Assembly: GCA_041663665.1 (NCBI GenBank)
Contig: JBAYMG010000002.1
Location: 35,509-99,508, forward strand
Length of the DNA stretch: 64,000 nucleotides
Origin: Candidatus Omnitrophota bacterium
Lineage (GTDB): Bacteria > Omnitrophota > Gorgyraeia > Gygaellales > Profunditerraquicolaceae
Direction of reading: 5' to 3'
The number at the start of each line of letters is the position of its first letter. The first letter of the stretch is position 1. A model generated the notes under the pieces. The model saw only the letters and a program-made list of their open reading frames with translations. It did not search any database and was not told the DNA's origin. The position numbers and the translations under genes are program-made. This document shows positions 1 through 64,000 of this stretch, piece by piece.

Positions 1-376
1 TGGCAAACTCCAGTGTCTCCTCGACAACCAAACTACCTATATTTGTCTTTCTGATTTTGGCATGGAGTTCTAAAAAACGGTAAACCGGAAGATCGGAAAG
101 AAAATTAGTATGCTGGGTAATTAACGCTACAGGATTTTCTGATGGCTCATTGCCAAATTCATCCGGCAGAGCGGAATCATTAATAAGCAGACGCCTTCTA
201 GAAGGAGTATTTACGTTGGCAAACAGTTCTATATCATGAACTAATGCCGTCTTGCCTGAACCTGTCGGGCCGACAATACTGACAACATCGCCCATTTTAA
301 AACTTACTTCACTTACCTGTTCCTGCTCCCCCGTTCTTCCATAACCGCCGATTATCGTTATTTTCTTAATTTCCAT
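1..376 (-). CDS. ABC-type ATPase, N-terminal fragment (5' end inside window; runs off left edge)
   Basis: Minus-strand ORF starts at ATG 376..374. Translation begins MEIKKITIIGGYGRTGEQEQVSEVSFKMGDVVSIVGPTGSGKTAL. Walker A is GPTGSGKT, preceded by the ABC-like 'VSFxxxxGxxxxIvGPtGSGK' pattern. Confidence 0.45.
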   Translation of the reverse strand, partial: MEIKKITIIGGYGRTGEQEQVSEVSFKMGDVVSIVGPTGSGKTALVHDIELFANVNTPSRRRLLINDSALPDEFGNEPSENPVALITQHTNFLSDLPVYRFLELHAKIRKTNIGSLVVEETLEFA

Positions 377-420
377 AGGTAATTTTTCCCACAGCTAACC
401 CTTTAAACGTAAGCCGCATA

Positions 421-822
421 CTAAACTAAATCCGCAAGTTTTAAATGTTCCAATTTATTTGATACATAATCTCTTATTTCCTTTAAAACCCGCGTAACCT
501 TTTCTTCTTTCTCAACCGGAGTATGTGAAAAAAAATACTTGCTTACTGATTCTGTGGGCGCCAGGGCTCCATCCATTAAACGTACAATCTGAGCTAGAGT
601 TATCTTACGAGCAGACAATGCCAATTTATACCCACCCTGCGACCCGGTTTTAGTTACCAGATAACGCTTTTGTTTCAAAAGCAGAAATAATTGCTCCAAA
701 TACTTTTTGGGAATATTATATTTAGAGCATATTCTACTTATTTTTATAAAGCCTTCTTTCTCGTAGCGGGCAATATAAATAAGCGCCAAAAGCGAATATT
801 CGCTCTTTGTAGTGAGCTTCAC
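421..822 (-). CDS. Rrf2-family (IscR/NsrR-like) transcriptional regulator
   Basis: 133 aa. N-terminal wHTH pattern MKLTTKSEYSLLALIYIA...GFIKISRICSKYNIPKKYLEQLFLLLKQKRYLVTKTGSQGGYKLA is typical of Rrf2. Confidence 0.8.
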   Translation of the reverse strand: MKLTTKSEYSLLALIYIARYEKEGFIKISRICSKYNIPKKYLEQLFLLLKQKRYLVTKTGSQGGYKLALSARKITLAQIVRLMDGALAPTESVSKYFFSHTPVEKEEKVTRVLKEIRDYVSNKLEHLKLADLV

Positions 823-954
823 GTTATATTCCTTTCATTTAATTGTCTATGTAAATTATAGACAATTAAATTTATTTTGCAAGGGAAAAATATCACTTAG
901 GTTTAAAAAACTTAGGGGATTTTAAAGAAACAAGTGCGGTTGGACTACGTAACG

Positions 955-2313
955 TTAATTAATGTTCCGGATAGAAATAATTCGTTTCAATAAGCTGTTT
1001 TTTTGCGAGCCCTTGCCTAAAGAAAGATCACTAACCACTACTCGATTAAGAGCCCGGACAATATCGCCTCGCCATACTTTTTCCCGATAGCCATGCGTCT
1101 CATGTATCACATAGGGCGAACCGGCATACATACCCAAATACAAAAGTATATGGCCTTTTAGCTGCAAAACAGTAACACCGCCGATAGCTTGTTTATGCAG
1201 AATACTTAGTTTCAACCCATTGCCTGATTTTTCCGTAAAAATACCTAAACGCTCTCCAACTTCACCCTGAGCCGAAGAATTTCTTGGCAAAATTATACCG
1301 GTTGTTGCAAAAATTGCCTGGAGAAAACTAGAGCAATCCAATTTACCATCCTTGCCTCCCCAACCATAAGGAGTATCGAGAAACTTAAAAGCCTGCTGAA
1401 TAATATGACGCGGCGTATACGGTAAATACCCCTCATTGACATCTTCCTTCTTCACATAAGCCGGCTGGTTGACAAATTTTCCTTCTTTCCCCTGAAAGGG
1501 AATAAAAATTTTGATTGCTTCAGAATTAATATTTCCGTTAAAAGAGAACCTTGACCCCATTCTCACATAATCAAAATGTTGCGTTAAGGCTGGATCTAAA
1601 AAAATTCCTGTTTTATCGCTAGTCACAACCACAAAAGGTTTTGCTCCCCCAAAACTCTTAAATTCATCAATACTACAAAAGGCAATTCTTTCTTTTTTCG
1701 TCCAGCCCGAACTTGCCGGTGTGTGAGCGTAAGCCCAAACGCCATCCCTGCTTTCATGTAAAATTGCTAAAGGTACACCGATGTCCAAAGAGCTATTCTG
1801 AAGCTGATCAAAAGCAATATCTGCGGGTTCTTGAGTCAAAATTTCTTCAGTTGGCAAAATCCGCTGGTCAGCATAATAACAGATAAACCCATACCGCACA
1901 TTAATTCGGTCGGGTATTGCCTCAAAATTCATCTGCTCTTTTATCCGCCGGTAAAACTTCTTACCTATTCTTTTTGCGTCTCGATTGTAAAGTTTTTGCT
2001 TTGATAGGCTGGTTATTTCTTCCGCTAAAGAAAGAGCTAGCTCTTTACCAGGATAACTGGGACCAATCCGGGTAATGTTCTCCGTGAGTTTGAGCTCATT
2101 TTCAATTTTTGAATTGAATAACGCAATACCTGCGGAATCCAGGATTATTCTATCCGCAAAAGGATGGCGTTTAATCCAAAACCCGGGACTTTGCATCCCT
2201 CTATGCGTATTAGGAATTACATCCGGAGGAGCGTAATACTGTTTTTCTCTAACACCGCATCCCAGCATCAACAGCAAACAAGAAATCAATATAAAACAGC
2301 ATGGTTTCTTCAT
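955..2313 (-). CDS. NlpC/P60 (C40) family lipoprotein peptidase
   Basis: Signal peptide with lipobox (LLMLGCG). C-terminal NlpC/P60 core: DTPYGWGGKDGKLDCSSF (catalytic Cys) and GHILLYLG (His). Confidence 0.7.
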   Translation of the reverse strand: MKKPCCFILISCLLLMLGCGVREKQYYAPPDVIPNTHRGMQSPGFWIKRHPFADRIILDSAGIALFNSKIENELKLTENITRIGPSYPGKELALSLAEEITSLSKQKLYNRDAKRIGKKFYRRIKEQMNFEAIPDRINVRYGFICYYADQRILPTEEILTQEPADIAFDQLQNSSLDIGVPLAILHESRDGVWAYAHTPASSGWTKKERIAFCSIDEFKSFGGAKPFVVVTSDKTGIFLDPALTQHFDYVRMGSRFSFNGNINSEAIKIFIPFQGKEGKFVNQPAYVKKEDVNEGYLPYTPRHIIQQAFKFLDTPYGWGGKDGKLDCSSFLQAIFATTGIILPRNSSAQGEVGERLGIFTEKSGNGLKLSILHKQAIGGVTVLQLKGHILLYLGMYAGSPYVIHETHGYREKVWRGDIVRALNRVVVSDLSLGKGSQKNSLLKRIISIRNIN

Positions 2314-2436
2314 CTTTTTATATTACCTCTATTCTAAAAATGAGAACAAGTTATATTTAAATTGCAAAAAGGCAGGAATTGATAATTGCGTGTGTTAGTA
2401 TAAGTAATAACTATACCTCTAGACACGCAGATAGGT

Positions 2437-2464
2437 ATTATATAATATTAGAGGCAGATATCAA
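2437..2464 (-). promoter_or_regulatory. sigma70-like promoter of the NlpC/P60 gene
   Basis: Minus strand reads TTGATA, 16-nt spacer, TATAAT, about 120 nt upstream of the ATG at 2313. A homologous copy lies at 5095..5122. Confidence 0.5.
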
Positions 2465-2503
2465 GAAATTCAGCTTATTAAAGATAGATTAGTGGAACCT
2501 TTG

Positions 2504-3421
2504 TTACATTTTAGATATTAACTCCCATATAAATAATGTTACGCACAATATAGAAAACAATAAGAAGGGTATTTTCTCAAAAATCCTTCCGGGGTCTTTT
2601 ACAATGGTATTCTCTTCGCAAGCCAAATAGAAAAACCAAACGGTCCAAATAATAACAAATGGTAACAAAATAACCGGATTAACATCATGTTGCGTATAGA
2701 AAATGCCCATTAAACAATAAGAGATACAGAGAGACGTTATCATGAAAAATAGTAATTTCTTCCTGCTATAATAACTCATACTCTTCCGAAAATTTCCTAG
2801 CTGCTCTTTGTCCTGGATCAAGCCGATCTCTCCAAATCTTTTGGAAGACATTAGAAAAATACCGAAAAACCACAAAGCGAATACGATAACTACAGGAAAC
2901 ATCTTGTGGATATCCACAGCGACAGCATACCACCCGATGAGAAACCGTATAGGGCTGTTTAGCGCCTCAGAAATAAAATCTAGAAATGGCCTATCTTTTA
3001 ACCTTAAAGGCTGTAAATTATAAAATAACGCATTCACAAAATACAAAATAAACAATAAGGTTATAAGCCATTTTTTAAGAAAGATGGCGATACCAAATCC
3101 CAACAAATAAATAAACACCGAAGACAAAAAAACACTTACGGGTTTTAACCTTCCGGAAGGCAGCATCCTATTCTTTTTTTGAGGGTGGTATTTATCGTGT
3201 TCCATGTCAGAAATTTCATTAATCCCGTAATTTCCCGAGGAAATTAAACAGCCGGCGACCATCGCAAGCAAAATAGTCCGCCAAGCGTTAAAATCTGGCA
3301 CACGAAGTAATATAACGGCGCTTATCCCTCCCAAAAGAATAAGCAGATTTTGATACCATCTAATTGGCTTGAAAACTGAAAGAAAATCTTTATTTATTGC
3401 CTTAAATATCATTTTTCTCAA
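2504..3421 (-). CDS. UbiA-family prenyltransferase (decaprenyl-phosphate phosphoribosyltransferase-like)
   Basis: 305 aa polytopic membrane protein. PIRWYQNLLIL N-terminal pattern and NxxxDxxxD motif (NEISDMEHD). Confidence 0.65.
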   Translation of the reverse strand: MRKMIFKAINKDFLSVFKPIRWYQNLLILLGGISAVILLRVPDFNAWRTILLAMVAGCLISSGNYGINEISDMEHDKYHPQKKNRMLPSGRLKPVSVFLSSVFIYLLGFGIAIFLKKWLITLLFILYFVNALFYNLQPLRLKDRPFLDFISEALNSPIRFLIGWYAVAVDIHKMFPVVIVFALWFFGIFLMSSKRFGEIGLIQDKEQLGNFRKSMSYYSRKKLLFFMITSLCISYCLMGIFYTQHDVNPVILLPFVIIWTVWFFYLACEENTIVKDPGRIFEKIPFLLFSILCVTLFIWELISKM

Positions 3422-3502
3422 TATTTATTTGGAAGTGTGTAATTATAACTATGCTATAATGTATGAATTCCGGTTTTAAAATATCTTAAGTGCTAAACGC
3501 CC

Positions 3503-4954
3503 ATGGATCGAAAGATAAAAATAGGACTTTTAATATTTGCTCTGTTTAGCCTGGTTTATTTCCTTTCCGTAAGAGGCAACATAGAAATAAGCGATACCGG
3601 CTTTTCCGTACAAACAGCCAAATCAATTGTTACAAAGCATTCTTTATCAATCCAGGAATGCCGTGGAGGCTATTCCTATAAATCAGAAAAAGATGCCAAA
3701 TGTTATTCTAAATTCGGGTTAGGTTTAGCCTTAATATTTACCCCTTATGTACTCTTAGGAAAAATAGTAGCCACCTTAAGTAGCCTACCAGAGGCCCAAA
3801 CCATTAATTTTCTTATATCTTTTTATAATATATTTTTCGGAGCAGGAGCTTGCGTCGTAATGTTCTATATTATCAAATTTTTCGGAGGCTCCGATAGAAT
3901 TTCATTAAATATGGCCTTATTGTTAGGACTTGGAACTTTCTGCTGGCGTTACAGCATCTGGGACTTTTCTGAAGCAGCACAAATGTTTTTTCTCGCACTT
4001 TCTATTTACTGCGTCCTAAGGAATAGCATCAAAAGCCTCTCTTGGGGTGCGTTTTCTTTATGCTGCTTGCTCTTGCTAAAAGCTATCTATATTATTTATA
4101 TTCCTATTTTTATTATCTATATTTTAACAAAAAACAGGCAGGATGCAAAAGATACTTTAACGCGGGCAGGCATGTTTCTTTTAATCATTCTGGCGGGTTT
4201 CAGTCTTATTCTTTTATTAAACTATATTCGATTTGGAGAATTTTTTGAATTCGGCTATGGGTTGGAAGCAAGGGAGTTTTATTTTCTGGGAATCCAAGAA
4301 CATGTAAAAAAATTATTGTACTGGCTTGATAAGGGAGTATTTATTTATAACCCCTTATTTATTCTTGGCATACTGGGATATTGTAAACTATTTAAATTAT
4401 TCCAGAAAGAAGCGATTTTTTTCCTCTCCATTATTACCTTTCATCTCCTTCTTACCTCCATGTGGTATAGTTGGCATGGAGACTGGTCCTGGGGGCCAAG
4501 ATATCTAGTACCAACGGCTCCGCTCTGGCTAGTACCCTGCTTTCTTTTCTTCAACAAAAAGGGTATAGTTAAAATCGTATTAATTTTGTTTATTTTTGTA
4601 TCTTTATCAATACAGATTGTTAGTATTCTCCAAGGCAATCTTGAATACCTTACGATATGCAATACTCACAACCAAGAAGGATTTAAAAAAGGGATGCCGG
4701 CTCAAATTATCGGAGCAGCAATAACTTTAAAACATAAACTTATTAAAAATGATAACGTATACAGCCTCTCGGAGTTTGGAGTAAATTCCAATACGCAGAT
4801 AGATGTTTCTCAGGCTGGTTATAGGGGATTTGATTTTTGGTATCTGCACTTAGCAAGACACTTTAATAAACCTTGGTTAAAATATCTGCCGTTATTATTT
4901 TTGCCTTTTATAGCTATCCTTTTTATCCGCCTTTTTAAAATAACCGCAATATAG
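3503..4954 (+). CDS. GT-C fold integral-membrane glycosyltransferase-like protein (ArnT/PMT-like)
   Basis: 483 aa with more than 10 predicted TM helices. Acidic first periplasmic loop (EISDTGF). Sits next to a UbiA/DPPRT-like gene, as lipid-linked sugar transferases do. Confidence 0.45.
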   Translation: MDRKIKIGLLIFALFSLVYFLSVRGNIEISDTGFSVQTAKSIVTKHSLSIQECRGGYSYKSEKDAKCYSKFGLGLALIFTPYVLLGKIVATLSSLPEAQTINFLISFYNIFFGAGACVVMFYIIKFFGGSDRISLNMALLLGLGTFCWRYSIWDFSEAAQMFFLALSIYCVLRNSIKSLSWGAFSLCCLLLLKAIYIIYIPIFIIYILTKNRQDAKDTLTRAGMFLLIILAGFSLILLLNYIRFGEFFEFGYGLEAREFYFLGIQEHVKKLLYWLDKGVFIYNPLFILGILGYCKLFKLFQKEAIFFLSIITFHLLLTSMWYSWHGDWSWGPRYLVPTAPLWLVPCFLFFNKKGIVKIVLILFIFVSLSIQIVSILQGNLEYLTICNTHNQEGFKKGMPAQIIGAAITLKHKLIKNDNVYSLSEFGVNSNTQIDVSQAGYRGFDFWYLHLARHFNKPWLKYLPLLFLPFIAILFIRLFKITAI

Positions 4955-4985
4955 CTACCCGTGAAAAGGATAGAATTTGCCCCCT

Positions 4986-5022
4986 CTTCTCTAAATAAAA
5001 CCCTCTGTAAGTAAAGTACCTG
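4986..5022 (-). terminator. rho-independent terminator (minus strand)
   Basis: Minus strand: CCCTCTG, 15-nt loop, CAGAGGG, then TTTTATTT. About 70 nt downstream of the promoter-like element at 5095..5122. Confidence 0.5.
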
Positions 5023-5094
5023 CAGAGGGTTAAAAAACATTGGTTGCGCGCATTGGTATAGGTAATAACTGTATCTATCAATACACACAAGCTA

Positions 5095-5122
5095 ATTATA
5101 TAGGAAATTGGGCAGATATCAA
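5095..5122 (-). promoter_or_regulatory. orphan sigma70-like promoter (paralog of the NlpC/P60 promoter)
   Basis: Minus strand TTGATA-16 nt-TATAAT. About 100 bp including downstream leader is roughly two-thirds identical by eye to 2400..2500. No ORF follows; the terminator at 4986..5022 does. Confidence 0.45.
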
Positions 5123-5288
5123 GGAATTGTAGGCTATAAGAGATAGATTTTGTGTCACTTTTGTCACCTTTTTAAAGAACTATATCTCTCTAACTTATTC
5201 GTAAACAGAGAGTTAACGCATGTCACCTCTTTCAGGGGTGACATGCGCCAAAAAAACTACTATTTTTTCACAAAAAGAACAAACATTA

Positions 5289-6326
5289 TTAAACAAGTGG
5301 TTTTAACAATTTCTTTAATACACCTACGTTCTTTAACACAGCTGTGTCTTGAGGATTGACAAAAACAATAAAATTCGCAATGCCTAATAAGTGTTTTAGA
5401 TAATTAGCACGTGTATTTCTTATCCTCTGGAGATGAGAATCTAACCCGAATTTCTGTATATAATACATTTCTTGCCTAAATTTTTTCCGAAGCATCTTAG
5501 AAACCTGCAAATTTTTATTTGTTACTATCCCCGTAACTTCTTGCCTTTGATGAACATGCATTAGACGAGTTTTAGTTTCATTAATAGATAATTTCTCAGA
5601 TGCTAAAACGCTTTTAACAAAATTTATCATTGATCCAGACTTAATAGCACCAGAAAAAGTCAAGTCATCAGAATACCTTGTAAATCGAAAACCATATTTC
5701 TTAGAAAATCCGGCTATTCTTTTATCGATATTCATAGCAATTAAATTGGACAACGCAGGACTAGTAGGAGCTCCTTGAGGTAAACTACCATCTAAACAGC
5801 ACAAATTCGCAAACATTGTTGCAACAGGCTTGCTATACCCGAATTTCCTAAAGAGACTAAAAACTTTCCGGAATTTAATCGAACCGAAAAAGTCTTTTAT
5901 ATCAATCGTGAGCACTTTTTCTTGTCTAAGATGAAATCTGGCATTTTCCTTTATCGATACTCCCGAGACATAGGCTTTTGCATATTTACTACATTCACAT
6001 TTTTCCAAAATTTCCTTTAAAATCCATCTTTGGATTTCCTTTAGGGAAGGTAGCGGTTCCGCAATCTCACGAGAACCACCAGATTTTTTTTTAATAGTAA
6101 AAGTCCTATAAAACCAGTGGGGAGAATTAGACGCCTTTATCAAATATGACAATTTATACCCTACCAATAAAGCCAAATGTTGCTGATTATAAATTATTGG
6201 AAGATTTTGTTTAAAAAGGTAAGCTGCATAATTTAAACATTTATTTATCTGGTCTGTATCAAAACCATTGCGTTCAGCCCCTGCTGTAAACTCTTTCTGA
6301 TATTTTTCCCAAAGAATATTATCCAC
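5289..6326 (-). CDS. Retron-type reverse transcriptase
   Basis: 345 aa. RT motifs LPQGAPTSPALSNL (QGxxxSP), RYSDDLTFSG (YxDD), and the retron-specific VTG motif (RQEVTGIVTN). Lies directly downstream of a structured ncRNA bounded by inverted repeats. Confidence 0.85.
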   Translation of the reverse strand: MDNILWEKYQKEFTAGAERNGFDTDQINKCLNYAAYLFKQNLPIIYNQQHLALLVGYKLSYLIKASNSPHWFYRTFTIKKKSGGSREIAEPLPSLKEIQRWILKEILEKCECSKYAKAYVSGVSIKENARFHLRQEKVLTIDIKDFFGSIKFRKVFSLFRKFGYSKPVATMFANLCCLDGSLPQGAPTSPALSNLIAMNIDKRIAGFSKKYGFRFTRYSDDLTFSGAIKSGSMINFVKSVLASEKLSINETKTRLMHVHQRQEVTGIVTNKNLQVSKMLRKKFRQEMYYIQKFGLDSHLQRIRNTRANYLKHLLGIANFIVFVNPQDTAVLKNVGVLKKLLKPLV

Positions 6327-6338
6327 AACATCTCCATA

Positions 6339-6580
6339 CTAATGAATCTCGATAACCCCATTACCAATCAGTTTCTTCATCTTACACTAGAACAAATCAA
6401 AATTTGTTCTAGTGTCGTGCCGGCTTTAGCTGGCACGGAATGAAGATTGTGAGCGCAACTCCAGTTGCGCGAAACAGTCTTCATTCCAAGGCTTGAAAGC
6501 AAGTTCCTCTCAGGTTGACGACTCGCCAACCCTTGTGACCATAGCCACAATGAGCTAATGGGGTTATCGAGATTCATTAG
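6339..6580 (-). ncRNA. Retron msr-msd non-coding RNA
   Basis: A perfect 25-bp inverted repeat (6339..6363 vs 6556..6580; a1/a2) brackets about 190 nt. The interior holds nested hairpins: ggaatgaagattgt...acagtcttcattcc enclosing gcgcaact/agttgcgc, plus gtgccggc/gctggcac and cactagaacaaat/atttgttctagtg. Sits immediately 5' of the RT gene. Confidence 0.7.
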
Positions 6581-6887
6581 GCATCTTTCTTTTATCAGGT
6601 ATATATATTTCGTCTTTACTTAATTTTCTAACCCTATATTCTTCTTGGAGGCTAATCCATCCTTCTGTGTTTTTCCTACCAAATTTTTTATTTAATGCTG
6701 CTAACTTTTCTAAACCGCTTCCTGTTAAAACTAATTGGTCTCCCTTATTTTCAGCATAACCTTCTTTTTCAATAGAATGAATCAAGCTAGCGATTTGAGA
6801 ATATTCGAGTCCGGCTTTCCTCAAGCTATAAACTCCTCCATTATTCTTAAGGATCTGTAATAATAAAATAAGGTATTGTTCTTGCAT
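6564..6887 (-). CDS. Small winged-helix DNA-binding protein (retron accessory)
   Basis: 107 aa. Its stop codon lies inside retron repeat a1. In an operon between the PRTase-like gene and the ncRNA. Confidence 0.5.
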   Translation of the reverse strand: MQEQYLILLLQILKNNGGVYSLRKAGLEYSQIASLIHSIEKEGYAENKGDQLVLTGSGLEKLAALNKKFGRKNTEGWISLQEEYRVRKLSKDEIYIPDKRKMPNESR

Positions 6888-6892
6888 ACAAG

Positions 6893-7756
6893 TTAACCTG
6901 CTGAAAAAGGTGCAATAAATTTTTTCCCATTCTCCATGGAATTCTCACACCAATATACAGGGAAAGTATTATTGGGCGTTCTTGACATCATAGCCACAAG
7001 CGCTTCCGTCCTATTGTAACCAAAATTATATTTTTTCTTCACTTTTATTAAACTTTCAATAGATTCCATAATCCTTGATTTTGTTTCTCGTTCTGGATTT
7101 AAATAACTATCACTTATTCCTCTTTTTCTTATTATGCGTGAAAAAACTCTGATTCCAAGCCTGCTTAATCGTTGCACCCCCATTTCTTGTGCTACAAGAG
7201 AAACAACGAGAATCTTATTGTAATCTGTAATCCCAGCAAGACGACACATATCCTTCACTGCGGTTTCTCCAGTCTCTCCCGATCCAATAAAATCATCAAC
7301 TAAAATTAACATTGCCGGGATAAAATTTATGTCCTTGGGGATTGCCAAAGGACTGTCTATAAGACATATTTTCTTACCGCGAAATAAATCGTTGTTCGAA
7401 AGGTGTGATATTTTAATAAGATACCTAGTAAAAATGGCGCTTTCATTTCTAGTCTCATTTTCTCTTTTCTCCGGATAAGACTGTAATGGCAAAATATAGA
7501 TTTTATTACAATCCACCAATAATTTTTTTTCAATCATAAATAAAGAAGCATACAAATAAGATTCATATTTATTAAGCGTAACCCACAGAAATTCTCTAGT
7601 TAATTCAAAAATTAAACCTTGCTGTTCTGGGCTAAAGTGTTCTAACGCCTGGCAAAAACGATCATATTCTTCCCTATGATCTTCAATAGACCATCCGTTT
7701 TTATTAAATATTTCTGTGAGCTTTTCTAGGGCAACTAGACTGATATTCGTTTTCAT
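6893..7756 (-). CDS. Phosphoribosyltransferase (PRTase)-like retron effector
   Basis: 287 aa. Type I PRTase PRPP-binding motif ILVDDFIGSGETGETAV. 5-bp gap to the wHTH gene. Confidence 0.7.
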   Translation of the reverse strand: MKTNISLVALEKLTEIFNKNGWSIEDHREEYDRFCQALEHFSPEQQGLIFELTREFLWVTLNKYESYLYASLFMIEKKLLVDCNKIYILPLQSYPEKRENETRNESAIFTRYLIKISHLSNNDLFRGKKICLIDSPLAIPKDINFIPAMLILVDDFIGSGETGETAVKDMCRLAGITDYNKILVVSLVAQEMGVQRLSRLGIRVFSRIIRKRGISDSYLNPERETKSRIMESIESLIKVKKKYNFGYNRTEALVAMMSRTPNNTFPVYWCENSMENGKKFIAPFSAG

Positions 7757-7833
7757 TATTAAAGATCCACGTTCAATGTAAAAAAATTATTTGCCACTAC
7801 ATACGCATACCAAATATAATTATACCTCAGAAA

Positions 7834-8499
7834 TTAATGATAACAAGCGCACAAAAACTGCATAAGTACTGACATTTCAAATAAAACTCCATCAAATCCC
7901 TTATCTTTCTTTAAGTACTTATTATACGCCTCTTCCCCAGATACTAAATGGTATTTCTTCTTCTTAGAATCCCATTCAAACTTGATCCTTGTCTTATCTG
8001 GGGCTCTTGTGGACAGGGTTGAGAATGTCTTTTTTAAGCTCCTTGCAAGTTCTTCTTCATTCCAACCGTGTTTCTTACAATTCTTAAGAAGATATTTTTC
8101 ACGAAGCTCTCTAATGTAATCTGTCATCATTTCATCTTCCGTAACTGGCTTATAGGAAGAAGGTAATAAATCATCTATGGTTTTCTTATCATAAACAAAC
8201 CTCTGATACTCTGTTATCTTATTCTCAGAAATCCAGTTATCTATGCTTCTCTTATGAAAGACTACTTTGCTCCTAGGTAGCTTAGAAAATGGCATTTTTT
8301 GGCCATTTACCCAGGTTTTTATGGTGCTAAGAGGCACACGCAGGTAATCCGCCACTTCTTCTTCATTAAACACCTGTCGGCTTGTTTTCTTGATTAGGGA
8401 GGCTTCCTGGAGGGATCTTTGATCTAAAAACTCACCACAATGCTTGCATTTAATGGCTTCTTCCTGGATTTCTTCTGCGCAGAAAGGGCATCTCTTCAT
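7834..8499 (-). CDS. Zn-ribbon plus excisionase-type HTH protein (hypothetical)
   Basis: 221 aa. N-terminal CPFC...CKHCG zinc ribbon. HTH pattern VADYLRVPLSTIKTWVNG. 4-bp overlap with the upstream P-loop gene. Confidence 0.45.
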   Translation of the reverse strand: MKRCPFCAEEIQEEAIKCKHCGEFLDQRSLQEASLIKKTSRQVFNEEEVADYLRVPLSTIKTWVNGQKMPFSKLPRSKVVFHKRSIDNWISENKITEYQRFVYDKKTIDDLLPSSYKPVTEDEMMTDYIRELREKYLLKNCKKHGWNEEELARSLKKTFSTLSTRAPDKTRIKFEWDSKKKKYHLVSGEEAYNKYLKKDKGFDGVLFEMSVLMQFLCACYH

Positions 8500-9014
8500 C
8501 TTCCAAACAGAATATTGGTTCGCTGTTGAATTATTCTTGCATTGAAATAGGTAAAGTTTCTTGCATTAAGCGAAAAAGGCTCTATGTTTAGGTCTAGCCT
8601 ATTTTGCATGTCTCTGGGGATAACTCCATTATTATTCCTTCCTGGGTTGATAACAAATGAGCGTATCTCAAAACCACCTATCCTCCGCAAAAGACTGAAT
8701 ATTTGTTCAATTCTTATACGCTTCTTAGAATCAGTAGGTTGAATAGCCATTACTACACCCAGGGCATGTCTATCTTCAAGCACTGCTCTTAAAAATCTCC
8801 ACAACTGACTAATCGTAGCCTTGGGGTTTTCTTGGAAAGAATCTGGAATAACATATAATCTACGCAGCGGATTAACCGTTAGATTTTCCATTATATACAC
8901 GCGTAAGTCTCTAAAAAAATTACCTGTTCTTTTTCCACCACAACCCGTAAGACTTCGTATAATTGCGCTTTTACCAGACTTGCTATACCCAATAATTGCA
9001 ATAAATTTTTTCAT
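8496..9014 (-). CDS. Small P-loop NTPase (hypothetical)
   Basis: 172 aa. Walker A IAIIGYSKSGKSAI. Translationally coupled to 7834..8499. Confidence 0.5.
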   Translation of the reverse strand: MKKFIAIIGYSKSGKSAIIRSLTGCGGKRTGNFFRDLRVYIMENLTVNPLRRLYVIPDSFQENPKATISQLWRFLRAVLEDRHALGVVMAIQPTDSKKRIRIEQIFSLLRRIGGFEIRSFVINPGRNNNGVIPRDMQNRLDLNIEPFSLNARNFTYFNARIIQQRTNILFGR

Positions 9015-9023
9015 TATTAACTC

Positions 9024-9785
9024 CTATTTTAGCTCTACCCAACCATTAGGTTTTACAAATAAAACTTTTTTGTGATCAATAATGTAATCTAGTTCAAAAA
9101 ATTTATCGATATTAATAATATCGCTATCAGTAAAAATTTTATAAATCAGGAATTGTGGCTTTAATGAACAAACAAAAAATACAACATTTTTATTACTCTC
9201 AAATTTTATTTTTTTAGAAGAAATTAACTTTTTCAAATCTCCGGCATAATGAAGCAGGAGACCTTTTGTATTTTTTGTATTTGTTTTTAACGTACCTCTG
9301 TTAACACTTTCAAGCACATGAAACAACACGGCATCTTGCTGGGGTTCTTTGATCAATTTTTCAAGGTCTTGTATACAGGTTACTGTATGGGCTTTGAATT
9401 CTACTATTGTACTTCTTTTATATTTCTCATTCCCAATATCATAAATAGATAGATCTATAGACCCGGAACTTTCAACCCCACATTTACTTTTAAAATTATA
9501 TTTTCTTACTGTGGGTGTTTCAACAGAAAACCTTATTCCTCTTTTTTCCAGTTCAAAGGCAAAAAGAAATCTGGCTTCTTGTTCACTTATCCTAGTATAT
9601 GGTTTTCCTTTATTTATTGCCTTGGGAAAAATTAAATTTGTATAATCATCTGCATGACAGTATAATTCGTTTTTCATATCAAAAAGCTTCTTGGACACAG
9701 AAATGGCTATTTCTTTCAATTCAGATATCTTTTCTTCGTTTATCATTTTGTCTTTATCCATGCAAATATTAATTATATTTTCCAT
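9024..9785 (-). CDS. Hypothetical protein, possible PD-(D/E)xK nuclease fold
   Basis: 253 aa. Putative nuclease triad pattern SEQEARF...GSIDLSIYD...TIVEFKAH (E, D, ExK). Weak. Confidence 0.35.
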   Translation of the reverse strand: MENIINICMDKDKMINEEKISELKEIAISVSKKLFDMKNELYCHADDYTNLIFPKAINKGKPYTRISEQEARFLFAFELEKRGIRFSVETPTVRKYNFKSKCGVESSGSIDLSIYDIGNEKYKRSTIVEFKAHTVTCIQDLEKLIKEPQQDAVLFHVLESVNRGTLKTNTKNTKGLLLHYAGDLKKLISSKKIKFESNKNVVFFVCSLKPQFLIYKIFTDSDIINIDKFFELDYIIDHKKVLFVKPNGWVELK

Positions 9786-9824
9786 CAGTATAATACTGCT
9801 TATACACTTATGCGCCTTTAATGC

Positions 9825-11012
9825 TTAAAAATCAACATCTCTAAGAAAACTTGTGATTTTAGATGACTCCTTATCATCAATGCCATCCCACTTATTTTTA
9901 ATGTTAATTTTTTCAGGAGGTCTTGAAAAACTTGCAATATAAGACTTGATGTCATCAATTTGCTTCTTCGTTTTTCCCACAGCAGTTCCATGTATCTCAA
10001 TATCATGAGACAAAGGAGTGCCGTAATTTCCCTTATCCAAACCAAGAGCTTGTATATTTTGTTCATGATAAGCAAAACCTAGAAAATAAACCCGCTTTGC
10101 TTTTTGGAATATTTCCCTATAGTCTTCTTTTTCCAAAGGAAGCTCATGACTAATTCTAATCATTTTTGCCCGCTCGATGATTTCCTTGGCAAAAGTACTT
10201 CTAGACTGATCATTAATAAATTGACTTACTCCAAAATCCGCCTCACTAGCACCAAATGTTCCCACTTTGTCATATAATGGGAAAAGGTCTCTGAAAGTAA
10301 CAGGAGTAAAATCATTGATTACTTTTGGTTGTTTCCTGTGCGCCTGCTGATAATTAAATTGCCAAGACATTATACCCAGCTTCCCATGAACATGTTGAAT
10401 AGAGATTTCATCAAAAAAACTTGCAATCTTATTCTCATAATCATGTAAATTATATTGGGCCTTAATTGCTTTAAACAAAAAGATTTCTAATGAACGGTCG
10501 TAATTAAAAGTGATAATTTTTAGCCGGTTATTCTTAAGTTTTTTAAAATCTTTTCCAGTGTCATCTATGAGTCTTTCCCATAAATATCTATACCACCCCC
10601 ATTTTAATCCAAAATTTTTATTTCCTTGAAACCGTCTTATGTCTTCACACTCGGATAAAGCAAAAAGTATAAAAAGTTTTCCTATCAAGCTATATTTTGT
10701 AGGAGATAATAAAAAATCGTCAATTGAAGGAGGATTTGCATCCTCCAAGTCTGCGGCGAATTTTTGGATATCATCAACAGAATAGGAACCGTTATCTTCC
10801 TTTTTTTCTCCGGAAATATCTAATAAACGCCAAAGTAGATGAGAATTTCGCAAGGAATGATTGACAATGTCTTTGGGAGACCGCAAGTGAAGGCCTATAG
10901 TTTCTCCTGCGGCTAAATCAAGTATGTTTTTTATTAGCGTTTTCCCTAAAGGAAATCCCACTTCGTTACTTGAACCAGCTCCAAGAATCAAAACTGTTTC
11001 CTTATCAATCAT
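9825..11012 (-). CDS. SIR2_2-family (defense-type SIR2-like) protein
   Basis: 395 aa. N-terminal VLILGAGSSNEVGFPLGKTL matches the SIR2_2 'LGAGxS...G.P' Rossmann start. C-terminal RVYFLGFAYHEQN repeat of the FLG motif. Confidence 0.65.
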   Translation of the reverse strand: MIDKETVLILGAGSSNEVGFPLGKTLIKNILDLAAGETIGLHLRSPKDIVNHSLRNSHLLWRLLDISGEKKEDNGSYSVDDIQKFAADLEDANPPSIDDFLLSPTKYSLIGKLFILFALSECEDIRRFQGNKNFGLKWGWYRYLWERLIDDTGKDFKKLKNNRLKIITFNYDRSLEIFLFKAIKAQYNLHDYENKIASFFDEISIQHVHGKLGIMSWQFNYQQAHRKQPKVINDFTPVTFRDLFPLYDKVGTFGASEADFGVSQFINDQSRSTFAKEIIERAKMIRISHELPLEKEDYREIFQKAKRVYFLGFAYHEQNIQALGLDKGNYGTPLSHDIEIHGTAVGKTKKQIDDIKSYIASFSRPPEKINIKNKWDGIDDKESSKITSFLRDVDF

Positions 11013-11112
11013 ATTCTACTCTTGGCTACTCTCAACCTTCCAACTTTATCTCTTATATTATACATTTTCTAAATTAAATTCATTTATCAAAAAACTCAGA
11101 AAACTATAGATC

Positions 11113-14100
11113 TTAATTGCGCATCTCTTCGTCTCTATCTAAATGCTCTTTAATTATTACACCGATACTTTCGCTGCATTTTTTTATAATATCTTTCAGG
11201 CTAGCTGATTTTGCTTTAAGATATAAGCTTTCGAATGTATCTTTCAATTCTAATAAGACTGGAGGAACTTGACCAACTGGCGCAGACCAACCATCTTCAG
11301 GATAGGTCTTATGAAAAAATAGAGTTTTTACTTCATTCTCTAAATTGAGTTTTATAGCCTCCTCTCCAATTCCAATAAAAATTTCTTGGTTTTCTTTAGA
11401 TAATGTAAGAAATTCCATACAATACAAAGCATTCTGGACATCTTTTTGCCCCAATAGTTCCCGTATAAAAGCAACATGATAATTTGCTCCCGACCCCTTG
11501 TCGATAATATCTACTACTGTTTTAACTAAGCCCTTCAAATATAAATGCCCATACTTTTCTTCCTTTTCCCACTTAATAACACGTTTAATAAATTTTGTGT
11601 AATCATCGTAAGAATGGATTACTTCTCTCAGTGCTGTAATACCCTCAAATGGTATAACATAGAATCTATCTTCTCCAGATAGTTGTTTTTGTAATTCAAA
11701 TCTATTCTCAACAAAAATTAAGAGCTCATCAACATCTGTTATGCAGAATTTTAACAAATCTTGTTCATGCCATTCAAACTTAAGACTTTTTTTTAACATC
11801 TCAATAATTTTAACTCTAAATTCTTTAGTTTTCGGACTTTCCACTTTAATATCATTTTTAAGGCTGTGGACGAAGAAATCCACTGCGTCTGTAAATTCTT
11901 TAGCAGGATCTGACGTTTTACTTATCATCATAATGATAAACTCGATACATTCATCGAAATTTCCTGTTTGTTTTGAAATAAAATAAAGATTTCTAATAAT
12001 GCCAGGATACCACTCTTGTTTACCATCTTGAATCAACCTGATAATCCAATCCTGCCAAGGAACATTATTAATAGCTTTATCAATTAACCACAAGAAGTTA
12101 GAAATTTTGTTATAGGAAACGCTGGATAAGCTAGCAAAAATTTCGTTTGCCAATCGCAATAAATGACCTTCTTGAATATTAACAAGGGTATAATCAATTT
12201 GGTTTTGGAACATTTCTGTTATGTTGCTCCAGAATAAATCATTGTTCCGAATTTCTTTAAAGGCTTTTGGGTTGATTTTGACCCAACAATTGAGAAATAT
12301 TACACCACTCCAGCTTTGGCTATTAACAATAAGTTTTCCTAAATCCACCAAAAAATCGACAATCGATACCGGATCTCTGTATTTACTATTTAATTGTTGA
12401 ACTATGTTCTCAAAATCTTCTTCTTTCCTATTCCAACGATCAAGTCTACCGTTATGCACAAACCACTCCCAACGTTTATCTTCAGGAGCATTACTTTCAA
12501 CCTCACTAAAATCATCTATTATAAATTCTTCGGCAGCAAAGGCTCGAAATATTAAATATTCTGGAGTTCTAGGTATTATTCTCAAATATTTTGCGACATT
12601 TTCTGCTCCTTCTCGTTTAGTTGCCCAAAAACGAACAAACATATCTTCAATAGCGCTCAAAAGCTTAAAATCTTTTGTTTTGCTTATTATGGTTCCGACC
12701 TTTTCAACTGCTGCTCTAGTTTCTTCAATAATTCTAGGATAAAGAGGAAACTCAGATGAAGGCTTACCCAGACTCATCGCTCTATGACCAATATGACGGA
12801 CTACCTGTAAAGCATTTTGCCTCACCGATAAAGAATCATCATCTAACATCTTATAAAGTATTTCTATCGCTTTATCCCGCATGGCAATTACCTGGGGAGA
12901 ATTTTTCAAATAACGTTCTCCAAATACGAATTTATCCATATAGGAATGTGTGTACTCATGCGTACCCGCAAGAACTTCATTTAGTCCTGACTTCAAAAGT
13001 TCCACTCCCCGCGGTTTATCATCTTTCATCCAAGTCTCCATTAATAAAAGTCCGGAGAGGATATTCTCAAGATCATTTGATATAGGACAAACAAACTGTG
13101 AAATCAAAGTTTCAATGTGATAATTACTATATGATCCCTTTTTTACTAAGCCGCTAATATCATAAATAAAACTTAATACTTGTTCTCTAGCAGTACTAAC
13201 CGCCATTAGTCTTAAAAGAACCGGCCCATAGTCATCAGTGGAAAGTTCATACCTACTTGATTTTAGATATGGATTTTCTTCTTCGGGAGCAATTATCTTT
13301 TTATAGCTCCGCAACAATCTCATTGATTCTTCTGGTATAAGCGTAGCTACATCCTCAATAAATTTTAGATGCTGCCTTCTTTCGCTTAACGGCGTGATCG
13401 CCGCGTCTTGTTCCCACTTTAAAGCAATTTCAGACAAACAGACCTTTACTTTATTAATTTCACCATATCGAGAAGCAGAGCCTATGTTTGAAAAGACATT
13501 ATTAGGAGTAATGGTAATCCAATGCAAAATAATACCCCTAAGAAACGTTTCCTCCAAAAACTCTAGTTTATAACCTAGATATATATCTCCTTTCATATCA
13601 GTATTAAATCTTACACTATTGCCAACCTTTCTAAGAATGCCTACTTTTATTAGTCGTTCTATAGCGCCAGATATTAACTCCAGTTTCACCTCAAAATTTG
13701 TTGTCAAATTCTCCAGTATATTTTTGTCACCTATGTGAAAAGGAACTATACACGTTAGAGTAAATATAAATAGTTCAAAATCAATATCAGCGAATCCAGC
13801 TAAGCATTTCTTTGTATCAACTATTATGTCCTCGATGAACTTCTTTCTCAACGTAACAAAATCGGCAATCTTAGTCCCCTTGAGTTTATTCCCGATCCAT
13901 ACTATTAAATAAGGATTAGAATTATAATGAACAATCTGCTCCTCATCTTCAACGGGATTTTTACCAACAACTAATCTCAACAACTCCGTCAGCTCTTCCT
14001 TATTCCATTCCTTAATTTGGAACTCTTGCATATATTGAAAACATTTCATTTCTTGTACAACTTGAATAATAATATAAACTCCCGAGCTTCTTGTGGCAAA

Positions 14101-14952
14101 AATTACCTTTACATCCACGCCACTTTCTTTTAAGAAATGAAGCAGCGGACGAAGTTCTTCAACATAACGATCTGCGTCATCAACGATTAATAAATATTTC
14201 TTATCTGAACTTATTTCAGATTGGAGGGCTTCAATATTTGCAAAACCTGCCCGAACAAACCAAATTTGTCTTTCTCTATCAATACCCCGAACAAATAGAG
14301 AAAGATCTCGAAGAAGATGCGACTTTCCCTGCCCTCCGTGTGCATAAAGATGAAATATTTTTTGATCTTTTGAGCCCAAAAAACCACTTATACTGCGTTT
14401 GCATTCATTTAATGCAGGTCTTTCAATTGTAGAAGGAATAATTTCACGCTCGAAACTATTATAGTAATAACCGCTATCGACCAAAGCTGGATATGGATAT
14501 TCTTTAAAAAAAAGAAATCTTAAATAGGGATATCTTATAATGCGCATTTCAAGATTTTCTCGAGACCAAATCTCTAATGTTTCCACGTCTCCCTTATTAA
14601 TAGATTGTAACTCTAAAACATGCTCTATTCTTAACTCAGCATTAGTAGATATACGCAAATGGTTCACCTTATTGTCCTTAGCTTTCTTCAATTCTTCTTT
14701 AACGACTGTTTTTAAATACTCTCCTGCTTCGTCAAACGATTTTTTGGTCCATTTTGACTGTACTGAAAATACTCCTGAATCCTTTTCTAATTGATAGTAT
14801 CCTTTATAATAACCATCCCATCCTCCATCGGCACCGATATATGGACTTGATGGGATAAATCCTGGAGAATCACATTCTAAGGCAAATAAATGATTAGTTA
14901 ACCTCTGAAAAATTTTATCATTATCTATAAGATTCCAATTAAGCATCCTCAC
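11113..14952 (-). CDS. Mrr-like nuclease / STAND-type P-loop NTPase / C-terminal repeat protein (Avs-like)
   Basis: 1279 aa. N-terminal GADGGWDGY...VQSKW resembles the Mrr_cat GxDGGxDG...QxK motif. Walker A LYAHGGQGKSHLL and Walker B LLIVDDAD. About 900 aa of helical repeat region follow. Confidence 0.65.
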   Translation of the reverse strand: MRMLNWNLIDNDKIFQRLTNHLFALECDSPGFIPSSPYIGADGGWDGYYKGYYQLEKDSGVFSVQSKWTKKSFDEAGEYLKTVVKEELKKAKDNKVNHLRISTNAELRIEHVLELQSINKGDVETLEIWSRENLEMRIIRYPYLRFLFFKEYPYPALVDSGYYYNSFEREIIPSTIERPALNECKRSISGFLGSKDQKIFHLYAHGGQGKSHLLRDLSLFVRGIDRERQIWFVRAGFANIEALQSEISSDKKYLLIVDDADRYVEELRPLLHFLKESGVDVKVIFATRSSGVYIIIQVVQEMKCFQYMQEFQIKEWNKEELTELLRLVVGKNPVEDEEQIVHYNSNPYLIVWIGNKLKGTKIADFVTLRKKFIEDIIVDTKKCLAGFADIDFELFIFTLTCIVPFHIGDKNILENLTTNFEVKLELISGAIERLIKVGILRKVGNSVRFNTDMKGDIYLGYKLEFLEETFLRGIILHWITITPNNVFSNIGSASRYGEINKVKVCLSEIALKWEQDAAITPLSERRQHLKFIEDVATLIPEESMRLLRSYKKIIAPEEENPYLKSSRYELSTDDYGPVLLRLMAVSTAREQVLSFIYDISGLVKKGSYSNYHIETLISQFVCPISNDLENILSGLLLMETWMKDDKPRGVELLKSGLNEVLAGTHEYTHSYMDKFVFGERYLKNSPQVIAMRDKAIEILYKMLDDDSLSVRQNALQVVRHIGHRAMSLGKPSSEFPLYPRIIEETRAAVEKVGTIISKTKDFKLLSAIEDMFVRFWATKREGAENVAKYLRIIPRTPEYLIFRAFAAEEFIIDDFSEVESNAPEDKRWEWFVHNGRLDRWNRKEEDFENIVQQLNSKYRDPVSIVDFLVDLGKLIVNSQSWSGVIFLNCWVKINPKAFKEIRNNDLFWSNITEMFQNQIDYTLVNIQEGHLLRLANEIFASLSSVSYNKISNFLWLIDKAINNVPWQDWIIRLIQDGKQEWYPGIIRNLYFISKQTGNFDECIEFIIMMISKTSDPAKEFTDAVDFFVHSLKNDIKVESPKTKEFRVKIIEMLKKSLKFEWHEQDLLKFCITDVDELLIFVENRFELQKQLSGEDRFYVIPFEGITALREVIHSYDDYTKFIKRVIKWEKEEKYGHLYLKGLVKTVVDIIDKGSGANYHVAFIRELLGQKDVQNALYCMEFLTLSKENQEIFIGIGEEAIKLNLENEVKTLFFHKTYPEDGWSAPVGQVPPVLLELKDTFESLYLKAKSASLKDIIKKCSESIGVIIKEHLDRDEEMRN

Positions 14953-14983
14953 CCCTATTGTCTTGGTTACAGTTCAAAAAACA

Positions 14984-15023
14984 ATAAAACCTTCGTCTGC
15001 TTATTAAGCAAACGAAGGTTTTT
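14984..15023 (-). terminator. rho-independent terminator (bidirectional-looking) after the 15219..16247 gene
   Basis: Stem ccttcgt/acgaagg with T-runs on both strands. Confidence 0.45.
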
Positions 15024-15218
15024 CTTATTTTAAAGTGGAGGTTCCCCCTTCAAACTGCACCACTATAGTATCTTTTATTAACACCTTTAATGATACCACT
15101 AATTTAATACGCGTCAATAGAAATACCTTATCCCTAAAAATATTAGTTATGGCCCTATTTCATTACGAGACATTATTGCTAGGGAATAGGTAAGAATAAA
15201 TTCTCCCACGGTAGGTAC

Positions 15219-16247
15219 TTATTTAACCATTCCTTTTATTGCTTCTACAGCCCCAGCGCATTCATAAAGCGGGTATTTTTGACGCATCCGAAGGATATTA
15301 AGGTAGGCTTTCAATTTAAACCCTGTACTCTGCTTACGGAAACAGGCATACCGTAAACCATCTGTAATAATTAAAGATCCACAATGCTCCCGTCCCTTAG
15401 CGCGCGCATACTTGCTTACCTGATTGAGGTGTTCAAAAACAGAACTACCCTTAGCCTTTGTTTCGATAATGCAGCTTAAGAAAGAATCCTTGCGGGTTAT
15501 GCGCCTAAATAAGGCGATATCAATATTGCGCCATTCAATAGTCGTCTCTTTATGCGTCCAGTCAAGTGCACGTAAGAATGGAATAACTATATGGGTAATG
15601 GTTTCCTGCTCAGAAGGCCATTCGCCTAGCTTTTCCCTCTTTCCGTACCATTCACCGATCTTACGAATCGACTTGAGAGCAGAAACTACCATCTTTGCGC
15701 GCTCCTTGGAAAATCCTTGCGCTATAAGCTGTCTTTTGACTTCTTCATCCGTAAGACTGATCGATGTCTTGGGTAATGCCTTAAGCTTACGCTCTAACTG
15801 CTTTGAAGAAACCTTAAGCTGCCTTATCCAACGCAAAACTTGAAAATTATTCACGCTGGCAAATGTCCTTACCTGCGCTCCTAAAGTTCTTGGAAGAAAC
15901 CGCGTTCCCGCATTAGGAAACCATCTTACTCTGCGTGTATGCTGAATATGATAATCATCCACATCGGCAAACTCCTCAAGTATCATAGGATGATCATCAG
16001 CAATCACACCTACAGCGATAATTTTGGCTGTACCAAGCCTTGCCACCACTATATCCCCTTTCTTTGCAGAATGGTAAAAGCGCCGAATACTGTTCTTTAT
16101 ATCACCGTATTTGGAATAGTTCTTCTCATTGAATAATCCTTCGTCACCCGGGCCAATAGCCATTAGGTCGTATTTTAAGAAAAGATCCCCGTAGGAGCGC
16201 TGATTACTGCCGGTGCCAACTTGCCAAACCCTTCCCTTTATATCCAT
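15219..16247 (-). CDS. Hypothetical protein (G+C-richer; possible PD-(D/E)xK C-terminal domain)
   Basis: 342 aa. No confident motif. C-terminal IDIALF...CIIETKAKG could be a D...ExK. Composition stands out from neighbours. Confidence 0.3.
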   Translation of the reverse strand: MDIKGRVWQVGTGSNQRSYGDLFLKYDLMAIGPGDEGLFNEKNYSKYGDIKNSIRRFYHSAKKGDIVVARLGTAKIIAVGVIADDHPMILEEFADVDDYHIQHTRRVRWFPNAGTRFLPRTLGAQVRTFASVNNFQVLRWIRQLKVSSKQLERKLKALPKTSISLTDEEVKRQLIAQGFSKERAKMVVSALKSIRKIGEWYGKREKLGEWPSEQETITHIVIPFLRALDWTHKETTIEWRNIDIALFRRITRKDSFLSCIIETKAKGSSVFEHLNQVSKYARAKGREHCGSLIITDGLRYACFRKQSTGFKLKAYLNILRMRQKYPLYECAGAVEAIKGMVK

Positions 16248-16388
16248 GCCAACCTCCTTCTAGAGTATCAAGATAATCATCCCATAACAATCATTGCCAT
16301 ATAATCTGGCAAATAGCAAGTTAAAAATGATTATAGCACCGTAGGCACACGGTGTAAAGGTAAACGAAGATATGCGATAATTGCACCT

Positions 16389-16607
16389 ATGGAAAAGGAT
16401 GTGCGGCTTAAATTAGCAGCTAGATTAAGGCAGCTTAGAGAGAAATGCAAATATACACAACAGAAGCTTTCAGAGCTTTCTGATGTAGACTACAAACACA
16501 TCCAATTGTTAGAAAGTAAGAAGCCCTCTGCCGCAAAGATAGATACCCTGCAAAAGCTTGCGAGAGGATTCAATATCCCCCTTTCAAAGTTACTGGATTT
16601 TAAATAA
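16389..16607 (+). CDS. XRE-family HTH transcriptional regulator
   Basis: 72 aa. Cro/C1-type HTH LKLAARLRQLREKCKYTQQKLSELSDV. Confidence 0.75.
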   Translation: MEKDVRLKLAARLRQLREKCKYTQQKLSELSDVDYKHIQLLESKKPSAAKIDTLQKLARGFNIPLSKLLDFK

Positions 16608-16629
16608 ATTTAAATCAACAAACTGTCCA

Positions 16630-18294
16630 TTAGCCTCTCCTGTGCCAACCATACCAGCCGTAAGGCACGCGTCCAGTTGCATCTGGATACATATCGGGAT
16701 TACAAGGCAGTTTACTACCATCACCACCAACCCAAAACATAAAGTTATTATCCTCCAGAGCCAATTTTACAGCTAGCCATAAAGCATCTATTGCATCATC
16801 ATGCGCGCCTTTCGGACAATGTTTCATTTGTTCAATCAAAACATGCAGTCTTCTGCTAAGCTGTAGTACCCCGCTGGCAAAGAGAGGCTGAAGCGATTGA
16901 AAACGCCCCAGCTTGTCTGTAGTATTCGGAATACCCACAACTGGCACATAAACCTGCGCTAACTCGCTACGCCTTTTCAACTCAGAAGCAAGAAACTCCT
17001 GAAACTGGTTAGTTTCAACCCCGAACTTCGTGTAACCGCGTATCTTCTGATATGACATAATCGTCTCAATTATGTTATCGGGTTTGCGCTTCGCCACGTC
17101 CGCGTCAATAACATAAAGGGTTCCTTTTTCAGTGTCTTTTGCTACGGTTACAATAGCAGTATAGTCGCTCCTTCTGCTCTCTTTGCCAAGACTCGGGTCG
17201 CAACCGCCATACATCCTCTTCTTTGCGCCTAAATTTACCAGCAGATTTTCTGTACTAAAATGCTTATCCTCCAAACCACCGTAGCTATCGGCATCAAATA
17301 TCCGATCCCTGGGATTTACCGGCTCATTTTGCATTTCACTGTCAAAACTTGCTGTTCCTTCCTCTAAGCGCATGACCATAAGGTCATAATAACTGTATTT
17401 TGCCTCCCAGAGAACCTGGGCCCCCTCAAGCATCTGGGTTTTGTTTTGCTCAAAGAACCTTAGCGCCGCTTCAGGCCCTTCGCCTCCTTCAAAGGCATCC
17501 TGGTGGCTATATATCCTTTCCCATTTCTCCCACAGCTCAGGATGCACAGACCACGATATGATCGAACGGTAGATGCGTTTTTCCCAGCCAGGATGTGCGT
17601 CGGAACTTGTAAATTGCGCCAGGAGCGATCCGTAATTGTGGATTGTCCCAAGAAAAACTACATTGGTTGCGCTTGTGCCGGATTTTAATACTGACCGGGT
17701 GAGATAATCATAGAGTCTTTCGAAGTTCTCGGTAGACTGAATAGCATTACCCGCCTCCAGATCATCAAGAATGATCAAGCTGGGCCGTGATTGCTTGTAC
17801 TTACGGCTCCTGATCTGCTGGTTATAGCCAAGCGCAAGCACTTCGATGCCATTTTTGGTAATAATATCATCTTGTCTCCAGCGTGGCGGTTTGGGTTTTT
17901 CGCCGATTTCGCAAATATCGGGAAAATCATCCTTGAGACGCGGGTTAGTCTCAAGCTCAAACTTGATGTTAGTTAGGAAACTTTCGGCCTGCTCCTTGGT
18001 GTTGGAAATAATCACAATAAAATCTTCCAAATGGTAGCAAATACAATAAATTACAAACTCAAAGGACGCAATGGTGCTTTTGGCGCTGTTACGCGGGGAG
18101 GCCAGGGCAATACGAACTCCACGCTTCCTAGAAGCCCCCACTAGTAACTCCCCTATATCCCGATGGAATGGCGCATCGGCAATAGAATGGTAAAGCGGAA
18201 AATAATATTTTCTAAAATACTCGAAGTTTCTTCCGAAAGACCGCCGTAATTTTATTGCATCGCCTTTTACTTGATATAACTGGGCATTATTCAT
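16630..18294 (-). CDS. Phage terminase large subunit
   Basis: 554 aa. N-terminal ATPase region (RIALASPRNSAKST). C-terminal RNaseH-like nuclease region GGCDPSLGKESRRSDYTAIVTVAKD. Confidence 0.85.
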   Translation of the reverse strand: MNNAQLYQVKGDAIKLRRSFGRNFEYFRKYYFPLYHSIADAPFHRDIGELLVGASRKRGVRIALASPRNSAKSTIASFEFVIYCICYHLEDFIVIISNTKEQAESFLTNIKFELETNPRLKDDFPDICEIGEKPKPPRWRQDDIITKNGIEVLALGYNQQIRSRKYKQSRPSLIILDDLEAGNAIQSTENFERLYDYLTRSVLKSGTSATNVVFLGTIHNYGSLLAQFTSSDAHPGWEKRIYRSIISWSVHPELWEKWERIYSHQDAFEGGEGPEAALRFFEQNKTQMLEGAQVLWEAKYSYYDLMVMRLEEGTASFDSEMQNEPVNPRDRIFDADSYGGLEDKHFSTENLLVNLGAKKRMYGGCDPSLGKESRRSDYTAIVTVAKDTEKGTLYVIDADVAKRKPDNIIETIMSYQKIRGYTKFGVETNQFQEFLASELKRRSELAQVYVPVVGIPNTTDKLGRFQSLQPLFASGVLQLSRRLHVLIEQMKHCPKGAHDDAIDALWLAVKLALEDNNFMFWVGGDGSKLPCNPDMYPDATGRVPYGWYGWHRRG

Positions 18295-18932
18295 TTTTTT
18301 CCCTCCTGTTCTTGGGTTATTTCATTCTCAAGATGCTCGACTTCCGATTGGATATTTTTTATTTTCTCCTGATCAGATGGCTCAATTCCTCCTGTCTGGC
18401 TGGCAATGGCTTCAATATCTTTAATGCTGTTTTTTATCTCATCACACATCGCTTGACCATCTGAAGTGGAAAAATGGTGAAAGAAATCTCCTGTGAGAGC
18501 CTGTTCTTTTAGCGGTAAGAAACCGAGGCTCTGGAGCTTCTCGGTTAATTCCTTTACCACCCGCCAGGAGGCAAATTCAGCCTGAGTTTTCTCGCCAATT
18601 GAGCCATCTTTTGAGCGGGCAAGCCGCAGGAGATATAAATGGCTTGTTCTTGCCTTTTGAACCAATTCACCAATAAACTGCTTGGCCTGTTCTAAGCTTG
18701 GCGTAAGGGCGTTCTTCCTGCGGATTTCTTCAAAGTACCTATACACAGTACGATCCGATTTATTCAAAAGCTGAGCTATCTGGGATATTGAAGATCCTTC
18801 AGCGTATAAAACAGAAACAATCTGCTCAATTGTTTCAGGAGGAAGGCTCGAAACCCTAACGGTACCGCTCTGAATACCCTGGATATAAAAGGTGGTGGGT
18901 TTCTCAGAAGAATTTTTATTTTTTGCCATTTT
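18291..18932 (-). CDS. Terminase small-subunit-like HTH protein
   Basis: Internal start MAKNKNSS chosen to avoid overlap with the upstream gene. HTH SISQIAQLLNKSDRTVYRYFEEI. Directly upstream of TerL. Confidence 0.45.
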   Translation of the reverse strand, partial: KMAKNKNSSEKPTTFYIQGIQSGTVRVSSLPPETIEQIVSVLYAEGSSISQIAQLLNKSDRTVYRYFEEIRRKNALTPSLEQAKQFIGELVQKARTSHLYLLRLARSKDGSIGEKTQAEFASWRVVKELTEKLQSLGFLPLKEQALTGDFFHHFSTSDGQAMCDEIKNSIKDIEAIASQTGGIEPSDQEKIKNIQSEVEHLENEITQEQEGKK

Positions 18933-20181
18933 TACTTCCTCCAAAATACTTTTGCCGCACTTCCGGTGAAACCGAATCCATCCCGAAGGCGCGGATGTAA
19001 CGCCGAACAGCAACATCCACATAAAGGGGTTCAATCTCACAGCCCCGAAACACCCTACCCATTTGTTGGCAGGCAATAAGGTTAAACCCTGCGCCCATGC
19101 AGCCGTCAAAAACGACATCATTACGCTCACTGCTGTTAGTCAAGACACGCCGAGCAAGCGATACCGGTTTTGCCGTCGGATGTAATTTGCCAACAGCCTC
19201 ATCATGGTCGAATTGCCAGACATTAGTTTCATTTTTTGGCCCATACCAGCGGTGTGGCCCATTACCTTTGCGCCATGAATAAAGTAAAAACTCTGAGGAA
19301 AATTTGTAATCACCAAACCCTGGGCAGGCGGAGGGTTTAATCCCGGTTATCACATTGGCCACATGGAAATTCATCTCAAGCAAAAGCTGTGTCATCAAAC
19401 CAAAATTGCGGAATCCACCCCAGAGATAAACCGGCGCACCCTCAACGAGGAATTGCATAACGTTCGCCATCACCTCTCTGAGCCACTTTAAATACTCTTC
19501 CCCAACCAAATCATCGTTCTCGATAGGCTTCCAATCCGGCCTCTGCTTTTCTTTGTGCGCAGACTTCGGCCGGTTGCGGGAATCGTAAGCGCAACCGTAG
19601 GGAAGATCCATGTGCAAGAGCGAAATCTTTTCATCGCCTAAAAGGCGCTCAAGGTTATCTTTCTTGGCAGTATCGAAGCAACCGAACTTGTGAAGACCAA
19701 CCTCCACAATATCGCCAGGAACTGTAACCGGCTTATCTATTTGCGAGATTTCTTTTTCGATATCAAAGTCCTCGTCAATCTGCGCAGTGTAGGTATCTAG
19801 GATATGAAACACTTCAATCGGCTCAAATCCGGTTAGGTTCAGCAGTTCCGGAGTCTTCATAATCTCTTGGAAAATTACCGGCAGGCTGGGGTTATCAAAT
19901 TCCCCGACGAGTTTATTTAGCGCCAAATTTAACGCCATTTCCTCTTCAATTGACAGGTCTACCGAAACCACGTTAACTTCTGTATACCCCAACTCGAGCA
20001 GGGCGCGCAGGCGCTGATTACCTCCAACCACATGCCAAGTTCGCATATTGACGATAAGCGGAGAGTAAACTTTAAATCTTCTAATGTTTTCTTTGAGCTT
20101 CTCAAAAACCGCCTTCTTCATCCTGCGCGGGTTGTAAGGCGCGAACTTTAACTTTTCAATTGCCATCTTTTGTCTTTCCAT
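18916..20181 (-). CDS. ParB-like nuclease domain / DNA methyltransferase fusion (phage-type)
   Basis: 421 aa. N-terminal ParB/Srx pattern (KLKFAPYNPRRM...VVGGNQRLRALLELG). MTase motif IV-like DLPYG and motif I-like VFDGCMGAGFN near the C-terminus (beta-class order). Confidence 0.65.
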   Translation of the reverse strand: MERQKMAIEKLKFAPYNPRRMKKAVFEKLKENIRRFKVYSPLIVNMRTWHVVGGNQRLRALLELGYTEVNVVSVDLSIEEEMALNLALNKLVGEFDNPSLPVIFQEIMKTPELLNLTGFEPIEVFHILDTYTAQIDEDFDIEKEISQIDKPVTVPGDIVEVGLHKFGCFDTAKKDNLERLLGDEKISLLHMDLPYGCAYDSRNRPKSAHKEKQRPDWKPIENDDLVGEEYLKWLREVMANVMQFLVEGAPVYLWGGFRNFGLMTQLLLEMNFHVANVITGIKPSACPGFGDYKFSSEFLLYSWRKGNGPHRWYGPKNETNVWQFDHDEAVGKLHPTAKPVSLARRVLTNSSERNDVVFDGCMGAGFNLIACQQMGRVFRGCEIEPLYVDVAVRRYIRAFGMDSVSPEVRQKYFGGSKNGKK

Positions 20182-20275
20182 GCTAACCTCCTTAGTTTTA
20201 ATGGTTTAAGTTTGTTTATCTTAAAACAAATGCTGATGTCAGACCTCCTTTCTGTAGTTTTATGGCCCATAAAAT

Positions 20276-20327
20276 AGAAACGGCTACCGATAGTCGTGTC
20301 TGTCACAAACTATCAGTAGCCGTTTCT
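20276..20327. repeat. 18-bp inverted repeat (one mismatch) with 16-nt spacer
   Basis: agaaacggctaccgatag ... ctatcagtagccgtttct, about 100 bp upstream of the ParB-MTase start. Confidence 0.5.
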
Positions 20328-20586
20328 AAGAAAATTCCTCGAGCTACACCCAACGGTCTAAATATTCAAGAGTCTTGCCGCTGCGGTTTTATCTTAAGCC
20401 AACACTAAAGAAAGATCAAATTACAATAAAAGTATACACAATTTTTTTGAGATTTCAAGTGGCAAAATAAATATTTTTTTGATTTATCGACGAGGTTTAT
20501 ATATCTTTATGCAAGATTACGTTTTTTTATATATTAATAGTCAAAATTATATTTTTTTACTTATCTTTTTCGCAAACAGGTTATAC

Positions 20587-21009
20587 TTATTTTGTCTTGC
20601 TTCCCAAAATAGCATTATTTAACTGCCATTGCATGATTTCGGTCTGTTTATTCATTATTATTACTTGAGATACCCCAGCAATAACCAAGACCAGGGTAAG
20701 AAGAGCCATTATGGTAGAATTAATATTCTGAGATTTTGCTGACTCTTTGTTTGAATTAATAATTTTTTCCGTAGAGTCTTTAATAGAATCTCTCAGCTCT
20801 TTTATGCTTTTGTTCGTTATCCCTATTGTACCATTTAAACTCGAAACATTATTACTAAGTGCTTCTTTAAAGATTGCGATTTCACTACTTAAAAACCGGA
20901 TACATTTTGATTGCAAGACAGCCTCAGCGGGAGATGCACTTGTCGAATCGGTAACCCTAGAAAGCAGCTCTTCTAATTCATCGATTGACATCTTAGCCAG
21001 GTTATTCAT
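20587..21009 (-). CDS. Coiled-coil protein with C-terminal transmembrane helix (hypothetical)
   Basis: 140 aa. Hydrophobic segment IMALLTLVLVIAGVSQVIIM near the C-terminus. 52 bp downstream of the Ntn-hydrolase gene, same strand. Confidence 0.4.
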   Translation of the reverse strand: MNNLAKMSIDELEELLSRVTDSTSASPAEAVLQSKCIRFLSSEIAIFKEALSNNVSSLNGTIGITNKSIKELRDSIKDSTEKIINSNKESAKSQNINSTIMALLTLVLVIAGVSQVIIMNKQTEIMQWQLNNAILGSKTK

Positions 21010-21061
21010 ATGCGCTCCTTCTGATTATGAGTAATACATATATTTTTTGCATAGCTAAATG

Positions 21062-21889
21062 CTAGCTTTTAATTTGTAATTCTTTTTTTTGTATCCATTT
21101 AAAACCGTCACGATGAGTTATTACAGCTATATCTACATCACCGCCACATCCCGGAACATCCCCTGGACTCATATTTATACCATCAGAAAATCGTTGCATT
21201 TTAATAGTGCTATTAACCATTAATAATGCAAAATCTACTGCATCCTGTAAAGCCATCGTAGACCAGTTTATTACATATTGCAACCCTGCCACCTGTGTAG
21301 CAATCGGAAGTTGATTCAAAGGTGGATTTGCAAGTATGTGCTGAACGACCGGAAGTTGTTCAATCCTTGGATCGAAGCCAAGGACCAACCTCATTACAAC
21401 ATCTACCTGACCATTCCAATTACAGCCAGCATTATTAGTATTACGAAGCAAGCTCGGAGCTCCCGGTGGTATTTGACACAAATGGACTTCTCCTACTGTG
21501 GAATTTTGATTGTACCCAACTACTTGAAATCCTACCGCTATACCACCCTGTGGAGCTGGGTTCCATTTTAAGGAAGTAATATTGTAGTTATAGATTTGCT
21601 GAAAATACTCGGATAGACGGGTTGCGGCCTCAGCAACATTGATTTCAGGATCTAAGGTCGACCTAAAATCTTCAACCAAAGCACCAATACTTATAAGGGA
21701 ATTGGCAGTTTCAGGCTTCAAAAATCCCCAACCGAAAGTAGCTACTGCAATTCTAGGTGACAATTGGAAAACTTTCGAGGCAAAATCAGAACCAACCCTA
21801 GCTTGCTGTTTTGGGTTGATATTAGTTTGTCTGCTATCCGCTGCCAAAACTATTCCCTCAGGAATAGCAACCGATATAATTATCGACAT
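21062..21889 (-). CDS. Proteasome-beta/HslV-like Ntn-hydrolase family protein
   Basis: 275 aa. N-terminus MSIIISVAIPEGIVLAADSRQT aligns with the proteasome/HslV start ([21 protein letters not shown]). Lys33-region KVFQL...IAVATFGWG matches K(V)xxL..(V/I)A..F.GG. GCGG matches the GSGG loop. Extra C-terminal extension of about 80 aa. Confidence 0.6.
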   Translation of the reverse strand: MSIIISVAIPEGIVLAADSRQTNINPKQQARVGSDFASKVFQLSPRIAVATFGWGFLKPETANSLISIGALVEDFRSTLDPEINVAEAATRLSEYFQQIYNYNITSLKWNPAPQGGIAVGFQVVGYNQNSTVGEVHLCQIPPGAPSLLRNTNNAGCNWNGQVDVVMRLVLGFDPRIEQLPVVQHILANPPLNQLPIATQVAGLQYVINWSTMALQDAVDFALLMVNSTIKMQRFSDGINMSPGDVPGCGGDVDIAVITHRDGFKWIQKKELQIKS

Positions 21890-21902
21890 CTTACTCTCCT
21901 TG

Positions 21903-22790
21903 TTATTTAGGTAAATCTGCTGGTAAATCTGATTTTAGATACTTCTTCAAACCGGCTTTATCGCCCTTGCCAACCAAAAAATCACATACAAAACAACCAG
22001 GTCTCTTATTATCTTTGCTTGGAACAACTTTTCCTTGATCCATTCCTTTATAGGTTAACATGCGTTCTGGCTGCCTTATACCTGTAAGTAACATTAAAAA
22101 CTCTGTGACTGCTAATCCTGCGATAGTCGTGTTTAGAGAAATTACCGCTGGCGCAGTTACTGAAACACCCAATCCATATCCGTGATTTTTCCGAAATACC
22201 TTTTCCTCATCACTCTCAAGCTCTTGCTTTGCTATTTCCGGATCAATCTGATTAGCACATAATAAACAAAAATCACCTGGCCTAGCAATAACTACCCTGC
22301 CTCCAAAATTTATGATTTTATCTCCTTCGCAAAATATTTCTGTTGCACAATCGATTAACACCTTTCTGTATGCAGCCGCGAGCTCAGTCAATATCATCCG
22401 GGCGCTATCGTTGTCCACGCAACCAAAAATTACATCTGGAAATGTTGATAGGCCTTCCAATGCTTCTGCCGTACGTAGATTACCTAGAGAAATAACCCTG
22501 GCTTCTGAATTTATAGATTTAATAACTCTTTGAGCTACTTCGATCTTTAGAGTTTTGTTTGTAACATCTTCTCTCGTAGAGCCAACGAGTCTATTCAAAT
22601 TCGACCCCTCTACTCGATCATCATCAAGAAGCATAAATTCCTGGATACCCAAATAAGCTAACATTTGCAGAATGCAAGATCCCATGCCACCTAAACCAAC
22701 AATCCCAACTTTAGTATTCATTATTACTTTTTGCCCTTCTGTTCCGAAAGCAAGAATTTGCCTTGCAAACTTATCTTGCGATTCAACCAT
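21903..22790 (-). CDS. E1-like ubiquitin-activating enzyme (ThiF/MoeB family; BilD-like)
   Basis: 295 aa. VGIVGLGGMGSCILQMLAYLGIQEFMLLDDDRVEGSNLNRL Rossmann/ATP motif. C-terminal Cys pairs (LLCANQ...CFVCDF). Confidence 0.85.
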   Translation of the reverse strand: MVESQDKFARQILAFGTEGQKVIMNTKVGIVGLGGMGSCILQMLAYLGIQEFMLLDDDRVEGSNLNRLVGSTREDVTNKTLKIEVAQRVIKSINSEARVISLGNLRTAEALEGLSTFPDVIFGCVDNDSARMILTELAAAYRKVLIDCATEIFCEGDKIINFGGRVVIARPGDFCLLCANQIDPEIAKQELESDEEKVFRKNHGYGLGVSVTAPAVISLNTTIAGLAVTEFLMLLTGIRQPERMLTYKGMDQGKVVPSKDNKRPGCFVCDFLVGKGDKAGLKKYLKSDLPADLPK

Positions 22791-23331
22791 GATTCCACCT
22801 CCTAAAAATACTTAAAAGTGACTTCTTAAGGGGAACCCCAACAATGTATTTAAATTTACCCGCGCTATCAACAACCCTTATTTCATTTATAAGCAGTGGC
22901 TTGCTCTGCTTAGGTAACCATATCTGCCCCCGCACGCCGTTCTTTGTAAATACGACAGCACCATATAGCTTATTGGGCAGTTTCCACCATACATATTGAA
23001 CAAATGCGTCCAAGCCATGCACATCGCTTGGAGAAAAAGCGGCGGGTCCGTTAAAACGATTGGAGTGACATTCCATTAAGTCACAATCATATTCACGCGC
23101 CTTCAGCATTACCTCAACTTTTTCGCGCTCATCAAGCTCCAAATGACAGTCGCTTTGGTAGACCCACCCGCCAGCCCCTATAGCATGGATATCCTTTACT
23201 TCAAATTCTATTGAGGATGGCTTTATACTGCTTTTAACAAAGAGAAAACAGCCCTGTTCTTTTCTTCCCCTGAAGAGGTGCTTCCGAACAAGGCTGTATT
23301 GCCGTTCTACAAATGACAGAGCAATAAACAT
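22783..23331 (-). CDS. JAB/MPN-domain (JAMM) peptidase-like protein (BilC-like), non-canonical metal motif
   Basis: 182 aa. EQGCFLFV (JAMM Glu region) then ECHSNRFNGPAAFSPSD in place of the canonical HxHx7Sx2D. 8-bp overlap with the E1 gene. Confidence 0.55.
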   Translation of the reverse strand: MFIALSFVERQYSLVRKHLFRGRKEQGCFLFVKSSIKPSSIEFEVKDIHAIGAGGWVYQSDCHLELDEREKVEVMLKAREYDCDLMECHSNRFNGPAAFSPSDVHGLDAFVQYVWWKLPNKLYGAVVFTKNGVRGQIWLPKQSKPLLINEIRVVDSAGKFKYIVGVPLKKSLLSIFRRWNHG

Positions 23332-23717
23332 TAGTTCAATTCCCTCAACCTGAGGTTAACAGACTTCATAAAAGTAAGCAGATTATCCCCTTTCTGAATT
23401 TCAGCTGAGGGCTGCCATATTTCCGGGTGCCAAGAAAAACAGCCCCAAGACCCTTGTATTGGTACTTGAGCTCCTTCACTATAGCTTGCCAATGGATTGT
23501 TATTAGCGAATTTTAGCCCTGCATCAACATAAAAATTATCAGGGGAAGCATGCGGATATGAACTCGAGATCAAAAAAAGCAACCTGGTTGTTTTACAATT
23601 ATACCCCTCTGGTAAATTAAAATCTGGGATCATTATCCATGCATAGTTCTGCCCGAATTGTAAATTCGGGTACTTTGCCTTTAATAGACATGCTTCTTCG
23701 GCAATCCTTTCTTCCAC
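23331..23717 (-). CDS. E2-like ubiquitin-conjugating enzyme (BilB-like)
   Basis: 128 aa. YPHASPDNFYV (HPN-like) and a downstream Cys in GSWGCFSWHPEIW. 1-bp overlap with the JAB gene. Confidence 0.5.
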   Translation of the reverse strand: MEERIAEEACLLKAKYPNLQFGQNYAWIMIPDFNLPEGYNCKTTRLLFLISSSYPHASPDNFYVDAGLKFANNNPLASYSEGAQVPIQGSWGCFSWHPEIWQPSAEIQKGDNLLTFMKSVNLRLRELN

Positions 23718-23720
23718 TTT

Positions 23721-23966
23721 TTACCCCCTTTTAAATTTTGGGGCGCGACCGAATCTATGCCCGGGCTGCAAATAGACGATTTCACCCTCAGTAAGGGTTT
23801 TTTCAGTACCATCCGGAAATTCTTCAACTATAATCACATTCTGCGGCAAATTGCCCAATGCACGTATTTCGGCCGGGGTAATTGTTTCTTTATGCCAGGG
23901 ATATTCTGTACCTTCAATATTTACAAAGTATTTCTTGCCTTTATTATCATTCTCTTCATGATCCAT
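23721..23966 (-). CDS. Ubiquitin-like beta-grasp protein (BilA-like) with C-terminal Gly
   Basis: 81 aa, ends ...KFKRG. First gene of the Ubl-E2-JAB-E1 operon, 3 bp upstream of the E2 gene. Confidence 0.45.
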   Translation of the reverse strand: MDHEENDNKGKKYFVNIEGTEYPWHKETITPAEIRALGNLPQNVIIVEEFPDGTEKTLTEGEIVYLQPGHRFGRAPKFKRG

Positions 23967-24029
23967 TTTAACTCCTTTTGTTTGATGGTGTTATTTCACT
24001 GAACGCGGTGAAACCGAACTTAAAATTTT

Positions 24030-24584
24030 TTACCTGATTGGTTCATATACATACTGTCTACCACCTCCTGTCACTACCTCGTCTTTTGTCTTAGTCAATA
24101 GCCCCATATCTTTCAATCTGGTAAGACGGTTGCTTGCTGCACTTATATTGTCCATCTTGTCCAAATCAAAGATATCTCTAGTAGTAATCTTGCTCTTACT
24201 GACCGCGGCAAAATAGGTATTTCTTAACTCTTCGCTTAATTTCCCTAAAATTTCAACTTCAGAATTCTGTTTTGTATAAACGCAGACTAGTTCTCTTTCT
24301 TTCAAGGCCACGTTTATATTCTCTTTTAAAGAATCGCTTAGTTCCTCTAAAACAACAAACTTATCGCCGAGCTCACCACTTAGGATGCGCCGGATAATCC
24401 GGCAGAGCGTTTCATCAACAAAGGAAAAATCTATAAATTTTACTTTGCTGAAGTTTAATGGCAGGATAACATCAACTGGTTCGCTTTCGAGTCTTTTTAA
24501 TATCGACTCTCTTATGCGAGCACCTTCTTCCCTGCCACTTAACATCTCTTGATCTATTATAAAGGAAGCTATTTTTTTAAGCAT
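24030..24584 (-). CDS. STAS-like (DUF4325-like) domain protein
   Basis: 184 aa. N-terminal DVILPLNFSKVKFIDFSFVDETLCRI, an anti-sigma-antagonist-like fold. Confidence 0.45.
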   Translation of the reverse strand: MLKKIASFIIDQEMLSGREEGARIRESILKRLESEPVDVILPLNFSKVKFIDFSFVDETLCRIIRRILSGELGDKFVVLEELSDSLKENINVALKERELVCVYTKQNSEVEILGKLSEELRNTYFAAVSKSKITTRDIFDLDKMDNISAASNRLTRLKDMGLLTKTKDEVVTGGGRQYVYEPIR

Positions 24585-24650
24585 ATAATTAGTTCATCGC
24601 TTTCACTGAAGTAAGTATAAACGATTATCTTTACTTTGTCAAGGTGTTTT

Positions 24651-25538
24651 TTACGCTAATTCGGAAAGGCTTATAGACACCTGCGTTCCCGGGAACTGCA
24701 CTGTCTGAGACCCACGTGCATTATGACGCAGATATAATCGAGAATCACCAGAACGAATATGCAATGCGCCACCATAATCTTTTGCTATCTTTGAAACCAT
24801 ATATAAACCAAGCCCCCTATTGGGATAAGCTGAAAATTCTTTTTTTAAAGCCTGCACTATAGCGTCAAAATGGCTCCAGGATGAAACATCATACCTTGCC
24901 CCAAGGCTACTCTTAATTCCCACCCCTAAATCACCTACCCCAATTACAACATAGCGCTTGTTATCTAAGCGCCTTTGGTATCTTTGAACGGCCACAAACC
25001 CTTCATCCTTACTATGGTCTTTTATATTATAACAAAGCTCAGAAACAATATTGGTTAGATCTGATACTTCCTTTTCTCCAAAATTTAATTCACTATTAAG
25101 AATAGTGCTTAATCTCTCTAGGACATTTTTGATATCATCATGCGGCACTTTTTCCTTCTTCTCAATTTTAGTTAACTCAAGAACAACCTGTTGGCTCAAC
25201 TGTTGCCCAGAAGCTGAACCATCTACCGTGTTTTTAACTTGTGCGAAACTTTCGGCTAGCTTAACAAAACCCATAGCACGAAGATATGATTGGCAGTCAA
25301 AGTCATCGGGTAAAATAACGCTAAGGTTCTTAGATTTATTCCATAGCTGACGCCCGGCAAGACAAAGAGCAACTAATCCATAAGGATCAACAAACTTTAT
25401 TTTTTGCAAGTTTATTTCTACAGGAGAACCTTCTTCAAGAGGAATATTTATTTTCTTAAATAAATTGTCGCTTGTAACGGCATTCAAAGATTCATCTCCA
25501 ACGACAATTTGTTGCACTTCTAGCATAATATTTTCCAA
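24651..25538 (-). CDS. STAS-like N-domain fused to GHKL (histidine-kinase-like) ATPase
   Basis: 295 aa. VEINLQKIKFVDPYGLVALC (STAS-like). ATPase boxes SELCYNIKDHS, VIGVGDLGVGI (DxGxG), GLGLYMVSKIAKDYGG (G2). Confidence 0.6.
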   Translation of the reverse strand: MENIMLEVQQIVVGDESLNAVTSDNLFKKINIPLEEGSPVEINLQKIKFVDPYGLVALCLAGRQLWNKSKNLSVILPDDFDCQSYLRAMGFVKLAESFAQVKNTVDGSASGQQLSQQVVLELTKIEKKEKVPHDDIKNVLERLSTILNSELNFGEKEVSDLTNIVSELCYNIKDHSKDEGFVAVQRYQRRLDNKRYVVIGVGDLGVGIKSSLGARYDVSSWSHFDAIVQALKKEFSAYPNRGLGLYMVSKIAKDYGGALHIRSGDSRLYLRHNARGSQTVQFPGTQVSISLSELA

Positions 25539-25598
25539 TCTAGCCAGTCCTATAATCGCAAAGACGTAACTTAGAATGATGGGGGGCTTTCATCTTCT

Positions 25599-28406
25599 CT
25601 AGACCTGGCATGATTCTATCCACTCATTTAAGGTGTCGATAAAATTATCTACCGTAAGCTTATCATTTGGTGAACTGCCAACTCTGTGTTCGATATATTT
25701 CGGCTTCTGTAACTCCGCAAGAATATTGGCTTTCTCGTTACCCTTGCCAGAATGATGATATATCTGTCCCGTGATGATAATGTTAAAACGACTTTGCCCT
25801 CTCTTAAGGGATGAAAAAATATCTGTGTTACGAAGCTTATTATTTGGTATAAAATTAATATCAAAGTCTGTCGCTTTCAAACCATATTTTGTAAGTAGTT
25901 TTTTTGCTTCTTGCATAATACGATCATTGTCAACGGTTTCGCCAACAATACAAATATTAAGTGGTTTAGGTATCTTAGTTTCAACCTGGTCATAATTAAG
26001 TGCGTTCTGACGAATGGATGCTTCTCTTAACATTGCTCTAGCATTTTCAAGATCGATCTTTAAGATTTCATTTTGTTCCTCTTTGTCTTTAATCTTCCTG
26101 ATTGATTCGTTCAACTCACCTTCATATAGCTCAATTAATTCTTGGTCTTCCTTGGTATTCTTTATTTCATTTGCTGCTGCTATTTTTCTAATTTGCGCAA
26201 AACGAATTAAATCATTCTCGTATCGGGATCTAAAAGAATCTATTTCTTCTTGCTTCAACAATTCAAAAAATGTCGAATAATCTCTAGGGGAAAGAATAAA
26301 AAATAGGACCTTATCCTTTCCCGAATAGTTCTCAATGTATAATCTACCTGCATTTAACTTCAGAAGATTTTCATTTTTAAAATCTTTATCATCTTTAATC
26401 TCTACTATAATTGTTTCTTTCTTGGTCCGCACTATAAAATCAGGATAGAAACCATATAACGTATCTTCACCGCTTTTAGGATTCTGCTTTTTATATGGAA
26501 CCCCAAAGAACTTGCTTTCTCGATCTCCGTTCTTGAACCACCATAAAAGATAGTCATCAGAAGATTCCAATTTTAATACAAATTTCTGCTCGGGCTTTGA
26601 AATTGTAAGTTTTGAGTTCTTATCCTTCTTAAGATAATAAGGTAGCATGATTGATTTCTTAATCTGTTGCTGCTCCTCAAAATCACTGAACACGCTAATA
26701 TCTTCGGGCACTTGCCAATCATTATCTAAGATAATTGAATCTTCATGGGATGGTAAATTTGCATATTTTTGTTTTGCTTTATCAATTAATTTTTCAATAA
26801 ATGGTTGATTAATATCTCGAACAACAATATTTGCAATTTGATCCTCATCATCAATTTCAAAAAGTGAAATAAAAAGTGCGCGTAAATGACTTTTAAGTGT
26901 GTTGGTCGAGTCTACTTTTGCATATGGTACAGTACATGACTGTAAGAAACGATTATATAAATCAAAAATTTCTTCTCGGTTTTTTTCAATCTCAATTTCC
27001 TGTTTAAACTCGATTTCTTTTCTTTTCTCATCTATTGTCTTAGTGCAACCTTCAACGCCTATGGATTTTTTATAACTAGCAATTGAAATTTCTATATTTT
27101 TTTTAGCATCAAGCTCGTCTGCAGATTTAAACAAACAAGGCTTAAATGGTGATTGCAGCCGTGTTATTTCACGTTTTCTCCGAATATGTGCACTTGGTAA
27201 AGAAATTGTACGATAACATGCATTGTTACGCTCCATTACTGCACTGCTTGCGTAATCTTTAGCAATATCCTCAACAATTGTAAAATTATCAGATGCGGTG
27301 TAAACATAACCAAAATTCAGTTCTTCGTGTTCTTCATAATGCCTTTGTTCTGGCATACGCATGATACGCCCAAGTGTTTGAACATTAAATTCATAATTAT
27401 CAGAATTCCATTCTCGTTGTAATAAAAGTATGGCTGCCCGTGGACAATCCCATCCGGTTGCGATTGCTTCCTTAAAAATGAGAACATCAACAATGCTTGT
27501 CTTTTCCTTTATATCTTCCAGGTTAATCTGGCCTTCCTCTAGATAAATCCCAAGTGATCTGTTTTCTGTGGTTATACCAAACTTAGAAAGCACCTCAATA
27601 ATTTTCTCTTCTGGTGCTCGTACATCATTCTTATTTTTGCGAGGTATTTGTATTAGAAGAAGCGGGTTAATGTGTATTTTTTGTTTTTCATAACAAACTT
27701 TTAATTGCTTTCTTTTTTGCAATGCTGCTTCAACAATATCCTCATTAGTTTTAACAAAATCTTTTCGGAGACCAGGGTTAATACGTACTTCTTTTTTTAT
27801 CATCTGCTCTCCAACAACTTCTTCAATTTCAACTTTGCAACGATAATCACTAGCGACTTCTTTGGGGGTTGCCGACATTTCAATTGTTAATTCTGGATTA
27901 ATAATATCTATAACTTCTTTTGCTTTACTGGTTTTTGCTGATAAATGACTCTCATCAATTATAAGTACAACTTTACGTCCTTCATCTTTAGTATTTGAAA
28001 TTACCTTTGAAAGATTCCAATCAGTCTCATTATCTACCATAAAAAGATTACCTTCACGATTTAAGCTTTGCCAATTCACAAATAAAATTTGATTCTCTTC
28101 AAGTACGTTACCAATAATGTCTCGGATTCCTATACATTCTAAAATTCTTTCATTTTCAAAATGTTTTTCAAGACTATCACCACTTTGTTTGTGTAAATTA
28201 TTTACTGAGATCCACACAAAAGAAAGAGCATCCTTACCTTGGGTTTCTTTAACAATTTTAATTAACGATTCTGCCATTACTGTTGTTTTACCTGAACCTG
28301 TAGGAGCTTGAAATACCAAAACTTTTGGACTTGGTTCACTTAAAAATTCAACTGCATGAGTAACAATTTTATTTATGGCTTTCTGTTGATAAATTAGTTT
28401 TTTCAT
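25599..28406 (-). CDS. Type III restriction enzyme Res subunit (SF2 helicase-like)
   Basis: 935 aa. Motif I QAPTGSGKT, motif II LIIDESH, motif III MSATP. 4-bp overlap with the upstream mod gene. Confidence 0.75.
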   Translation of the reverse strand: MKKLIYQQKAINKIVTHAVEFLSEPSPKVLVFQAPTGSGKTTVMAESLIKIVKETQGKDALSFVWISVNNLHKQSGDSLEKHFENERILECIGIRDIIGNVLEENQILFVNWQSLNREGNLFMVDNETDWNLSKVISNTKDEGRKVVLIIDESHLSAKTSKAKEVIDIINPELTIEMSATPKEVASDYRCKVEIEEVVGEQMIKKEVRINPGLRKDFVKTNEDIVEAALQKRKQLKVCYEKQKIHINPLLLIQIPRKNKNDVRAPEEKIIEVLSKFGITTENRSLGIYLEEGQINLEDIKEKTSIVDVLIFKEAIATGWDCPRAAILLLQREWNSDNYEFNVQTLGRIMRMPEQRHYEEHEELNFGYVYTASDNFTIVEDIAKDYASSAVMERNNACYRTISLPSAHIRRKREITRLQSPFKPCLFKSADELDAKKNIEISIASYKKSIGVEGCTKTIDEKRKEIEFKQEIEIEKNREEIFDLYNRFLQSCTVPYAKVDSTNTLKSHLRALFISLFEIDDEDQIANIVVRDINQPFIEKLIDKAKQKYANLPSHEDSIILDNDWQVPEDISVFSDFEEQQQIKKSIMLPYYLKKDKNSKLTISKPEQKFVLKLESSDDYLLWWFKNGDRESKFFGVPYKKQNPKSGEDTLYGFYPDFIVRTKKETIIVEIKDDKDFKNENLLKLNAGRLYIENYSGKDKVLFFILSPRDYSTFFELLKQEEIDSFRSRYENDLIRFAQIRKIAAANEIKNTKEDQELIELYEGELNESIRKIKDKEEQNEILKIDLENARAMLREASIRQNALNYDQVETKIPKPLNICIVGETVDNDRIMQEAKKLLTKYGLKATDFDINFIPNNKLRNTDIFSSLKRGQSRFNIIITGQIYHHSGKGNEKANILAELQKPKYIEHRVGSSPNDKLTVDNFIDTLNEWIESCQV

Positions 28407-30286
28407 ATTTGCTTTGGCTTATAAAGATCTTTAAATATTTTACGGTATACATTCAAAATAACCTCAGGTATCGGCTTCACTTTAACATTTGCTATGTCTT
28501 CAAATTCAGTTTTATCTACCGTATGGTCATAACTAAACACATAGACAACAGTTGGTTTGGTAATTTTCTTTAACTCTCTTTTAGCCAAAGCAATTTCAGA
28601 TTCATCGTAAATAATAAGACTGACTTTTTCATCTGATTCGTATAAAGCATGCGTGGTATTTGTTACAATTTCTGTAAAAGTTTCTTCTCCGAGGCAAAGC
28701 ATCTCAGTAGCTTTACGGACAAAAACTCTTTTGTCTTTATCAGTTTTGATTTTTTGCACAAAAGCTGTTTGAAAATAACGCAGGTTTCCCCCTAGGCCTT
28801 TTTGAAAACCGCTGCTATTTGATTTACCTATAACCTTCAAAATCCCATCCGTGATTTTGATTTCGAAATCGTCAAAACGATCTTCATTGTCTGTTTTAAG
28901 CTTGTCTATTTTTCCCCAAATATTTTCAGATTTCCTAAAATCAGAAAGTGTGATTTTTTTCTCAAACAAAATACGACTATCGGACCCCTCATACTTATAT
29001 CCCTTTATTACATTTTGAATACGCGGAAGACAAATATCGCGAGCTACTTTAATGCCAGTATTGTCATTGTCTTCATTGTTGGTGCAAAGAATAAAACGCC
29101 GATCGCCCTTATCTTCTGCGTTCATCTCAAGTATCGCATGGCCTGTTGTCCCCGAACCTGCGAAGAAATCAAGCACAAGTGCATCTTGACGATTTTGTAT
29201 TACACATTCAAGACAGTCCTTCACTGTATAAAGAGATTTAGGAAATGGGAAGTCTTTCCCTGTAATTCGTTTTACAATTTTAGTACCATATTCATTCGCA
29301 TCATATCGAGTACCTGTCCAAATAGTTTTTGGACGATCCTCCGTCTTTGCAAGCTCTATTTCAATATCGCCGTTACGATTTTGTTTAACACGAAGAAGGG
29401 GGAGAATTTCTTCAACACTTTGTCTTGCGTATCTCCATTTTCTCTCCACTCCACCGTTATCAATAGGCCATACTTCTATTGCTCCATCCTTTGCCTTAAT
29501 ATTTTTTCCTTTGGGATTGAATGAGTCATTTGGAACATCACCGAAACCGACAATTATCTTATTTTTTACTAAAATTTTATAAAAACAATTTCTTGCATCT
29601 GATCGTAACGACTCGCCACCATTATCTCTGAGATTTCTAAATTCAATATCATTTTCGCTTCTTTCAAACCTTTGAATAATTTTTAGACCTTTTCTGAAAA
29701 TAAAAAAAGCAAATTCATTAGTATAAGCAAAATTATCACCTTGAACTCCGCGCGGATTATGGACAATCGCCACACAGTGAATTTCATAATCCTTGAAGAT
29801 ATCTTCGAGCAGCACCCCAAGATGTGTTTGTTCATTTTTATCAATCGCGCAAATCAGAACACCATCATCTTTGAGCAACCTTTTTGAATGCTTGAGACGC
29901 TTATCCATCATTGAAAGCCATTTGCTATGACGGAAATGATTATTTTTGTCAACGTAGTTATTGTTATATTTCCAATTTTTATCGCCATTGTTATAGGGAG
30001 GGTCAATATAAATACAATCAAAAGCTTTTTTGTGAGTGTAATTTAAAACAGATAATGCATGATAATTATCACCTTCAATAATGTAATTAAACTTTTTATT
30101 TTTATTAATGATAAGATCTTTGACTTCATTCACATTTTCAAGCACGGGTAGAAACTCTTTGCACTTCTCCGCTACCTCTTCATCTTGTGGCTCCCAAACA
30201 ATACCGAAACGCTTGCGCTTTAAAAGCACGTCGACAAAATGGACGAGCCTATCTTTTGACCATTCGTAATAAGGTTTATTTTTCAT
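28403..30286 (-). CDS. Type III R-M Mod subunit (beta-class N6A/N4C DNA methyltransferase)
   Basis: 627 aa. Motif IV CIYIDPPYNNG precedes motif I LDFFAGSGTTGHA by about 280 aa (target-recognition domain between them). Confidence 0.85.
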   Translation of the reverse strand: MKNKPYYEWSKDRLVHFVDVLLKRKRFGIVWEPQDEEVAEKCKEFLPVLENVNEVKDLIINKNKKFNYIIEGDNYHALSVLNYTHKKAFDCIYIDPPYNNGDKNWKYNNNYVDKNNHFRHSKWLSMMDKRLKHSKRLLKDDGVLICAIDKNEQTHLGVLLEDIFKDYEIHCVAIVHNPRGVQGDNFAYTNEFAFFIFRKGLKIIQRFERSENDIEFRNLRDNGGESLRSDARNCFYKILVKNKIIVGFGDVPNDSFNPKGKNIKAKDGAIEVWPIDNGGVERKWRYARQSVEEILPLLRVKQNRNGDIEIELAKTEDRPKTIWTGTRYDANEYGTKIVKRITGKDFPFPKSLYTVKDCLECVIQNRQDALVLDFFAGSGTTGHAILEMNAEDKGDRRFILCTNNEDNDNTGIKVARDICLPRIQNVIKGYKYEGSDSRILFEKKITLSDFRKSENIWGKIDKLKTDNEDRFDDFEIKITDGILKVIGKSNSSGFQKGLGGNLRYFQTAFVQKIKTDKDKRVFVRKATEMLCLGEETFTEIVTNTTHALYESDEKVSLIIYDESEIALAKRELKKITKPTVVYVFSYDHTVDKTEFEDIANVKVKPIPEVILNVYRKIFKDLYKPKQI

Positions 30287-30290
30287 ATGG

Positions 30291-30506
30291 CTATTTTATT
30301 AAATCATCTATAGTAATACCCAAGCCACTAGCTATTTTTATAACTGTTTGGATTGTCGGTTTTGTGATTACGTTAGCTTCAATCTTAGTAAGAGTGGTAT
30401 AAGGAAGATCTGACTTTCTGGCTAATCCATCTTGCGTTAAACCTAGCTTGTTTCTAATTTTTTTAATTTTGTTCCCGATTGTTTCGATATTACTTTGATT
30501 TTTCAT
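30291..30506 (-). CDS. XRE-family HTH regulator (element repressor-like)
   Basis: 71 aa. IKKIRNKLGLTQDGLARKSDLPYTTLTKIE. Divergent from the recombinase operon. Confidence 0.75.
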   Translation of the reverse strand: MKNQSNIETIGNKIKKIRNKLGLTQDGLARKSDLPYTTLTKIEANVITKPTIQTVIKIASGLGITIDDLIK

Positions 30507-30664
30507 ATACCTAAGTATGGTAGCATAATTATGGTTGCCTATATATCATTGCATAGATATGCTATCATATATTGCAATTATATACAAATAATAAATTCAT
30601 AAAATCCTCATCATTATAACTTGCTATATCTCTAACTGTATGGCTATATGTAACTAGGAGTAAA

Positions 30665-31147
30665 ATGGAGGCTATTATGGCAGAAACAAAACTCTCTCAA
30701 ATAATGGAACTTAAGGAAAAATCACTCGCTGAACTTAAGGCAAAATACGGCGAACTATTTCTCAGCCAGCAAGCGCCGTCTAATAATAAAATATTCCTTT
30801 GGCGCAAAATAGCCTTCCGACTGCAGGAGTTGGAATATGGAGGAATTTCAACAGAAACCAATGGTAAAATCAACGAGTTGATTCAGAAATACGACCCAAT
30901 AAACAATAAGTCTCTTAGGCCAGTCTGCAGCCCCAAAGAACCTCAGTCTAAAACAAAAGTCGGCCGGGATCGCAGAATTCCTATCCCAGGAACTGTAGTT
31001 ACTAAGGAATATAAAGGCATAAGCCTACAAGTCAAAGTAATAGAAAATGGGTTTGAGTATAACAATAAGGTTTACAAGAGTCTTTCAGCCATTGCCAAAG
31101 AAGTAACCGGGGCGCATTGGAACGGGTATTTATTCTTTAACCTATAG
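30665..31147 (+). CDS. DUF2924-like protein (recombinase-associated)
   Basis: 160 aa. Pattern ELKAKYGELF...LWRKIAFRLQELEYGG. 8 bp upstream of the serine recombinase gene. Confidence 0.4.
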   Translation: MEAIMAETKLSQIMELKEKSLAELKAKYGELFLSQQAPSNNKIFLWRKIAFRLQELEYGGISTETNGKINELIQKYDPINNKSLRPVCSPKEPQSKTKVGRDRRIPIPGTVVTKEYKGISLQVKVIENGFEYNNKVYKSLSAIAKEVTGAHWNGYLFFNL

Positions 31148-31155
31148 GGCCGTCC

Positions 31156-32799
31156 ATGGAAACCGAAACCAAACAAAAGAAACGCATCTACTGTGCAGCC
31201 TACTGCCGTAAATCGGTAGAAGAACGCACTGAGGAAACCTTTGGTTCAATTGAGAATCAGTATGAATCTATCCAAAGCTTCATCACAAGCCATAAGCAGG
31301 AAGGCTGGACATCTTTACCGGAAAGGTATGCAGATAATGGCTTCACCGGCTCAAATACTAACCGCCCCTCCCTTCAAAAACTTATCAACGATATTAAGGA
31401 ACACAAAGTCGATCTAGTTATCGTCTACAAACTCGACCGATTAAGCCGATCTCTGGTAGATTTTGTTCAACTCCTTAAGTTTTTTGATGAACATGGTGTT
31501 GCCTTTGCTTCAGTTACCCAACCAATTGATACAAGCACATCTACTGGCAAGCTAATGCTGCATATTTTGTCTTCCTTTGCCGAATTTGAAAGAGAGCTAA
31601 TTTCTGAAAGAACCCGCGATAAGATGGGAGCTGCGCGCAAACGCGGTCAGTGGATGGGCGGTAGACCACCACTAGGCTACGATATTGCAAAGGACTCGAA
31701 AAAACTAACAGTTAACCAAGGGGATGCCAAACTAATCCGTGAAATATTTAATCTTTATCTTCAAGGTAACTCTTTGCTTAAAGTAGCGCAGATTATCAAT
31801 GAAAAAGGCTATAGAACAAAACAGGCTACAGCTAAAAACGGGAGAAAATTTGGAGGAATAAAATTCGGGATAACCCATATCCAGTCAATAATTAAGAATG
31901 TGCTCTATCTGGGCAAGGTCTGCTATGCAGACCAAATCTATGACGGCCAGCAAGAGGCAATCATCGATGAAGAAACCTTCAAAAAAGCTCAAGAGAAGCT
32001 TAAAGAAAACCGAGTAGAGCGTAGAGCTACCAAGAACATTGAATGTACCGGATTATTAACCCATATTTTACACTGTAAGACCTGTGGGCATTTTATGTTC
32101 CACACCTATACCCTAAAGCACAAAACGCACAAATATCGCTATTATGTCTGCACTAACGCTCAGAAACGCGGGTATAACTCCTGTCCTACTAAATCCATAA
32201 ACGCACAGGCAATTGAGGATACCACGGTTGATTGTTTAAAACGAATCTTTATTGATAACCGCAAGAAGGGTGATCATCCAAATAAACAGGAGGTCGAAGC
32301 TCTTCTGTCCCCAATCTGGGACACTCTTTATCCAGAAGAAAAACGACGCATACTGAAGATATTAATCAAAGCGGTTGATTATGACTCAACTAGCAAAAAA
32401 GTGGGAATTGTGCTTAATGGCAGCGATACACGGCTTGAATTCGAGGTTGATTTAAAACAAGTGCGACCGTTAAATAAATGGCGTAAGGAAGAAGAAATAA
32501 AAAATGAACCCCTGATTCGCAGCACTCTTGTTCTAGCTCATCAAATCCAACTACTCGTTAATGAAGGTAAAATTCAACATCCTCGCAACGCCTGCAAGTG
32601 GCTCAACTTAAGCGTAACGCGTATGGATCAAATCATGAATACCCTTTTCTTAAGCCCTGCGATTCAAGACAAAATCCTCTCTTTAAACACACCTGCCATT
32701 AATGCCCTCACAGAGTTCAAAATTAGGCCCCTGCTCAAAGAAGTCAACTGGGACAACCAATTAGCCCAATGGCAAGTTTTAACCGTAGATAACCGTTAA
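31156..32799 (+). CDS. Large serine recombinase (integrase)
   Basis: 547 aa. Resolvase catalytic domain (AAYCRKS...; VYKLDRLSRS), recombinase domain, Zn-ribbon (CKTCGH...C...C), C-terminal coiled coil. Confidence 0.9.
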   Translation: METETKQKKRIYCAAYCRKSVEERTEETFGSIENQYESIQSFITSHKQEGWTSLPERYADNGFTGSNTNRPSLQKLINDIKEHKVDLVIVYKLDRLSRSLVDFVQLLKFFDEHGVAFASVTQPIDTSTSTGKLMLHILSSFAEFERELISERTRDKMGAARKRGQWMGGRPPLGYDIAKDSKKLTVNQGDAKLIREIFNLYLQGNSLLKVAQIINEKGYRTKQATAKNGRKFGGIKFGITHIQSIIKNVLYLGKVCYADQIYDGQQEAIIDEETFKKAQEKLKENRVERRATKNIECTGLLTHILHCKTCGHFMFHTYTLKHKTHKYRYYVCTNAQKRGYNSCPTKSINAQAIEDTTVDCLKRIFIDNRKKGDHPNKQEVEALLSPIWDTLYPEEKRRILKILIKAVDYDSTSKKVGIVLNGSDTRLEFEVDLKQVRPLNKWRKEEEIKNEPLIRSTLVLAHQIQLLVNEGKIQHPRNACKWLNLSVTRMDQIMNTLFLSPAIQDKILSLNTPAINALTEFKIRPLLKEVNWDNQLAQWQVLTVDNR

Positions 32800-33122
32800 T
32801 TATTGCCCACCATAAACAGAGATAGTAATCGCCATTTCCCAGTTTCTCGTTATGTTTTTAAACCAAAAAGGCCTATTATATCGTCAGATAACCGCGACAC
32901 TACACCTGAGAAACTAATAGCCAATACCGAGATAAAGAGATAGCCTGGTGAGATTTATTCGGCTGTTTTAGACGAACCCTGGTAGACATAATGATGTAGG
33001 CTTTAGAATAAATATTCATATTCAAAAATAACGCCCTAACTCTTTACGACGTCAAGGCATAAAAATACCCTGATCAGTGTAGCTAACCAGGGTTATTCTT
33101 ATCTCTCATATCTGGAGTTTGA

Positions 33123-33196
33123 GAGATTTAAGTGGTTGCCCCGCATGGACTCGAACCATGATAACAAGATCCAGAATCTTGTGTCCTACCATTAGA
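33123..33196 (-). tRNA. tRNA-Gln (anticodon CUG)
   Basis: Cloverleaf read by hand. Acceptor TGCCCTG/CGGGGCA, anticodon stem CAAGA/TCTTG with loop TTCTGGA, T-arm CATGG-TTCGAGT-CCATG, CCA encoded. Confidence 0.85.
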
Positions 33197-33330
33197 CGAC
33201 AGGGCAAAATAGTGTTTTAATTATATACTTGAGTTAAAAATCTTTCAAGAAGAATGATTAACAAGCCAAAAGGGCTAAAACGGTTAGATCCAGCCCAATT
33301 GTCAATAGTAGCGAAGTAAAAGTTAAGGAA

Positions 33331-33738
33331 TTATTCCAGTAATCTAATAGATTTCAATTTGTTAATGCTTTTTTTAGTTACTGCGTATTCCAAAAAAACC
33401 TTACTACCCTTAACTATTGCACTCAAAGCAATCGGATTGCCATCTTTATCAGTAGCAGTAGTTGCACCGGTAATAGAAGCGGAGGTTTTTACTTCGAAAC
33501 TCAGACTCTTTCCGTTTTCATCTGCGACCATTATTTTTTGGCCAGTTTTATTCACAGAATCACCCGATGTCAACCATTCAACCTTACCGGTAAATGTTTT
33601 TGTTTCAAGAAGTTTTAGAGCAGGTTGGCTGGCCGGTGCCGATACCTCTTGAGCAAAACCTAAAGAACTAAAAAACATAACAACAAGTAACGCCAAAAGT
33701 GTTTTTTTCATGTTTTCATCCTCCTTGATTATTGCCAA
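33331..33738 (-). CDS. Secreted hypothetical protein
   Basis: Signal peptide MKKTLLALLVVMFFSSLGFAQ. Ser/Thr/Gly-rich beta-type sequence. Confidence 0.4.
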   Translation of the reverse strand: MAIIKEDENMKKTLLALLVVMFFSSLGFAQEVSAPASQPALKLLETKTFTGKVEWLTSGDSVNKTGQKIMVADENGKSLSFEVKTSASITGATTATDKDGNPIALSAIVKGSKVFLEYAVTKKSINKLKSIRLLE

Positions 33739-33859
33739 TTATGCGACTAGGATTCATAAAATTTCAAACAATTTGAGGAGGCATCCAAATAAAAAGCCGG
33801 AGATAAGCCCGGCTTAATATTTAATGCTTGAAATTAACCATATATTGATTTATTTAAAA

Positions 33860-34057
33860 TTACCACAGATTATCTTTTATCCAGGTATCGGTTTTTTTAA
33901 CAAACCCTGCGTCATCTTTTAAGCCTTCGCTAGCTCCTGCTGCTGCCCCCTGGCCTGCCCCAGCAACCGCACCTCCCGTACATTTAGCTATAGTACAACC
34001 GCTGGCTAAAAAAGTAAAAGCAGAAAGAATTAATAACAAAAAATATTTTCTGGACAT
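33860..34057 (-). CDS. Small Gly/Ala-rich lipoprotein
   Basis: 65 aa. Lipobox LASGC. Glycine-zipper-like GAVAGAGQGAAAGA. Confidence 0.4.
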   Translation of the reverse strand: MSRKYFLLLILSAFTFLASGCTIAKCTGGAVAGAGQGAAAGASEGLKDDAGFVKKTDTWIKDNLW

Positions 34058-34280
34058 TGCCCCCCCTTGTTCAAGATAATGTAAAATGCGCCATTACAAT
34101 AAATCCCATATATATAATATGGGATAAAAGAAAAAAGGCAAGGGGAAATTTTTTGGTTTACATTCCTGGGCATTGCCTGCCCGCTGGTAGTTTGCCCCTC
34201 GCCTATTTAATCTTCTAAATAAATATAACATAAACTTGCACCTAATTTCAAGGGGTTGAGAAAATATTATTTCAATATAG

Positions 34281-34808
34281 CTATTCCTTCTTATCCTGCA
34301 AATTTATCTTGGTATTTCTAAGATTAGATAAAGCAGACTTAACCATCTCTTGATATTTAGGAGGCAGCTTTGATAAATCCGGCATTGTAGCAGGTTTCTG
34401 ACTTTCGGATAAAGCTTGGTCTATAGATGTATCCTTAGAAACCGGAATTGACTGATCGACCAAAACAGATTCTTGCTCAACCGGAACAGTAGCTTCTTCT
34501 ATTTTTACTTTCGGTTTATTATTAACCTTTAACCCGGCAGCATAAGCCTTATAAAGCGATTCCATTTCAGGAGTCATAACAATATTGGCATGCCCTAAAG
34601 CTGACTGCTGGTCAACCGAAGCTATTTCGTCGCTAAAATAGATTACCTCTGTTCCCTGGAAATTCAATTTAACGTATTTATCAGTTTGCTCAATAATTTT
34701 ACCTTCCACCTTCTGTCCGGACCTAAGCGTAAGAACCTCAGCAAAAGATAGCTCCTGAAATAAAATACAAAAAATTAAACAAAAAAAGTATTTTTTTATT
34801 TTACCCAT
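34281..34808 (-). CDS. Secreted hypothetical protein
   Basis: 175 aa with N-terminal signal peptide. No recognizable domain. Confidence 0.35.
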   Translation of the reverse strand: MGKIKKYFFCLIFCILFQELSFAEVLTLRSGQKVEGKIIEQTDKYVKLNFQGTEVIYFSDEIASVDQQSALGHANIVMTPEMESLYKAYAAGLKVNNKPKVKIEEATVPVEQESVLVDQSIPVSKDTSIDQALSESQKPATMPDLSKLPPKYQEMVKSALSNLRNTKINLQDKKE

Positions 34809-36088
34809 TTTAGAAGTCTCCTTTTACTACGCTCCTTTCCCAAATAATAAATTAGTTCGAACAACCCTGGACCGATAGTTTTACCTGTGAGAGCAACTCG
34901 TATGGGGTGAATTAATTTTTTCGCTTCAATACCCAGCTCGACCACTAATTCCCGAAAGCTGGATTCAATATTAATAACACTATAATCTACAAGATTGTCC
35001 AATCTTTGGACAAAGAGCCCAAACTCTTTTGATAGATCTTGTCCTAAATATTTTTTTACCGCCGTTTCATCCATTAACAGCTCTTCGAGAAAGAAAAAAT
35101 CAGCCCAATCTACAAAATCATTAAGCCTGGGCAATCTTGCTTGGAATAATTTGACTAAATCCAAAAGGTACTTACGGTCAAAATTATCCTTATTTATATA
35201 CCCCTTTGCCTCAAGCAACGGGACAAGCTGGTCGGCTAATTTTTCCGGATCCGCATTTTTAAGATATTGATTATTTATCCAATCCAATTTTTTGATATCA
35301 AACGTCGCAGAAGTTTTATTCACATTTTTTATGTCGAATAGCTTTACCGCTTCATTAACAGTAATAATTTCACGGTTATCTCCCGGCGCCCAGCTTAAAA
35401 GCAAAAGATAATTTAACAACGCCTCGGATAAATACCCCATTTTACGATAATCACTAATCGCGGTTGCCCCTGTTCTCTTCGAGAGCCTGCCTCCATCTAC
35501 GCCCATAATCAAAGGAAGATGCGCAAAAAGCGGCAAATCAAAACCTAAAGCCTGATATAAAAGAATCTGTTTAGGAGTATTAGAGATATGGTCATCTCCG
35601 CGAATAATATGCGTGATATTCATCTGGGCATCATCAATAACACAAGCAAAGTTATAAGTCGGGGTACCGTCAGACTTAATTAAAACCTGATCCTTGATTA
35701 AACTGGACTCAAATTCGATTTTCCCGCGGATCAAATCATTCACCTGTATTTTTTGTGCCGGCACCTTATAAATTATTGCCTCTTTACCTTCGGGAGATCT
35801 CTCAATGTAGGCTAGCCCGCTTTTAAGCAGCTTATCCGCATACATGCGATACTGATCAAAGCGCTGGCTTTGATAATAAATTTCATCCCAGTTAAACCCC
35901 AACCATTGCAGGCTATAAAGTATTTCGTCGACAAATTCCTTTTTTGAACGCTCCTTATCTGTATCTTCAATCCTTAAAACAAATTTTCCACCTTGCGATT
36001 GAGAAAAAAGCCAATTAAATAACGCCGTACGTCCGCCGCCAATATGCAAATTACCCGTCGGACTAGGAGCAAATCTAACTCTAACCAT
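34796..36088 (-). CDS. gltX: Glutamate--tRNA ligase
   Basis: RFAPSPTGNLHIGG (HIGH). KMSKS-like RLSKR. 430 aa. Confidence 0.9.
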   Translation of the reverse strand: MVRVRFAPSPTGNLHIGGGRTALFNWLFSQSQGGKFVLRIEDTDKERSKKEFVDEILYSLQWLGFNWDEIYYQSQRFDQYRMYADKLLKSGLAYIERSPEGKEAIIYKVPAQKIQVNDLIRGKIEFESSLIKDQVLIKSDGTPTYNFACVIDDAQMNITHIIRGDDHISNTPKQILLYQALGFDLPLFAHLPLIMGVDGGRLSKRTGATAISDYRKMGYLSEALLNYLLLLSWAPGDNREIITVNEAVKLFDIKNVNKTSATFDIKKLDWINNQYLKNADPEKLADQLVPLLEAKGYINKDNFDRKYLLDLVKLFQARLPRLNDFVDWADFFFLEELLMDETAVKKYLGQDLSKEFGLFVQRLDNLVDYSVINIESSFRELVVELGIEAKKLIHPIRVALTGKTIGPGLFELIYYLGKERSKRRLLKWVK

Positions 36089-36617
36089 GGTTTAATTTTA
36101 TCCCTTCTGCCAAAGCCTGTTGATTAATTTCTAAAATATTTTTATTGCCTGAAGGGGCTATTAGTTTAAAAACCTTCAGTATATTTTTAATCTTGATAAT
36201 TTTTTTAAAATCAATATAACAACCTAAAGCTACCATATTAGTTGTTCTGATATTGCCTAATTTTATGGCAATATCGGTAAAGGGAAACTGTAATATTTCT
36301 ACCTGGGCATAAGCATTACTTTTGGCTAAAGAAGAATTAAGGACTAAGAGGCCGCTATCTTTAACTTTATTTTTAAATCTTTCTAATGAAGGACTGTTTA
36401 AAATTATAAGCACGTCAGCTTTATTTATATAAGGCGAACCGATTTCCTGATCTGAGATAGTTACCATGCAGTGGCTGGTTCCCCCGCGCACCTCCGGGCC
36501 ATAGGCCGGCAAATAAGTAACCCGCTTACCTTCAAGCATGGCTGTTTGGGCCAAAACCTTGCCCAGAAGCATTACGCCCTGGCCGCCGGAACCGGCAATA
36601 ATTATACGCTCGATCAT
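36081..36617 (-). CDS. 2-oxoacid:ferredoxin oxidoreductase gamma subunit
   Basis: 178 aa. [19 protein letters not shown] start is typical of POR/KOR gamma. Confidence 0.8.
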
Positions 36618-37342
36618 TTAAGCCTTCCCAATGGAAACTCTTTCTGCATCAAATCTCTAATCCAATCTAAAGACTCTTTGGGACTTAATCCCCAATAAGT
36701 CGGACAAGGAGAAAGTAATTCTACTAAAGAAAAACCTAAATTATTTATCTGGTTTTGGAAGGCCTGCTTAATTGCGCGCTGAGCCTTTAATACCTCAGCG
36801 GGAGAGTGCAAAGAAACCCTTTCAATATAACAAACGCCGGGCAATAACGCCAGCATTTCAGAAATTTTCAGCGGATAACCATTTCTTATTTTTTCTCTGC
36901 CTTCAAGAGAAGTAGAAGTTTTTTGCCCTAAAAGTGTAGTCGGGGCCATCTGCCCGCCAGTCATTCCATAAACTGCATTATTAATAAAAATTACCGTCAG
37001 GTTTTCTCCCCGGCTTGCGGCATGTATTGTCTCATTGGTGCCAATAGCCGCCAAATCTCCATCACCCTGATAAGTAAAAACGATGTTTTTCGGATGTACT
37101 CTTTTTATACCCGTAGCAACTGCCAGGGCCCGGCCATGGGCGGCTTCTGAACAATCAAAATTCCAATAATCATAAGCAACCACCGCGCAGCCCACCGGAG
37201 CAACACCAATAACTTTTTCTCGAATACCTAATTCATCGATTGCCTGGGCTACCAAACGATGCGTAATACCATGCCCGCAACCCGGGCAATAATGCGTAGG
37301 TAAATCATATAACGCTTCTGGACGAGTAAATGTCTTTTTCAT
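36614..37342 (-). CDS. 2-oxoacid:ferredoxin oxidoreductase beta subunit (TPP-binding)
   Basis: CPGCGHG...; TPP motif GDGDLAAIG...[11 protein letters not shown]. Confidence 0.85.
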
Positions 37343-38391
37343 TATAATAATTTTTTAATCTTAGCGATAATCTCTTCCTCGCTAGGAACCCCTCCGCCTG
37401 ACCTGCCAAGAAATTCTACTTGCTGCATCCCATTAACTGCCAACCTTACATCCTCAAGCATCTGCCCATAAGACATTTCAATCACCAAATACTTTATTTT
37501 TTTATTTTTGACATGAAAAGGCGCTTGGGGAAACGGCCAAAGTGTAATTGGCCTGATTAATCCGATTTTTTTACTAGCACTTCTTAACCGGCTAACTGCG
37601 CTTTTGGCAATACGTGCCATTGTTCCATAGGCAACCAAAACAATTTTTGCGTCCACCAAATTAAAACCCTCATAACGAACTTCTTTTTTTCTGATAATCT
37701 GATAACTCTTCTGTAATTTAAGGTTAAATTCCTCTAGAGCCCCTTCGCGCAGAAAAAAAGACTTAACAATATTCGGTTTTCTTCCTTTGCAGCCGCTAAG
37801 CGCCCAAGTCTTTATAGGATTAGTTTTATTTTTTTTACTGGATATTTGCACCGGCTCCATCATTTGGCCTAGGATTCCATCACCTAAAATCATAACTGGA
37901 ATGCGGTACTTATCGGCTAGATTAAAACTAACTTGCGTAAGATTATACGCTTCCTGGACACACCCCGGGGCCAAAACTATCAAACGATAATCTCCATGTC
38001 CTCCACCGCGCGTAGCTTGGAAATAATCCGATTGCGCAGGAGCAATATTGCCTAAGCCTGGGCCGCCACGCATAATATTTACAATTACCGCCGGAAGTTG
38101 CGAACCGGCGATATAGGATATTCCTTCTTGTTTCAAACTGATCCCCGGGCTAGACGATGAGGTCATGCACCTGGCCCCGGCAGCAGAAGCGCCATAAACC
38201 ATATTAATCGCAGCTAACTCGGATTCAGCCTGAATAAACACGCCTCCAGACTTAACCATATGTTTGGACATATAAGCAATAATTTCATTTTGCGGGGTGA
38301 TTGGGTATCCGGCATAAAAACTGCAACCGGCGGCCAGGGCGCCTTGAGCAATCGCTTCATTACCGCTTAATAATATTTTATTTTTTACCAT
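37342..38391 (-). CDS. 2-oxoacid:ferredoxin oxidoreductase alpha subunit
   Basis: Internal start [22 protein letters not shown] chosen. The longer ORF start would overlap the delta gene by 64 nt. Confidence 0.8.
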
Positions 38392-38393
38392 AT

Positions 38394-38597
38394 TTATTTG
38401 TATACCTGAATACAACAATCCGGACAAATTAGAGCGCACTGCATACAACCAATACATTCTCCTTTTACATCAAATTCCACAGAATTTAAACCTTTATTAT
38501 TTAATTTTAAACTTTTTTTAATTAAGCCTTTTGGGCAAAAACTTATGCACAATAAACAACCCTTGCATCTATCTTGATTAATTATAATCTTAGCCAT
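38394..38597 (-). CDS. 2-oxoacid:ferredoxin oxidoreductase delta subunit (2x[4Fe-4S] ferredoxin)
   Basis: 67 aa. Two CxxCxxCxxxCP motifs. Confidence 0.8.
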   Translation of the reverse strand: MAKIIINQDRCKGCLLCISFCPKGLIKKSLKLNNKGLNSVEFDVKGECIGCMQCALICPDCCIQVYK

Positions 38598-40455
38598 TAT
38601 TTTTTATCACCTTAAGGATATTCGCAGCAATCTTCTCGGCATTTAATTCATATTTTTCTAAAATCTTTTCCCGGGAACCGTGGGGAATAAATTCCGAAGG
38701 TAGGCCCATGCGCCATACCTGCTTGCCTAATTCCTGAGCAACCACGCTGCCAAAGCCTGATTCCCTTACCCCTTCTTCGACTGTAAAAATAAATTTTGTT
38801 TTAAGACAAGTATTTTTAATTAATTTTACATCTATTGGGGCAACAAAACGAGCATTAATGAAATTTCCCGATAACCCTTTTTTACCCAATATTTCAATAG
38901 CTGCTTGCACAATTAAAACCATGCTCCCTAAAGCAATAATCGTAAAATCCTTACCCTCTTTAATTAACTCCGCTTTCCCTAATTCCAAAGGCTCCGCGGG
39001 GATATCTTCTAAAGAAACATTGCCGCGGGGATATCTTATCGCTACCGGCTTATTCAGCTGGACAGCAAACTCTAGCATCTGCTCTAATTCAATTCCATCC
39101 TTAGGTGCCATAATGATTAAATTCGGAATGCTTTTTAAATAAGCAATATCAAATATACCCTGATGCGTAACCCCATCTTCTCCCACAATCCCCGAGCGGT
39201 CAATAGCAAATATTACCGGTGCATCTTGCAATGCCACATCCTCAATAATTTGATCATAAGCACGCTGCAAGAATGTAGAATATATCGCAACTACCGGCTT
39301 AAACCCTTGCTTGGCAAGCCCAGCGGCGAAACAAACCGCATGCCCTTCGGCAATGCCGACATCAAAAAATCTTTCCGGGAAAGAGTCGCGGAATTTATTT
39401 AAGCCCGTTCCCCCGGGCATTGCGGCAGTTATCGCTATAATCCGACTATCGGCCTGCGCCAGCTTAACCAGCTTATCACCAAACACCTCGGTATAACTTT
39501 TTAACCCCACTTGAGACTTCTTTACTTCAACCTCTCCGGTATTTATGTCAAAACAACCGATTCCATGAAACTTCACCGGATTATTTTCAGCAAACTCGCA
39601 CCCTTTGCCTTTTTTAGTAACCACATGCAAAAGCCTCGGGCCTTTAATTTCCATGATGTTTCTTAATGTCGGAATTAACTTATTTAAATCATGTCCATCA
39701 ATGGGCCCAAAATAACGGAATCCCAGCTCCTCAAATAACATCCCCGGGACAAACAATCCTTTTATCCCTTCTTCAAACTTATTCATTAATTTTATTAAAC
39801 GGCTGCCCCGCGGGACACGAGTCCTTAAAAAATTCTCTAAGTTATTATGAAAACGATTGTAAACCGGAAGAGAAATGATTTTATTTAAATAGTTACTAAT
39901 TGCCCCCACATTGGGAGAAATGCTTAATTCATTAGTATTCAATATTACTAGAATATCTTTTTTAAGATGGCCAGCATTATTCAAACCTTCAAAACAAAGG
40001 CCTCCGCTTAATGCCCCATCTCCGATCAAGGATACAACTTTAAACTGCTCTTCTTTGGGGAGAAAATCCCTGGCGCAAGCAAGCCCTAAACCCAAAGAAA
40101 CTGCACTTGAGCTATGCCCGCTGGTAAAATAATCAAAAGGCGATTCATCTTTGGAAGGGAAGCCACTTAACCCCCCATACTGCCTAAGTGTAGAAAACTG
40201 GATATTCCTACCGGTTAATATTTTATGCGCGTAGGCTTGATGCCCCACATCAAAAATAATTTTATCTTTAGGTGTATTTAAACAATAATGCAGGGCAACA
40301 ATAATTTCCACCGCCCCCAAGCTTGAAGCAAGATGCCCACCAGTAGAAGAAACAACTTCAATTAATCTGTGGCGGATCTCTTTAGAAAGCCCAACAAGCT
40401 GGTCAATGCTTAATTTTTTTAAATCTAGGGGGGAACTTATTTTTTCTAATAACAT
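38590..40455 (-). CDS. dxs: 1-deoxy-D-xylulose-5-phosphate synthase
   Basis: 621 aa. GGHLASSLGAVEIIVALHY, GDGALSGG (TPP), transketolase-like C-terminus. Confidence 0.9.
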   Translation of the reverse strand: MLLEKISSPLDLKKLSIDQLVGLSKEIRHRLIEVVSSTGGHLASSLGAVEIIVALHYCLNTPKDKIIFDVGHQAYAHKILTGRNIQFSTLRQYGGLSGFPSKDESPFDYFTSGHSSSAVSLGLGLACARDFLPKEEQFKVVSLIGDGALSGGLCFEGLNNAGHLKKDILVILNTNELSISPNVGAISNYLNKIISLPVYNRFHNNLENFLRTRVPRGSRLIKLMNKFEEGIKGLFVPGMLFEELGFRYFGPIDGHDLNKLIPTLRNIMEIKGPRLLHVVTKKGKGCEFAENNPVKFHGIGCFDINTGEVEVKKSQVGLKSYTEVFGDKLVKLAQADSRIIAITAAMPGGTGLNKFRDSFPERFFDVGIAEGHAVCFAAGLAKQGFKPVVAIYSTFLQRAYDQIIEDVALQDAPVIFAIDRSGIVGEDGVTHQGIFDIAYLKSIPNLIIMAPKDGIELEQMLEFAVQLNKPVAIRYPRGNVSLEDIPAEPLELGKAELIKEGKDFTIIALGSMVLIVQAAIEILGKKGLSGNFINARFVAPIDVKLIKNTCLKTKFIFTVEEGVRESGFGSVVAQELGKQVWRMGLPSEFIPHGSREKILEKYELNAEKIAANILKVIKNNG

Positions 40456-40458
40456 AAT

Positions 40459-40701
40459 TTATTTTTCTTCGGTGCTAGAATCATCAAATTCTTCTAAACT
40501 AAGTTTACCGTCTTTTTTCATAAGCAGTTCTACCTTACGCTGAGCAGCTTCCAAAGTAAATGAGCAAGACTGCGCAATTTTTACTCCTTCTTCATACTTT
40601 TTAAGCGACTCGCCTAAAGTGATTTTCCCACTAGAGAGCTCCTCGACAATTTTCTGCAATTTTTTCAAATCTTCCTCAAAGGTTGATTTTTCTTTAGTCA
40701 T
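40459..40701 (-). CDS. xseB: Exodeoxyribonuclease VII small subunit
   Basis: 80 aa helical protein. FEEDLKKLQKIVEELSSGKITLGESLKKYEEG. Confidence 0.85.
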   Translation of the reverse strand: MTKEKSTFEEDLKKLQKIVEELSSGKITLGESLKKYEEGVKIAQSCSFTLEAAQRKVELLMKKDGKLSLEEFDDSSTEEK

Positions 40702-41929
40702 TAAATACCTCCTCGACTTGACTAATAAATACGCCTTTTTGTAAAATAGTTTTTAATTTATCGCCTATTTTCACTTGGGAAACTTCATTAATAATTAACT
40801 CCTGCGGCAATAACATGCTTAAGCTATAACCTCGGGACAATATCGAAAGCGGGCTAAGCGCTTCTAATCTTTGAATTAAAGAATTGCTGCGTTCAAAAGC
40901 AAATTCCAGACAATGCTTCATATTATAATCTAGCTCAACCGACAACTCGTCCATTTGTTGTTGTTTTTCAAACAAACTATCTTTTGGACTCTTAAGCGTA
41001 TGGGTAAGCGCCGTAAGCCTGTTTTCTAAATTACTGATTATATTATTCATCGCAAACGACAATTCATGTTTAAAGCCAGAAAGTTCGGCCAATAAGGCAT
41101 TCTTTTTATCAACAATAATCTTTGCCGCAGCCGATGGGGTTTCCACGAAAACATCGGCAACCAGATCACTTAAAGTAGTATTAATCTGATGCCCGACAGC
41201 AGAAATTATTGGAAGCCTAGAATTATAAATTGCCCGGGCCACAATCTCTTCATTAAATGACCAAAGATCCTCAGTGCTGCCGCCTCCGCGGCTAACAACA
41301 ATTAAATCCAGTTTTCCAAAATTATTTAAATCCTCGATTGCTTCGGCTATTTCCCCGGCTGCCTGTTCACCCTGCACACGTACAGAACGTAACACTACAT
41401 CTACACAAGGAGCTCCTTTTTTTAAAATTTGCAGAATATCACGTACCGCAGCTCCGGTAGTTGAAGTAACAATGCCGATAGAAAACGGCATTTTGGGTAG
41501 CAATCTTTTATGGCTTAAATCAAACAGCCCCTCTTGGGCTAATCTTTTCTTTAATTGCTCAAAAGCTAGTTGCTGCGAGCCCACCCCCTTAGGCTCAATT
41601 CTTTCAACGATAATCTGATATTGACCGCGGGGTGCGTACAAATCAACCTTACCAAAACAGATAACCTTAAGCCCATCCTCAAGTTTAAATTTTAATCCTT
41701 TATTGGCATGAGCAAACATCGCTCCTAAAATTATCGCGTTTTGATCTTTAAGGGAAAAATAGAAATGCCCGCTTGTGGCAGCTTTAAAATTGGAGATCTC
41801 ACCTTCAAGCCAAACTTCACCAATATTATTTTCCAGTAAGGCTTTAATTTCCTGGGAAATCTCAGTAACCGTATAAATACGTTTATTTATTTTCTGCACT
41901 TTTCCCTTCTTTAGGAGAAAAGCTCCCAT
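40694..41929 (-). CDS. xseA: Exodeoxyribonuclease VII large subunit
   Basis: 411 aa. N-terminal OB-fold (VWLEGEISNFK), catalytic core, coupled to xseB. Confidence 0.85.
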   Translation of the reverse strand: MGAFLLKKGKVQKINKRIYTVTEISQEIKALLENNIGEVWLEGEISNFKAATSGHFYFSLKDQNAIILGAMFAHANKGLKFKLEDGLKVICFGKVDLYAPRGQYQIIVERIEPKGVGSQQLAFEQLKKRLAQEGLFDLSHKRLLPKMPFSIGIVTSTTGAAVRDILQILKKGAPCVDVVLRSVRVQGEQAAGEIAEAIEDLNNFGKLDLIVVSRGGGSTEDLWSFNEEIVARAIYNSRLPIISAVGHQINTTLSDLVADVFVETPSAAAKIIVDKKNALLAELSGFKHELSFAMNNIISNLENRLTALTHTLKSPKDSLFEKQQQMDELSVELDYNMKHCLEFAFERSNSLIQRLEALSPLSILSRGYSLSMLLPQELIINEVSQVKIGDKLKTILQKGVFISQVEEVFND

Positions 41930-43778
41930 CTAGTTTTATTTCTGATTTTATTTCCGGAACTCCCGGTTTTACTTCTGTGATTACTTCTGATTTTACCTCT
42001 GGCTCCACTTGTTTTGTTTCCGGTTTCTTCTCAACTTGCCCAGCATCCGGCAAAATTTCAGCCGGGGAGGCGACCGGCTTTTTCTTAAAAACTAAAAACT
42101 GCACTGAATAAGGGCTCATTTCCAGCACTTCATTATAATCCTGGCTAGAATCTATGCCTTTTTCAACAACTGGTTTAAATTCACAATCCCGAACACAAGC
42201 ATTATCCATCGCATATTTAGTATAAACAGGCATACCCTTTAAGCCTTTTAAAGAAATTTTTACCTTGCGGTTTTCCTTGGAAAATTTTTGCATTAAACTA
42301 TTTAATTCTATCGCTTGGGCAAACATGCTTTTAGGCTTGGCACTTAAACGTAAATTTGCCATATTTAGAGTACCTGAGATAATTTTTCCCATTCGATCAG
42401 ATCTAATTATATTTAAAACTTCTTTTCTTTCTGTACTGTTTAAATAAACTATGTTACGGGATAAATAATTCATTGCCACATGCGGATCAATATAATTATA
42501 AACAAGTAACGCAAAATATTCCGTAGATTTTGTAGAAATAACCCCGACAAATTCATCATCAATACCGGTAGTAAATAAATCCTTGCCTAACAAGCTAAGC
42601 ATCCTAAAAACATTGTAGTTAGTTTTAGCATACCCCTTGGAGTCAGGATGTTTGATATCGAACGAAAATATTCCGAGATTCCGATTTGCCTGGGCCGGAT
42701 TACCACCAAAGTCTTCAAGGCAAAAATAAGCTTGATAATCAATCTTGGCTTCATACATATTTTTTAGCCTGGCGGGGATATAGCTGGCAGAAATATAAGC
42801 ATTTTTGCCTCTTTCCGACAAAATATTAACTGACCCATCGAAGTTCCACTCATCAATAATTAGCGGAATATTATTATCAAAACGAAAATAACTTAACCAT
42901 TCACGGATGAGCTGGACAATCGGCTTATTATAAATAGTGCTTTGCTTTTCCTCTCGCGGGTCGCTTGAATAGGCATGCCAAGAAATAAAATCCAAGGGCA
43001 ACCGATAACTATAGCAATATTTTATCAGTTCATAAATAAGGGAGCGTTCGGGAAAAAGTATATTATTAGATTCGATGTTCCTAAACCAGCTGCTTACCGA
43101 AGGCCCACCTAAAGGTATATGTATTTTTGACTCTTGGCGCAACTCAATTACTGCTTCGGCCACAACCCGGTATAAATTAAGATACTCCGATCTCTCGCCT
43201 AAAAAGAAATCTTCCTGATCCGGGGCATTCCATACTTCATACCAAATATTATATTTCTTCTGGCAACTTAATTCACGGATTGTGTTTTTAACCAACTCTT
43301 TATAAGCCTTTAAATTATGCGGAGAGCTGTTTTTATCAAGCACCCTCCCTAAACCATAGGGGGTACCAAACAAATCAAGAATAACCGTTCCACCGCTATC
43401 GCTTATTTTTTTAATAAGCTCATCATAACTATTGATAAGTTTTTCTTGTGCAGCCTTATCACCAGCTAGTTGCTCAATCTCCCAGAAATTATACTGAATG
43501 CGATAAAAATTAGTAAAACCCAAATCGGTTTGCCAAGAAGTTATTGAATCTTTAGCCGCTAGAGTCTGCGGAAGACTTGGATCGCGATGCATGCCTCGGC
43601 CGCTTAAATCAATGCTAGGTTTATATATATTTGGAAGGCTGACTACAGAGGAATTAAGATCTAAATTATATTCTAATTCGTCGGAAATTTGGGCAAAACA
43701 AGGGCTGCTTAAGAAAAATGGTAGAACAATTAAAAATAATAAAACTCTGCGCAACATATTTGGCTGTATTTTGCTCAT
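41883..43778 (-). CDS. Secreted glycoside-hydrolase-like protein (clan GH-A-like TIM barrel) with Pro/Glu/Lys-rich tail
   Basis: Signal peptide. WNAPDQE resembles the GH5/GH39 NEP acid/base motif. C-terminal PEVKSEVITEVKPGVPEIKSEIK repeats. Confidence 0.4.
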   Translation of the reverse strand: MSKIQPNMLRRVLLFLIVLPFFLSSPCFAQISDELEYNLDLNSSVVSLPNIYKPSIDLSGRGMHRDPSLPQTLAAKDSITSWQTDLGFTNFYRIQYNFWEIEQLAGDKAAQEKLINSYDELIKKISDSGGTVILDLFGTPYGLGRVLDKNSSPHNLKAYKELVKNTIRELSCQKKYNIWYEVWNAPDQEDFFLGERSEYLNLYRVVAEAVIELRQESKIHIPLGGPSVSSWFRNIESNNILFPERSLIYELIKYCYSYRLPLDFISWHAYSSDPREEKQSTIYNKPIVQLIREWLSYFRFDNNIPLIIDEWNFDGSVNILSERGKNAYISASYIPARLKNMYEAKIDYQAYFCLEDFGGNPAQANRNLGIFSFDIKHPDSKGYAKTNYNVFRMLSLLGKDLFTTGIDDEFVGVISTKSTEYFALLVYNYIDPHVAMNYLSRNIVYLNSTERKEVLNIIRSDRMGKIISGTLNMANLRLSAKPKSMFAQAIELNSLMQKFSKENRKVKISLKGLKGMPVYTKYAMDNACVRDCEFKPVVEKGIDSSQDYNEVLEMSPYSVQFLVFKKKPVASPAEILPDAGQVEKKPETKQVEPEVKSEVITEVKPGVPEIKSEIKLDGSFSPKEGKSAENK

Positions 43779-43799
43779 ACAAACCCCACCATATAACAG

Positions 43800-44591
43800 C
43801 TAGACTAACCTCGAAAGTTTCTCTTGTATTCTTAAAATCGAAATTGCTCTCCCAGTTGACTCATCAATCTCAACCAGTGCCCCATGCAATTGGATATTTT
43901 CTTCAGCAACCGAAATTTTAACCGGAATAGAGCTTAAAAAACGAGTAAGCACATCATCAACTCTTCTTCCAATAACGGAATCATATGGGCCAGTCATACC
44001 CACATCAGTTATATAGGCGGTACCCTTGGGAAGAATTTTTTCATCAGCAGTTTGGATATGTGTATGTGTGCCAAAAATAGCAGATACCTTACCATCTAGA
44101 TACCACCCCAAAGCAACTTTTTCAGAAGTAGCTTCAGCATGTATATCTAAGATGATAATTTTGGTCTCTAGGGCTAATTTTTCATAAGCAGCCAGCGCGG
44201 TCTTAAAAGGCGAATCAAGCGCTTCCATAAATACCCGTCCATTAACATTAATTACCCCAACCTTAAGGCCATTTTTAGCTTTAAAAATATTTGCTCCGCG
44301 GCCCGGTGCACCGCTGGGATAATTTAGCGGACGCAAAATTCTTTCTTCTTGATTAATTAATTCGAAAATTTCCGGTTTTTTCCAAATATGGTCCCCGGAA
44401 GTAAGCACATCTACTTGTGAAGAAAAAAGCTCAGTTGCCACCTTAAGCGTAATCCCTGAACCACCCGAGGCATTCTCCGCATTAGCAATTACAAAATCTA
44501 TTTTTAACTCTTGCTTTAACGGGCCGACTAATCTTTTAATCGCCTCTCTCCCGGGTGAACCAACGATATCTCCAATAAAAAGTATTTTCAT
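43800..44591 (-). CDS. YmdB-family metallophosphoesterase (TIGR00282-like)
   Basis: MKILFIGDIVGSPGR...GDHIW. Adjacent to rny as in Firmicutes. Confidence 0.8.
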   Translation of the reverse strand: MKILFIGDIVGSPGREAIKRLVGPLKQELKIDFVIANAENASGGSGITLKVATELFSSQVDVLTSGDHIWKKPEIFELINQEERILRPLNYPSGAPGRGANIFKAKNGLKVGVINVNGRVFMEALDSPFKTALAAYEKLALETKIIILDIHAEATSEKVALGWYLDGKVSAIFGTHTHIQTADEKILPKGTAYITDVGMTGPYDSVIGRRVDDVLTRFLSSIPVKISVAEENIQLHGALVEIDESTGRAISILRIQEKLSRLV

Positions 44592-44594
44592 TTT

Positions 44595-46151
44595 TTATTT
44601 AGCATACTCAATAGTACGCATCTCACGAATTACTGTAACTTTTATCTGCCCGGGGTATTCCATTCCCTCTTCTATTTTTTTACGTATATCCCGGCACATA
44701 GTAACTGCCTCATTGTCATTTATTTTTTCCGGCTGGACAATTACGCGTATTTCTCGTCCGGCCTGGATAGCAAAAGATTTTTCCACGCCCTTAAAAAGGT
44801 TGGCAATTGATTCCAGCTTATCCAAACGCTTAACATATATTTCAAGTGTTTCCCTTCTTGCGCCGGGACGGGCAGCACTAACCGCATCAGCAGCTACAGC
44901 TAAAACTGCGTAGATACCCTGCGGCTGGGTTTCTTCATGATGCGATTCAATTGCCGCAACAACTTCAGCGCTTTCATTATATTTTTTCGCCAGGTCTGCG
45001 CCGAGCTTGGCATGCGTACCTTCAACCTGATGATCCACGGCTTTACCAATATCATGCAAAAGCCCAATTCTGCGGCCTAATTTAAAATCAAGCCCTAATT
45101 CGGAAGCCATTATTCCTAAAATAAAAGAAGCTTCCTTAGAGTGCTGTAAAGCGTTCTGTCCGTAACTGGTACGATATTTCAGCCGGCCCAAAAGTTTAAT
45201 TATCTCTGGATGCAAACCATTGACCCCGGCCTCAAAAGCAGCCCGCTCTCCCTCTTCCTTGATTTTTTCATCCATCTCTTTTTTGGTTTTTTCGACAATT
45301 TCTTCAATCCGGCCGGGATGAATCCTTCCATCGGAAATAAGCTTCTCTAAACTTAGGCGGGCAATTTCCCGGCGCACAGCATCAAATCCTGACAAAGTTA
45401 CCGCACCCGGGGTATCATCAATAATAACATCAACTCCGGTTGCCATTTCTAAAGCCCGGATATTCCTGCCTTCCCGGCCGATAATCCTGCCCTTCATTTC
45501 ATCGCTAGGCAACGCTACTACGCTTACCGTTGATTCAACCGTATGCTCGGCCGCACAACGCTGGATAGCTAAACTTAAGATCTCTCGCGCTTTCTTATCT
45601 GCGACACTGCGCACTTCTTCTTCTTGGCGCTTAATAAATACTGCTTTTTCATTATTGAGCTCTTCGTTCAGGCGGGAAAGTAAAATCTGTTTAGCCTCTT
45701 CAGCGGATAAAGAAGAAATTTTCTGTAGCTTTTCTTTTTCTTCAGCAAACAAAGCATGCAACTGATCATCTTTTAACTTTAAAGACTCTTCCTGTTTTTT
45801 AAGGCCATCATTGCGCAGATCAATTTCTTTTTCCTTCTTCTCCAAAAGATCAATCCGGCGATCGGTATTTTCTTCTTTTTGCGATAATCTTTTTTCTAAA
45901 TTCACAATCTCTAACTTGCGATCCTTAACTTCACTCTCAAAATCCTGCCGCATACGGTAGAGAAGATCCTTGGCCTCAAGCTCCGCTTCTCGGCGCTTAT
46001 CAAGAACATCTTTTTGGGCTACTTCTAAAATATGCTCAGCTTGAGCTTCAGCGCTTTTTAACTTTTTCTCGGCATTATATTTTCTTAAAAAATAACCGCC
46101 GTAGCCAAAAGCCAAAGCAATAGATATCAAAACTACTATATTAAGAATCAT
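44595..46151 (-). CDS. rny: Ribonuclease Y
   Basis: N-terminal TM, coiled coil, KH ([11 protein letters not shown]), HD (LLHDIGK). Confidence 0.9.
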
Positions 46152-46195
46152 TTCTCTTCCTCCGTTTTTGACCTATTTATTAAGCTTTTTGGAGT

Positions 46196-46741
46196 TTAAG
46201 AAAAGATAATGCTGCTTACGCTTATATCGTATTTAGTGGCGGGAACTAGAGGTAAAACCTGGAAATCAAAAGCCAGGCCGATAGAAGATGATTTTTTGGA
46301 AAGCAGAGGTAAGAAACGGTCATAACAGCCTTTACCGCGGCCCAAGCGAGTGCCTTTTTTATCAAAAGCTAACCCGGGAACGATAACAAGATCCAAGTCC
46401 TCTGGCTTAACAAAAGTCTTTGTCGCAGGTTCTAAGACGCCATAAGGCCCTTTTTTTAACTTAGCCCGATCTTTAAATATAGCTGGCTGCATAATTTCTT
46501 TATCTTTTCTGTAAACTGGCACACATATTAGTTTGCCAGCTTTTTTTGCTTCCCTAATCATTTCTCTAGTATTTACCTCGCCACCAAAAGCGATATAAAA
46601 CATTATTATCTTCGCTTTTTTAAAAACCTTATTCCTTAAAAGTTTATCTTTAATGAGTTTACTTTTTCGGTTTCGGTCTTCCTCCTTCTGTATTTTTAAT
46701 GCTAAAAGAATTTTACTACGTATCTGGGCCTTTGTCAACAT
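46196..46741 (-). CDS. 5-formyltetrahydrofolate cyclo-ligase
   Basis: RLGRGKGCYDRFL motif. Confidence 0.8.
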   Translation of the reverse strand: MLTKAQIRSKILLALKIQKEEDRNRKSKLIKDKLLRNKVFKKAKIIMFYIAFGGEVNTREMIREAKKAGKLICVPVYRKDKEIMQPAIFKDRAKLKKGPYGVLEPATKTFVKPEDLDLVIVPGLAFDKKGTRLGRGKGCYDRFLPLLSKKSSSIGLAFDFQVLPLVPATKYDISVSSIIFS

Positions 46742-46749
46742 ACCTCAAC

Positions 46750-47187
46750 CTATAAACAAGTTTCCCCTTCGTGGGAATGGCCCATATCTTCAAAAGGCAC
46801 AACTTTTCCCTGCTTTTTATAATAATCTTTTAATGCCGAACGTAATGCTTCCTCGGCCAGAACTGAACAATGCATTTTTACCGCAGGCAACCCCCCTAAA
46901 GCTTCAGCCACCGCCTTATTGGTAATCTTTAATGCATCAACAATCGACTTTCCTTTAACCATCTCCGTAACCATGGAACTGGTAGCTACAGCTGCGCCGC
47001 AACCAAAGGTTTTAAACTTTACATCAGTAATTATTTCATTTTCTATTTTCAAATACATCTTCATTACATCCCCGCACACAGGATTACCCACAGTACCTAT
47101 ACCGCTGGCATCAGGAATCTCACCCACATTACGCGGGTTAGAAAAATGATCCATAACTTTTTCGCTATAAGGAAGTTGCTCGGGCAT
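46750..47187 (-). CDS. nifU: Fe-S cluster assembly scaffold (IscU/NifU N-domain)
   Basis: NPVCGD, FGCGAA, MHCS cysteine ligands. Confidence 0.8.
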   Translation of the reverse strand: MPEQLPYSEKVMDHFSNPRNVGEIPDASGIGTVGNPVCGDVMKMYLKIENEIITDVKFKTFGCGAAVATSSMVTEMVKGKSIVDALKITNKAVAEALGGLPAVKMHCSVLAEEALRSALKDYYKKQGKVVPFEDMGHSHEGETCL

Positions 47188-47188
47188 A

Positions 47189-47839
47189 TTACCTCATAAT
47201 TAATTTATGCGGCTTAGCTGTTTTTCTAAAATCTTTTGCTGCACGAATTTCTCGCAATAACCCTAATTTCTTGTTCTTTTCTAATTCATTATAGATTAAC
47301 GTCCAGGCGCAATCCCTATCGCTGTCCACTTCACATTTACCCTTATTTGCCCCGCCACAGGGCCCATTAAGCAGGCTCTTGGCACAAAGCGTAATCGGGC
47401 AAATTCCCGCAGTTTTATCTAAGATGCATTCAGCGCACATCGAACATTTTTCAAAAAAGTTCCCTCGGGCATCCATAACCGCACCAAACAAAGTATTGCA
47501 AGCAGGCAATACCGTTAAATTCAAACGGTCATTATCTTTAAACGACTGAACTGCCAAACCGCAGGCTAAAACCAAAACCGCCTCGGCCAAATTTAAATCT
47601 TGCGCATGCTTTACCAGTTCGGGCTTAAGTTTAGCTGCCACACAAGGCGCTGACGGGATACAAAAACCAGTAACCGTTTTACCGGCCGCCTCAAGACTCT
47701 GCCTCATTTTCAAAATCTCTGCTTCTCCGCCACTCTTACAGGCAGTTGCACATTCCCCACAGCCCACTAAAAATATTTTTTTATATTCTTTAAGGCTGGC
47801 CAATAGTTCATCCTGGGGTTTTAACTGGCTAATAATCAT
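47189..47839 (-). CDS. Cys-rich protein, methylene-THF reductase C-terminal-domain-like
   Basis: More than 15 Cys, including LNGPCGG...GKCE. Confidence 0.35.
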   Translation of the reverse strand: MIISQLKPQDELLASLKEYKKIFLVGCGECATACKSGGEAEILKMRQSLEAAGKTVTGFCIPSAPCVAAKLKPELVKHAQDLNLAEAVLVLACGLAVQSFKDNDRLNLTVLPACNTLFGAVMDARGNFFEKCSMCAECILDKTAGICPITLCAKSLLNGPCGGANKGKCEVDSDRDCAWTLIYNELEKNKKLGLLREIRAAKDFRKTAKPHKLIMR

Positions 47840-47910
47840 CTTAAAAATTTTAACACAATTTAAGTCCTATCTCAAGATAAATAAAGGACTTTTACGCCTG
47901 CAATTATTAC

Positions 47911-49953
47911 TTATTCATCGCGAAAGTGTTCTTCGATGGTTTCAAAAAAAGCCTTATTCTTATTTCTTTTTTCACCAACAATATCTTCCAGTTCAATATC
48001 ATCTAATTCATCCATGCCTGCACTTTGCACATCGACAAACTTTTTAAGTAAACCGCCCTGCTCTAAAAATCGCGAAACTTGGGTAAAGATTGACCCTCCT
48101 GCGTCCATAAAACTTCTCGGGGATCTATCAATATGCGGTTTTAACAAAAAGAGGTTTATCTTGGCCCGGGTAGCTGCAACATAAAATAATCTGCGCTCCT
48201 CTTCGACATCAGCTTCTGTTTCCAAGGATAGATAGGAAGGCAAATGCCCTTCCGCAACGTAAATTAAGAATACGGTATGCCATTCTAAGCCTTTAGCCGA
48301 ATGTATTGTTGATAAGGTAAGCGGCCCATCATCATTGTCTTTCCTGGCCGGCTCAATAATCATTCTTTCCGGTGGCTCCAAAGCCATGTCGACTAAAAAT
48401 TGCTCAACTGTTTTATAGCGTTGGGCAATTCTCAATAGGGAATCCAAGTCATTTAAACGCTTGTTAAAATCATCATACTTAATCTTTAACAAAGGCTGAT
48501 AAAATTTAAGGAATTTATCGATAATCTTAGCCGGGGCGTCTTTTTGGCAATCCACATCGCTTAACAGTTCGAACATTTTCTTAAGTTCTTGGTTTTTCGC
48601 TAATAACTCTTCAAGGCCAGAAATCCCCGGGCTTGCCGCAATAATTCTTGCTGCGGTTTTCGGGCCGATTTTAGGAATTAACAAAAGAGCGCGCAGCCAG
48701 CTAACCTGGTCCTGTTTATTATAGGCAATACGCAAATAGCTTATGACATCCTTAATATGGGCAGCTTCCACAAATTTTTGCCCGCCATATTTGGCAAAAG
48801 GAATATTACGGCTAGCTAACTCCACCTCCAAATCATTAGAATGCCACCCCGAACGGAAAAGTACAGCGACATCTTTTAAAGCAACCCCTTCTTCTCGTAA
48901 TTCTAAAATTTTATCGGCCACAAAGACAGATTGTGAATTCTCGTCGGGACAATCAATAAAAATCGGCACGTTACCATCCTGCTTCTTAGTGTAAAGATTC
49001 TTTTCAAATTTTTCTTTGGCTTGAGCAATAACCGCATTAGTCAAATTTAAAATCGGCTGAGTTGAACGATAATTTTCTTCCAGAGTAATAATCTTGGTGC
49101 CTTTAAATATTTTTGGAAAATCAATAATGTTTTTAAAATTAGCTCCGCGAAAAGAATAAATACTTTGAGCATCATCCCCAACTACCATAATATTAGAATG
49201 CGGCTCAGCTAAAAGACAAGCAATATGCGCCTGCAACTTATTAGTATCCTGGTATTCATCAACCATAATATATTTATATCTGGAAGAAATGCTCTCACGC
49301 GCAGCAGCGTGCTTGCTTAACAGATCTTTCAAGAATACCAATAAATCATCATAATCCAAAAGTGATTTTTGGCGTTTGTATTTGATATACTCATCGCGGA
49401 TTTTTTTTATCTCTTCAGTAAACTCCATAAACTGCGGGTATTCATCATAAAGCACATCAGTAATATCTTCAGACTTGTTCACGCTCTTAGAAATTAATTC
49501 TAAAATAGCATGTTTGCGTGGAAAACGTTTTTCCCCCTTATGAAAACCCAGTTGAGTCCGCACTAAATTAACGGCATCTTCAGCATCAGCTTGATCGAGA
49601 ATAGTAAAATTATTATTAAGCTCTAAAACCTTAGCATATTTTCTTAAAATCATATTGGCAAAAGAATGAAATGTCCCGCCGGAAACATTTTTGCACCTCT
49701 CATCTAAAAGCAAAATTGAACGCCGCAGCATTTCTTCGGCTGCCCGGCGGGTGAAGGTAAGCAGTAGAATTTCTTCCGGCTTTACCCCCTGTTCCACTAA
49801 ATAAGCAACTCGGTGTACCAAAACGCGCGTCTTACCGCTGCCGGCTCCGGCGATAACCAAATGCGGGCCATTGACAGACTCTACGGCCTGAAGTTGTGCA
49901 GAATTTAATTCTTTATGATAATCGATTTTAGACATAAATTTATTTTTGCACAT
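47911..49953 (-). CDS. UvrD/PcrA/Rep-family ATP-dependent DNA helicase
   Basis: VIAGAGSGKTRVL (motif I), DEYQDTN (motif II). Confidence 0.85.
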   Translation of the reverse strand: MCKNKFMSKIDYHKELNSAQLQAVESVNGPHLVIAGAGSGKTRVLVHRVAYLVEQGVKPEEILLLTFTRRAAEEMLRRSILLLDERCKNVSGGTFHSFANMILRKYAKVLELNNNFTILDQADAEDAVNLVRTQLGFHKGEKRFPRKHAILELISKSVNKSEDITDVLYDEYPQFMEFTEEIKKIRDEYIKYKRQKSLLDYDDLLVFLKDLLSKHAAARESISSRYKYIMVDEYQDTNKLQAHIACLLAEPHSNIMVVGDDAQSIYSFRGANFKNIIDFPKIFKGTKIITLEENYRSTQPILNLTNAVIAQAKEKFEKNLYTKKQDGNVPIFIDCPDENSQSVFVADKILELREEGVALKDVAVLFRSGWHSNDLEVELASRNIPFAKYGGQKFVEAAHIKDVISYLRIAYNKQDQVSWLRALLLIPKIGPKTAARIIAASPGISGLEELLAKNQELKKMFELLSDVDCQKDAPAKIIDKFLKFYQPLLKIKYDDFNKRLNDLDSLLRIAQRYKTVEQFLVDMALEPPERMIIEPARKDNDDGPLTLSTIHSAKGLEWHTVFLIYVAEGHLPSYLSLETEADVEEERRLFYVAATRAKINLFLLKPHIDRSPRSFMDAGGSIFTQVSRFLEQGGLLKKFVDVQSAGMDELDDIELEDIVGEKRNKNKAFFETIEEHFRDE

Positions 49954-50081
49954 GGAATGCTTTGATTAATATTTTTTGACTAAACGGAGGGTAAAGATAG
50001 CATAAAGTACCCTAGAAATTACCCCCTTTTTTTTAGAATGAGCCCTTAAAATAAAAGCTCATTTTGTTTACAGGAGGGATT

Positions 50082-50633
50082 TTAAGATTTAGGCTTTACG
50101 TATGCCCGAATAATCTTTTGATCGGTTATTGGGCGGTCATTTGCGCCAACCGGAGTATTTTCAATTTTTTGGACTACATCCAACCCTGAAACAACTTCAC
50201 CAAATATAGTGTGGCGCATATTTAACCAAGGAGTTTTCGCGCAAGTAATAAAAAACTGGCTTCCATTTGTATTTGGCCCGGCATTAGCCATGGCTAAAAT
50301 CCCCGGCCCATCAAACTTTGCTACCGGGGTAACCTCATCTTCAAAAGAACTTCCCCAAATCGATTCTCCACCCATCCCTGTTCCTGTCGGGTCTCCTCCC
50401 TGGATCATAAAACCTTTGATTACCCGGTGAAAAATTAAACCATTGTAATAACCTTTTTCAGCTAATTTAATAAAATTTTCACAAGCCTTAGGCGCAATAT
50501 CTGTTTTAAGCTGAATTTCAATGTTGCCCTGATTGGTTTCTAAAACCACAATTGTTTCATTCATCGCAAAAATTCCTCCGTAGTAAAATGTTAACCCTAA
50601 AACCATAAATAAAATCAATATTTTCTTCTTCAT
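50082..50633 (-). CDS. Cyclophilin-type peptidyl-prolyl cis-trans isomerase (secreted)
   Basis: [15 protein letters not shown]. Confidence 0.85.
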
Positions 50634-51403
50634 AATGTTTTTTCGACCTTTCCCTCTTGGGCCCCACCCACAAAAGATGTTTTTTTGCCGGCTTCATGAC
50701 GAAAACGCGCAATTTCTTCGGCGAACCTCTTTAGCCTTTCCTGGCTGGCCTCTAGTTTATTCTCTAATTGAGTATATTCCTGATTAAGCTTATTAAACTC
50801 TAATTTCGGCACCCACTCATTGATTTTTTCTTTTTTATTAAACTCAGCAATAGCAATTACCTGCTCATTAATAACTTTAAGCTGCTCTTGAACCTGCTGT
50901 TTAAGCGACTGAATCTGATCTTCTTTAAGCCGGACGGCAATTTCTTTTTCGGTAAAAGCTAACTTCATTTCATTAAGCGTGCGGGTTAAATTTACATTAT
51001 TGGTAAATTCTGTTTCTAAATCCCCCTCTTTAATAAGAAATTTATTGGTTAAATCGGAATTTTCTAATTTTATTTTTGCCAGCTCGGCTTCGGCTTTTGC
51101 CACCCAATCCTCTCTACGCTTCAATTCATCCAATAACTTAGCCTCATTCCCCTTAGCCCGGTTAAACACAGATTCTCCCTGAAGAAATTCTTCTTTATTT
51201 TTCTTCAGTTGGTTTTCTAATTCAGTTACCCGGCTTTGCAAACGTTGAATTTTTTGTTCTTTACCGGGATCTTCAAGCGCCGGCTGAGAATTTTCATTCT
51301 TTTTATTTTTATTTCTCGATTTTCCGGATACATAGATAGTAAAAACGGCATAAATTACCATGCCAACACTAAGTACTACCAATATTTGCATTATCAGTAT
51401 CAT
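50630..51403 (-). CDS. Membrane-anchored coiled-coil protein (hypothetical)
   Basis: N-terminal TM helix, then long heptad-rich region. Confidence 0.4.
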
Positions 51404-51681
51404 AATTTCTTATAAGTTCATCCGAGTTTAATCTCCTGTTCAATAAAAATCCCCGCAAAAGTGCCGTTGGAGAGATAGTCTGAACCGATTTGGTTTCAGG
51501 TGGGTGCCCTACCCTTGACGCCAAAGCGTCATGAGATTGTAGGCTCCCTTGAAAATAGTGTTGGTTCAACAATTATCAGGTTTCCAACGTGCACCGCAGG
51601 GATATCTAAAAGAGCTTTGTATGTTTAAAAAAAGTATAGCACATATTTTTACAAAATCAATCCAGCTGCGTTTTTTATTTT

Positions 51682-53712
51682 TTAACGCAATTTTGCAGCA
51701 AAACGTTCTTGCAATAAAGTACAAGTCGCATTATAAAAAGGCAGAATTTCTTCTTCAGTTAAAGTACGGTCTTCAAGCCGGTAAATGCAAGAGATAGTCA
51801 AGCCTTTAAAACCAGCGGGGATCTGCTTGCCCTGATAGTAATCAATAACCTCAACTGAATGTAATAATGGCGCACCTTTTTCTTTTATTGCGGATAGCAC
51901 ATCCTTAACGGCGATATTCTGTTTAATTACAAAACTTAAATCCCTGGTAATTGCCGGATATTTAAGAATACTCAAGAACTTTTTTTCTAATTTAACACAA
52001 CTAATTAACTGTCCTAAATTAATTTCGGCTAAAACAACTTGCCTATTCTTAATGTCGAAACTAGTTAAAGCCTGCTGGTTTAGGTCAAACATTATGCCTA
52101 TTTGTTTTTGGCCGACAATAATACTAATCTTATCATCATCCTGGCGGACAAAATCAAAACCGGTAATCCCAAGTTTGTTGAACAAAACCTCTAAGATGCC
52201 TTTTAGATGCAAGAGGTTGATTGTATCTTTGACCAAACCCTGCCTGACTAAAAAGGAATTGGTCCCGCATAAAGCTATGGCTAAAACTGGTTCCTCCTGC
52301 ACCGAAGCATTTTTATCCGAAAAAATATTGGCAACTTCAAAAATCCTTATCTGCTCCTGCTTTTGGTCTAAATTATACACCAGACAGCGGATAAGACTGG
52401 GTAAGAGTGTCGGGCGTAAAACTTCCTGCTCACAACTTAAAGGATTGAGAATCTCAATTAATTCTGAAGTTGTTTTAATCCCGGATTTGGCCAGTAAAGA
52501 GCGGTCGACTAAACTATAAGTAATCACTTCATGTAAACCTAAACCACATAAAATATTTTTTAATCCAGAGACTGTGTCCCCTCTGTCAAAAATCTTCTCG
52601 CTTGGCTTTACCGCTGGAAGAGTCTGAGCAATTTTTTCATAACCATAAATACGCGCAACCTCTTCAACTAAGTCTATTGGCAATTTCAAATCTAAACGAA
52701 AATCCGGTATTTTTACAGATAAAATATTCTTCGACTGCAATTTTACCTGTAAACCTAATTTGCTCAATATTTGCTTAATTTTAATAACCGGGATTTCTGC
52801 CCCTAACACTTTGTTTACATACACAGGATCTAGATCAATCGCCGGGCCATTTAATTTAGAGATACCCAGAGTTTTATAGCCACCAGGCCTACCAAAAGCT
52901 AGCTCTAAAATTAATTCCTGGGCTTTTAAAGAAGCCAAAGTCGCTGCGCTTAAATTTACCCCTCTTTCAAATCTATACGCCGATTCCGACTGCAGCCCTA
53001 ATTTTTTTCTGCCACAACGCACAAGCATAGGGTTAAATACTGCTGATTCAATTAAAATGTTGTGCGTACCTGCGGTGACCTCGGTATCTTTTCCTCCCAT
53101 TACTCCGGCAATAGCTACCGGATTATCCTTGCCCGCAATAACCAAAATCTCAGGACCTAATGCTCTCTCCTGGCCATCAATAGTAATAATTTTCTCGTTT
53201 AACTTGGCCCGGCGCACAGAAAGCTCACCCCCGACCAGCTTATCCAAATCAAAAGCATGTAACGGTTGGCCTAAAGCAAATAAAACATAATTAGTAATAT
53301 CAACAACATTATTTACGCTACGGCATCCCATTAATTCCAGCCTATTTTTAAGCCATTCCGGAGAAGGTTTAACTTCAACATCACGGATTATCCGAGCACT
53401 ATAGAACGAACAATCTTTTTTATCCGTAACTGAAATTTTTAAGGGCAAAATGGATTTAATTTTTGACTTTGCTTCCTTAAGATCAGGGTTTTTAAGTTCA
53501 CCCCCGCAAATTGCACCTACCTCACGGGCAATCCCCAAAAGACTTAACCAATCCGGCCGGTTTGAAGTTATTTCGATCTCAAAAACAAAATCCCCCCCGA
53601 CAGCCTCTTGAGAAACAACCTCGAGGCCGGCCATAGTCAGCTTTTCAGCTAGCTGGTCAGGTGAAATTTTTAAATTAATATAGTCTTTTAACCAATTGTA
53701 AGTAACTTTCAT
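51682..53712 (-). CDS. pheT: Phenylalanine--tRNA ligase beta subunit
   Basis: MKVTYNWLKDYINL start. B3/4 and B5 domains, coupled to pheS. Confidence 0.85.
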   Translation of the reverse strand: MKVTYNWLKDYINLKISPDQLAEKLTMAGLEVVSQEAVGGDFVFEIEITSNRPDWLSLLGIAREVGAICGGELKNPDLKEAKSKIKSILPLKISVTDKKDCSFYSARIIRDVEVKPSPEWLKNRLELMGCRSVNNVVDITNYVLFALGQPLHAFDLDKLVGGELSVRRAKLNEKIITIDGQERALGPEILVIAGKDNPVAIAGVMGGKDTEVTAGTHNILIESAVFNPMLVRCGRKKLGLQSESAYRFERGVNLSAATLASLKAQELILELAFGRPGGYKTLGISKLNGPAIDLDPVYVNKVLGAEIPVIKIKQILSKLGLQVKLQSKNILSVKIPDFRLDLKLPIDLVEEVARIYGYEKIAQTLPAVKPSEKIFDRGDTVSGLKNILCGLGLHEVITYSLVDRSLLAKSGIKTTSELIEILNPLSCEQEVLRPTLLPSLIRCLVYNLDQKQEQIRIFEVANIFSDKNASVQEEPVLAIALCGTNSFLVRQGLVKDTINLLHLKGILEVLFNKLGITGFDFVRQDDDKISIIVGQKQIGIMFDLNQQALTSFDIKNRQVVLAEINLGQLISCVKLEKKFLSILKYPAITRDLSFVIKQNIAVKDVLSAIKEKGAPLLHSVEVIDYYQGKQIPAGFKGLTISCIYRLEDRTLTEEEILPFYNATCTLLQERFAAKLR

Positions 53713-53715
53713 AAT

Positions 53716-54729
53716 TTAGAATTGCTTTAAAAATCTTAAATCATTTTCAAAAAATAAACGGATATCGTTGATCCCGTATTTTAACATAGCGATTCTTTCA
53801 ATCCCCATACCAAAAGCAAAACCGGAATATTTCTTTGCAGCATACCCTACCTGTTTAAAAACATTAGGGTGAATCATACCTGCGCCAAGGATTTCAAGCC
53901 AGCCTTTTTTACCGCAGACAGAACACCCTTTGCCTTTACAAATAATACAAGATATATCCACCTCTGCCGACGGCTCAGTAAAAGGAAAAAAGTGCGGCCT
54001 AAAACGCATTTTAATATCTTGGCCAAAAATATTCTTGGCAAAAAACTCTAACGTCCCTTTTAGGTCAGAAAATTTAATGTCGGTGTCAACTAAAAAGCCC
54101 TCAATCTGATTAAACATAAACAAATGGCTGGCATCAACAGCATCCGGCCGATAAACCCTGCCAGGAACTATAATCGCCAGTGGAGGTTTTTGGGTTTTCA
54201 TTGCGCGTACCTGCATTGGAGAAGTATGGCTACGCAAAAGAAGTTTAGAATATTTTTTTAGATAAAAGGTGTCAAAAGCATCCCGGGAAGGATGATCTAA
54301 GGGGATGTTCAAACCGGTAAAATTATTATATTCTGTTTCAACCTCCGGCCCCTGGACAATTGAAAAACCCATCCGCTTAAATATGGCGCAGATTTCATCA
54401 ATAACTTGAGTAATGGGATGCAGGGAACCTGGCTGATTAGCAATCCCCGGCATTCCGATATCTAAATTATTTTGCTCTAAAATACTGTTTTTATTTTTTA
54501 GTAACTTATCTTTTTCTTCAATGAAGCTCAGCAACTTGTTTTTTAAAACATTAACTTCTTTCCCAAATGGGCCTCTTTGCTCAACTGGAAGAGAAGCAAT
54601 AGTGCCAGTCAATTCTGAAATCAACCCCTTCCTGCCCAAATATTTAATGCGCACTTCTTCCAGGATGTCTAAAGAGGTGACTCTAGCTAAATCGGTTTCT
54701 ATCTGCGTTTGAATAAGGTTAATATCCAT
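53716..54729 (-). CDS. pheS: Phenylalanine--tRNA ligase alpha subunit
   Basis: Class II motifs FRPHFFPFTEPSAEVD and GAGMIHPNV...GFAFGMGIERI. Confidence 0.9.
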   Translation of the reverse strand: MDINLIQTQIETDLARVTSLDILEEVRIKYLGRKGLISELTGTIASLPVEQRGPFGKEVNVLKNKLLSFIEEKDKLLKNKNSILEQNNLDIGMPGIANQPGSLHPITQVIDEICAIFKRMGFSIVQGPEVETEYNNFTGLNIPLDHPSRDAFDTFYLKKYSKLLLRSHTSPMQVRAMKTQKPPLAIIVPGRVYRPDAVDASHLFMFNQIEGFLVDTDIKFSDLKGTLEFFAKNIFGQDIKMRFRPHFFPFTEPSAEVDISCIICKGKGCSVCGKKGWLEILGAGMIHPNVFKQVGYAAKKYSGFAFGMGIERIAMLKYGINDIRLFFENDLRFLKQF

Positions 54730-55187
54730 ATTAAAAATAACAGCCCCAGTAAAATAAGACTTAAGTATATTTTATCAATATTTAACTTTTGATTAACTAT
54801 CCGGCCGGTTCCGGTTTTACGTAAAGTTTGAGCATGGATATCCAGGTCTCCCCCATGCTCAAGGCAAGCCCGGTGGAATACCCCAACTACCTCTATAATA
54901 TCACCTCTTACCTTATAGCTACCAGAAAAATTTATATCTTTGGCCAAAGCAGAACTCATCCAAATACCCAGCGCATTATTCCCGTCATTAATATTGACCC
55001 AGGCAAATCTACCGCGAACCATCACATCCCCGATAATCTCGCCGGCATAGGTAACCAATTTTCCATCATATTGTTTGGAATTTTTAATTAATTCATTACT
55101 GTTTATGCTTTGGGAAAATGAAGTTTCCTGGCCAAAAGCTAAAACAAAAAACAAAATTGTCGAAATTAACTTAAGATTATTTGTCAT
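54699..55187 (-). CDS. Secreted protein with C-terminal membrane anchor (hypothetical)
   Basis: Signal peptide plus C-terminal hydrophobic helix LSLILLGLLFLIWILTLF. Confidence 0.35.
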   Translation of the reverse strand: MTNNLKLISTILFFVLAFGQETSFSQSINSNELIKNSKQYDGKLVTYAGEIIGDVMVRGRFAWVNINDGNNALGIWMSSALAKDINFSGSYKVRGDIIEVVGVFHRACLEHGGDLDIHAQTLRKTGTGRIVNQKLNIDKIYLSLILLGLLFLIWILTLFKRR

Positions 55188-56686
55188 TTCCCTTTAATTG
55201 CTGCGTATAAAAAGCCTAGAATTGTAAATACTGACATAAACTCTAACCGGCCTGCCCACATCTGTGTTATATAAGTAATTTTTAGCCCGGCGGGCATAGT
55301 GGTATTGGTAATCCCGCAGGATAATCCCACATTAGCTGCCGCAGAGGTAGATTCAAAAAGCGATTCTAAGAAAGGATTGCCGTAGAACATACCGACCAAT
55401 GCACCTAAACCATATAAAATTATATAAGCTAAAGTAATAATTAAGGCACTTCTAACTAATTTATCTTCTAAAAATATTTCTTTAATATGATGAAACTTCT
55501 CAACAACTACCGCCTTCTCCGGCATAATAATTCTTTTCAAATCTTCTTTAAATGCTTTTATAATTATACCAATGCGCAGCATTTTAATCGCACCGGTAGT
55601 TGAACAAACTGCGCCTCCTAAGGCCATCGCCAAAATTATCCCCGAAAGTGCCAGGGGGTTCCAATCGCTAATAAATTGTTGCGGATAAATTGTCTGGAAT
55701 CCTGTGCCGGTATGCCCGGAAACAAGTTGATAAAAACCTTTGCGGAAAAGCAGCAAAGCATCCGGATAACTTCCAAACTGCGCCAACCCGACAGCAACAA
55801 TAAAAAACGTACTAACAATAGTAATAAAAAGTGCGCGAGTTTCAATATTCTTAAATATCTCCTTACGATTGCCCATCCATAAATGATAATGTAATTTAAA
55901 ATTAAGCGCCCCTAAAATCATGATAACTATAGTAATAATCTCATAGGCTATACTATGATAATAAAGCATGCTCTGCGACTGTGGGCTAAACCCTCCGGTA
56001 TCAAAAGCAGCCATAAATATACATGCTCCGTGAAAAAATGAATTAACCGGTTTCATCCCGTTAAATATCCCGGTAACACCTAAAGCCAGTGTGCCTATAA
56101 TTAAATAAATAATGCTGACCATCCAGATAAACCTGGAGGTATGAATTACATTAGGCATAATCTTCTCATCGCGTGCTTCTCCGACATACATCTTAAATGC
56201 CCCGGAAAATCCTCGGACAAAAAATGAAAGAGCAATAACCACGATGCCTTGGCCACCCAAAAACATAATTAGATGCCGCCACAAATTATGCGTATAAGAA
56301 ATGTGATCTAAATTTTGTACTAATGTCAAGCCGGTGGTAGCAAAACCGGACATAGTATCAAAACAGGCATCGAGGAAAGATTTCCAGTGGCCGCTTAAAT
56401 ACAAGGGTATTGCACCTAAAATCATTGCCACAATCCAAGAAAGACTGACGACAATCATGCCTTGCATCCAGTTTAGATCTTTATCTGTATGGCAAATTTT
56501 AATTAAGAGAAAACCTAATAAAACTGATATTTCAATACCGATTATGAAATCTATGGCGGGATTAATTTCCTGAAAACAGAGGCCGGCTAAAATTGGGATA
56601 ACCATTGTAAAAGCTAGCCCTAAAATTATCTTGCCCAAATAAAAACCAATAATTTTTAAATCCTGGATACTAGGTCTAAGAATCAT
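55184..56686 (-). CDS. trkH: TrkH/KtrB-family K+ transporter membrane subunit
   Basis: 500 aa polytopic. Repeated pore-loop GxG segments (GFATTG, GHTGTGF, GLSCG). Confidence 0.8.
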   Translation of the reverse strand: MILRPSIQDLKIIGFYLGKIILGLAFTMVIPILAGLCFQEINPAIDFIIGIEISVLLGFLLIKICHTDKDLNWMQGMIVVSLSWIVAMILGAIPLYLSGHWKSFLDACFDTMSGFATTGLTLVQNLDHISYTHNLWRHLIMFLGGQGIVVIALSFFVRGFSGAFKMYVGEARDEKIMPNVIHTSRFIWMVSIIYLIIGTLALGVTGIFNGMKPVNSFFHGACIFMAAFDTGGFSPQSQSMLYYHSIAYEIITIVIMILGALNFKLHYHLWMGNRKEIFKNIETRALFITIVSTFFIVAVGLAQFGSYPDALLLFRKGFYQLVSGHTGTGFQTIYPQQFISDWNPLALSGIILAMALGGAVCSTTGAIKMLRIGIIIKAFKEDLKRIIMPEKAVVVEKFHHIKEIFLEDKLVRSALIITLAYIILYGLGALVGMFYGNPFLESLFESTSAAANVGLSCGITNTTMPAGLKITYITQMWAGRLEFMSVFTILGFLYAAIKGK

Positions 56687-56804
56687 AGCTTAAAGTATAT
56701 TACCGAACAAATTAAAAAAACTACCAGCAATATAATAAAAACATATAAAATTTCTGTAGCTATACCAAGAGTAATATTCCAGGTCGATCTGAATTTCATG
56801 ATTT

Positions 56805-57467
56805 TTAAAGTTTCCCAGCCAGAAGATTAAGCAGTTGCGGCTCGTTGCCAATCAAGGTAAGCGCGATAACATCATCACCGGGCTCTAACACCGTATCCCC
56901 CTTAGGAAGAATTACCTCTTCACCTCTGACAATAGAAACTAATACTGCATCTTTTGGTAAAGCAATATCTTTTACTTGTTTTTTAATAACCGGGGCATCA
57001 CTGGGCAGGTCTACGCGGACAATAGCCAGCTTGCCGCGTTTAAAACTCATTAAATTTACAAAATCTGAAAAAGAAACCTCTTCTTCGATAATTTTAGCAA
57101 TAATCTTAGTTGAATCAACCGGTATATCAACTCCTAATTCATTAAAAGTATGCTCATTATCGGGATTATTAACTCGCCCGACAGTACGCTGCAAATTAAA
57201 TTTTTCTTTAGCTAGTTGACAAATAATTAAATTATCCTCGTCATCACCGGTTACTGCTGCCAAAACATCAGCCCGCATAATTCCGGCTTCTTCAAGTATT
57301 TTTGGATCGCAGGCATCACCGCTGACTACGAGAACCTCTAATTCTTTGGCAATCTCTTCACAAATCTGACGGTCTTTATCGATAATACTTACTGTATGTT
57401 TGCCCTGGCAAAGCCGCTTGGCTAAAAAATACCCGACTTTACCTGCCCCAACGATCAAAATATACAT
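56805..57467 (-). CDS. trkA: TrkA/KtrA-like NAD-binding K+ transport regulatory subunit
   Basis: MYILIVGAGKVGYFLAKRL Rossmann plus TrkA-C. Confidence 0.8.
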   Translation of the reverse strand: MYILIVGAGKVGYFLAKRLCQGKHTVSIIDKDRQICEEIAKELEVLVVSGDACDPKILEEAGIMRADVLAAVTGDDEDNLIICQLAKEKFNLQRTVGRVNNPDNEHTFNELGVDIPVDSTKIIAKIIEEEVSFSDFVNLMSFKRGKLAIVRVDLPSDAPVIKKQVKDIALPKDAVLVSIVRGEEVILPKGDTVLEPGDDVIALTLIGNEPQLLNLLAGKL

Positions 57468-57469
57468 AT

Positions 57470-58123
57470 TTACTTATCTCCTAAATGAAGCTTCGCTCTA
57501 ACTTCTTTTAGGCTGGAGACTTTAACTAGCCCCATCAAAATATCTTTATCTTTCAAGACAGTTTTAGGCTCAGGTATAATAACCCCTTGCATCCGGCGCA
57601 AAGCAACAACAATAAGCTCCGCAGGTATATTTATATCCTGGATAGTTTTGCCTACCAAACTATCTTTTACTTCAACTTCAATAACCCCCAAGTCCTTAGA
57701 TTCAATCAAATAACTTGAAAACCGGCTATCAATAATTTTATCTCTAAGCATTGCGGCGAAAAGCGTAGTCCCGCTAATAATATTCAGGCCCAGAGCCGCA
57801 TAAATATGCGCGCGCTGAGGATCATAAACGCGGGCAAAAACTTTAGGCACACGGAAAATTTTCTTAGCAACTTGGGCGCTGATTAAATTAGTATTATCGC
57901 CGTTGGTTACGGAACAAAAAGCGTCAGCTTTTTCAATACCCACCTGTTTCAAAAGAGCCAAGTCAAAACCATTGCCGACCATGGTTAATCCGTTGAAAGT
58001 ATTCCCTAAACGGCCGAATGAATCCTGTGATTTATCAATCACTACTATATCATGGCCTTCTCCGGATAGAAGCTTAGCTAATTCTGCCCCCACCCTTCCG
58101 CAGCCCACAATAATTACATACAT
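57470..58123 (-). CDS. trkA: Second TrkA/KtrA-like NAD-binding subunit
   Basis: MYVIIVGCGRVGAELAKLL Rossmann plus TrkA-C. Confidence 0.8.
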   Translation of the reverse strand: MYVIIVGCGRVGAELAKLLSGEGHDIVVIDKSQDSFGRLGNTFNGLTMVGNGFDLALLKQVGIEKADAFCSVTNGDNTNLISAQVAKKIFRVPKVFARVYDPQRAHIYAALGLNIISGTTLFAAMLRDKIIDSRFSSYLIESKDLGVIEVEVKDSLVGKTIQDINIPAELIVVALRRMQGVIIPEPKTVLKDKDILMGLVKVSSLKEVRAKLHLGDK

Positions 58124-58222
58124 AAATAACCTCTTGCGTATAAATACACATTAAGCGCATTTTGCGCTACTTAAGATACAACACAATATCTATAACCGCA
58201 AATGTCGACTGACATCCAACGT

Positions 58223-58570
58223 TTATTTTTTTACTTTCTCGACTAATTTTTTGAAAGTAAGGCTGTCTCTTACCGCTAGATCTGCCAGAATCTTGCGGTC
58301 AAGATTGATTTTAGATTTTTTTAGTCCGCTCATGAATGCGCTATAAGTAATTCCGACCTCTCTACAGGCGGCATTAATGCGCGCAATCCAAAGCGCACGA
58401 ATTTCACGCTTTTTATTGTGTCGGTCACGATAAGCATATCTAAGCGCACGCATAAGGGTTCTTTTGGCCTGCTGATATTGCTTACTGCGATCACCCCAAA
58501 ACCCTTTGGCCTGCTTAAGAACCTTCTTTTTTCTTTTACGTGTTGCTACGCTGTGTTTAGCTTTTGCCAT
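58223..58570 (-). CDS. rplT: 50S ribosomal protein L20
   Basis: [26 protein letters not shown]... Confidence 0.9.
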
Positions 58571-58600
58571 TATTAATCTCCTTTAAAATACAACTGCTTT

Positions 58601-58801
58601 CTAACCATATGGTAACATAGACTTAATAAATCTTTCTTCCTTCTTACCCGCTAATGTCCGGCGTTTCCTTAAATCTCTTATTTTTTTCGTTCGCTTAGAG
58701 GAAGCTAAATGGCTTTTGCCACCGGGCGAATATTTAACCCGACCCTTCTTGGTAACCCTAAAACGTTTCGCCACTCCTCTTTTTGTTTTTAATTTTGGCA
58801 T
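58601..58801 (-). CDS. rpmI: 50S ribosomal protein L35
   Basis: Internal start MPKLKTKRGVAKRFRVTKKG; the ORF-track start lies 9 codons upstream. Confidence 0.85.
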   Translation of the reverse strand: MPKLKTKRGVAKRFRVTKKGRVKYSPGGKSHLASSKRTKKIRDLRKRRTLAGKKEERFIKSMLPYG

Positions 58802-58879
58802 TTTTCTCCTTTGCCCGCAAGGGCACACCGGCGCAATTTGAAATCAGCATCGGATATTAAACTAATCAATAATTATACC

Positions 58880-59386
58880 TTACTTTGGAGCAATCACAAA
58901 GGACATAATTCTTCCTTCGAGTATCGGCGCTTTTTCAACTAACCCGTCATTCTGCGTGTCAACAATAAATTTATCTAAAAGCTTTCTTCCCAGGTCCAAA
59001 TGTTCCATTTGCCTGCCCCGGAAAAAAAGATTTACTTTTACTTTATCTTTTTTCTTTAAGAAACTTGCCACCTGCTTAACCTTAGTTGCAAAATCATGCT
59101 CATCGATGTTTGGTTTAAGACGGATTTCTTTTAAGCGGCCCTGTTTCTGGTGTTTTTTAGATTCCCGCTCCTTTTTCTCAAGATCGTATTTGAACTTGCT
59201 AAATTCGATAATCCGGCAAACCGGTGGGGTAGCGCCTGAAGCTACCTCTACTAAATCTAATTCGTGCTGATTGGCAATCTCTAATGCCCTCTGAACAGAC
59301 ATCACACCTAATTGGCTGCCATCATGTCCAATAACCCTAACCTGCGGTGAACTAATCCTGTCGTTAATACGAATGAACTTTTTTAT
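58880..59386 (-). CDS. infC: Translation initiation factor IF-3 with non-AUG (ATA) start
   Basis: Frame stays open upstream of the GTG/ATG in the ORF track. It encodes IKKFIRINDRISSPQVRVIGHDGSQLGV, which aligns with the IF3 N-domain. AAGGGAGGAG SD precedes ATA at 59386..59384. Confidence 0.75.
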   Translation of the reverse strand: MKKFIRINDRISSPQVRVIGHDGSQLGVMSVQRALEIANQHELDLVEVASGATPPVCRIIEFSKFKYDLEKKERESKKHQKQGRLKEIRLKPNIDEHDFATKVKQVASFLKKKDKVKVNLFFRGRQMEHLDLGRKLLDKFIVDTQNDGLVEKAPILEGRIMSFVIAPK

Positions 59387-59399
59387 AGCTCCTCCCTTT

Positions 59400-61118
59400 T
59401 TATCTGCGTTCCTGAATCTGGTTGGTTAATTCTACGATAAATTTATCTAAAGCAACCGCTCCTTGATTTCCACTTCCTTTTTTACGCACACTGACGGTTA
59501 ACTGTTTTGCCTCCCGTTCACCTAAAATTAAACAATAAGGAATTTTATTTAATTCCGCATTGCGAATTTTTTTGTCCAGAGTTTCATTGCGCAGATCCAC
59601 ATCAACGCGCAGATTATTACTTTCCAATTTTTGCTTTACTTCTTCGGCATATTGGATAACCGTTTCTTTGATTGGAATTATTAAAACTTGTATTGGGGCC
59701 AGCCATAAAGGCAACTCCCCTTTGTAATGCTCGACTAAAGCACCGATAAAACGCTCAAGGCTGCCCAATAAAACCCGGTGCAGCATAATCGGTTGTTTTT
59801 CTTTCCCCTGCACATCAATATAAGCTAAATTAAACCTTTTGGGAAGAGCAAAGTCACATTGAATCGTTGCACACTGCCATGTCCTTTTAAGTGCATCTTT
59901 TAATTTTATATCAATCTTGGGGCCATAAAACGCACCGTCCCCATGATTAACTTCATAAACAATCCCTTTTTCTTTTAAAGCATCCTCTAAGGCGCTGGTT
60001 GCCACCTGCCAATCTTGTTCCGAACCAATGTATTTTTCCGGGCGCGTACTTAACTCTACCTCCCACTGATTAAATCCAAATATCTTCATTGTTTCAAAAA
60101 CAAAATCGATAATTTTTTTAATTTCATCCTGCAATTGTTCGGGTAAACAAAAAATATGTGCATCGTCCTGGGTAAACCCGCGAACGCGCAATAACCCGTG
60201 TAAAACCCCGGCTTTCTCCCTTCGATAAACCGTGCCCAATTCAAATAAACGTACCGGCAGATCTTTATAGCTTCTGGTTTTTGATTTATAAATTAAAATG
60301 TGGCCCGGGCAATTCATCGGCTTAAGAACAAATTCTTTTCCTTCGGTAACAAAAGAATACATGTTCTCTTTATAATAATCATAGTGGCCACTTGTTTTCC
60401 ATAAGTTAACATCCATAATATGCGGAGTAATTACAAGCTGATATCCATGCTTAAGGTGTTCTTTTTTCTCATAATCTTCAATGATTGTACGTAAAATTGC
60501 ACCCTTAGGATGATAAAAAACTAACCCTGCACCTGCTTCTTCATGATAAATATCAAAGAGCTCTAAAGCCGGCCCCAGCTTGCGATGATCCCGCAGTTTT
60601 GCTTCCTCGATGTTTTTTAAATACTCATCTAATTCATTTTGCGAATTAAAACAGGTCCCATAAATTCGCTGCAACATCGGATTAGTTTCAATCCCATGCC
60701 AATAAGCCCCGGCTATTGACAATAACTTAAAAGCCTTGATTTGACCGGTTGACTCTATATGGGGCCCGCGGCATAAATCTAAAAAAGCTTCGCCGGTTTT
60801 ATAAACAGTAACACTTTCTCCTGGCAAACTTTGGATAAGGTCAACCTTATAATTTTCTTTAAGTTTCTTAAATAATTCCAAGGCGTCGTTTTTATTTAAG
60901 TCTTCACGCAAAAATGATTCATCTTCAGTGATAATTTCCCGCATTTTGTTTTCAATTTTCAGCAGATCGTCATCGCTAAACGGTTCCTGTTTATCAAAAT
61001 CATAGTAAAAACCATCCTCAATTGACGGGCCAATAGCTAATTTTACCTCCGGCCAAAGCTTCTTTACGGCTTGAGCTAAAACATGTGAACAAGAATGTCT
61101 TAAAGTATCTAGATCCAT
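59400..61118 (-). CDS. thrS: Threonine--tRNA ligase (lacks N-terminal TGS domain)
   Basis: HSCSHVLA editing-domain motif, class II core, anticodon-binding C-terminus. Confidence 0.9.
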   Translation of the reverse strand: MDLDTLRHSCSHVLAQAVKKLWPEVKLAIGPSIEDGFYYDFDKQEPFSDDDLLKIENKMREIITEDESFLREDLNKNDALELFKKLKENYKVDLIQSLPGESVTVYKTGEAFLDLCRGPHIESTGQIKAFKLLSIAGAYWHGIETNPMLQRIYGTCFNSQNELDEYLKNIEEAKLRDHRKLGPALELFDIYHEEAGAGLVFYHPKGAILRTIIEDYEKKEHLKHGYQLVITPHIMDVNLWKTSGHYDYYKENMYSFVTEGKEFVLKPMNCPGHILIYKSKTRSYKDLPVRLFELGTVYRREKAGVLHGLLRVRGFTQDDAHIFCLPEQLQDEIKKIIDFVFETMKIFGFNQWEVELSTRPEKYIGSEQDWQVATSALEDALKEKGIVYEVNHGDGAFYGPKIDIKLKDALKRTWQCATIQCDFALPKRFNLAYIDVQGKEKQPIMLHRVLLGSLERFIGALVEHYKGELPLWLAPIQVLIIPIKETVIQYAEEVKQKLESNNLRVDVDLRNETLDKKIRNAELNKIPYCLILGEREAKQLTVSVRKKGSGNQGAVALDKFIVELTNQIQERR

Positions 61119-61138
61119 ATTTATATTTTTTTAATAAA

Positions 61139-61212
61139 TGGGCCCAAGTGGACTTGAACCACTGACCTTTGCGATGTCAACGCAACGCTCTAACCAGCTG
61201 AGCTATGAGCCC
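61139..61212 (-). tRNA. tRNA-Val (anticodon GAC)
   Basis: GGGCTCA/TGGGCCC acceptor, anticodon arm TTGCG-TTGACAT-CGCAA, T-arm AGTGG-TTCAAGT-CCACT. CCA not encoded. Confidence 0.85.
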
Positions 61213-61288
61213 GAACACAATTATTTTTTGCCTGGTGAAGCTCTGACGGTTTTTTCGTCAGGGCCTTAATTATTCTCAATAAAATAAC

Positions 61289-61371
61289 TGGGCAAGAAGG
61301 GAGTCGGACCCTTACGACCTTGCGGCCAACAGATTTTAAGTCTGTCGTGTATGCCATTCCACCACTTGCCC
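61289..61371 (-). tRNA. tRNA-Leu (anticodon UAA)
   Basis: 83 nt. Acceptor GGGCAAG/CTTGCCC, anticodon arm ACAGA-CTTAAAA-TCTGT, long variable arm. Confidence 0.8.
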
Positions 61372-61386
61372 GAAATATCAAAATTT

Positions 61387-61461
61387 TGGAGGCGACGAGC
61401 GGAATTGAACCGCTGAATAGTTGTTTTGCAGACAACTGCCTTACCACTTGGCTACGTCGCC
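61387..61461 (-). tRNA. tRNA-Cys (anticodon GCA)
   Basis: Acceptor GGCGACG/CGTCGCC, anticodon arm GTTGT-CTGCAAA-ACAAC, CCA encoded. Confidence 0.85.
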
Positions 61462-61465
61462 AAAT

Positions 61466-62011
61466 CTATATATATTTTTTAACCTGCGTTACAATATCAT
61501 CCAGCTCTGCTAAACAACCTACTCCAATAGCCCCGCATGCAAGCAGGCCTTTTTTTGGCGCAATAAATTGGTAACCTGAAGATTTTAATTTAATAATATT
61601 ACTTTGGGTAATTTTATTATTATACATATTTTCATTCATTGCCGGGGCAATGAGAACTTTAGCTTTACTGGCACAGACCGTACAAGTTAAAAGATCATCG
61701 CAAATACCTGCGCCGAATTTGGCAATTATATTCGCTGTTGCCGGGGCAATTAAAATCAGGTCTGCTTTTTGCGCCAGAGACACATGCTCAATCTCCCAGA
61801 TATCCTGCTCTTCAAACACCGCCCCCCGGTACACCCGATTACCGCTTAAAACTTGAAAAACAACCGGCTTGATTAATTCTTCTGCTTCTTTGGTCATAAC
61901 CACCTGAACATTAAAATCGCATTTAATCAGACGGCGAATAAGCTCACAGGCCTTATAAATAGCTATACTGGCAGTTACACCCAAAATAATATTCTTCTTT
62001 ACTCTTGTCAT
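61466..62011 (-). CDS. coaC: Phosphopantothenoylcysteine decarboxylase-type flavoprotein
   Basis: ILGVTASIAIYKACELIRRL flavoprotein start. 181 aa, CoaC domain only. Confidence 0.7.
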   Translation of the reverse strand: MTRVKKNIILGVTASIAIYKACELIRRLIKCDFNVQVVMTKEAEELIKPVVFQVLSGNRVYRGAVFEEQDIWEIEHVSLAQKADLILIAPATANIIAKFGAGICDDLLTCTVCASKAKVLIAPAMNENMYNNKITQSNIIKLKSSGYQFIAPKKGLLACGAIGVGCLAELDDIVTQVKKYI

Positions 62012-62220
62012 TACTCTTTAGCCTTTGATTTTTTAGCTTCAATTCTACCTGCTTCAATTTCATGCAAAGCCACAGTCGAAACCTTGACCGAGGCATCATC
62101 TGAAACTAATTTCGGCTGTCCTTCAGCAATCTCTAATGCTCTTTTAGAAGCTAAAATTACTAACTTAAAAATTGAACCCATACTTTTATCTAAAAGTTTT
62201 TCTCTGCCCTGATAATCCAT
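62011..62220 (-). CDS. rpoZ: DNA-directed RNA polymerase omega subunit
   Basis: SIFKLVILASKRALEI. Confidence 0.8.
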   Translation of the reverse strand: MDYQGREKLLDKSMGSIFKLVILASKRALEIAEGQPKLVSDDASVKVSTVALHEIEAGRIEAKKSKAKE

Positions 62221-62242
62221 CTTTTACCCCCAAAGTAGTTTG

Positions 62243-62842
62243 TTATGCATTAATTTCATGCAAGAATATATCTTTTAATTCCCTAAGGGCAACCTGTAGA
62301 TTTTGATTTAAAACAGAATAATCAAATTCTTTGGCTGCCAAAAGCTCGCCACGTGCAAGACGAATCCTGCGTGCCACTTCGTTTTTATTAGTCTGACTAC
62401 AACGATTTTCTATCCTACTTTTCAGCTCAGCAAGCGATGGTGGCAGGATAAAAATTGTAACTGTATTATTAGGATATAACTTCTTAAGGATCCTGGCGCC
62501 TTTAAGATCTAAACACAACCCGACATGTTTACCATCATTAAATTGTCTTTCTAAAGGCCCCTTAGGCGTCCCGTAATAATATCCCAAATACCTGGTCCAT
62601 TCAAGAATTTTTTTTGCTTTTAACAAATACTTAAATTCAATGGCTGAAACAAAAAAATACTCTACTTTATCTTTTTCTCCGGAACGCTCCGGCCGGGTTG
62701 TAATAGAGCATGATTTTACAAGCAATTTCCCGATTTTTTTATCTTTAATCAAACTAGCCAGCAGAGTGGTCTTGCCTGAACCTGAAGGCCCACAGATGAC
62801 AAAAATTTTACCTAATCTTCTTTGGCTTTTATTGGCTTTCAC
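62243..62842 (-). CDS. gmk: Guanylate kinase
   Basis: ICGPSGSGKTTL P-loop; TTRPER. Confidence 0.9.
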   Translation of the reverse strand: MKANKSQRRLGKIFVICGPSGSGKTTLLASLIKDKKIGKLLVKSCSITTRPERSGEKDKVEYFFVSAIEFKYLLKAKKILEWTRYLGYYYGTPKGPLERQFNDGKHVGLCLDLKGARILKKLYPNNTVTIFILPPSLAELKSRIENRCSQTNKNEVARRIRLARGELLAAKEFDYSVLNQNLQVALRELKDIFLHEINA

Positions 62843-63669
62843 TACTCGATATTCTGCACCTGTTCACGAATCTTTTCAATTTGGCTTTTCATCTGCACGG
62901 CCCTGCCCGAAATAATCATATCAAATGACTTTGCAGCTAAAGTATTAGCCTCACGCTGCATCTCTTGAGTAATAAAATCCAGTTCTTTACCGATCACCTG
63001 GCCAAGAGCAATTTTTTGCTGAAAATTCTTAATGTGAAAGTGTAGCCGGTCTAATTCTTCGGCAACATCGGCGCTTTTTAAGAAAGCTACCCGTTCATCT
63101 CCCATTTTAATTTTACTGCTTTTACTTTTAACCGCAACTAGAAACCGTTTCTTAATAAAAACTAAGTCCTTTTTAAGTAAATTACTCCTGCTTTTCAATA
63201 AAACAGCTAACGCCCGGCCTTCTTTCTGGCGGGCTTTAGTTAAATTTGAAAGCGCTTGTAAAAAAATTGGTTCAAGCTTTTCCCAGATATGAATCCCGCT
63301 TGACTTACTTTCCTTAAGGCCCAAAATTCCCGGAAGCCTCATTAAAGAATCCAAGCTTAAACCATTATCGATTTTAAATTCTTTTTTTATGCCATTCAGC
63401 TCATGCAAATAACTTTTAAGCAGCTTGCGGTTTACGAATATCCCGTCGGCCATTTGCCCTTTTATGTTTATTCCGCAATAAACCCTGCCTCGCTTAACTT
63501 TACTTTCAATTTCTTTTTTTAATTTCTCCTCTAAAGCAACCATTCCGTCGGGCAGATGAAAAACACTTTCGGTAAACTTATGATTAGTGCATCTTAGCTC
63601 GACGCTAATCCGCCCGAAAGAATCAACATCAGCTTCATAACTGCCAAAACCAGTCATACTACTAATCAT
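62842..63669 (-). CDS. yicC: YicC-family stress-induced protein
   Basis: MISSMTGFGS start typical of YicC/TIGR00255. Confidence 0.85.
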   Translation of the reverse strand: MISSMTGFGSYEADVDSFGRISVELRCTNHKFTESVFHLPDGMVALEEKLKKEIESKVKRGRVYCGINIKGQMADGIFVNRKLLKSYLHELNGIKKEFKIDNGLSLDSLMRLPGILGLKESKSSGIHIWEKLEPIFLQALSNLTKARQKEGRALAVLLKSRSNLLKKDLVFIKKRFLVAVKSKSSKIKMGDERVAFLKSADVAEELDRLHFHIKNFQQKIALGQVIGKELDFITQEMQREANTLAAKSFDMIISGRAVQMKSQIEKIREQVQNIE

Positions 63670-63684
63670 TATATTTTCCTTTTC

Positions 63685-64000
63685 TTAAGCCCAAACTTTG
63701 TTTTTAATTTCTTTTTGCACTAGTTCCTTAGTAGAATATAAATTAACAATAATTTCATCCGGGCCGAACCAAAGTTTGATTTCTCTTTCAGCTTCTGAAT
63801 CATTAGACGAAACGTGAATTACATTTTCATAAATCCCGCTGGTTGTGATCCGCCCATAAGAACCGCGAATAGAAGTCGAATCAGCCTCTTCCGGATTAGT
63901 TGCCCCGGCCAAATCCCGGCATTTTTTTATTGCATCCTGCCCCGCATATACCAGAGCCATAACTTTTTTACGATCATGCAATTCTCCTTGCAAGTATTGA
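63685..64000 (-). CDS. ndk: Nucleoside diphosphate kinase (C-terminal part; N-terminus beyond window)
   Basis: NVIHVSSNDSEAEREIKLWF C-terminal motif. Frame open to the window edge. Confidence 0.8.
   Translation of the reverse strand, partial: QYLQGELHDRKKVMALVYAGQDAIKKCRDLAGATNPEEADSTSIRGSYGRITTSGIYENVIHVSSNDSEAEREIKLWFGPDEIIVNLYSTKELVQKEIKNKVWA

What the first reader, a model, noticed from the sequence alone, without database searches (positions are those of the whole stretch)
20587..23966. Bil-like Ubl-E2-JAB-E1 operon extended by a proteasome-beta/HslV-like Ntn hydrolase and a coiled-coil membrane protein
Four tightly packed minus-strand genes (gaps -8 to +3 bp) match the order of the anti-phage Bil (bacterial ISG15-like) system: Ubl ending in Gly (BilA-like, 23721..23966), E2-like (BilB-like, 23331..23717), JAB/MPN (BilC-like, 22783..23331), ThiF/E1 (BilD-like, 21903..22790). 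Thirteen bp further downstream on the same strand is a 275-aa protein (21062..21889). Its N-terminus MSIIISVAIPEGIVLAADSRQT, its Lys33-region KVFQL..IAVATFGWG, and its GCGG loop track the proteasome-beta/HslV Ntn-hydrolase fold. A 140-aa coiled-coil/TM protein follows 52 bp later. Coupling a ubiquitin-like conjugation cascade to a proteasome-like peptidase would be a bacterial analogue of a ubiquitin-proteasome pathway inside a defense island. I am not aware of a described Bil/Bub-type system with a proteasome homologue. The tight linkage argues against chance adjacency.
Basis: partly seen in the sequence, partly recalled or inferred. Interest (0 to 1): 0.88.

Follow-up and report, generated by a model that had tools for sequence, protein, structure and literature searches.

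The report
Bub-type ubiquitin-like operon beside unrelated proteasome homologue
The genes are real and the 275-aa protein does have a proteasome fold, but it and the ubiquitin-like conjugation operon are two separately inherited modules that meet at a cargo junction of a mobile island, so a bacterial "ubiquitin-proteasome pathway" is not supported.

Summary

The Ubl-E2-JAB-E1 genes are Bub-type (6E), not Bil-type:
- The E2 has an invariant Ser and no conserved Cys.
- The E1 has a crossover-loop Tyr.
- The nearest solved relatives are Citrobacter BubB and BubCD.

The genes are unfused, BubE/DUF6527 is absent, and the JAB has lost a zinc ligand (His91Asn).

DNA homology to a sister cassette runs from the capK start to 4 bp past the E1 stop. 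Homology to Ntn orthologues starts at the Ntn ATG, so the 13-bp spacer is a junction between modules. None of 56 related operons carries the Ntn gene. Of 85 distant Ntn loci, only one has even a marginal ThiF-like match. The closest Ntn orthologues follow restriction-modification cargo in a serine-recombinase/terminase island.

One caveat remains. Three of ten close orthologues lie beside or near three different Ubl systems. I read this as shared cargo slots, but a loose functional link is not excluded (about 0.1).

The parts
24651..25538 (-). CapK-like kinase (STAS-like N-terminal part plus GHKL ATPase). First gene of the inherited cassette.
   Evidence: Pfam HATPase_c 1.4e-7 and a weak STAS_2 hit. 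Syntenic with the 289-aa HATPase gene in L152 and with L131. DNA homology to L152 begins at 25539. CapK/CapS are described as regulators flanking 59 of 544 Bub operons (PMC13373217).
24030..24584 (-). CapS-like repressor (STAS plus winged HTH, 184 aa) with Ser54 at the phospho-acceptor position.
   Evidence: End-to-end match to 9Z72, V. cholerae CapS S58A, at E 2e-7. The window's Ser54 aligns with the mutated Ser58. A promoter-like site TTGACA-17-TATACT lies at 24642-24614.
23721..23966 (-). Ubiquitin-like protein (BubA-like, single beta-grasp domain) ending in Gly.
   Evidence: Pfam Multi_ubiq E 1e-4. The C-terminus (K/R)F(K/R)RG-stop is conserved in 49 of 50 relatives. Weak hit to a multi-ubiquitin domain protein, 9d59.
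23331..23717 (-). E2 (BubB-like, Prok-E2 family E) with invariant Ser95/His97 in the motif FSWH. Cys93 is not conserved.
   Evidence: Pfam Prok-E2_E 3e-12. Alignment A2 of 31 sequences. The only PDB hits are Citrobacter BubB at 1e-10.
22783..23331 (-). JAB/JAMM peptidase (BubC-like). The second zinc-ligand His is replaced by Asn (H91N, codon AAT).
   Evidence: Relatives carry E...HxH...S..D while the window copy reads ECHSN. Codon read. The family profile hits the JAB domain of BubCD at 3.8e-5, placing N91 at BubCD His93. Relatives give weak Prok-JAB hits.
21903..22790 (-). E1 (BubD-like ThiF adenylation domain, 295 aa) with two CxxC zinc motifs and an invariant crossover-loop Gly-Tyr.
   Evidence: ThiF 5e-39. 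Best PDB hit is Citrobacter BubCD at 1e-24, with HGYG aligned to BubCD GY. GY is invariant in 34 relatives and the loop has no conserved Cys.
21890..21902 (-). 13-bp junction between the two modules (caAGGAGagtaag). It contains a Shine-Dalgarno sequence for the Ntn gene.
   Evidence: Sequence read. Cassette homology ends at 21899 and Ntn homology starts at 21889 or 21900. No terminator-like site lies between E1 and Ntn.
21062..21889 (-). Proteasome-beta-like Ntn hydrolase (PMI-like family). Predicted Ser1 nucleophile after Met removal, and a roughly 40-aa helical insertion between H3 and H4.
20587..21009 (-). Orphan 140-aa protein, coiled-coil-like with one C-terminal transmembrane helix. Belongs to neither module.
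   Evidence: No Pfam, PADLOC or PHROG hit. Maximum hydrophobicity at residues 100-118. No homologue in 150 loci. The downstream neighbours of Ntn orthologues are all different.
16630..20181 (-). Island backbone shared with the sister element L009: ParB-N6/N4 methyltransferase (18916-20181), HTH/sigma-like 279-aa protein (18291-19130), large terminase (16630-18294).
   Evidence: Pfam and PHROG hits. L006/L009 carry the same order Ntn, ParB-MTase, 223 aa, TerL, with phmmer E values of 2e-92, 5e-40 and 1e-118.
25599..32799 (.). Other end of the island: type III-like restriction-modification genes (ResIII 25599-28406 and N6_N4 MTase 28403-30286, minus strand), then DUF2924 (30665-31147) and a large serine recombinase (31156-32799) on the plus strand. 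tRNA-Gln lies at 33133-33206.
   Evidence: The serine recombinase and DUF2924 are shared with L009.

Best explanation
Two independent modules abut inside an integrated mobile island (about 5.3-32.8 kb). The island is bounded by a serine recombinase next to tRNA-Gln and carries a terminase but no capsid genes.

Module 1 (25538-21903) is a six-gene cassette: capK, capS, Ubl, E2, JAB, E1. It is a Bub-type (6E) ubiquitin-like conjugation pathway.
- Regulation (inferred from the Bub and CapK/CapS literature): CapK senses DNA damage or single-stranded DNA and phosphorylates CapS at Ser54, which derepresses the operon.
- Chemistry (inferred): the E1 adenylates the C-terminal Gly of the Ubl and takes it onto the crossover-loop Tyr as an oxyester. 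The E2 takes it onto Ser95. The Ubl is then conjugated to target amines.
- Shown here: these residues are conserved and align with the residues of Citrobacter BubB and BubCD.
- This clade has all four enzymes unfused and lacks the BubE/DUF6527 protease. In this copy the JAB deconjugase has lost a zinc ligand (H91N), so it is probably impaired.

Module 2 (21889-21062) is a PMI-like proteasome homologue. Its Ser nucleophile is exposed by Met removal and its Asp/Lys/Gly catalytic set is intact. The gene travels with the island backbone (HTH_17-DUF6941-Ntn in L009 and L155; Ntn-ParB-MTase-terminase in L009 and the window). Variable cargo slots lie on both sides of it. Its substrate is unknown. I infer that it is a stand-alone peptidase serving the element or acting as its own defence cargo.

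In this window the Bub cassette occupies the upstream slot. Because the spacer holds only a ribosome-binding site and no terminator, the Ntn gene is probably read through from the damage-inducible Bub promoter. This is an incidental transcriptional coupling, not an evolved functional one.
For: Modularity:
- blastn block window 25539..21899 = L152 7175..10821 (74% over 3662 bp), exactly capK to E1.
- The Ntn ORF matches L009, L007, L154 and L156 from its ATG, and L155 from 11 bp upstream.
- In L152 the same cassette is followed by DUF2188, Endonuclease_NS and a serine recombinase, with no Ntn gene.

Reverse test: 56 E2-related loci keep the order Ubl-E2-JAB-E1. None has an Ntn homologue and no gene is conserved downstream of E1.

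Forward test: 91 Ntn loci. The only clear ThiF within 10 kb is in L006/L009; a marginal ThiF-like match (E 1e-3) lies about 8 kb away in L015.

Cargo upstream of close orthologues:
- HinfI RM
- type I RM
- type III RM
- DpnII RM

Bub identity. CapS identity. Regulators CapH/CapP lie upstream of 12-18 related operons. Ntn fold and catalytic residues. The Ntn family has no domain fusions among its 150 best representatives; all are 127-398 aa.
Against: - Three of ten close-clade Ntn contexts carry a Ubl/E1/E2/JAB system: the window (Bub-type, 13 bp upstream), L155 (Bil-type, 71 bp downstream) and L009 (UBC-type, 6.5 kb downstream). That is more than I would expect for such rare systems.
- This Bub clade lacks BubE, and the window's JAB is crippled, which leaves room for a substitute protease.
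- Most context contigs are short (4-8 kb) and the sample is small.
- The biochemical steps for Bub, CapK and CapS are transferred from enterobacterial homologues and were not tested here.
Confidence: 0.75

Rival explanations
1. Functional coupling. The proteasome-like hydrolase is an accessory protease for ubiquitin-like conjugation systems in these Omnitrophota-type islands, and it is indifferent to the Ubl type. It might degrade or process Ubl-tagged proteins, or replace the missing BubE or the crippled JAB as a deconjugase.
For: - 13-bp spacing with a ribosome-binding site and no terminator.
- A 72%-identical orthologue is followed 71 bp later by a Bil-type operon in L155.
- The sister island L009 carries an E1-Ubl-UBC-JAB operon.
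- BubE is absent from this Bub clade.
- JAB H91N in the window.
- The catalytic residues are intact.
Against: - The homology blocks break exactly between E1 and Ntn.
- The Ubl operons lie on different sides of the Ntn gene and at different distances, and belong to three unrelated families.
- 0 of 56 related Bub-type operons has the Ntn gene.
- Among 85 distant Ntn loci there is no significant E1 and no E2; the only match is a marginal ThiF-like ORF in L015 at E 1e-3.
- Seven of ten close orthologues have no Ubl system.
- The nearest cassette relative (L152, 74% DNA identity) works in a different island without the Ntn gene.
- There is no Ubl-binding domain or fusion in 150 representatives.
Confidence: 0.12
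2. Decaying cargo. The Bub-type cassette in this window is being inactivated (JAB H91N), so neither it nor any interplay with the Ntn hydrolase is functional in this genome.
For: The window's JAB is the only one of 44 sequences with Asn at the second zinc-ligand His, a single C-to-A change.
Against: All six ORFs are intact and tightly spaced. The other catalytic residues are retained: E2 Ser95/His97, E1 GY and CxxC pairs, Ubl C-terminal Gly and CapS Ser54. The Ubl needs no processing because it already ends in Gly, so conjugation could proceed without the JAB. A single MAG base could also be a consensus or sequencing error.
Confidence: 0.08
3. Assembly chimera. The adjacency of E1 and Ntn is a metagenome mis-join at a repeated sequence.
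For: The junction coincides exactly with the borders of two homology blocks. The source is a MAG contig.
Against: The same backbone (serine recombinase/DUF2924 on one side, Ntn/ParB-MTase/TerL on the other) flanks the cargo region in L009, so the join is consistent with one island. No repeat lies at the junction. GC content is similar across it.
Confidence: 0.03

Closest known systems
Bub (bacterial ubiquitination-like, formerly 6E/DUF6527) operons, Types I and II (Ye et al., bioRxiv 10.1101/2024.11.21.623953; Gong et al., 10.1101/2024.11.21.623966)
   Same: The E2 belongs to Prok-E2 family E and has a catalytic-position Ser in place of Cys. The E1 has a crossover-loop Tyr and no catalytic Cys. 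The Ubl is multi-ubiquitin-type and ends in Gly. The peptidase is a JAB. CapK/CapS (here) or CapH/CapP (relatives) act as adjacent regulators. Citrobacter BubB and BubCD are the best or only solved relatives of the E2, JAB and E1.
   Different: All four proteins are separate. Type I has Ubl-E2 and JAB-E1 fusions, and Type II has an E2-E1 fusion. No BubE/DUF6527 serine protease lies in or near the operon, here or in related loci. The window's JAB carries H91N.
Type I/II BilABCD (bacterial ISG15-like) systems
   Same: Gene content and order Ubl-E2-JAB-E1, and residence in a defence island.
   Different: Bil E2 enzymes use a conserved Cys/His pair, and BilD is a protein of about 450 aa with IAD-AAD-CYS domains. 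Here the E2 Cys is not conserved and the E1 is a 295-aa single adenylation domain. PADLOC BilA, BilB and BilC models do not hit, and BilD hits only through the ThiF core (7.6e-5).
PMI-type proteasome homologues ('Proteasome homolog with Multiple Insertions'; Fuchs, Alva and Lupas 2021, PMC8665760)
   Same: Proteasome-beta fold, no propeptide, Ser/Thr1-Asp17-Lys33-Gly47 set, an insertion between H3 and H4 (plus one after H2 in the 310-330-aa relatives), a distribution across bacteria and Euryarchaeota with a few viral contigs, and no AAA+ partner.
   Different: Assignment to a particular PMI cluster could not be tested because their sequences are not held here. That paper found no informative genomic context. 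Here the close clade is a backbone gene of serine-recombinase/terminase islands and is flanked by defence cargo.
HslV, Anbu, BPH and 20S beta subunits
   Different: No HslU or AAA+ gene, and no Anbu-type operon partners. The protein is 275 aa with a helical H3/H4 insertion that could prevent stacking into double rings. The nucleophile is mostly Ser rather than Thr.

Membership tests
Bub (6E) ubiquitination-like operon | E2 of Prok-E2 family E with a catalytic Ser (oxyester) instead of Cys | tested here: met
   PF14462 at 3e-12. Ser95 and His97 are invariant while Cys93 varies (C/Y/R/Q/M/W) in 31 sequences. The profile hits only Citrobacter BubB, with the Ser in register.
Bub (6E) ubiquitination-like operon | E1 without a catalytic Cys and with a conserved crossover-loop Tyr | tested here: met
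   Best PDB hit is BubCD at 1e-24, with HGYG aligned to the GY of BubCD. GY is invariant in 34 relatives. The only conserved Cys residues are the two CxxC zinc motifs.
Bub (6E) ubiquitination-like operon | BubE (DUF6527/PF20137) serine protease encoded in the operon | tested here: not met
   None of the window's neighbours hits DUF6527 at E<=0.1. Among 115 ORFs flanking related operons within 3.5 kb, no recurrent DUF6527 was found, and no gene is conserved downstream of E1.
Bub (6E) ubiquitination-like operon | Type-defining fusions: Ubl-E2 plus JAB-E1 (Type I), or E2-E1 (Type II) | tested here: not met
   The window and its close relatives have four separate ORFs. Only distant relatives such as L143 have a JAB-E1 fusion.
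Bub (6E) ubiquitination-like operon | Functional JAB/JAMM zinc site (E, HxH, S, D) | tested here: inconclusive
   The motif is present in 43 relatives. The window reads HSN (H91N), at the position of BubCD His93.
Bub (6E) ubiquitination-like operon | Adjacent DNA-damage-responsive regulators (CapW, CapH+CapP or CapK+CapS) | tested here: met
   The 184-aa protein matches V. cholerae CapS (9Z72) at 2e-7 and has Ser54. A GHKL/STAS protein lies upstream. Peptidase_M78 plus HTH_3 lie upstream of relatives.
BilABCD (Type I/II) | E2 with a conserved catalytic Cys and adjacent His | tested here: not met
   Cys93 is not conserved in the E2 family. No PADLOC BilB hit.
BilABCD (Type I/II) | E1 with IAD-AAD-CYS architecture (about 450 aa, BilD_N) | tested here: not met
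   The E1 is 295 aa with one ThiF domain. PADLOC BilD hits at only 7.6e-5, over the ThiF core. In contrast, the L155 E1 is 469 aa and hits BilD at 1.6e-10 over its N-terminal half.
Proteasome-like Ntn hydrolases (MEROPS T1-like) | Alpha-beta-beta-alpha proteasome fold | tested here: met
Proteasome-like Ntn hydrolases (MEROPS T1-like) | N-terminal Thr/Ser nucleophile with Asp/Glu17, Lys33 and Gly47 equivalents | tested here: met
   In 95 unique family members: S/T2 in 93, D/E18 in 95, K39 in 95 and G53 in 95. Ser2 is in register with Thr1 of archaeal beta subunits. Exposure of the nucleophile by Met removal is inferred.
Proteasome-like Ntn hydrolases (MEROPS T1-like) | Ring or barrel self-compartmentalising assembly | not testable with these tools
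   Only a monomer model could be made. The H3/H4 insertion (residues about 171-213) lies where Fuchs et al. argue that double-ring stacking would be hindered.
PMI subgroup (Fuchs et al. 2021) | Clustering with the PMI-1..6 sequence clusters | not testable with these tools
   Their sequences and CLANS map are not available here. Only the insertion pattern (H3/H4, plus after H2 in the long forms) and the taxonomic spread agree with the description.
   0 of 56 related operons has the peptidase. No significant E1 and no E2 lie near 85 distant peptidase loci; there is one marginal ThiF-like match, in L015. Three of ten close orthologues lie near three different Ubl systems, in different positions.
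HslVU | Adjacent AAA+ unfoldase partner (HslU) | tested here: not met
   No AAA+ unfoldase appears among the window's island genes or among the recurrent neighbours of 91 family loci.

The most novel reading that the evidence does not exclude
A clade of PMI-type proteasome homologues carried on Omnitrophota-like mobile islands may be a dedicated protease partner of bacterial ubiquitin-like conjugation, working with whichever system the island carries (Bub-type here, Bil-type in L155, UBC-type in L009). That would be a primitive, modular 'tag and cleave' pathway. In the BubE-less Bub clade it might replace BubE or JAB.
Probability: 0.1. Interest if true: 0.85.

Novelty: new variant of a known kind. 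Interest (0 to 1): 0.38.

Why it matters
The headline idea, a bacterial ubiquitin-proteasome analogue, would be important, but the comparative evidence does not support it. Three smaller findings remain.

1. There is a clade of about 50 Bub-type conjugation operons with all enzymes unfused and no BubE. They are regulated by CapK/CapS or CapH/CapP. This shows that BubE is not obligatory for this chemistry and widens the published Type I/II scheme.

2. This is the first genomic context for a PMI-like proteasome homologue, a family for which Fuchs et al. found no context. It is a backbone gene of serine-recombinase/terminase islands and lies between two defence-cargo slots.

3. The same peptidase clade is repeatedly found near three different ubiquitin-like systems. 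This is cheap to test and would matter if it proved non-random.

Tried and rejected
- PADLOC on all nine proteins: only the E1 hits, to Cap2-like E1-E2 models and weakly to BilD. The region is therefore not a catalogued Bil system.
- Single-sequence PDB search with the Ntn protein: nothing. A family profile was needed.
- Close Ntn and E2 relatives in IMG/VR: none. Only eight relatives at about 30% identity were found on viral contigs.
- tblastn of the Ntn protein against cultured phages and plasmids: no match.
- Search for a conserved partner next to Ntn genes: the clusters found reflect lineage synteny (Methanobacterium, Caldiserica). A sigma-70-like gene lies upstream in nine loci. No E1, E2 or AAA+ gene was found.
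- Downstream neighbours of close Ntn orthologues: all are different (lipoprotein-like, DUF4145, TM proteins). The idea of an 'Ntn plus membrane protein' pair was therefore rejected.
- Direct repeats or att sites for the island: none convincing.
- Domain fusions of the Ntn family as a Rosetta-stone clue: none.
- Three literature searches failed on term-length rules, as did two in-paper term look-ups. The search on Pfam names was uninformative.
- Not done: a structure prediction for the JAB or the TM protein, and a homologue search for the TM protein. I judged both to be of low value.

Full report
**Observation**

Pfam gives Multi_ubiq (E 1e-4, sub-threshold) for the 81-aa protein, Prok-E2_E (3e-12) for the 128-aa protein and ThiF (5e-39) for the 295-aa protein. 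The 275-aa protein gets a sub-threshold Proteasome hit (E 0.01). The 182-aa and 140-aa proteins get nothing. PADLOC recognises only the E1. The window matches a 188-kb Candidatus Omnitrophota MAG contig at 100%.

**The 275-aa protein is a proteasome-like Ntn hydrolase**

- It belongs to a large family. There were 577 hits in the 90% clusters. In the 50% representative library there were 294 representatives at E<=1e-30 and 1503 at E<=1e-10. All of the best 150 are single-domain proteins of 127-398 aa.
- A 50-sequence profile hits 20S alpha and beta subunits at 4e-5, with Ser2 in register with the mature Thr1.
- The AF2 model is confident (pLDDT 89.4, pTM 0.87).
- In 95 unique members the catalytic set is retained: Met1 followed by Ser/Thr (93), Asp/Glu18 (95), Lys39 (95) and Gly53 (95).
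- The model has a helical insertion of about 40 residues between H3 and H4. Relatives of 310-330 aa also have about 45 extra residues after H2.
- This insertion pattern and the taxonomic spread (CPR, Atribacterota, Caldisericota, Chloroflexota, Methanobacteriaceae and a few viral contigs) fit the 'PMI' proteasome homologues of Fuchs, Alva and Lupas 2021. Those authors reported no informative genomic context. I could not test cluster membership directly.

**The conjugation genes are Bub-type, not Bil-type**

- E2. In 31 homologues Cys93 is not conserved, while Ser95 and His97 (FSWH) are invariant. The only solved relatives are Citrobacter BubB (1e-10), with the Ser in register.
- E1. The best solved relative is Citrobacter BubCD (1e-24). 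The window's HGYG aligns with the BubCD crossover-loop GY. GY is invariant in 34 relatives, and apart from the two CxxC zinc motifs no Cys is conserved.
- These are the hallmarks of the oxyester chemistry described for Bub operons, formerly 6E/DUF6527.
- Ubl. It ends in (K/R)F(K/R)RG-stop in 49 of 50 relatives.
- JAB. The profile of the 182-aa family hits only the JAB domain of BubCD (3.8e-5), and relatives give weak Prok-JAB hits. All 43 relatives carry the HxH zinc motif. The window copy reads HSN, a single C-to-A change at the position of BubCD His93.
[quoted passage not shown] This holds here and among 115 ORFs flanking related operons.
- Bil criteria are not met. The E2 lacks a catalytic Cys and the E1 is not an IAD-AAD-CYS protein of about 450 aa.

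**The operon extends upstream, not downstream**

The two genes upstream of the Ubl are a GHKL/STAS protein (24651-25538) and a 184-aa protein (24030-24584). The 184-aa protein matches V. cholerae CapS (9Z72, the S58A mutant) end to end at 2e-7, and the window's Ser54 sits at the phospho-acceptor position. CapK and CapS are published DNA-damage-responsive regulators found next to 59 of 544 Bub operons. The same pair precedes the closest cassettes, L152 and L131. More distant relatives instead carry divergent CapP (Peptidase_M78) and CapH (HTH_3).

**Is the proteasome homologue part of the system?**

Reverse test. A metagenome scan with the E2 alignment returned 55 loci, and one more locus (L152) came from a contig look-up.
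- The order Ubl-E2-JAB-E1 is conserved. JAB and E1 are fused in the distant relatives.
- Twenty-four loci have at least 900 bp after E1.
- None contains an Ntn homologue by phmmer, nor by a family HMM at E<=1.
- No gene is conserved downstream of E1.

Forward test. I examined 91 non-redundant Ntn loci: 80 species genomes, 8 viral contigs and the contig look-ups.
- A clear ThiF lies within 10 kb only in L006/L009.
- The only other match is a marginal ThiF-like ORF (E 1e-3) about 8 kb from the Ntn gene in L015.
- No E2, Ubl or separate JAB was found.

DNA-level test.
- Window 25539..21899 aligns with L152 at 74% over 3662 bp. This runs from the capK start to 4 bp past the E1 stop.
- The Ntn ORF aligns with L009, L007, L154 and L156 starting exactly at its ATG, and with L155 from 11 bp upstream.
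- The 13-bp spacer (TAA-caAGGAGagtaag-ATG) is therefore the seam between two separately inherited modules.
- No terminator-like site lies there, so read-through transcription of the Ntn gene is likely. I regard that as incidental.

**The setting is a mobile island**

Genes from about 5.3 to 32.8 kb include the following:
- a reverse transcriptase plus PRTase-CE;
- an HTH_17 protein;
- a 1279-aa STAND NTPase;
- TerL, an HTH/sigma-like protein and a ParB-methyltransferase;
- the 140-aa protein and the Ntn gene;
- the Bub cassette;
- a type III-like RM pair;
- DUF2924 and a large serine recombinase next to tRNA-Gln.

No capsid or portal genes were found.

A sister island in another Omnitrophota MAG (L006/L009) has the same ends and the same Ntn-ParB-MTase-HTH-TerL block. 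Between the recombinase and the Ntn gene it carries a different RM system plus HTH_17 and DUF6941.

Other close Ntn orthologues follow various cargo:
- a HinfI RM;
- a type I RM;
- a type III RM;
- a DpnII RM.

What follows them also differs: lipoprotein-like genes, DUF4145, TM proteins or a ParB-MTase. L155 and L009 share HTH_17-DUF6941-Ntn at 77.5% identity and diverge 18 bp before the Ntn stop. The Ntn gene therefore lies between two cargo slots. The 140-aa membrane protein has no homologue anywhere and simply occupies the downstream slot.

**The caveat**

Among ten contexts of the close clade (at least 60% identity), three carry a ubiquitin-like system.
- The window has the Bub-type cassette in the upstream slot.
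- L155 has a Bil-type operon 71 bp downstream, with BilC at 7.8e-10 and BilD at 1.6e-10.
- L009 has an E1-Ubl-UQ_con-JAB operon 6.5 kb away, beyond TerL.

Such systems are rare, so this is more than I would have guessed. However, the three systems belong to unrelated families, sit in different positions, and each module exists elsewhere without the other. Bub-type operons are also common in the same sediment and Omnitrophota data sets. I read the pattern as shared cargo slots in defence-rich islands. I leave about 0.1 for a genuine, type-agnostic functional link. The sample is small and many contigs are short.

**Verdict**

The sequence observation is correct, and the fold prediction was a good call. 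The interpretation as a single Ubl-plus-proteasome unit is not supported.

What is present is a CapK/CapS-controlled Bub-type conjugation cassette that is split, lacks BubE and has a probably crippled JAB. It abuts an independently inherited PMI-like proteasome homologue that belongs to the island backbone, followed by an orphan membrane protein.

The mechanistic steps for the Bub chemistry and for CapK/CapS signalling are inferred from characterised homologues. The residues they need are shown here to be conserved. The substrate of the Ntn hydrolase remains unknown.

Noticed in passing
window 22783-23331 (codon at 23059-23061): The JAB peptidase has Asn instead of the second zinc-ligand His (HSN versus HxH in 43 relatives). 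This is a single C-to-A change, so it could be an inactivating mutation or a MAG consensus error.
   Followed up: partly
L155 2243-4935: A 72%-identical Ntn orthologue is followed 71 bp later by a Bil-type operon. It comprises an 89-aa beta-grasp protein, a 158-aa E2 with an HPN...C motif, a 180-aa JAB (HTHP) and a 469-aa BilD-like E1.
   Followed up: partly
L009 14859-20115: The sister island carries, beyond its terminase, the genes Trypsin_2, a 248-aa protein, a 79-aa DnaJ-domain protein, E1 (ThiF plus zinc ribbon), an 86-aa Ubl, a UQ_con-type E2, a JAB and DUF2085. This is a eukaryote-like UBC-type ubiquitination operon.
   Followed up: partly
window 15013-15100: A conserved non-coding stretch (52-90 nt, 76-88% identity) is shared with L007 3281-3331 and L154 5400-5488. 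In L154 it lies just upstream of the Ntn gene. In the window it is followed by a hairpin and a T-run. It may be a regulatory or recombination element of this island family.
   Followed up: no
window 5289-7756: A reverse transcriptase (RVT_1, phrog_2825) lies next to a PRTase-CE protein. This is a retron- or DRT-like defence pair at the far end of the island.
   Followed up: no
window 11113-14952: A 1279-aa protein with a novel STAND NTPase 5 domain (Avs-like candidate) lies between the terminase block and the RT pair.
   Followed up: no
window 16630-20181 and 30665-33206: The island has TerL, an HTH/sigma-like protein and a ParB-methyltransferase but no capsid or portal genes. Its other end has DUF2924 and a large serine recombinase beside tRNA-Gln. 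It may be a satellite-like or degraded prophage element that carries defence cargo.
   Followed up: partly
L004, L018, L020, L024, L027, L031, L045, L048, L059 (upstream of the Ntn homologue): A sigma-70/ECF-like gene lies about 200 bp to 2.7 kb upstream of distant Ntn homologues in nine loci from several phyla. In L020, L027 and L045 it occurs together with ParB-MTase, TerL or serine-recombinase genes.
   Followed up: no
L155 5119-5200 and 5471-5543; L007 107-179, 2011-2093 and 7517-7593: Short repeats of about 75-85 nt (80-85% identity) are shared between two Ntn-bearing contigs, outside the coding blocks.
   Followed up: no
window 51446-51605: A 6S RNA gene (Rfam RF00013, 68.6 bits) lies in the chromosomal part of the window. 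A tRNA-Val/Leu/Cys cluster lies at 61139-61461.
   Followed up: no
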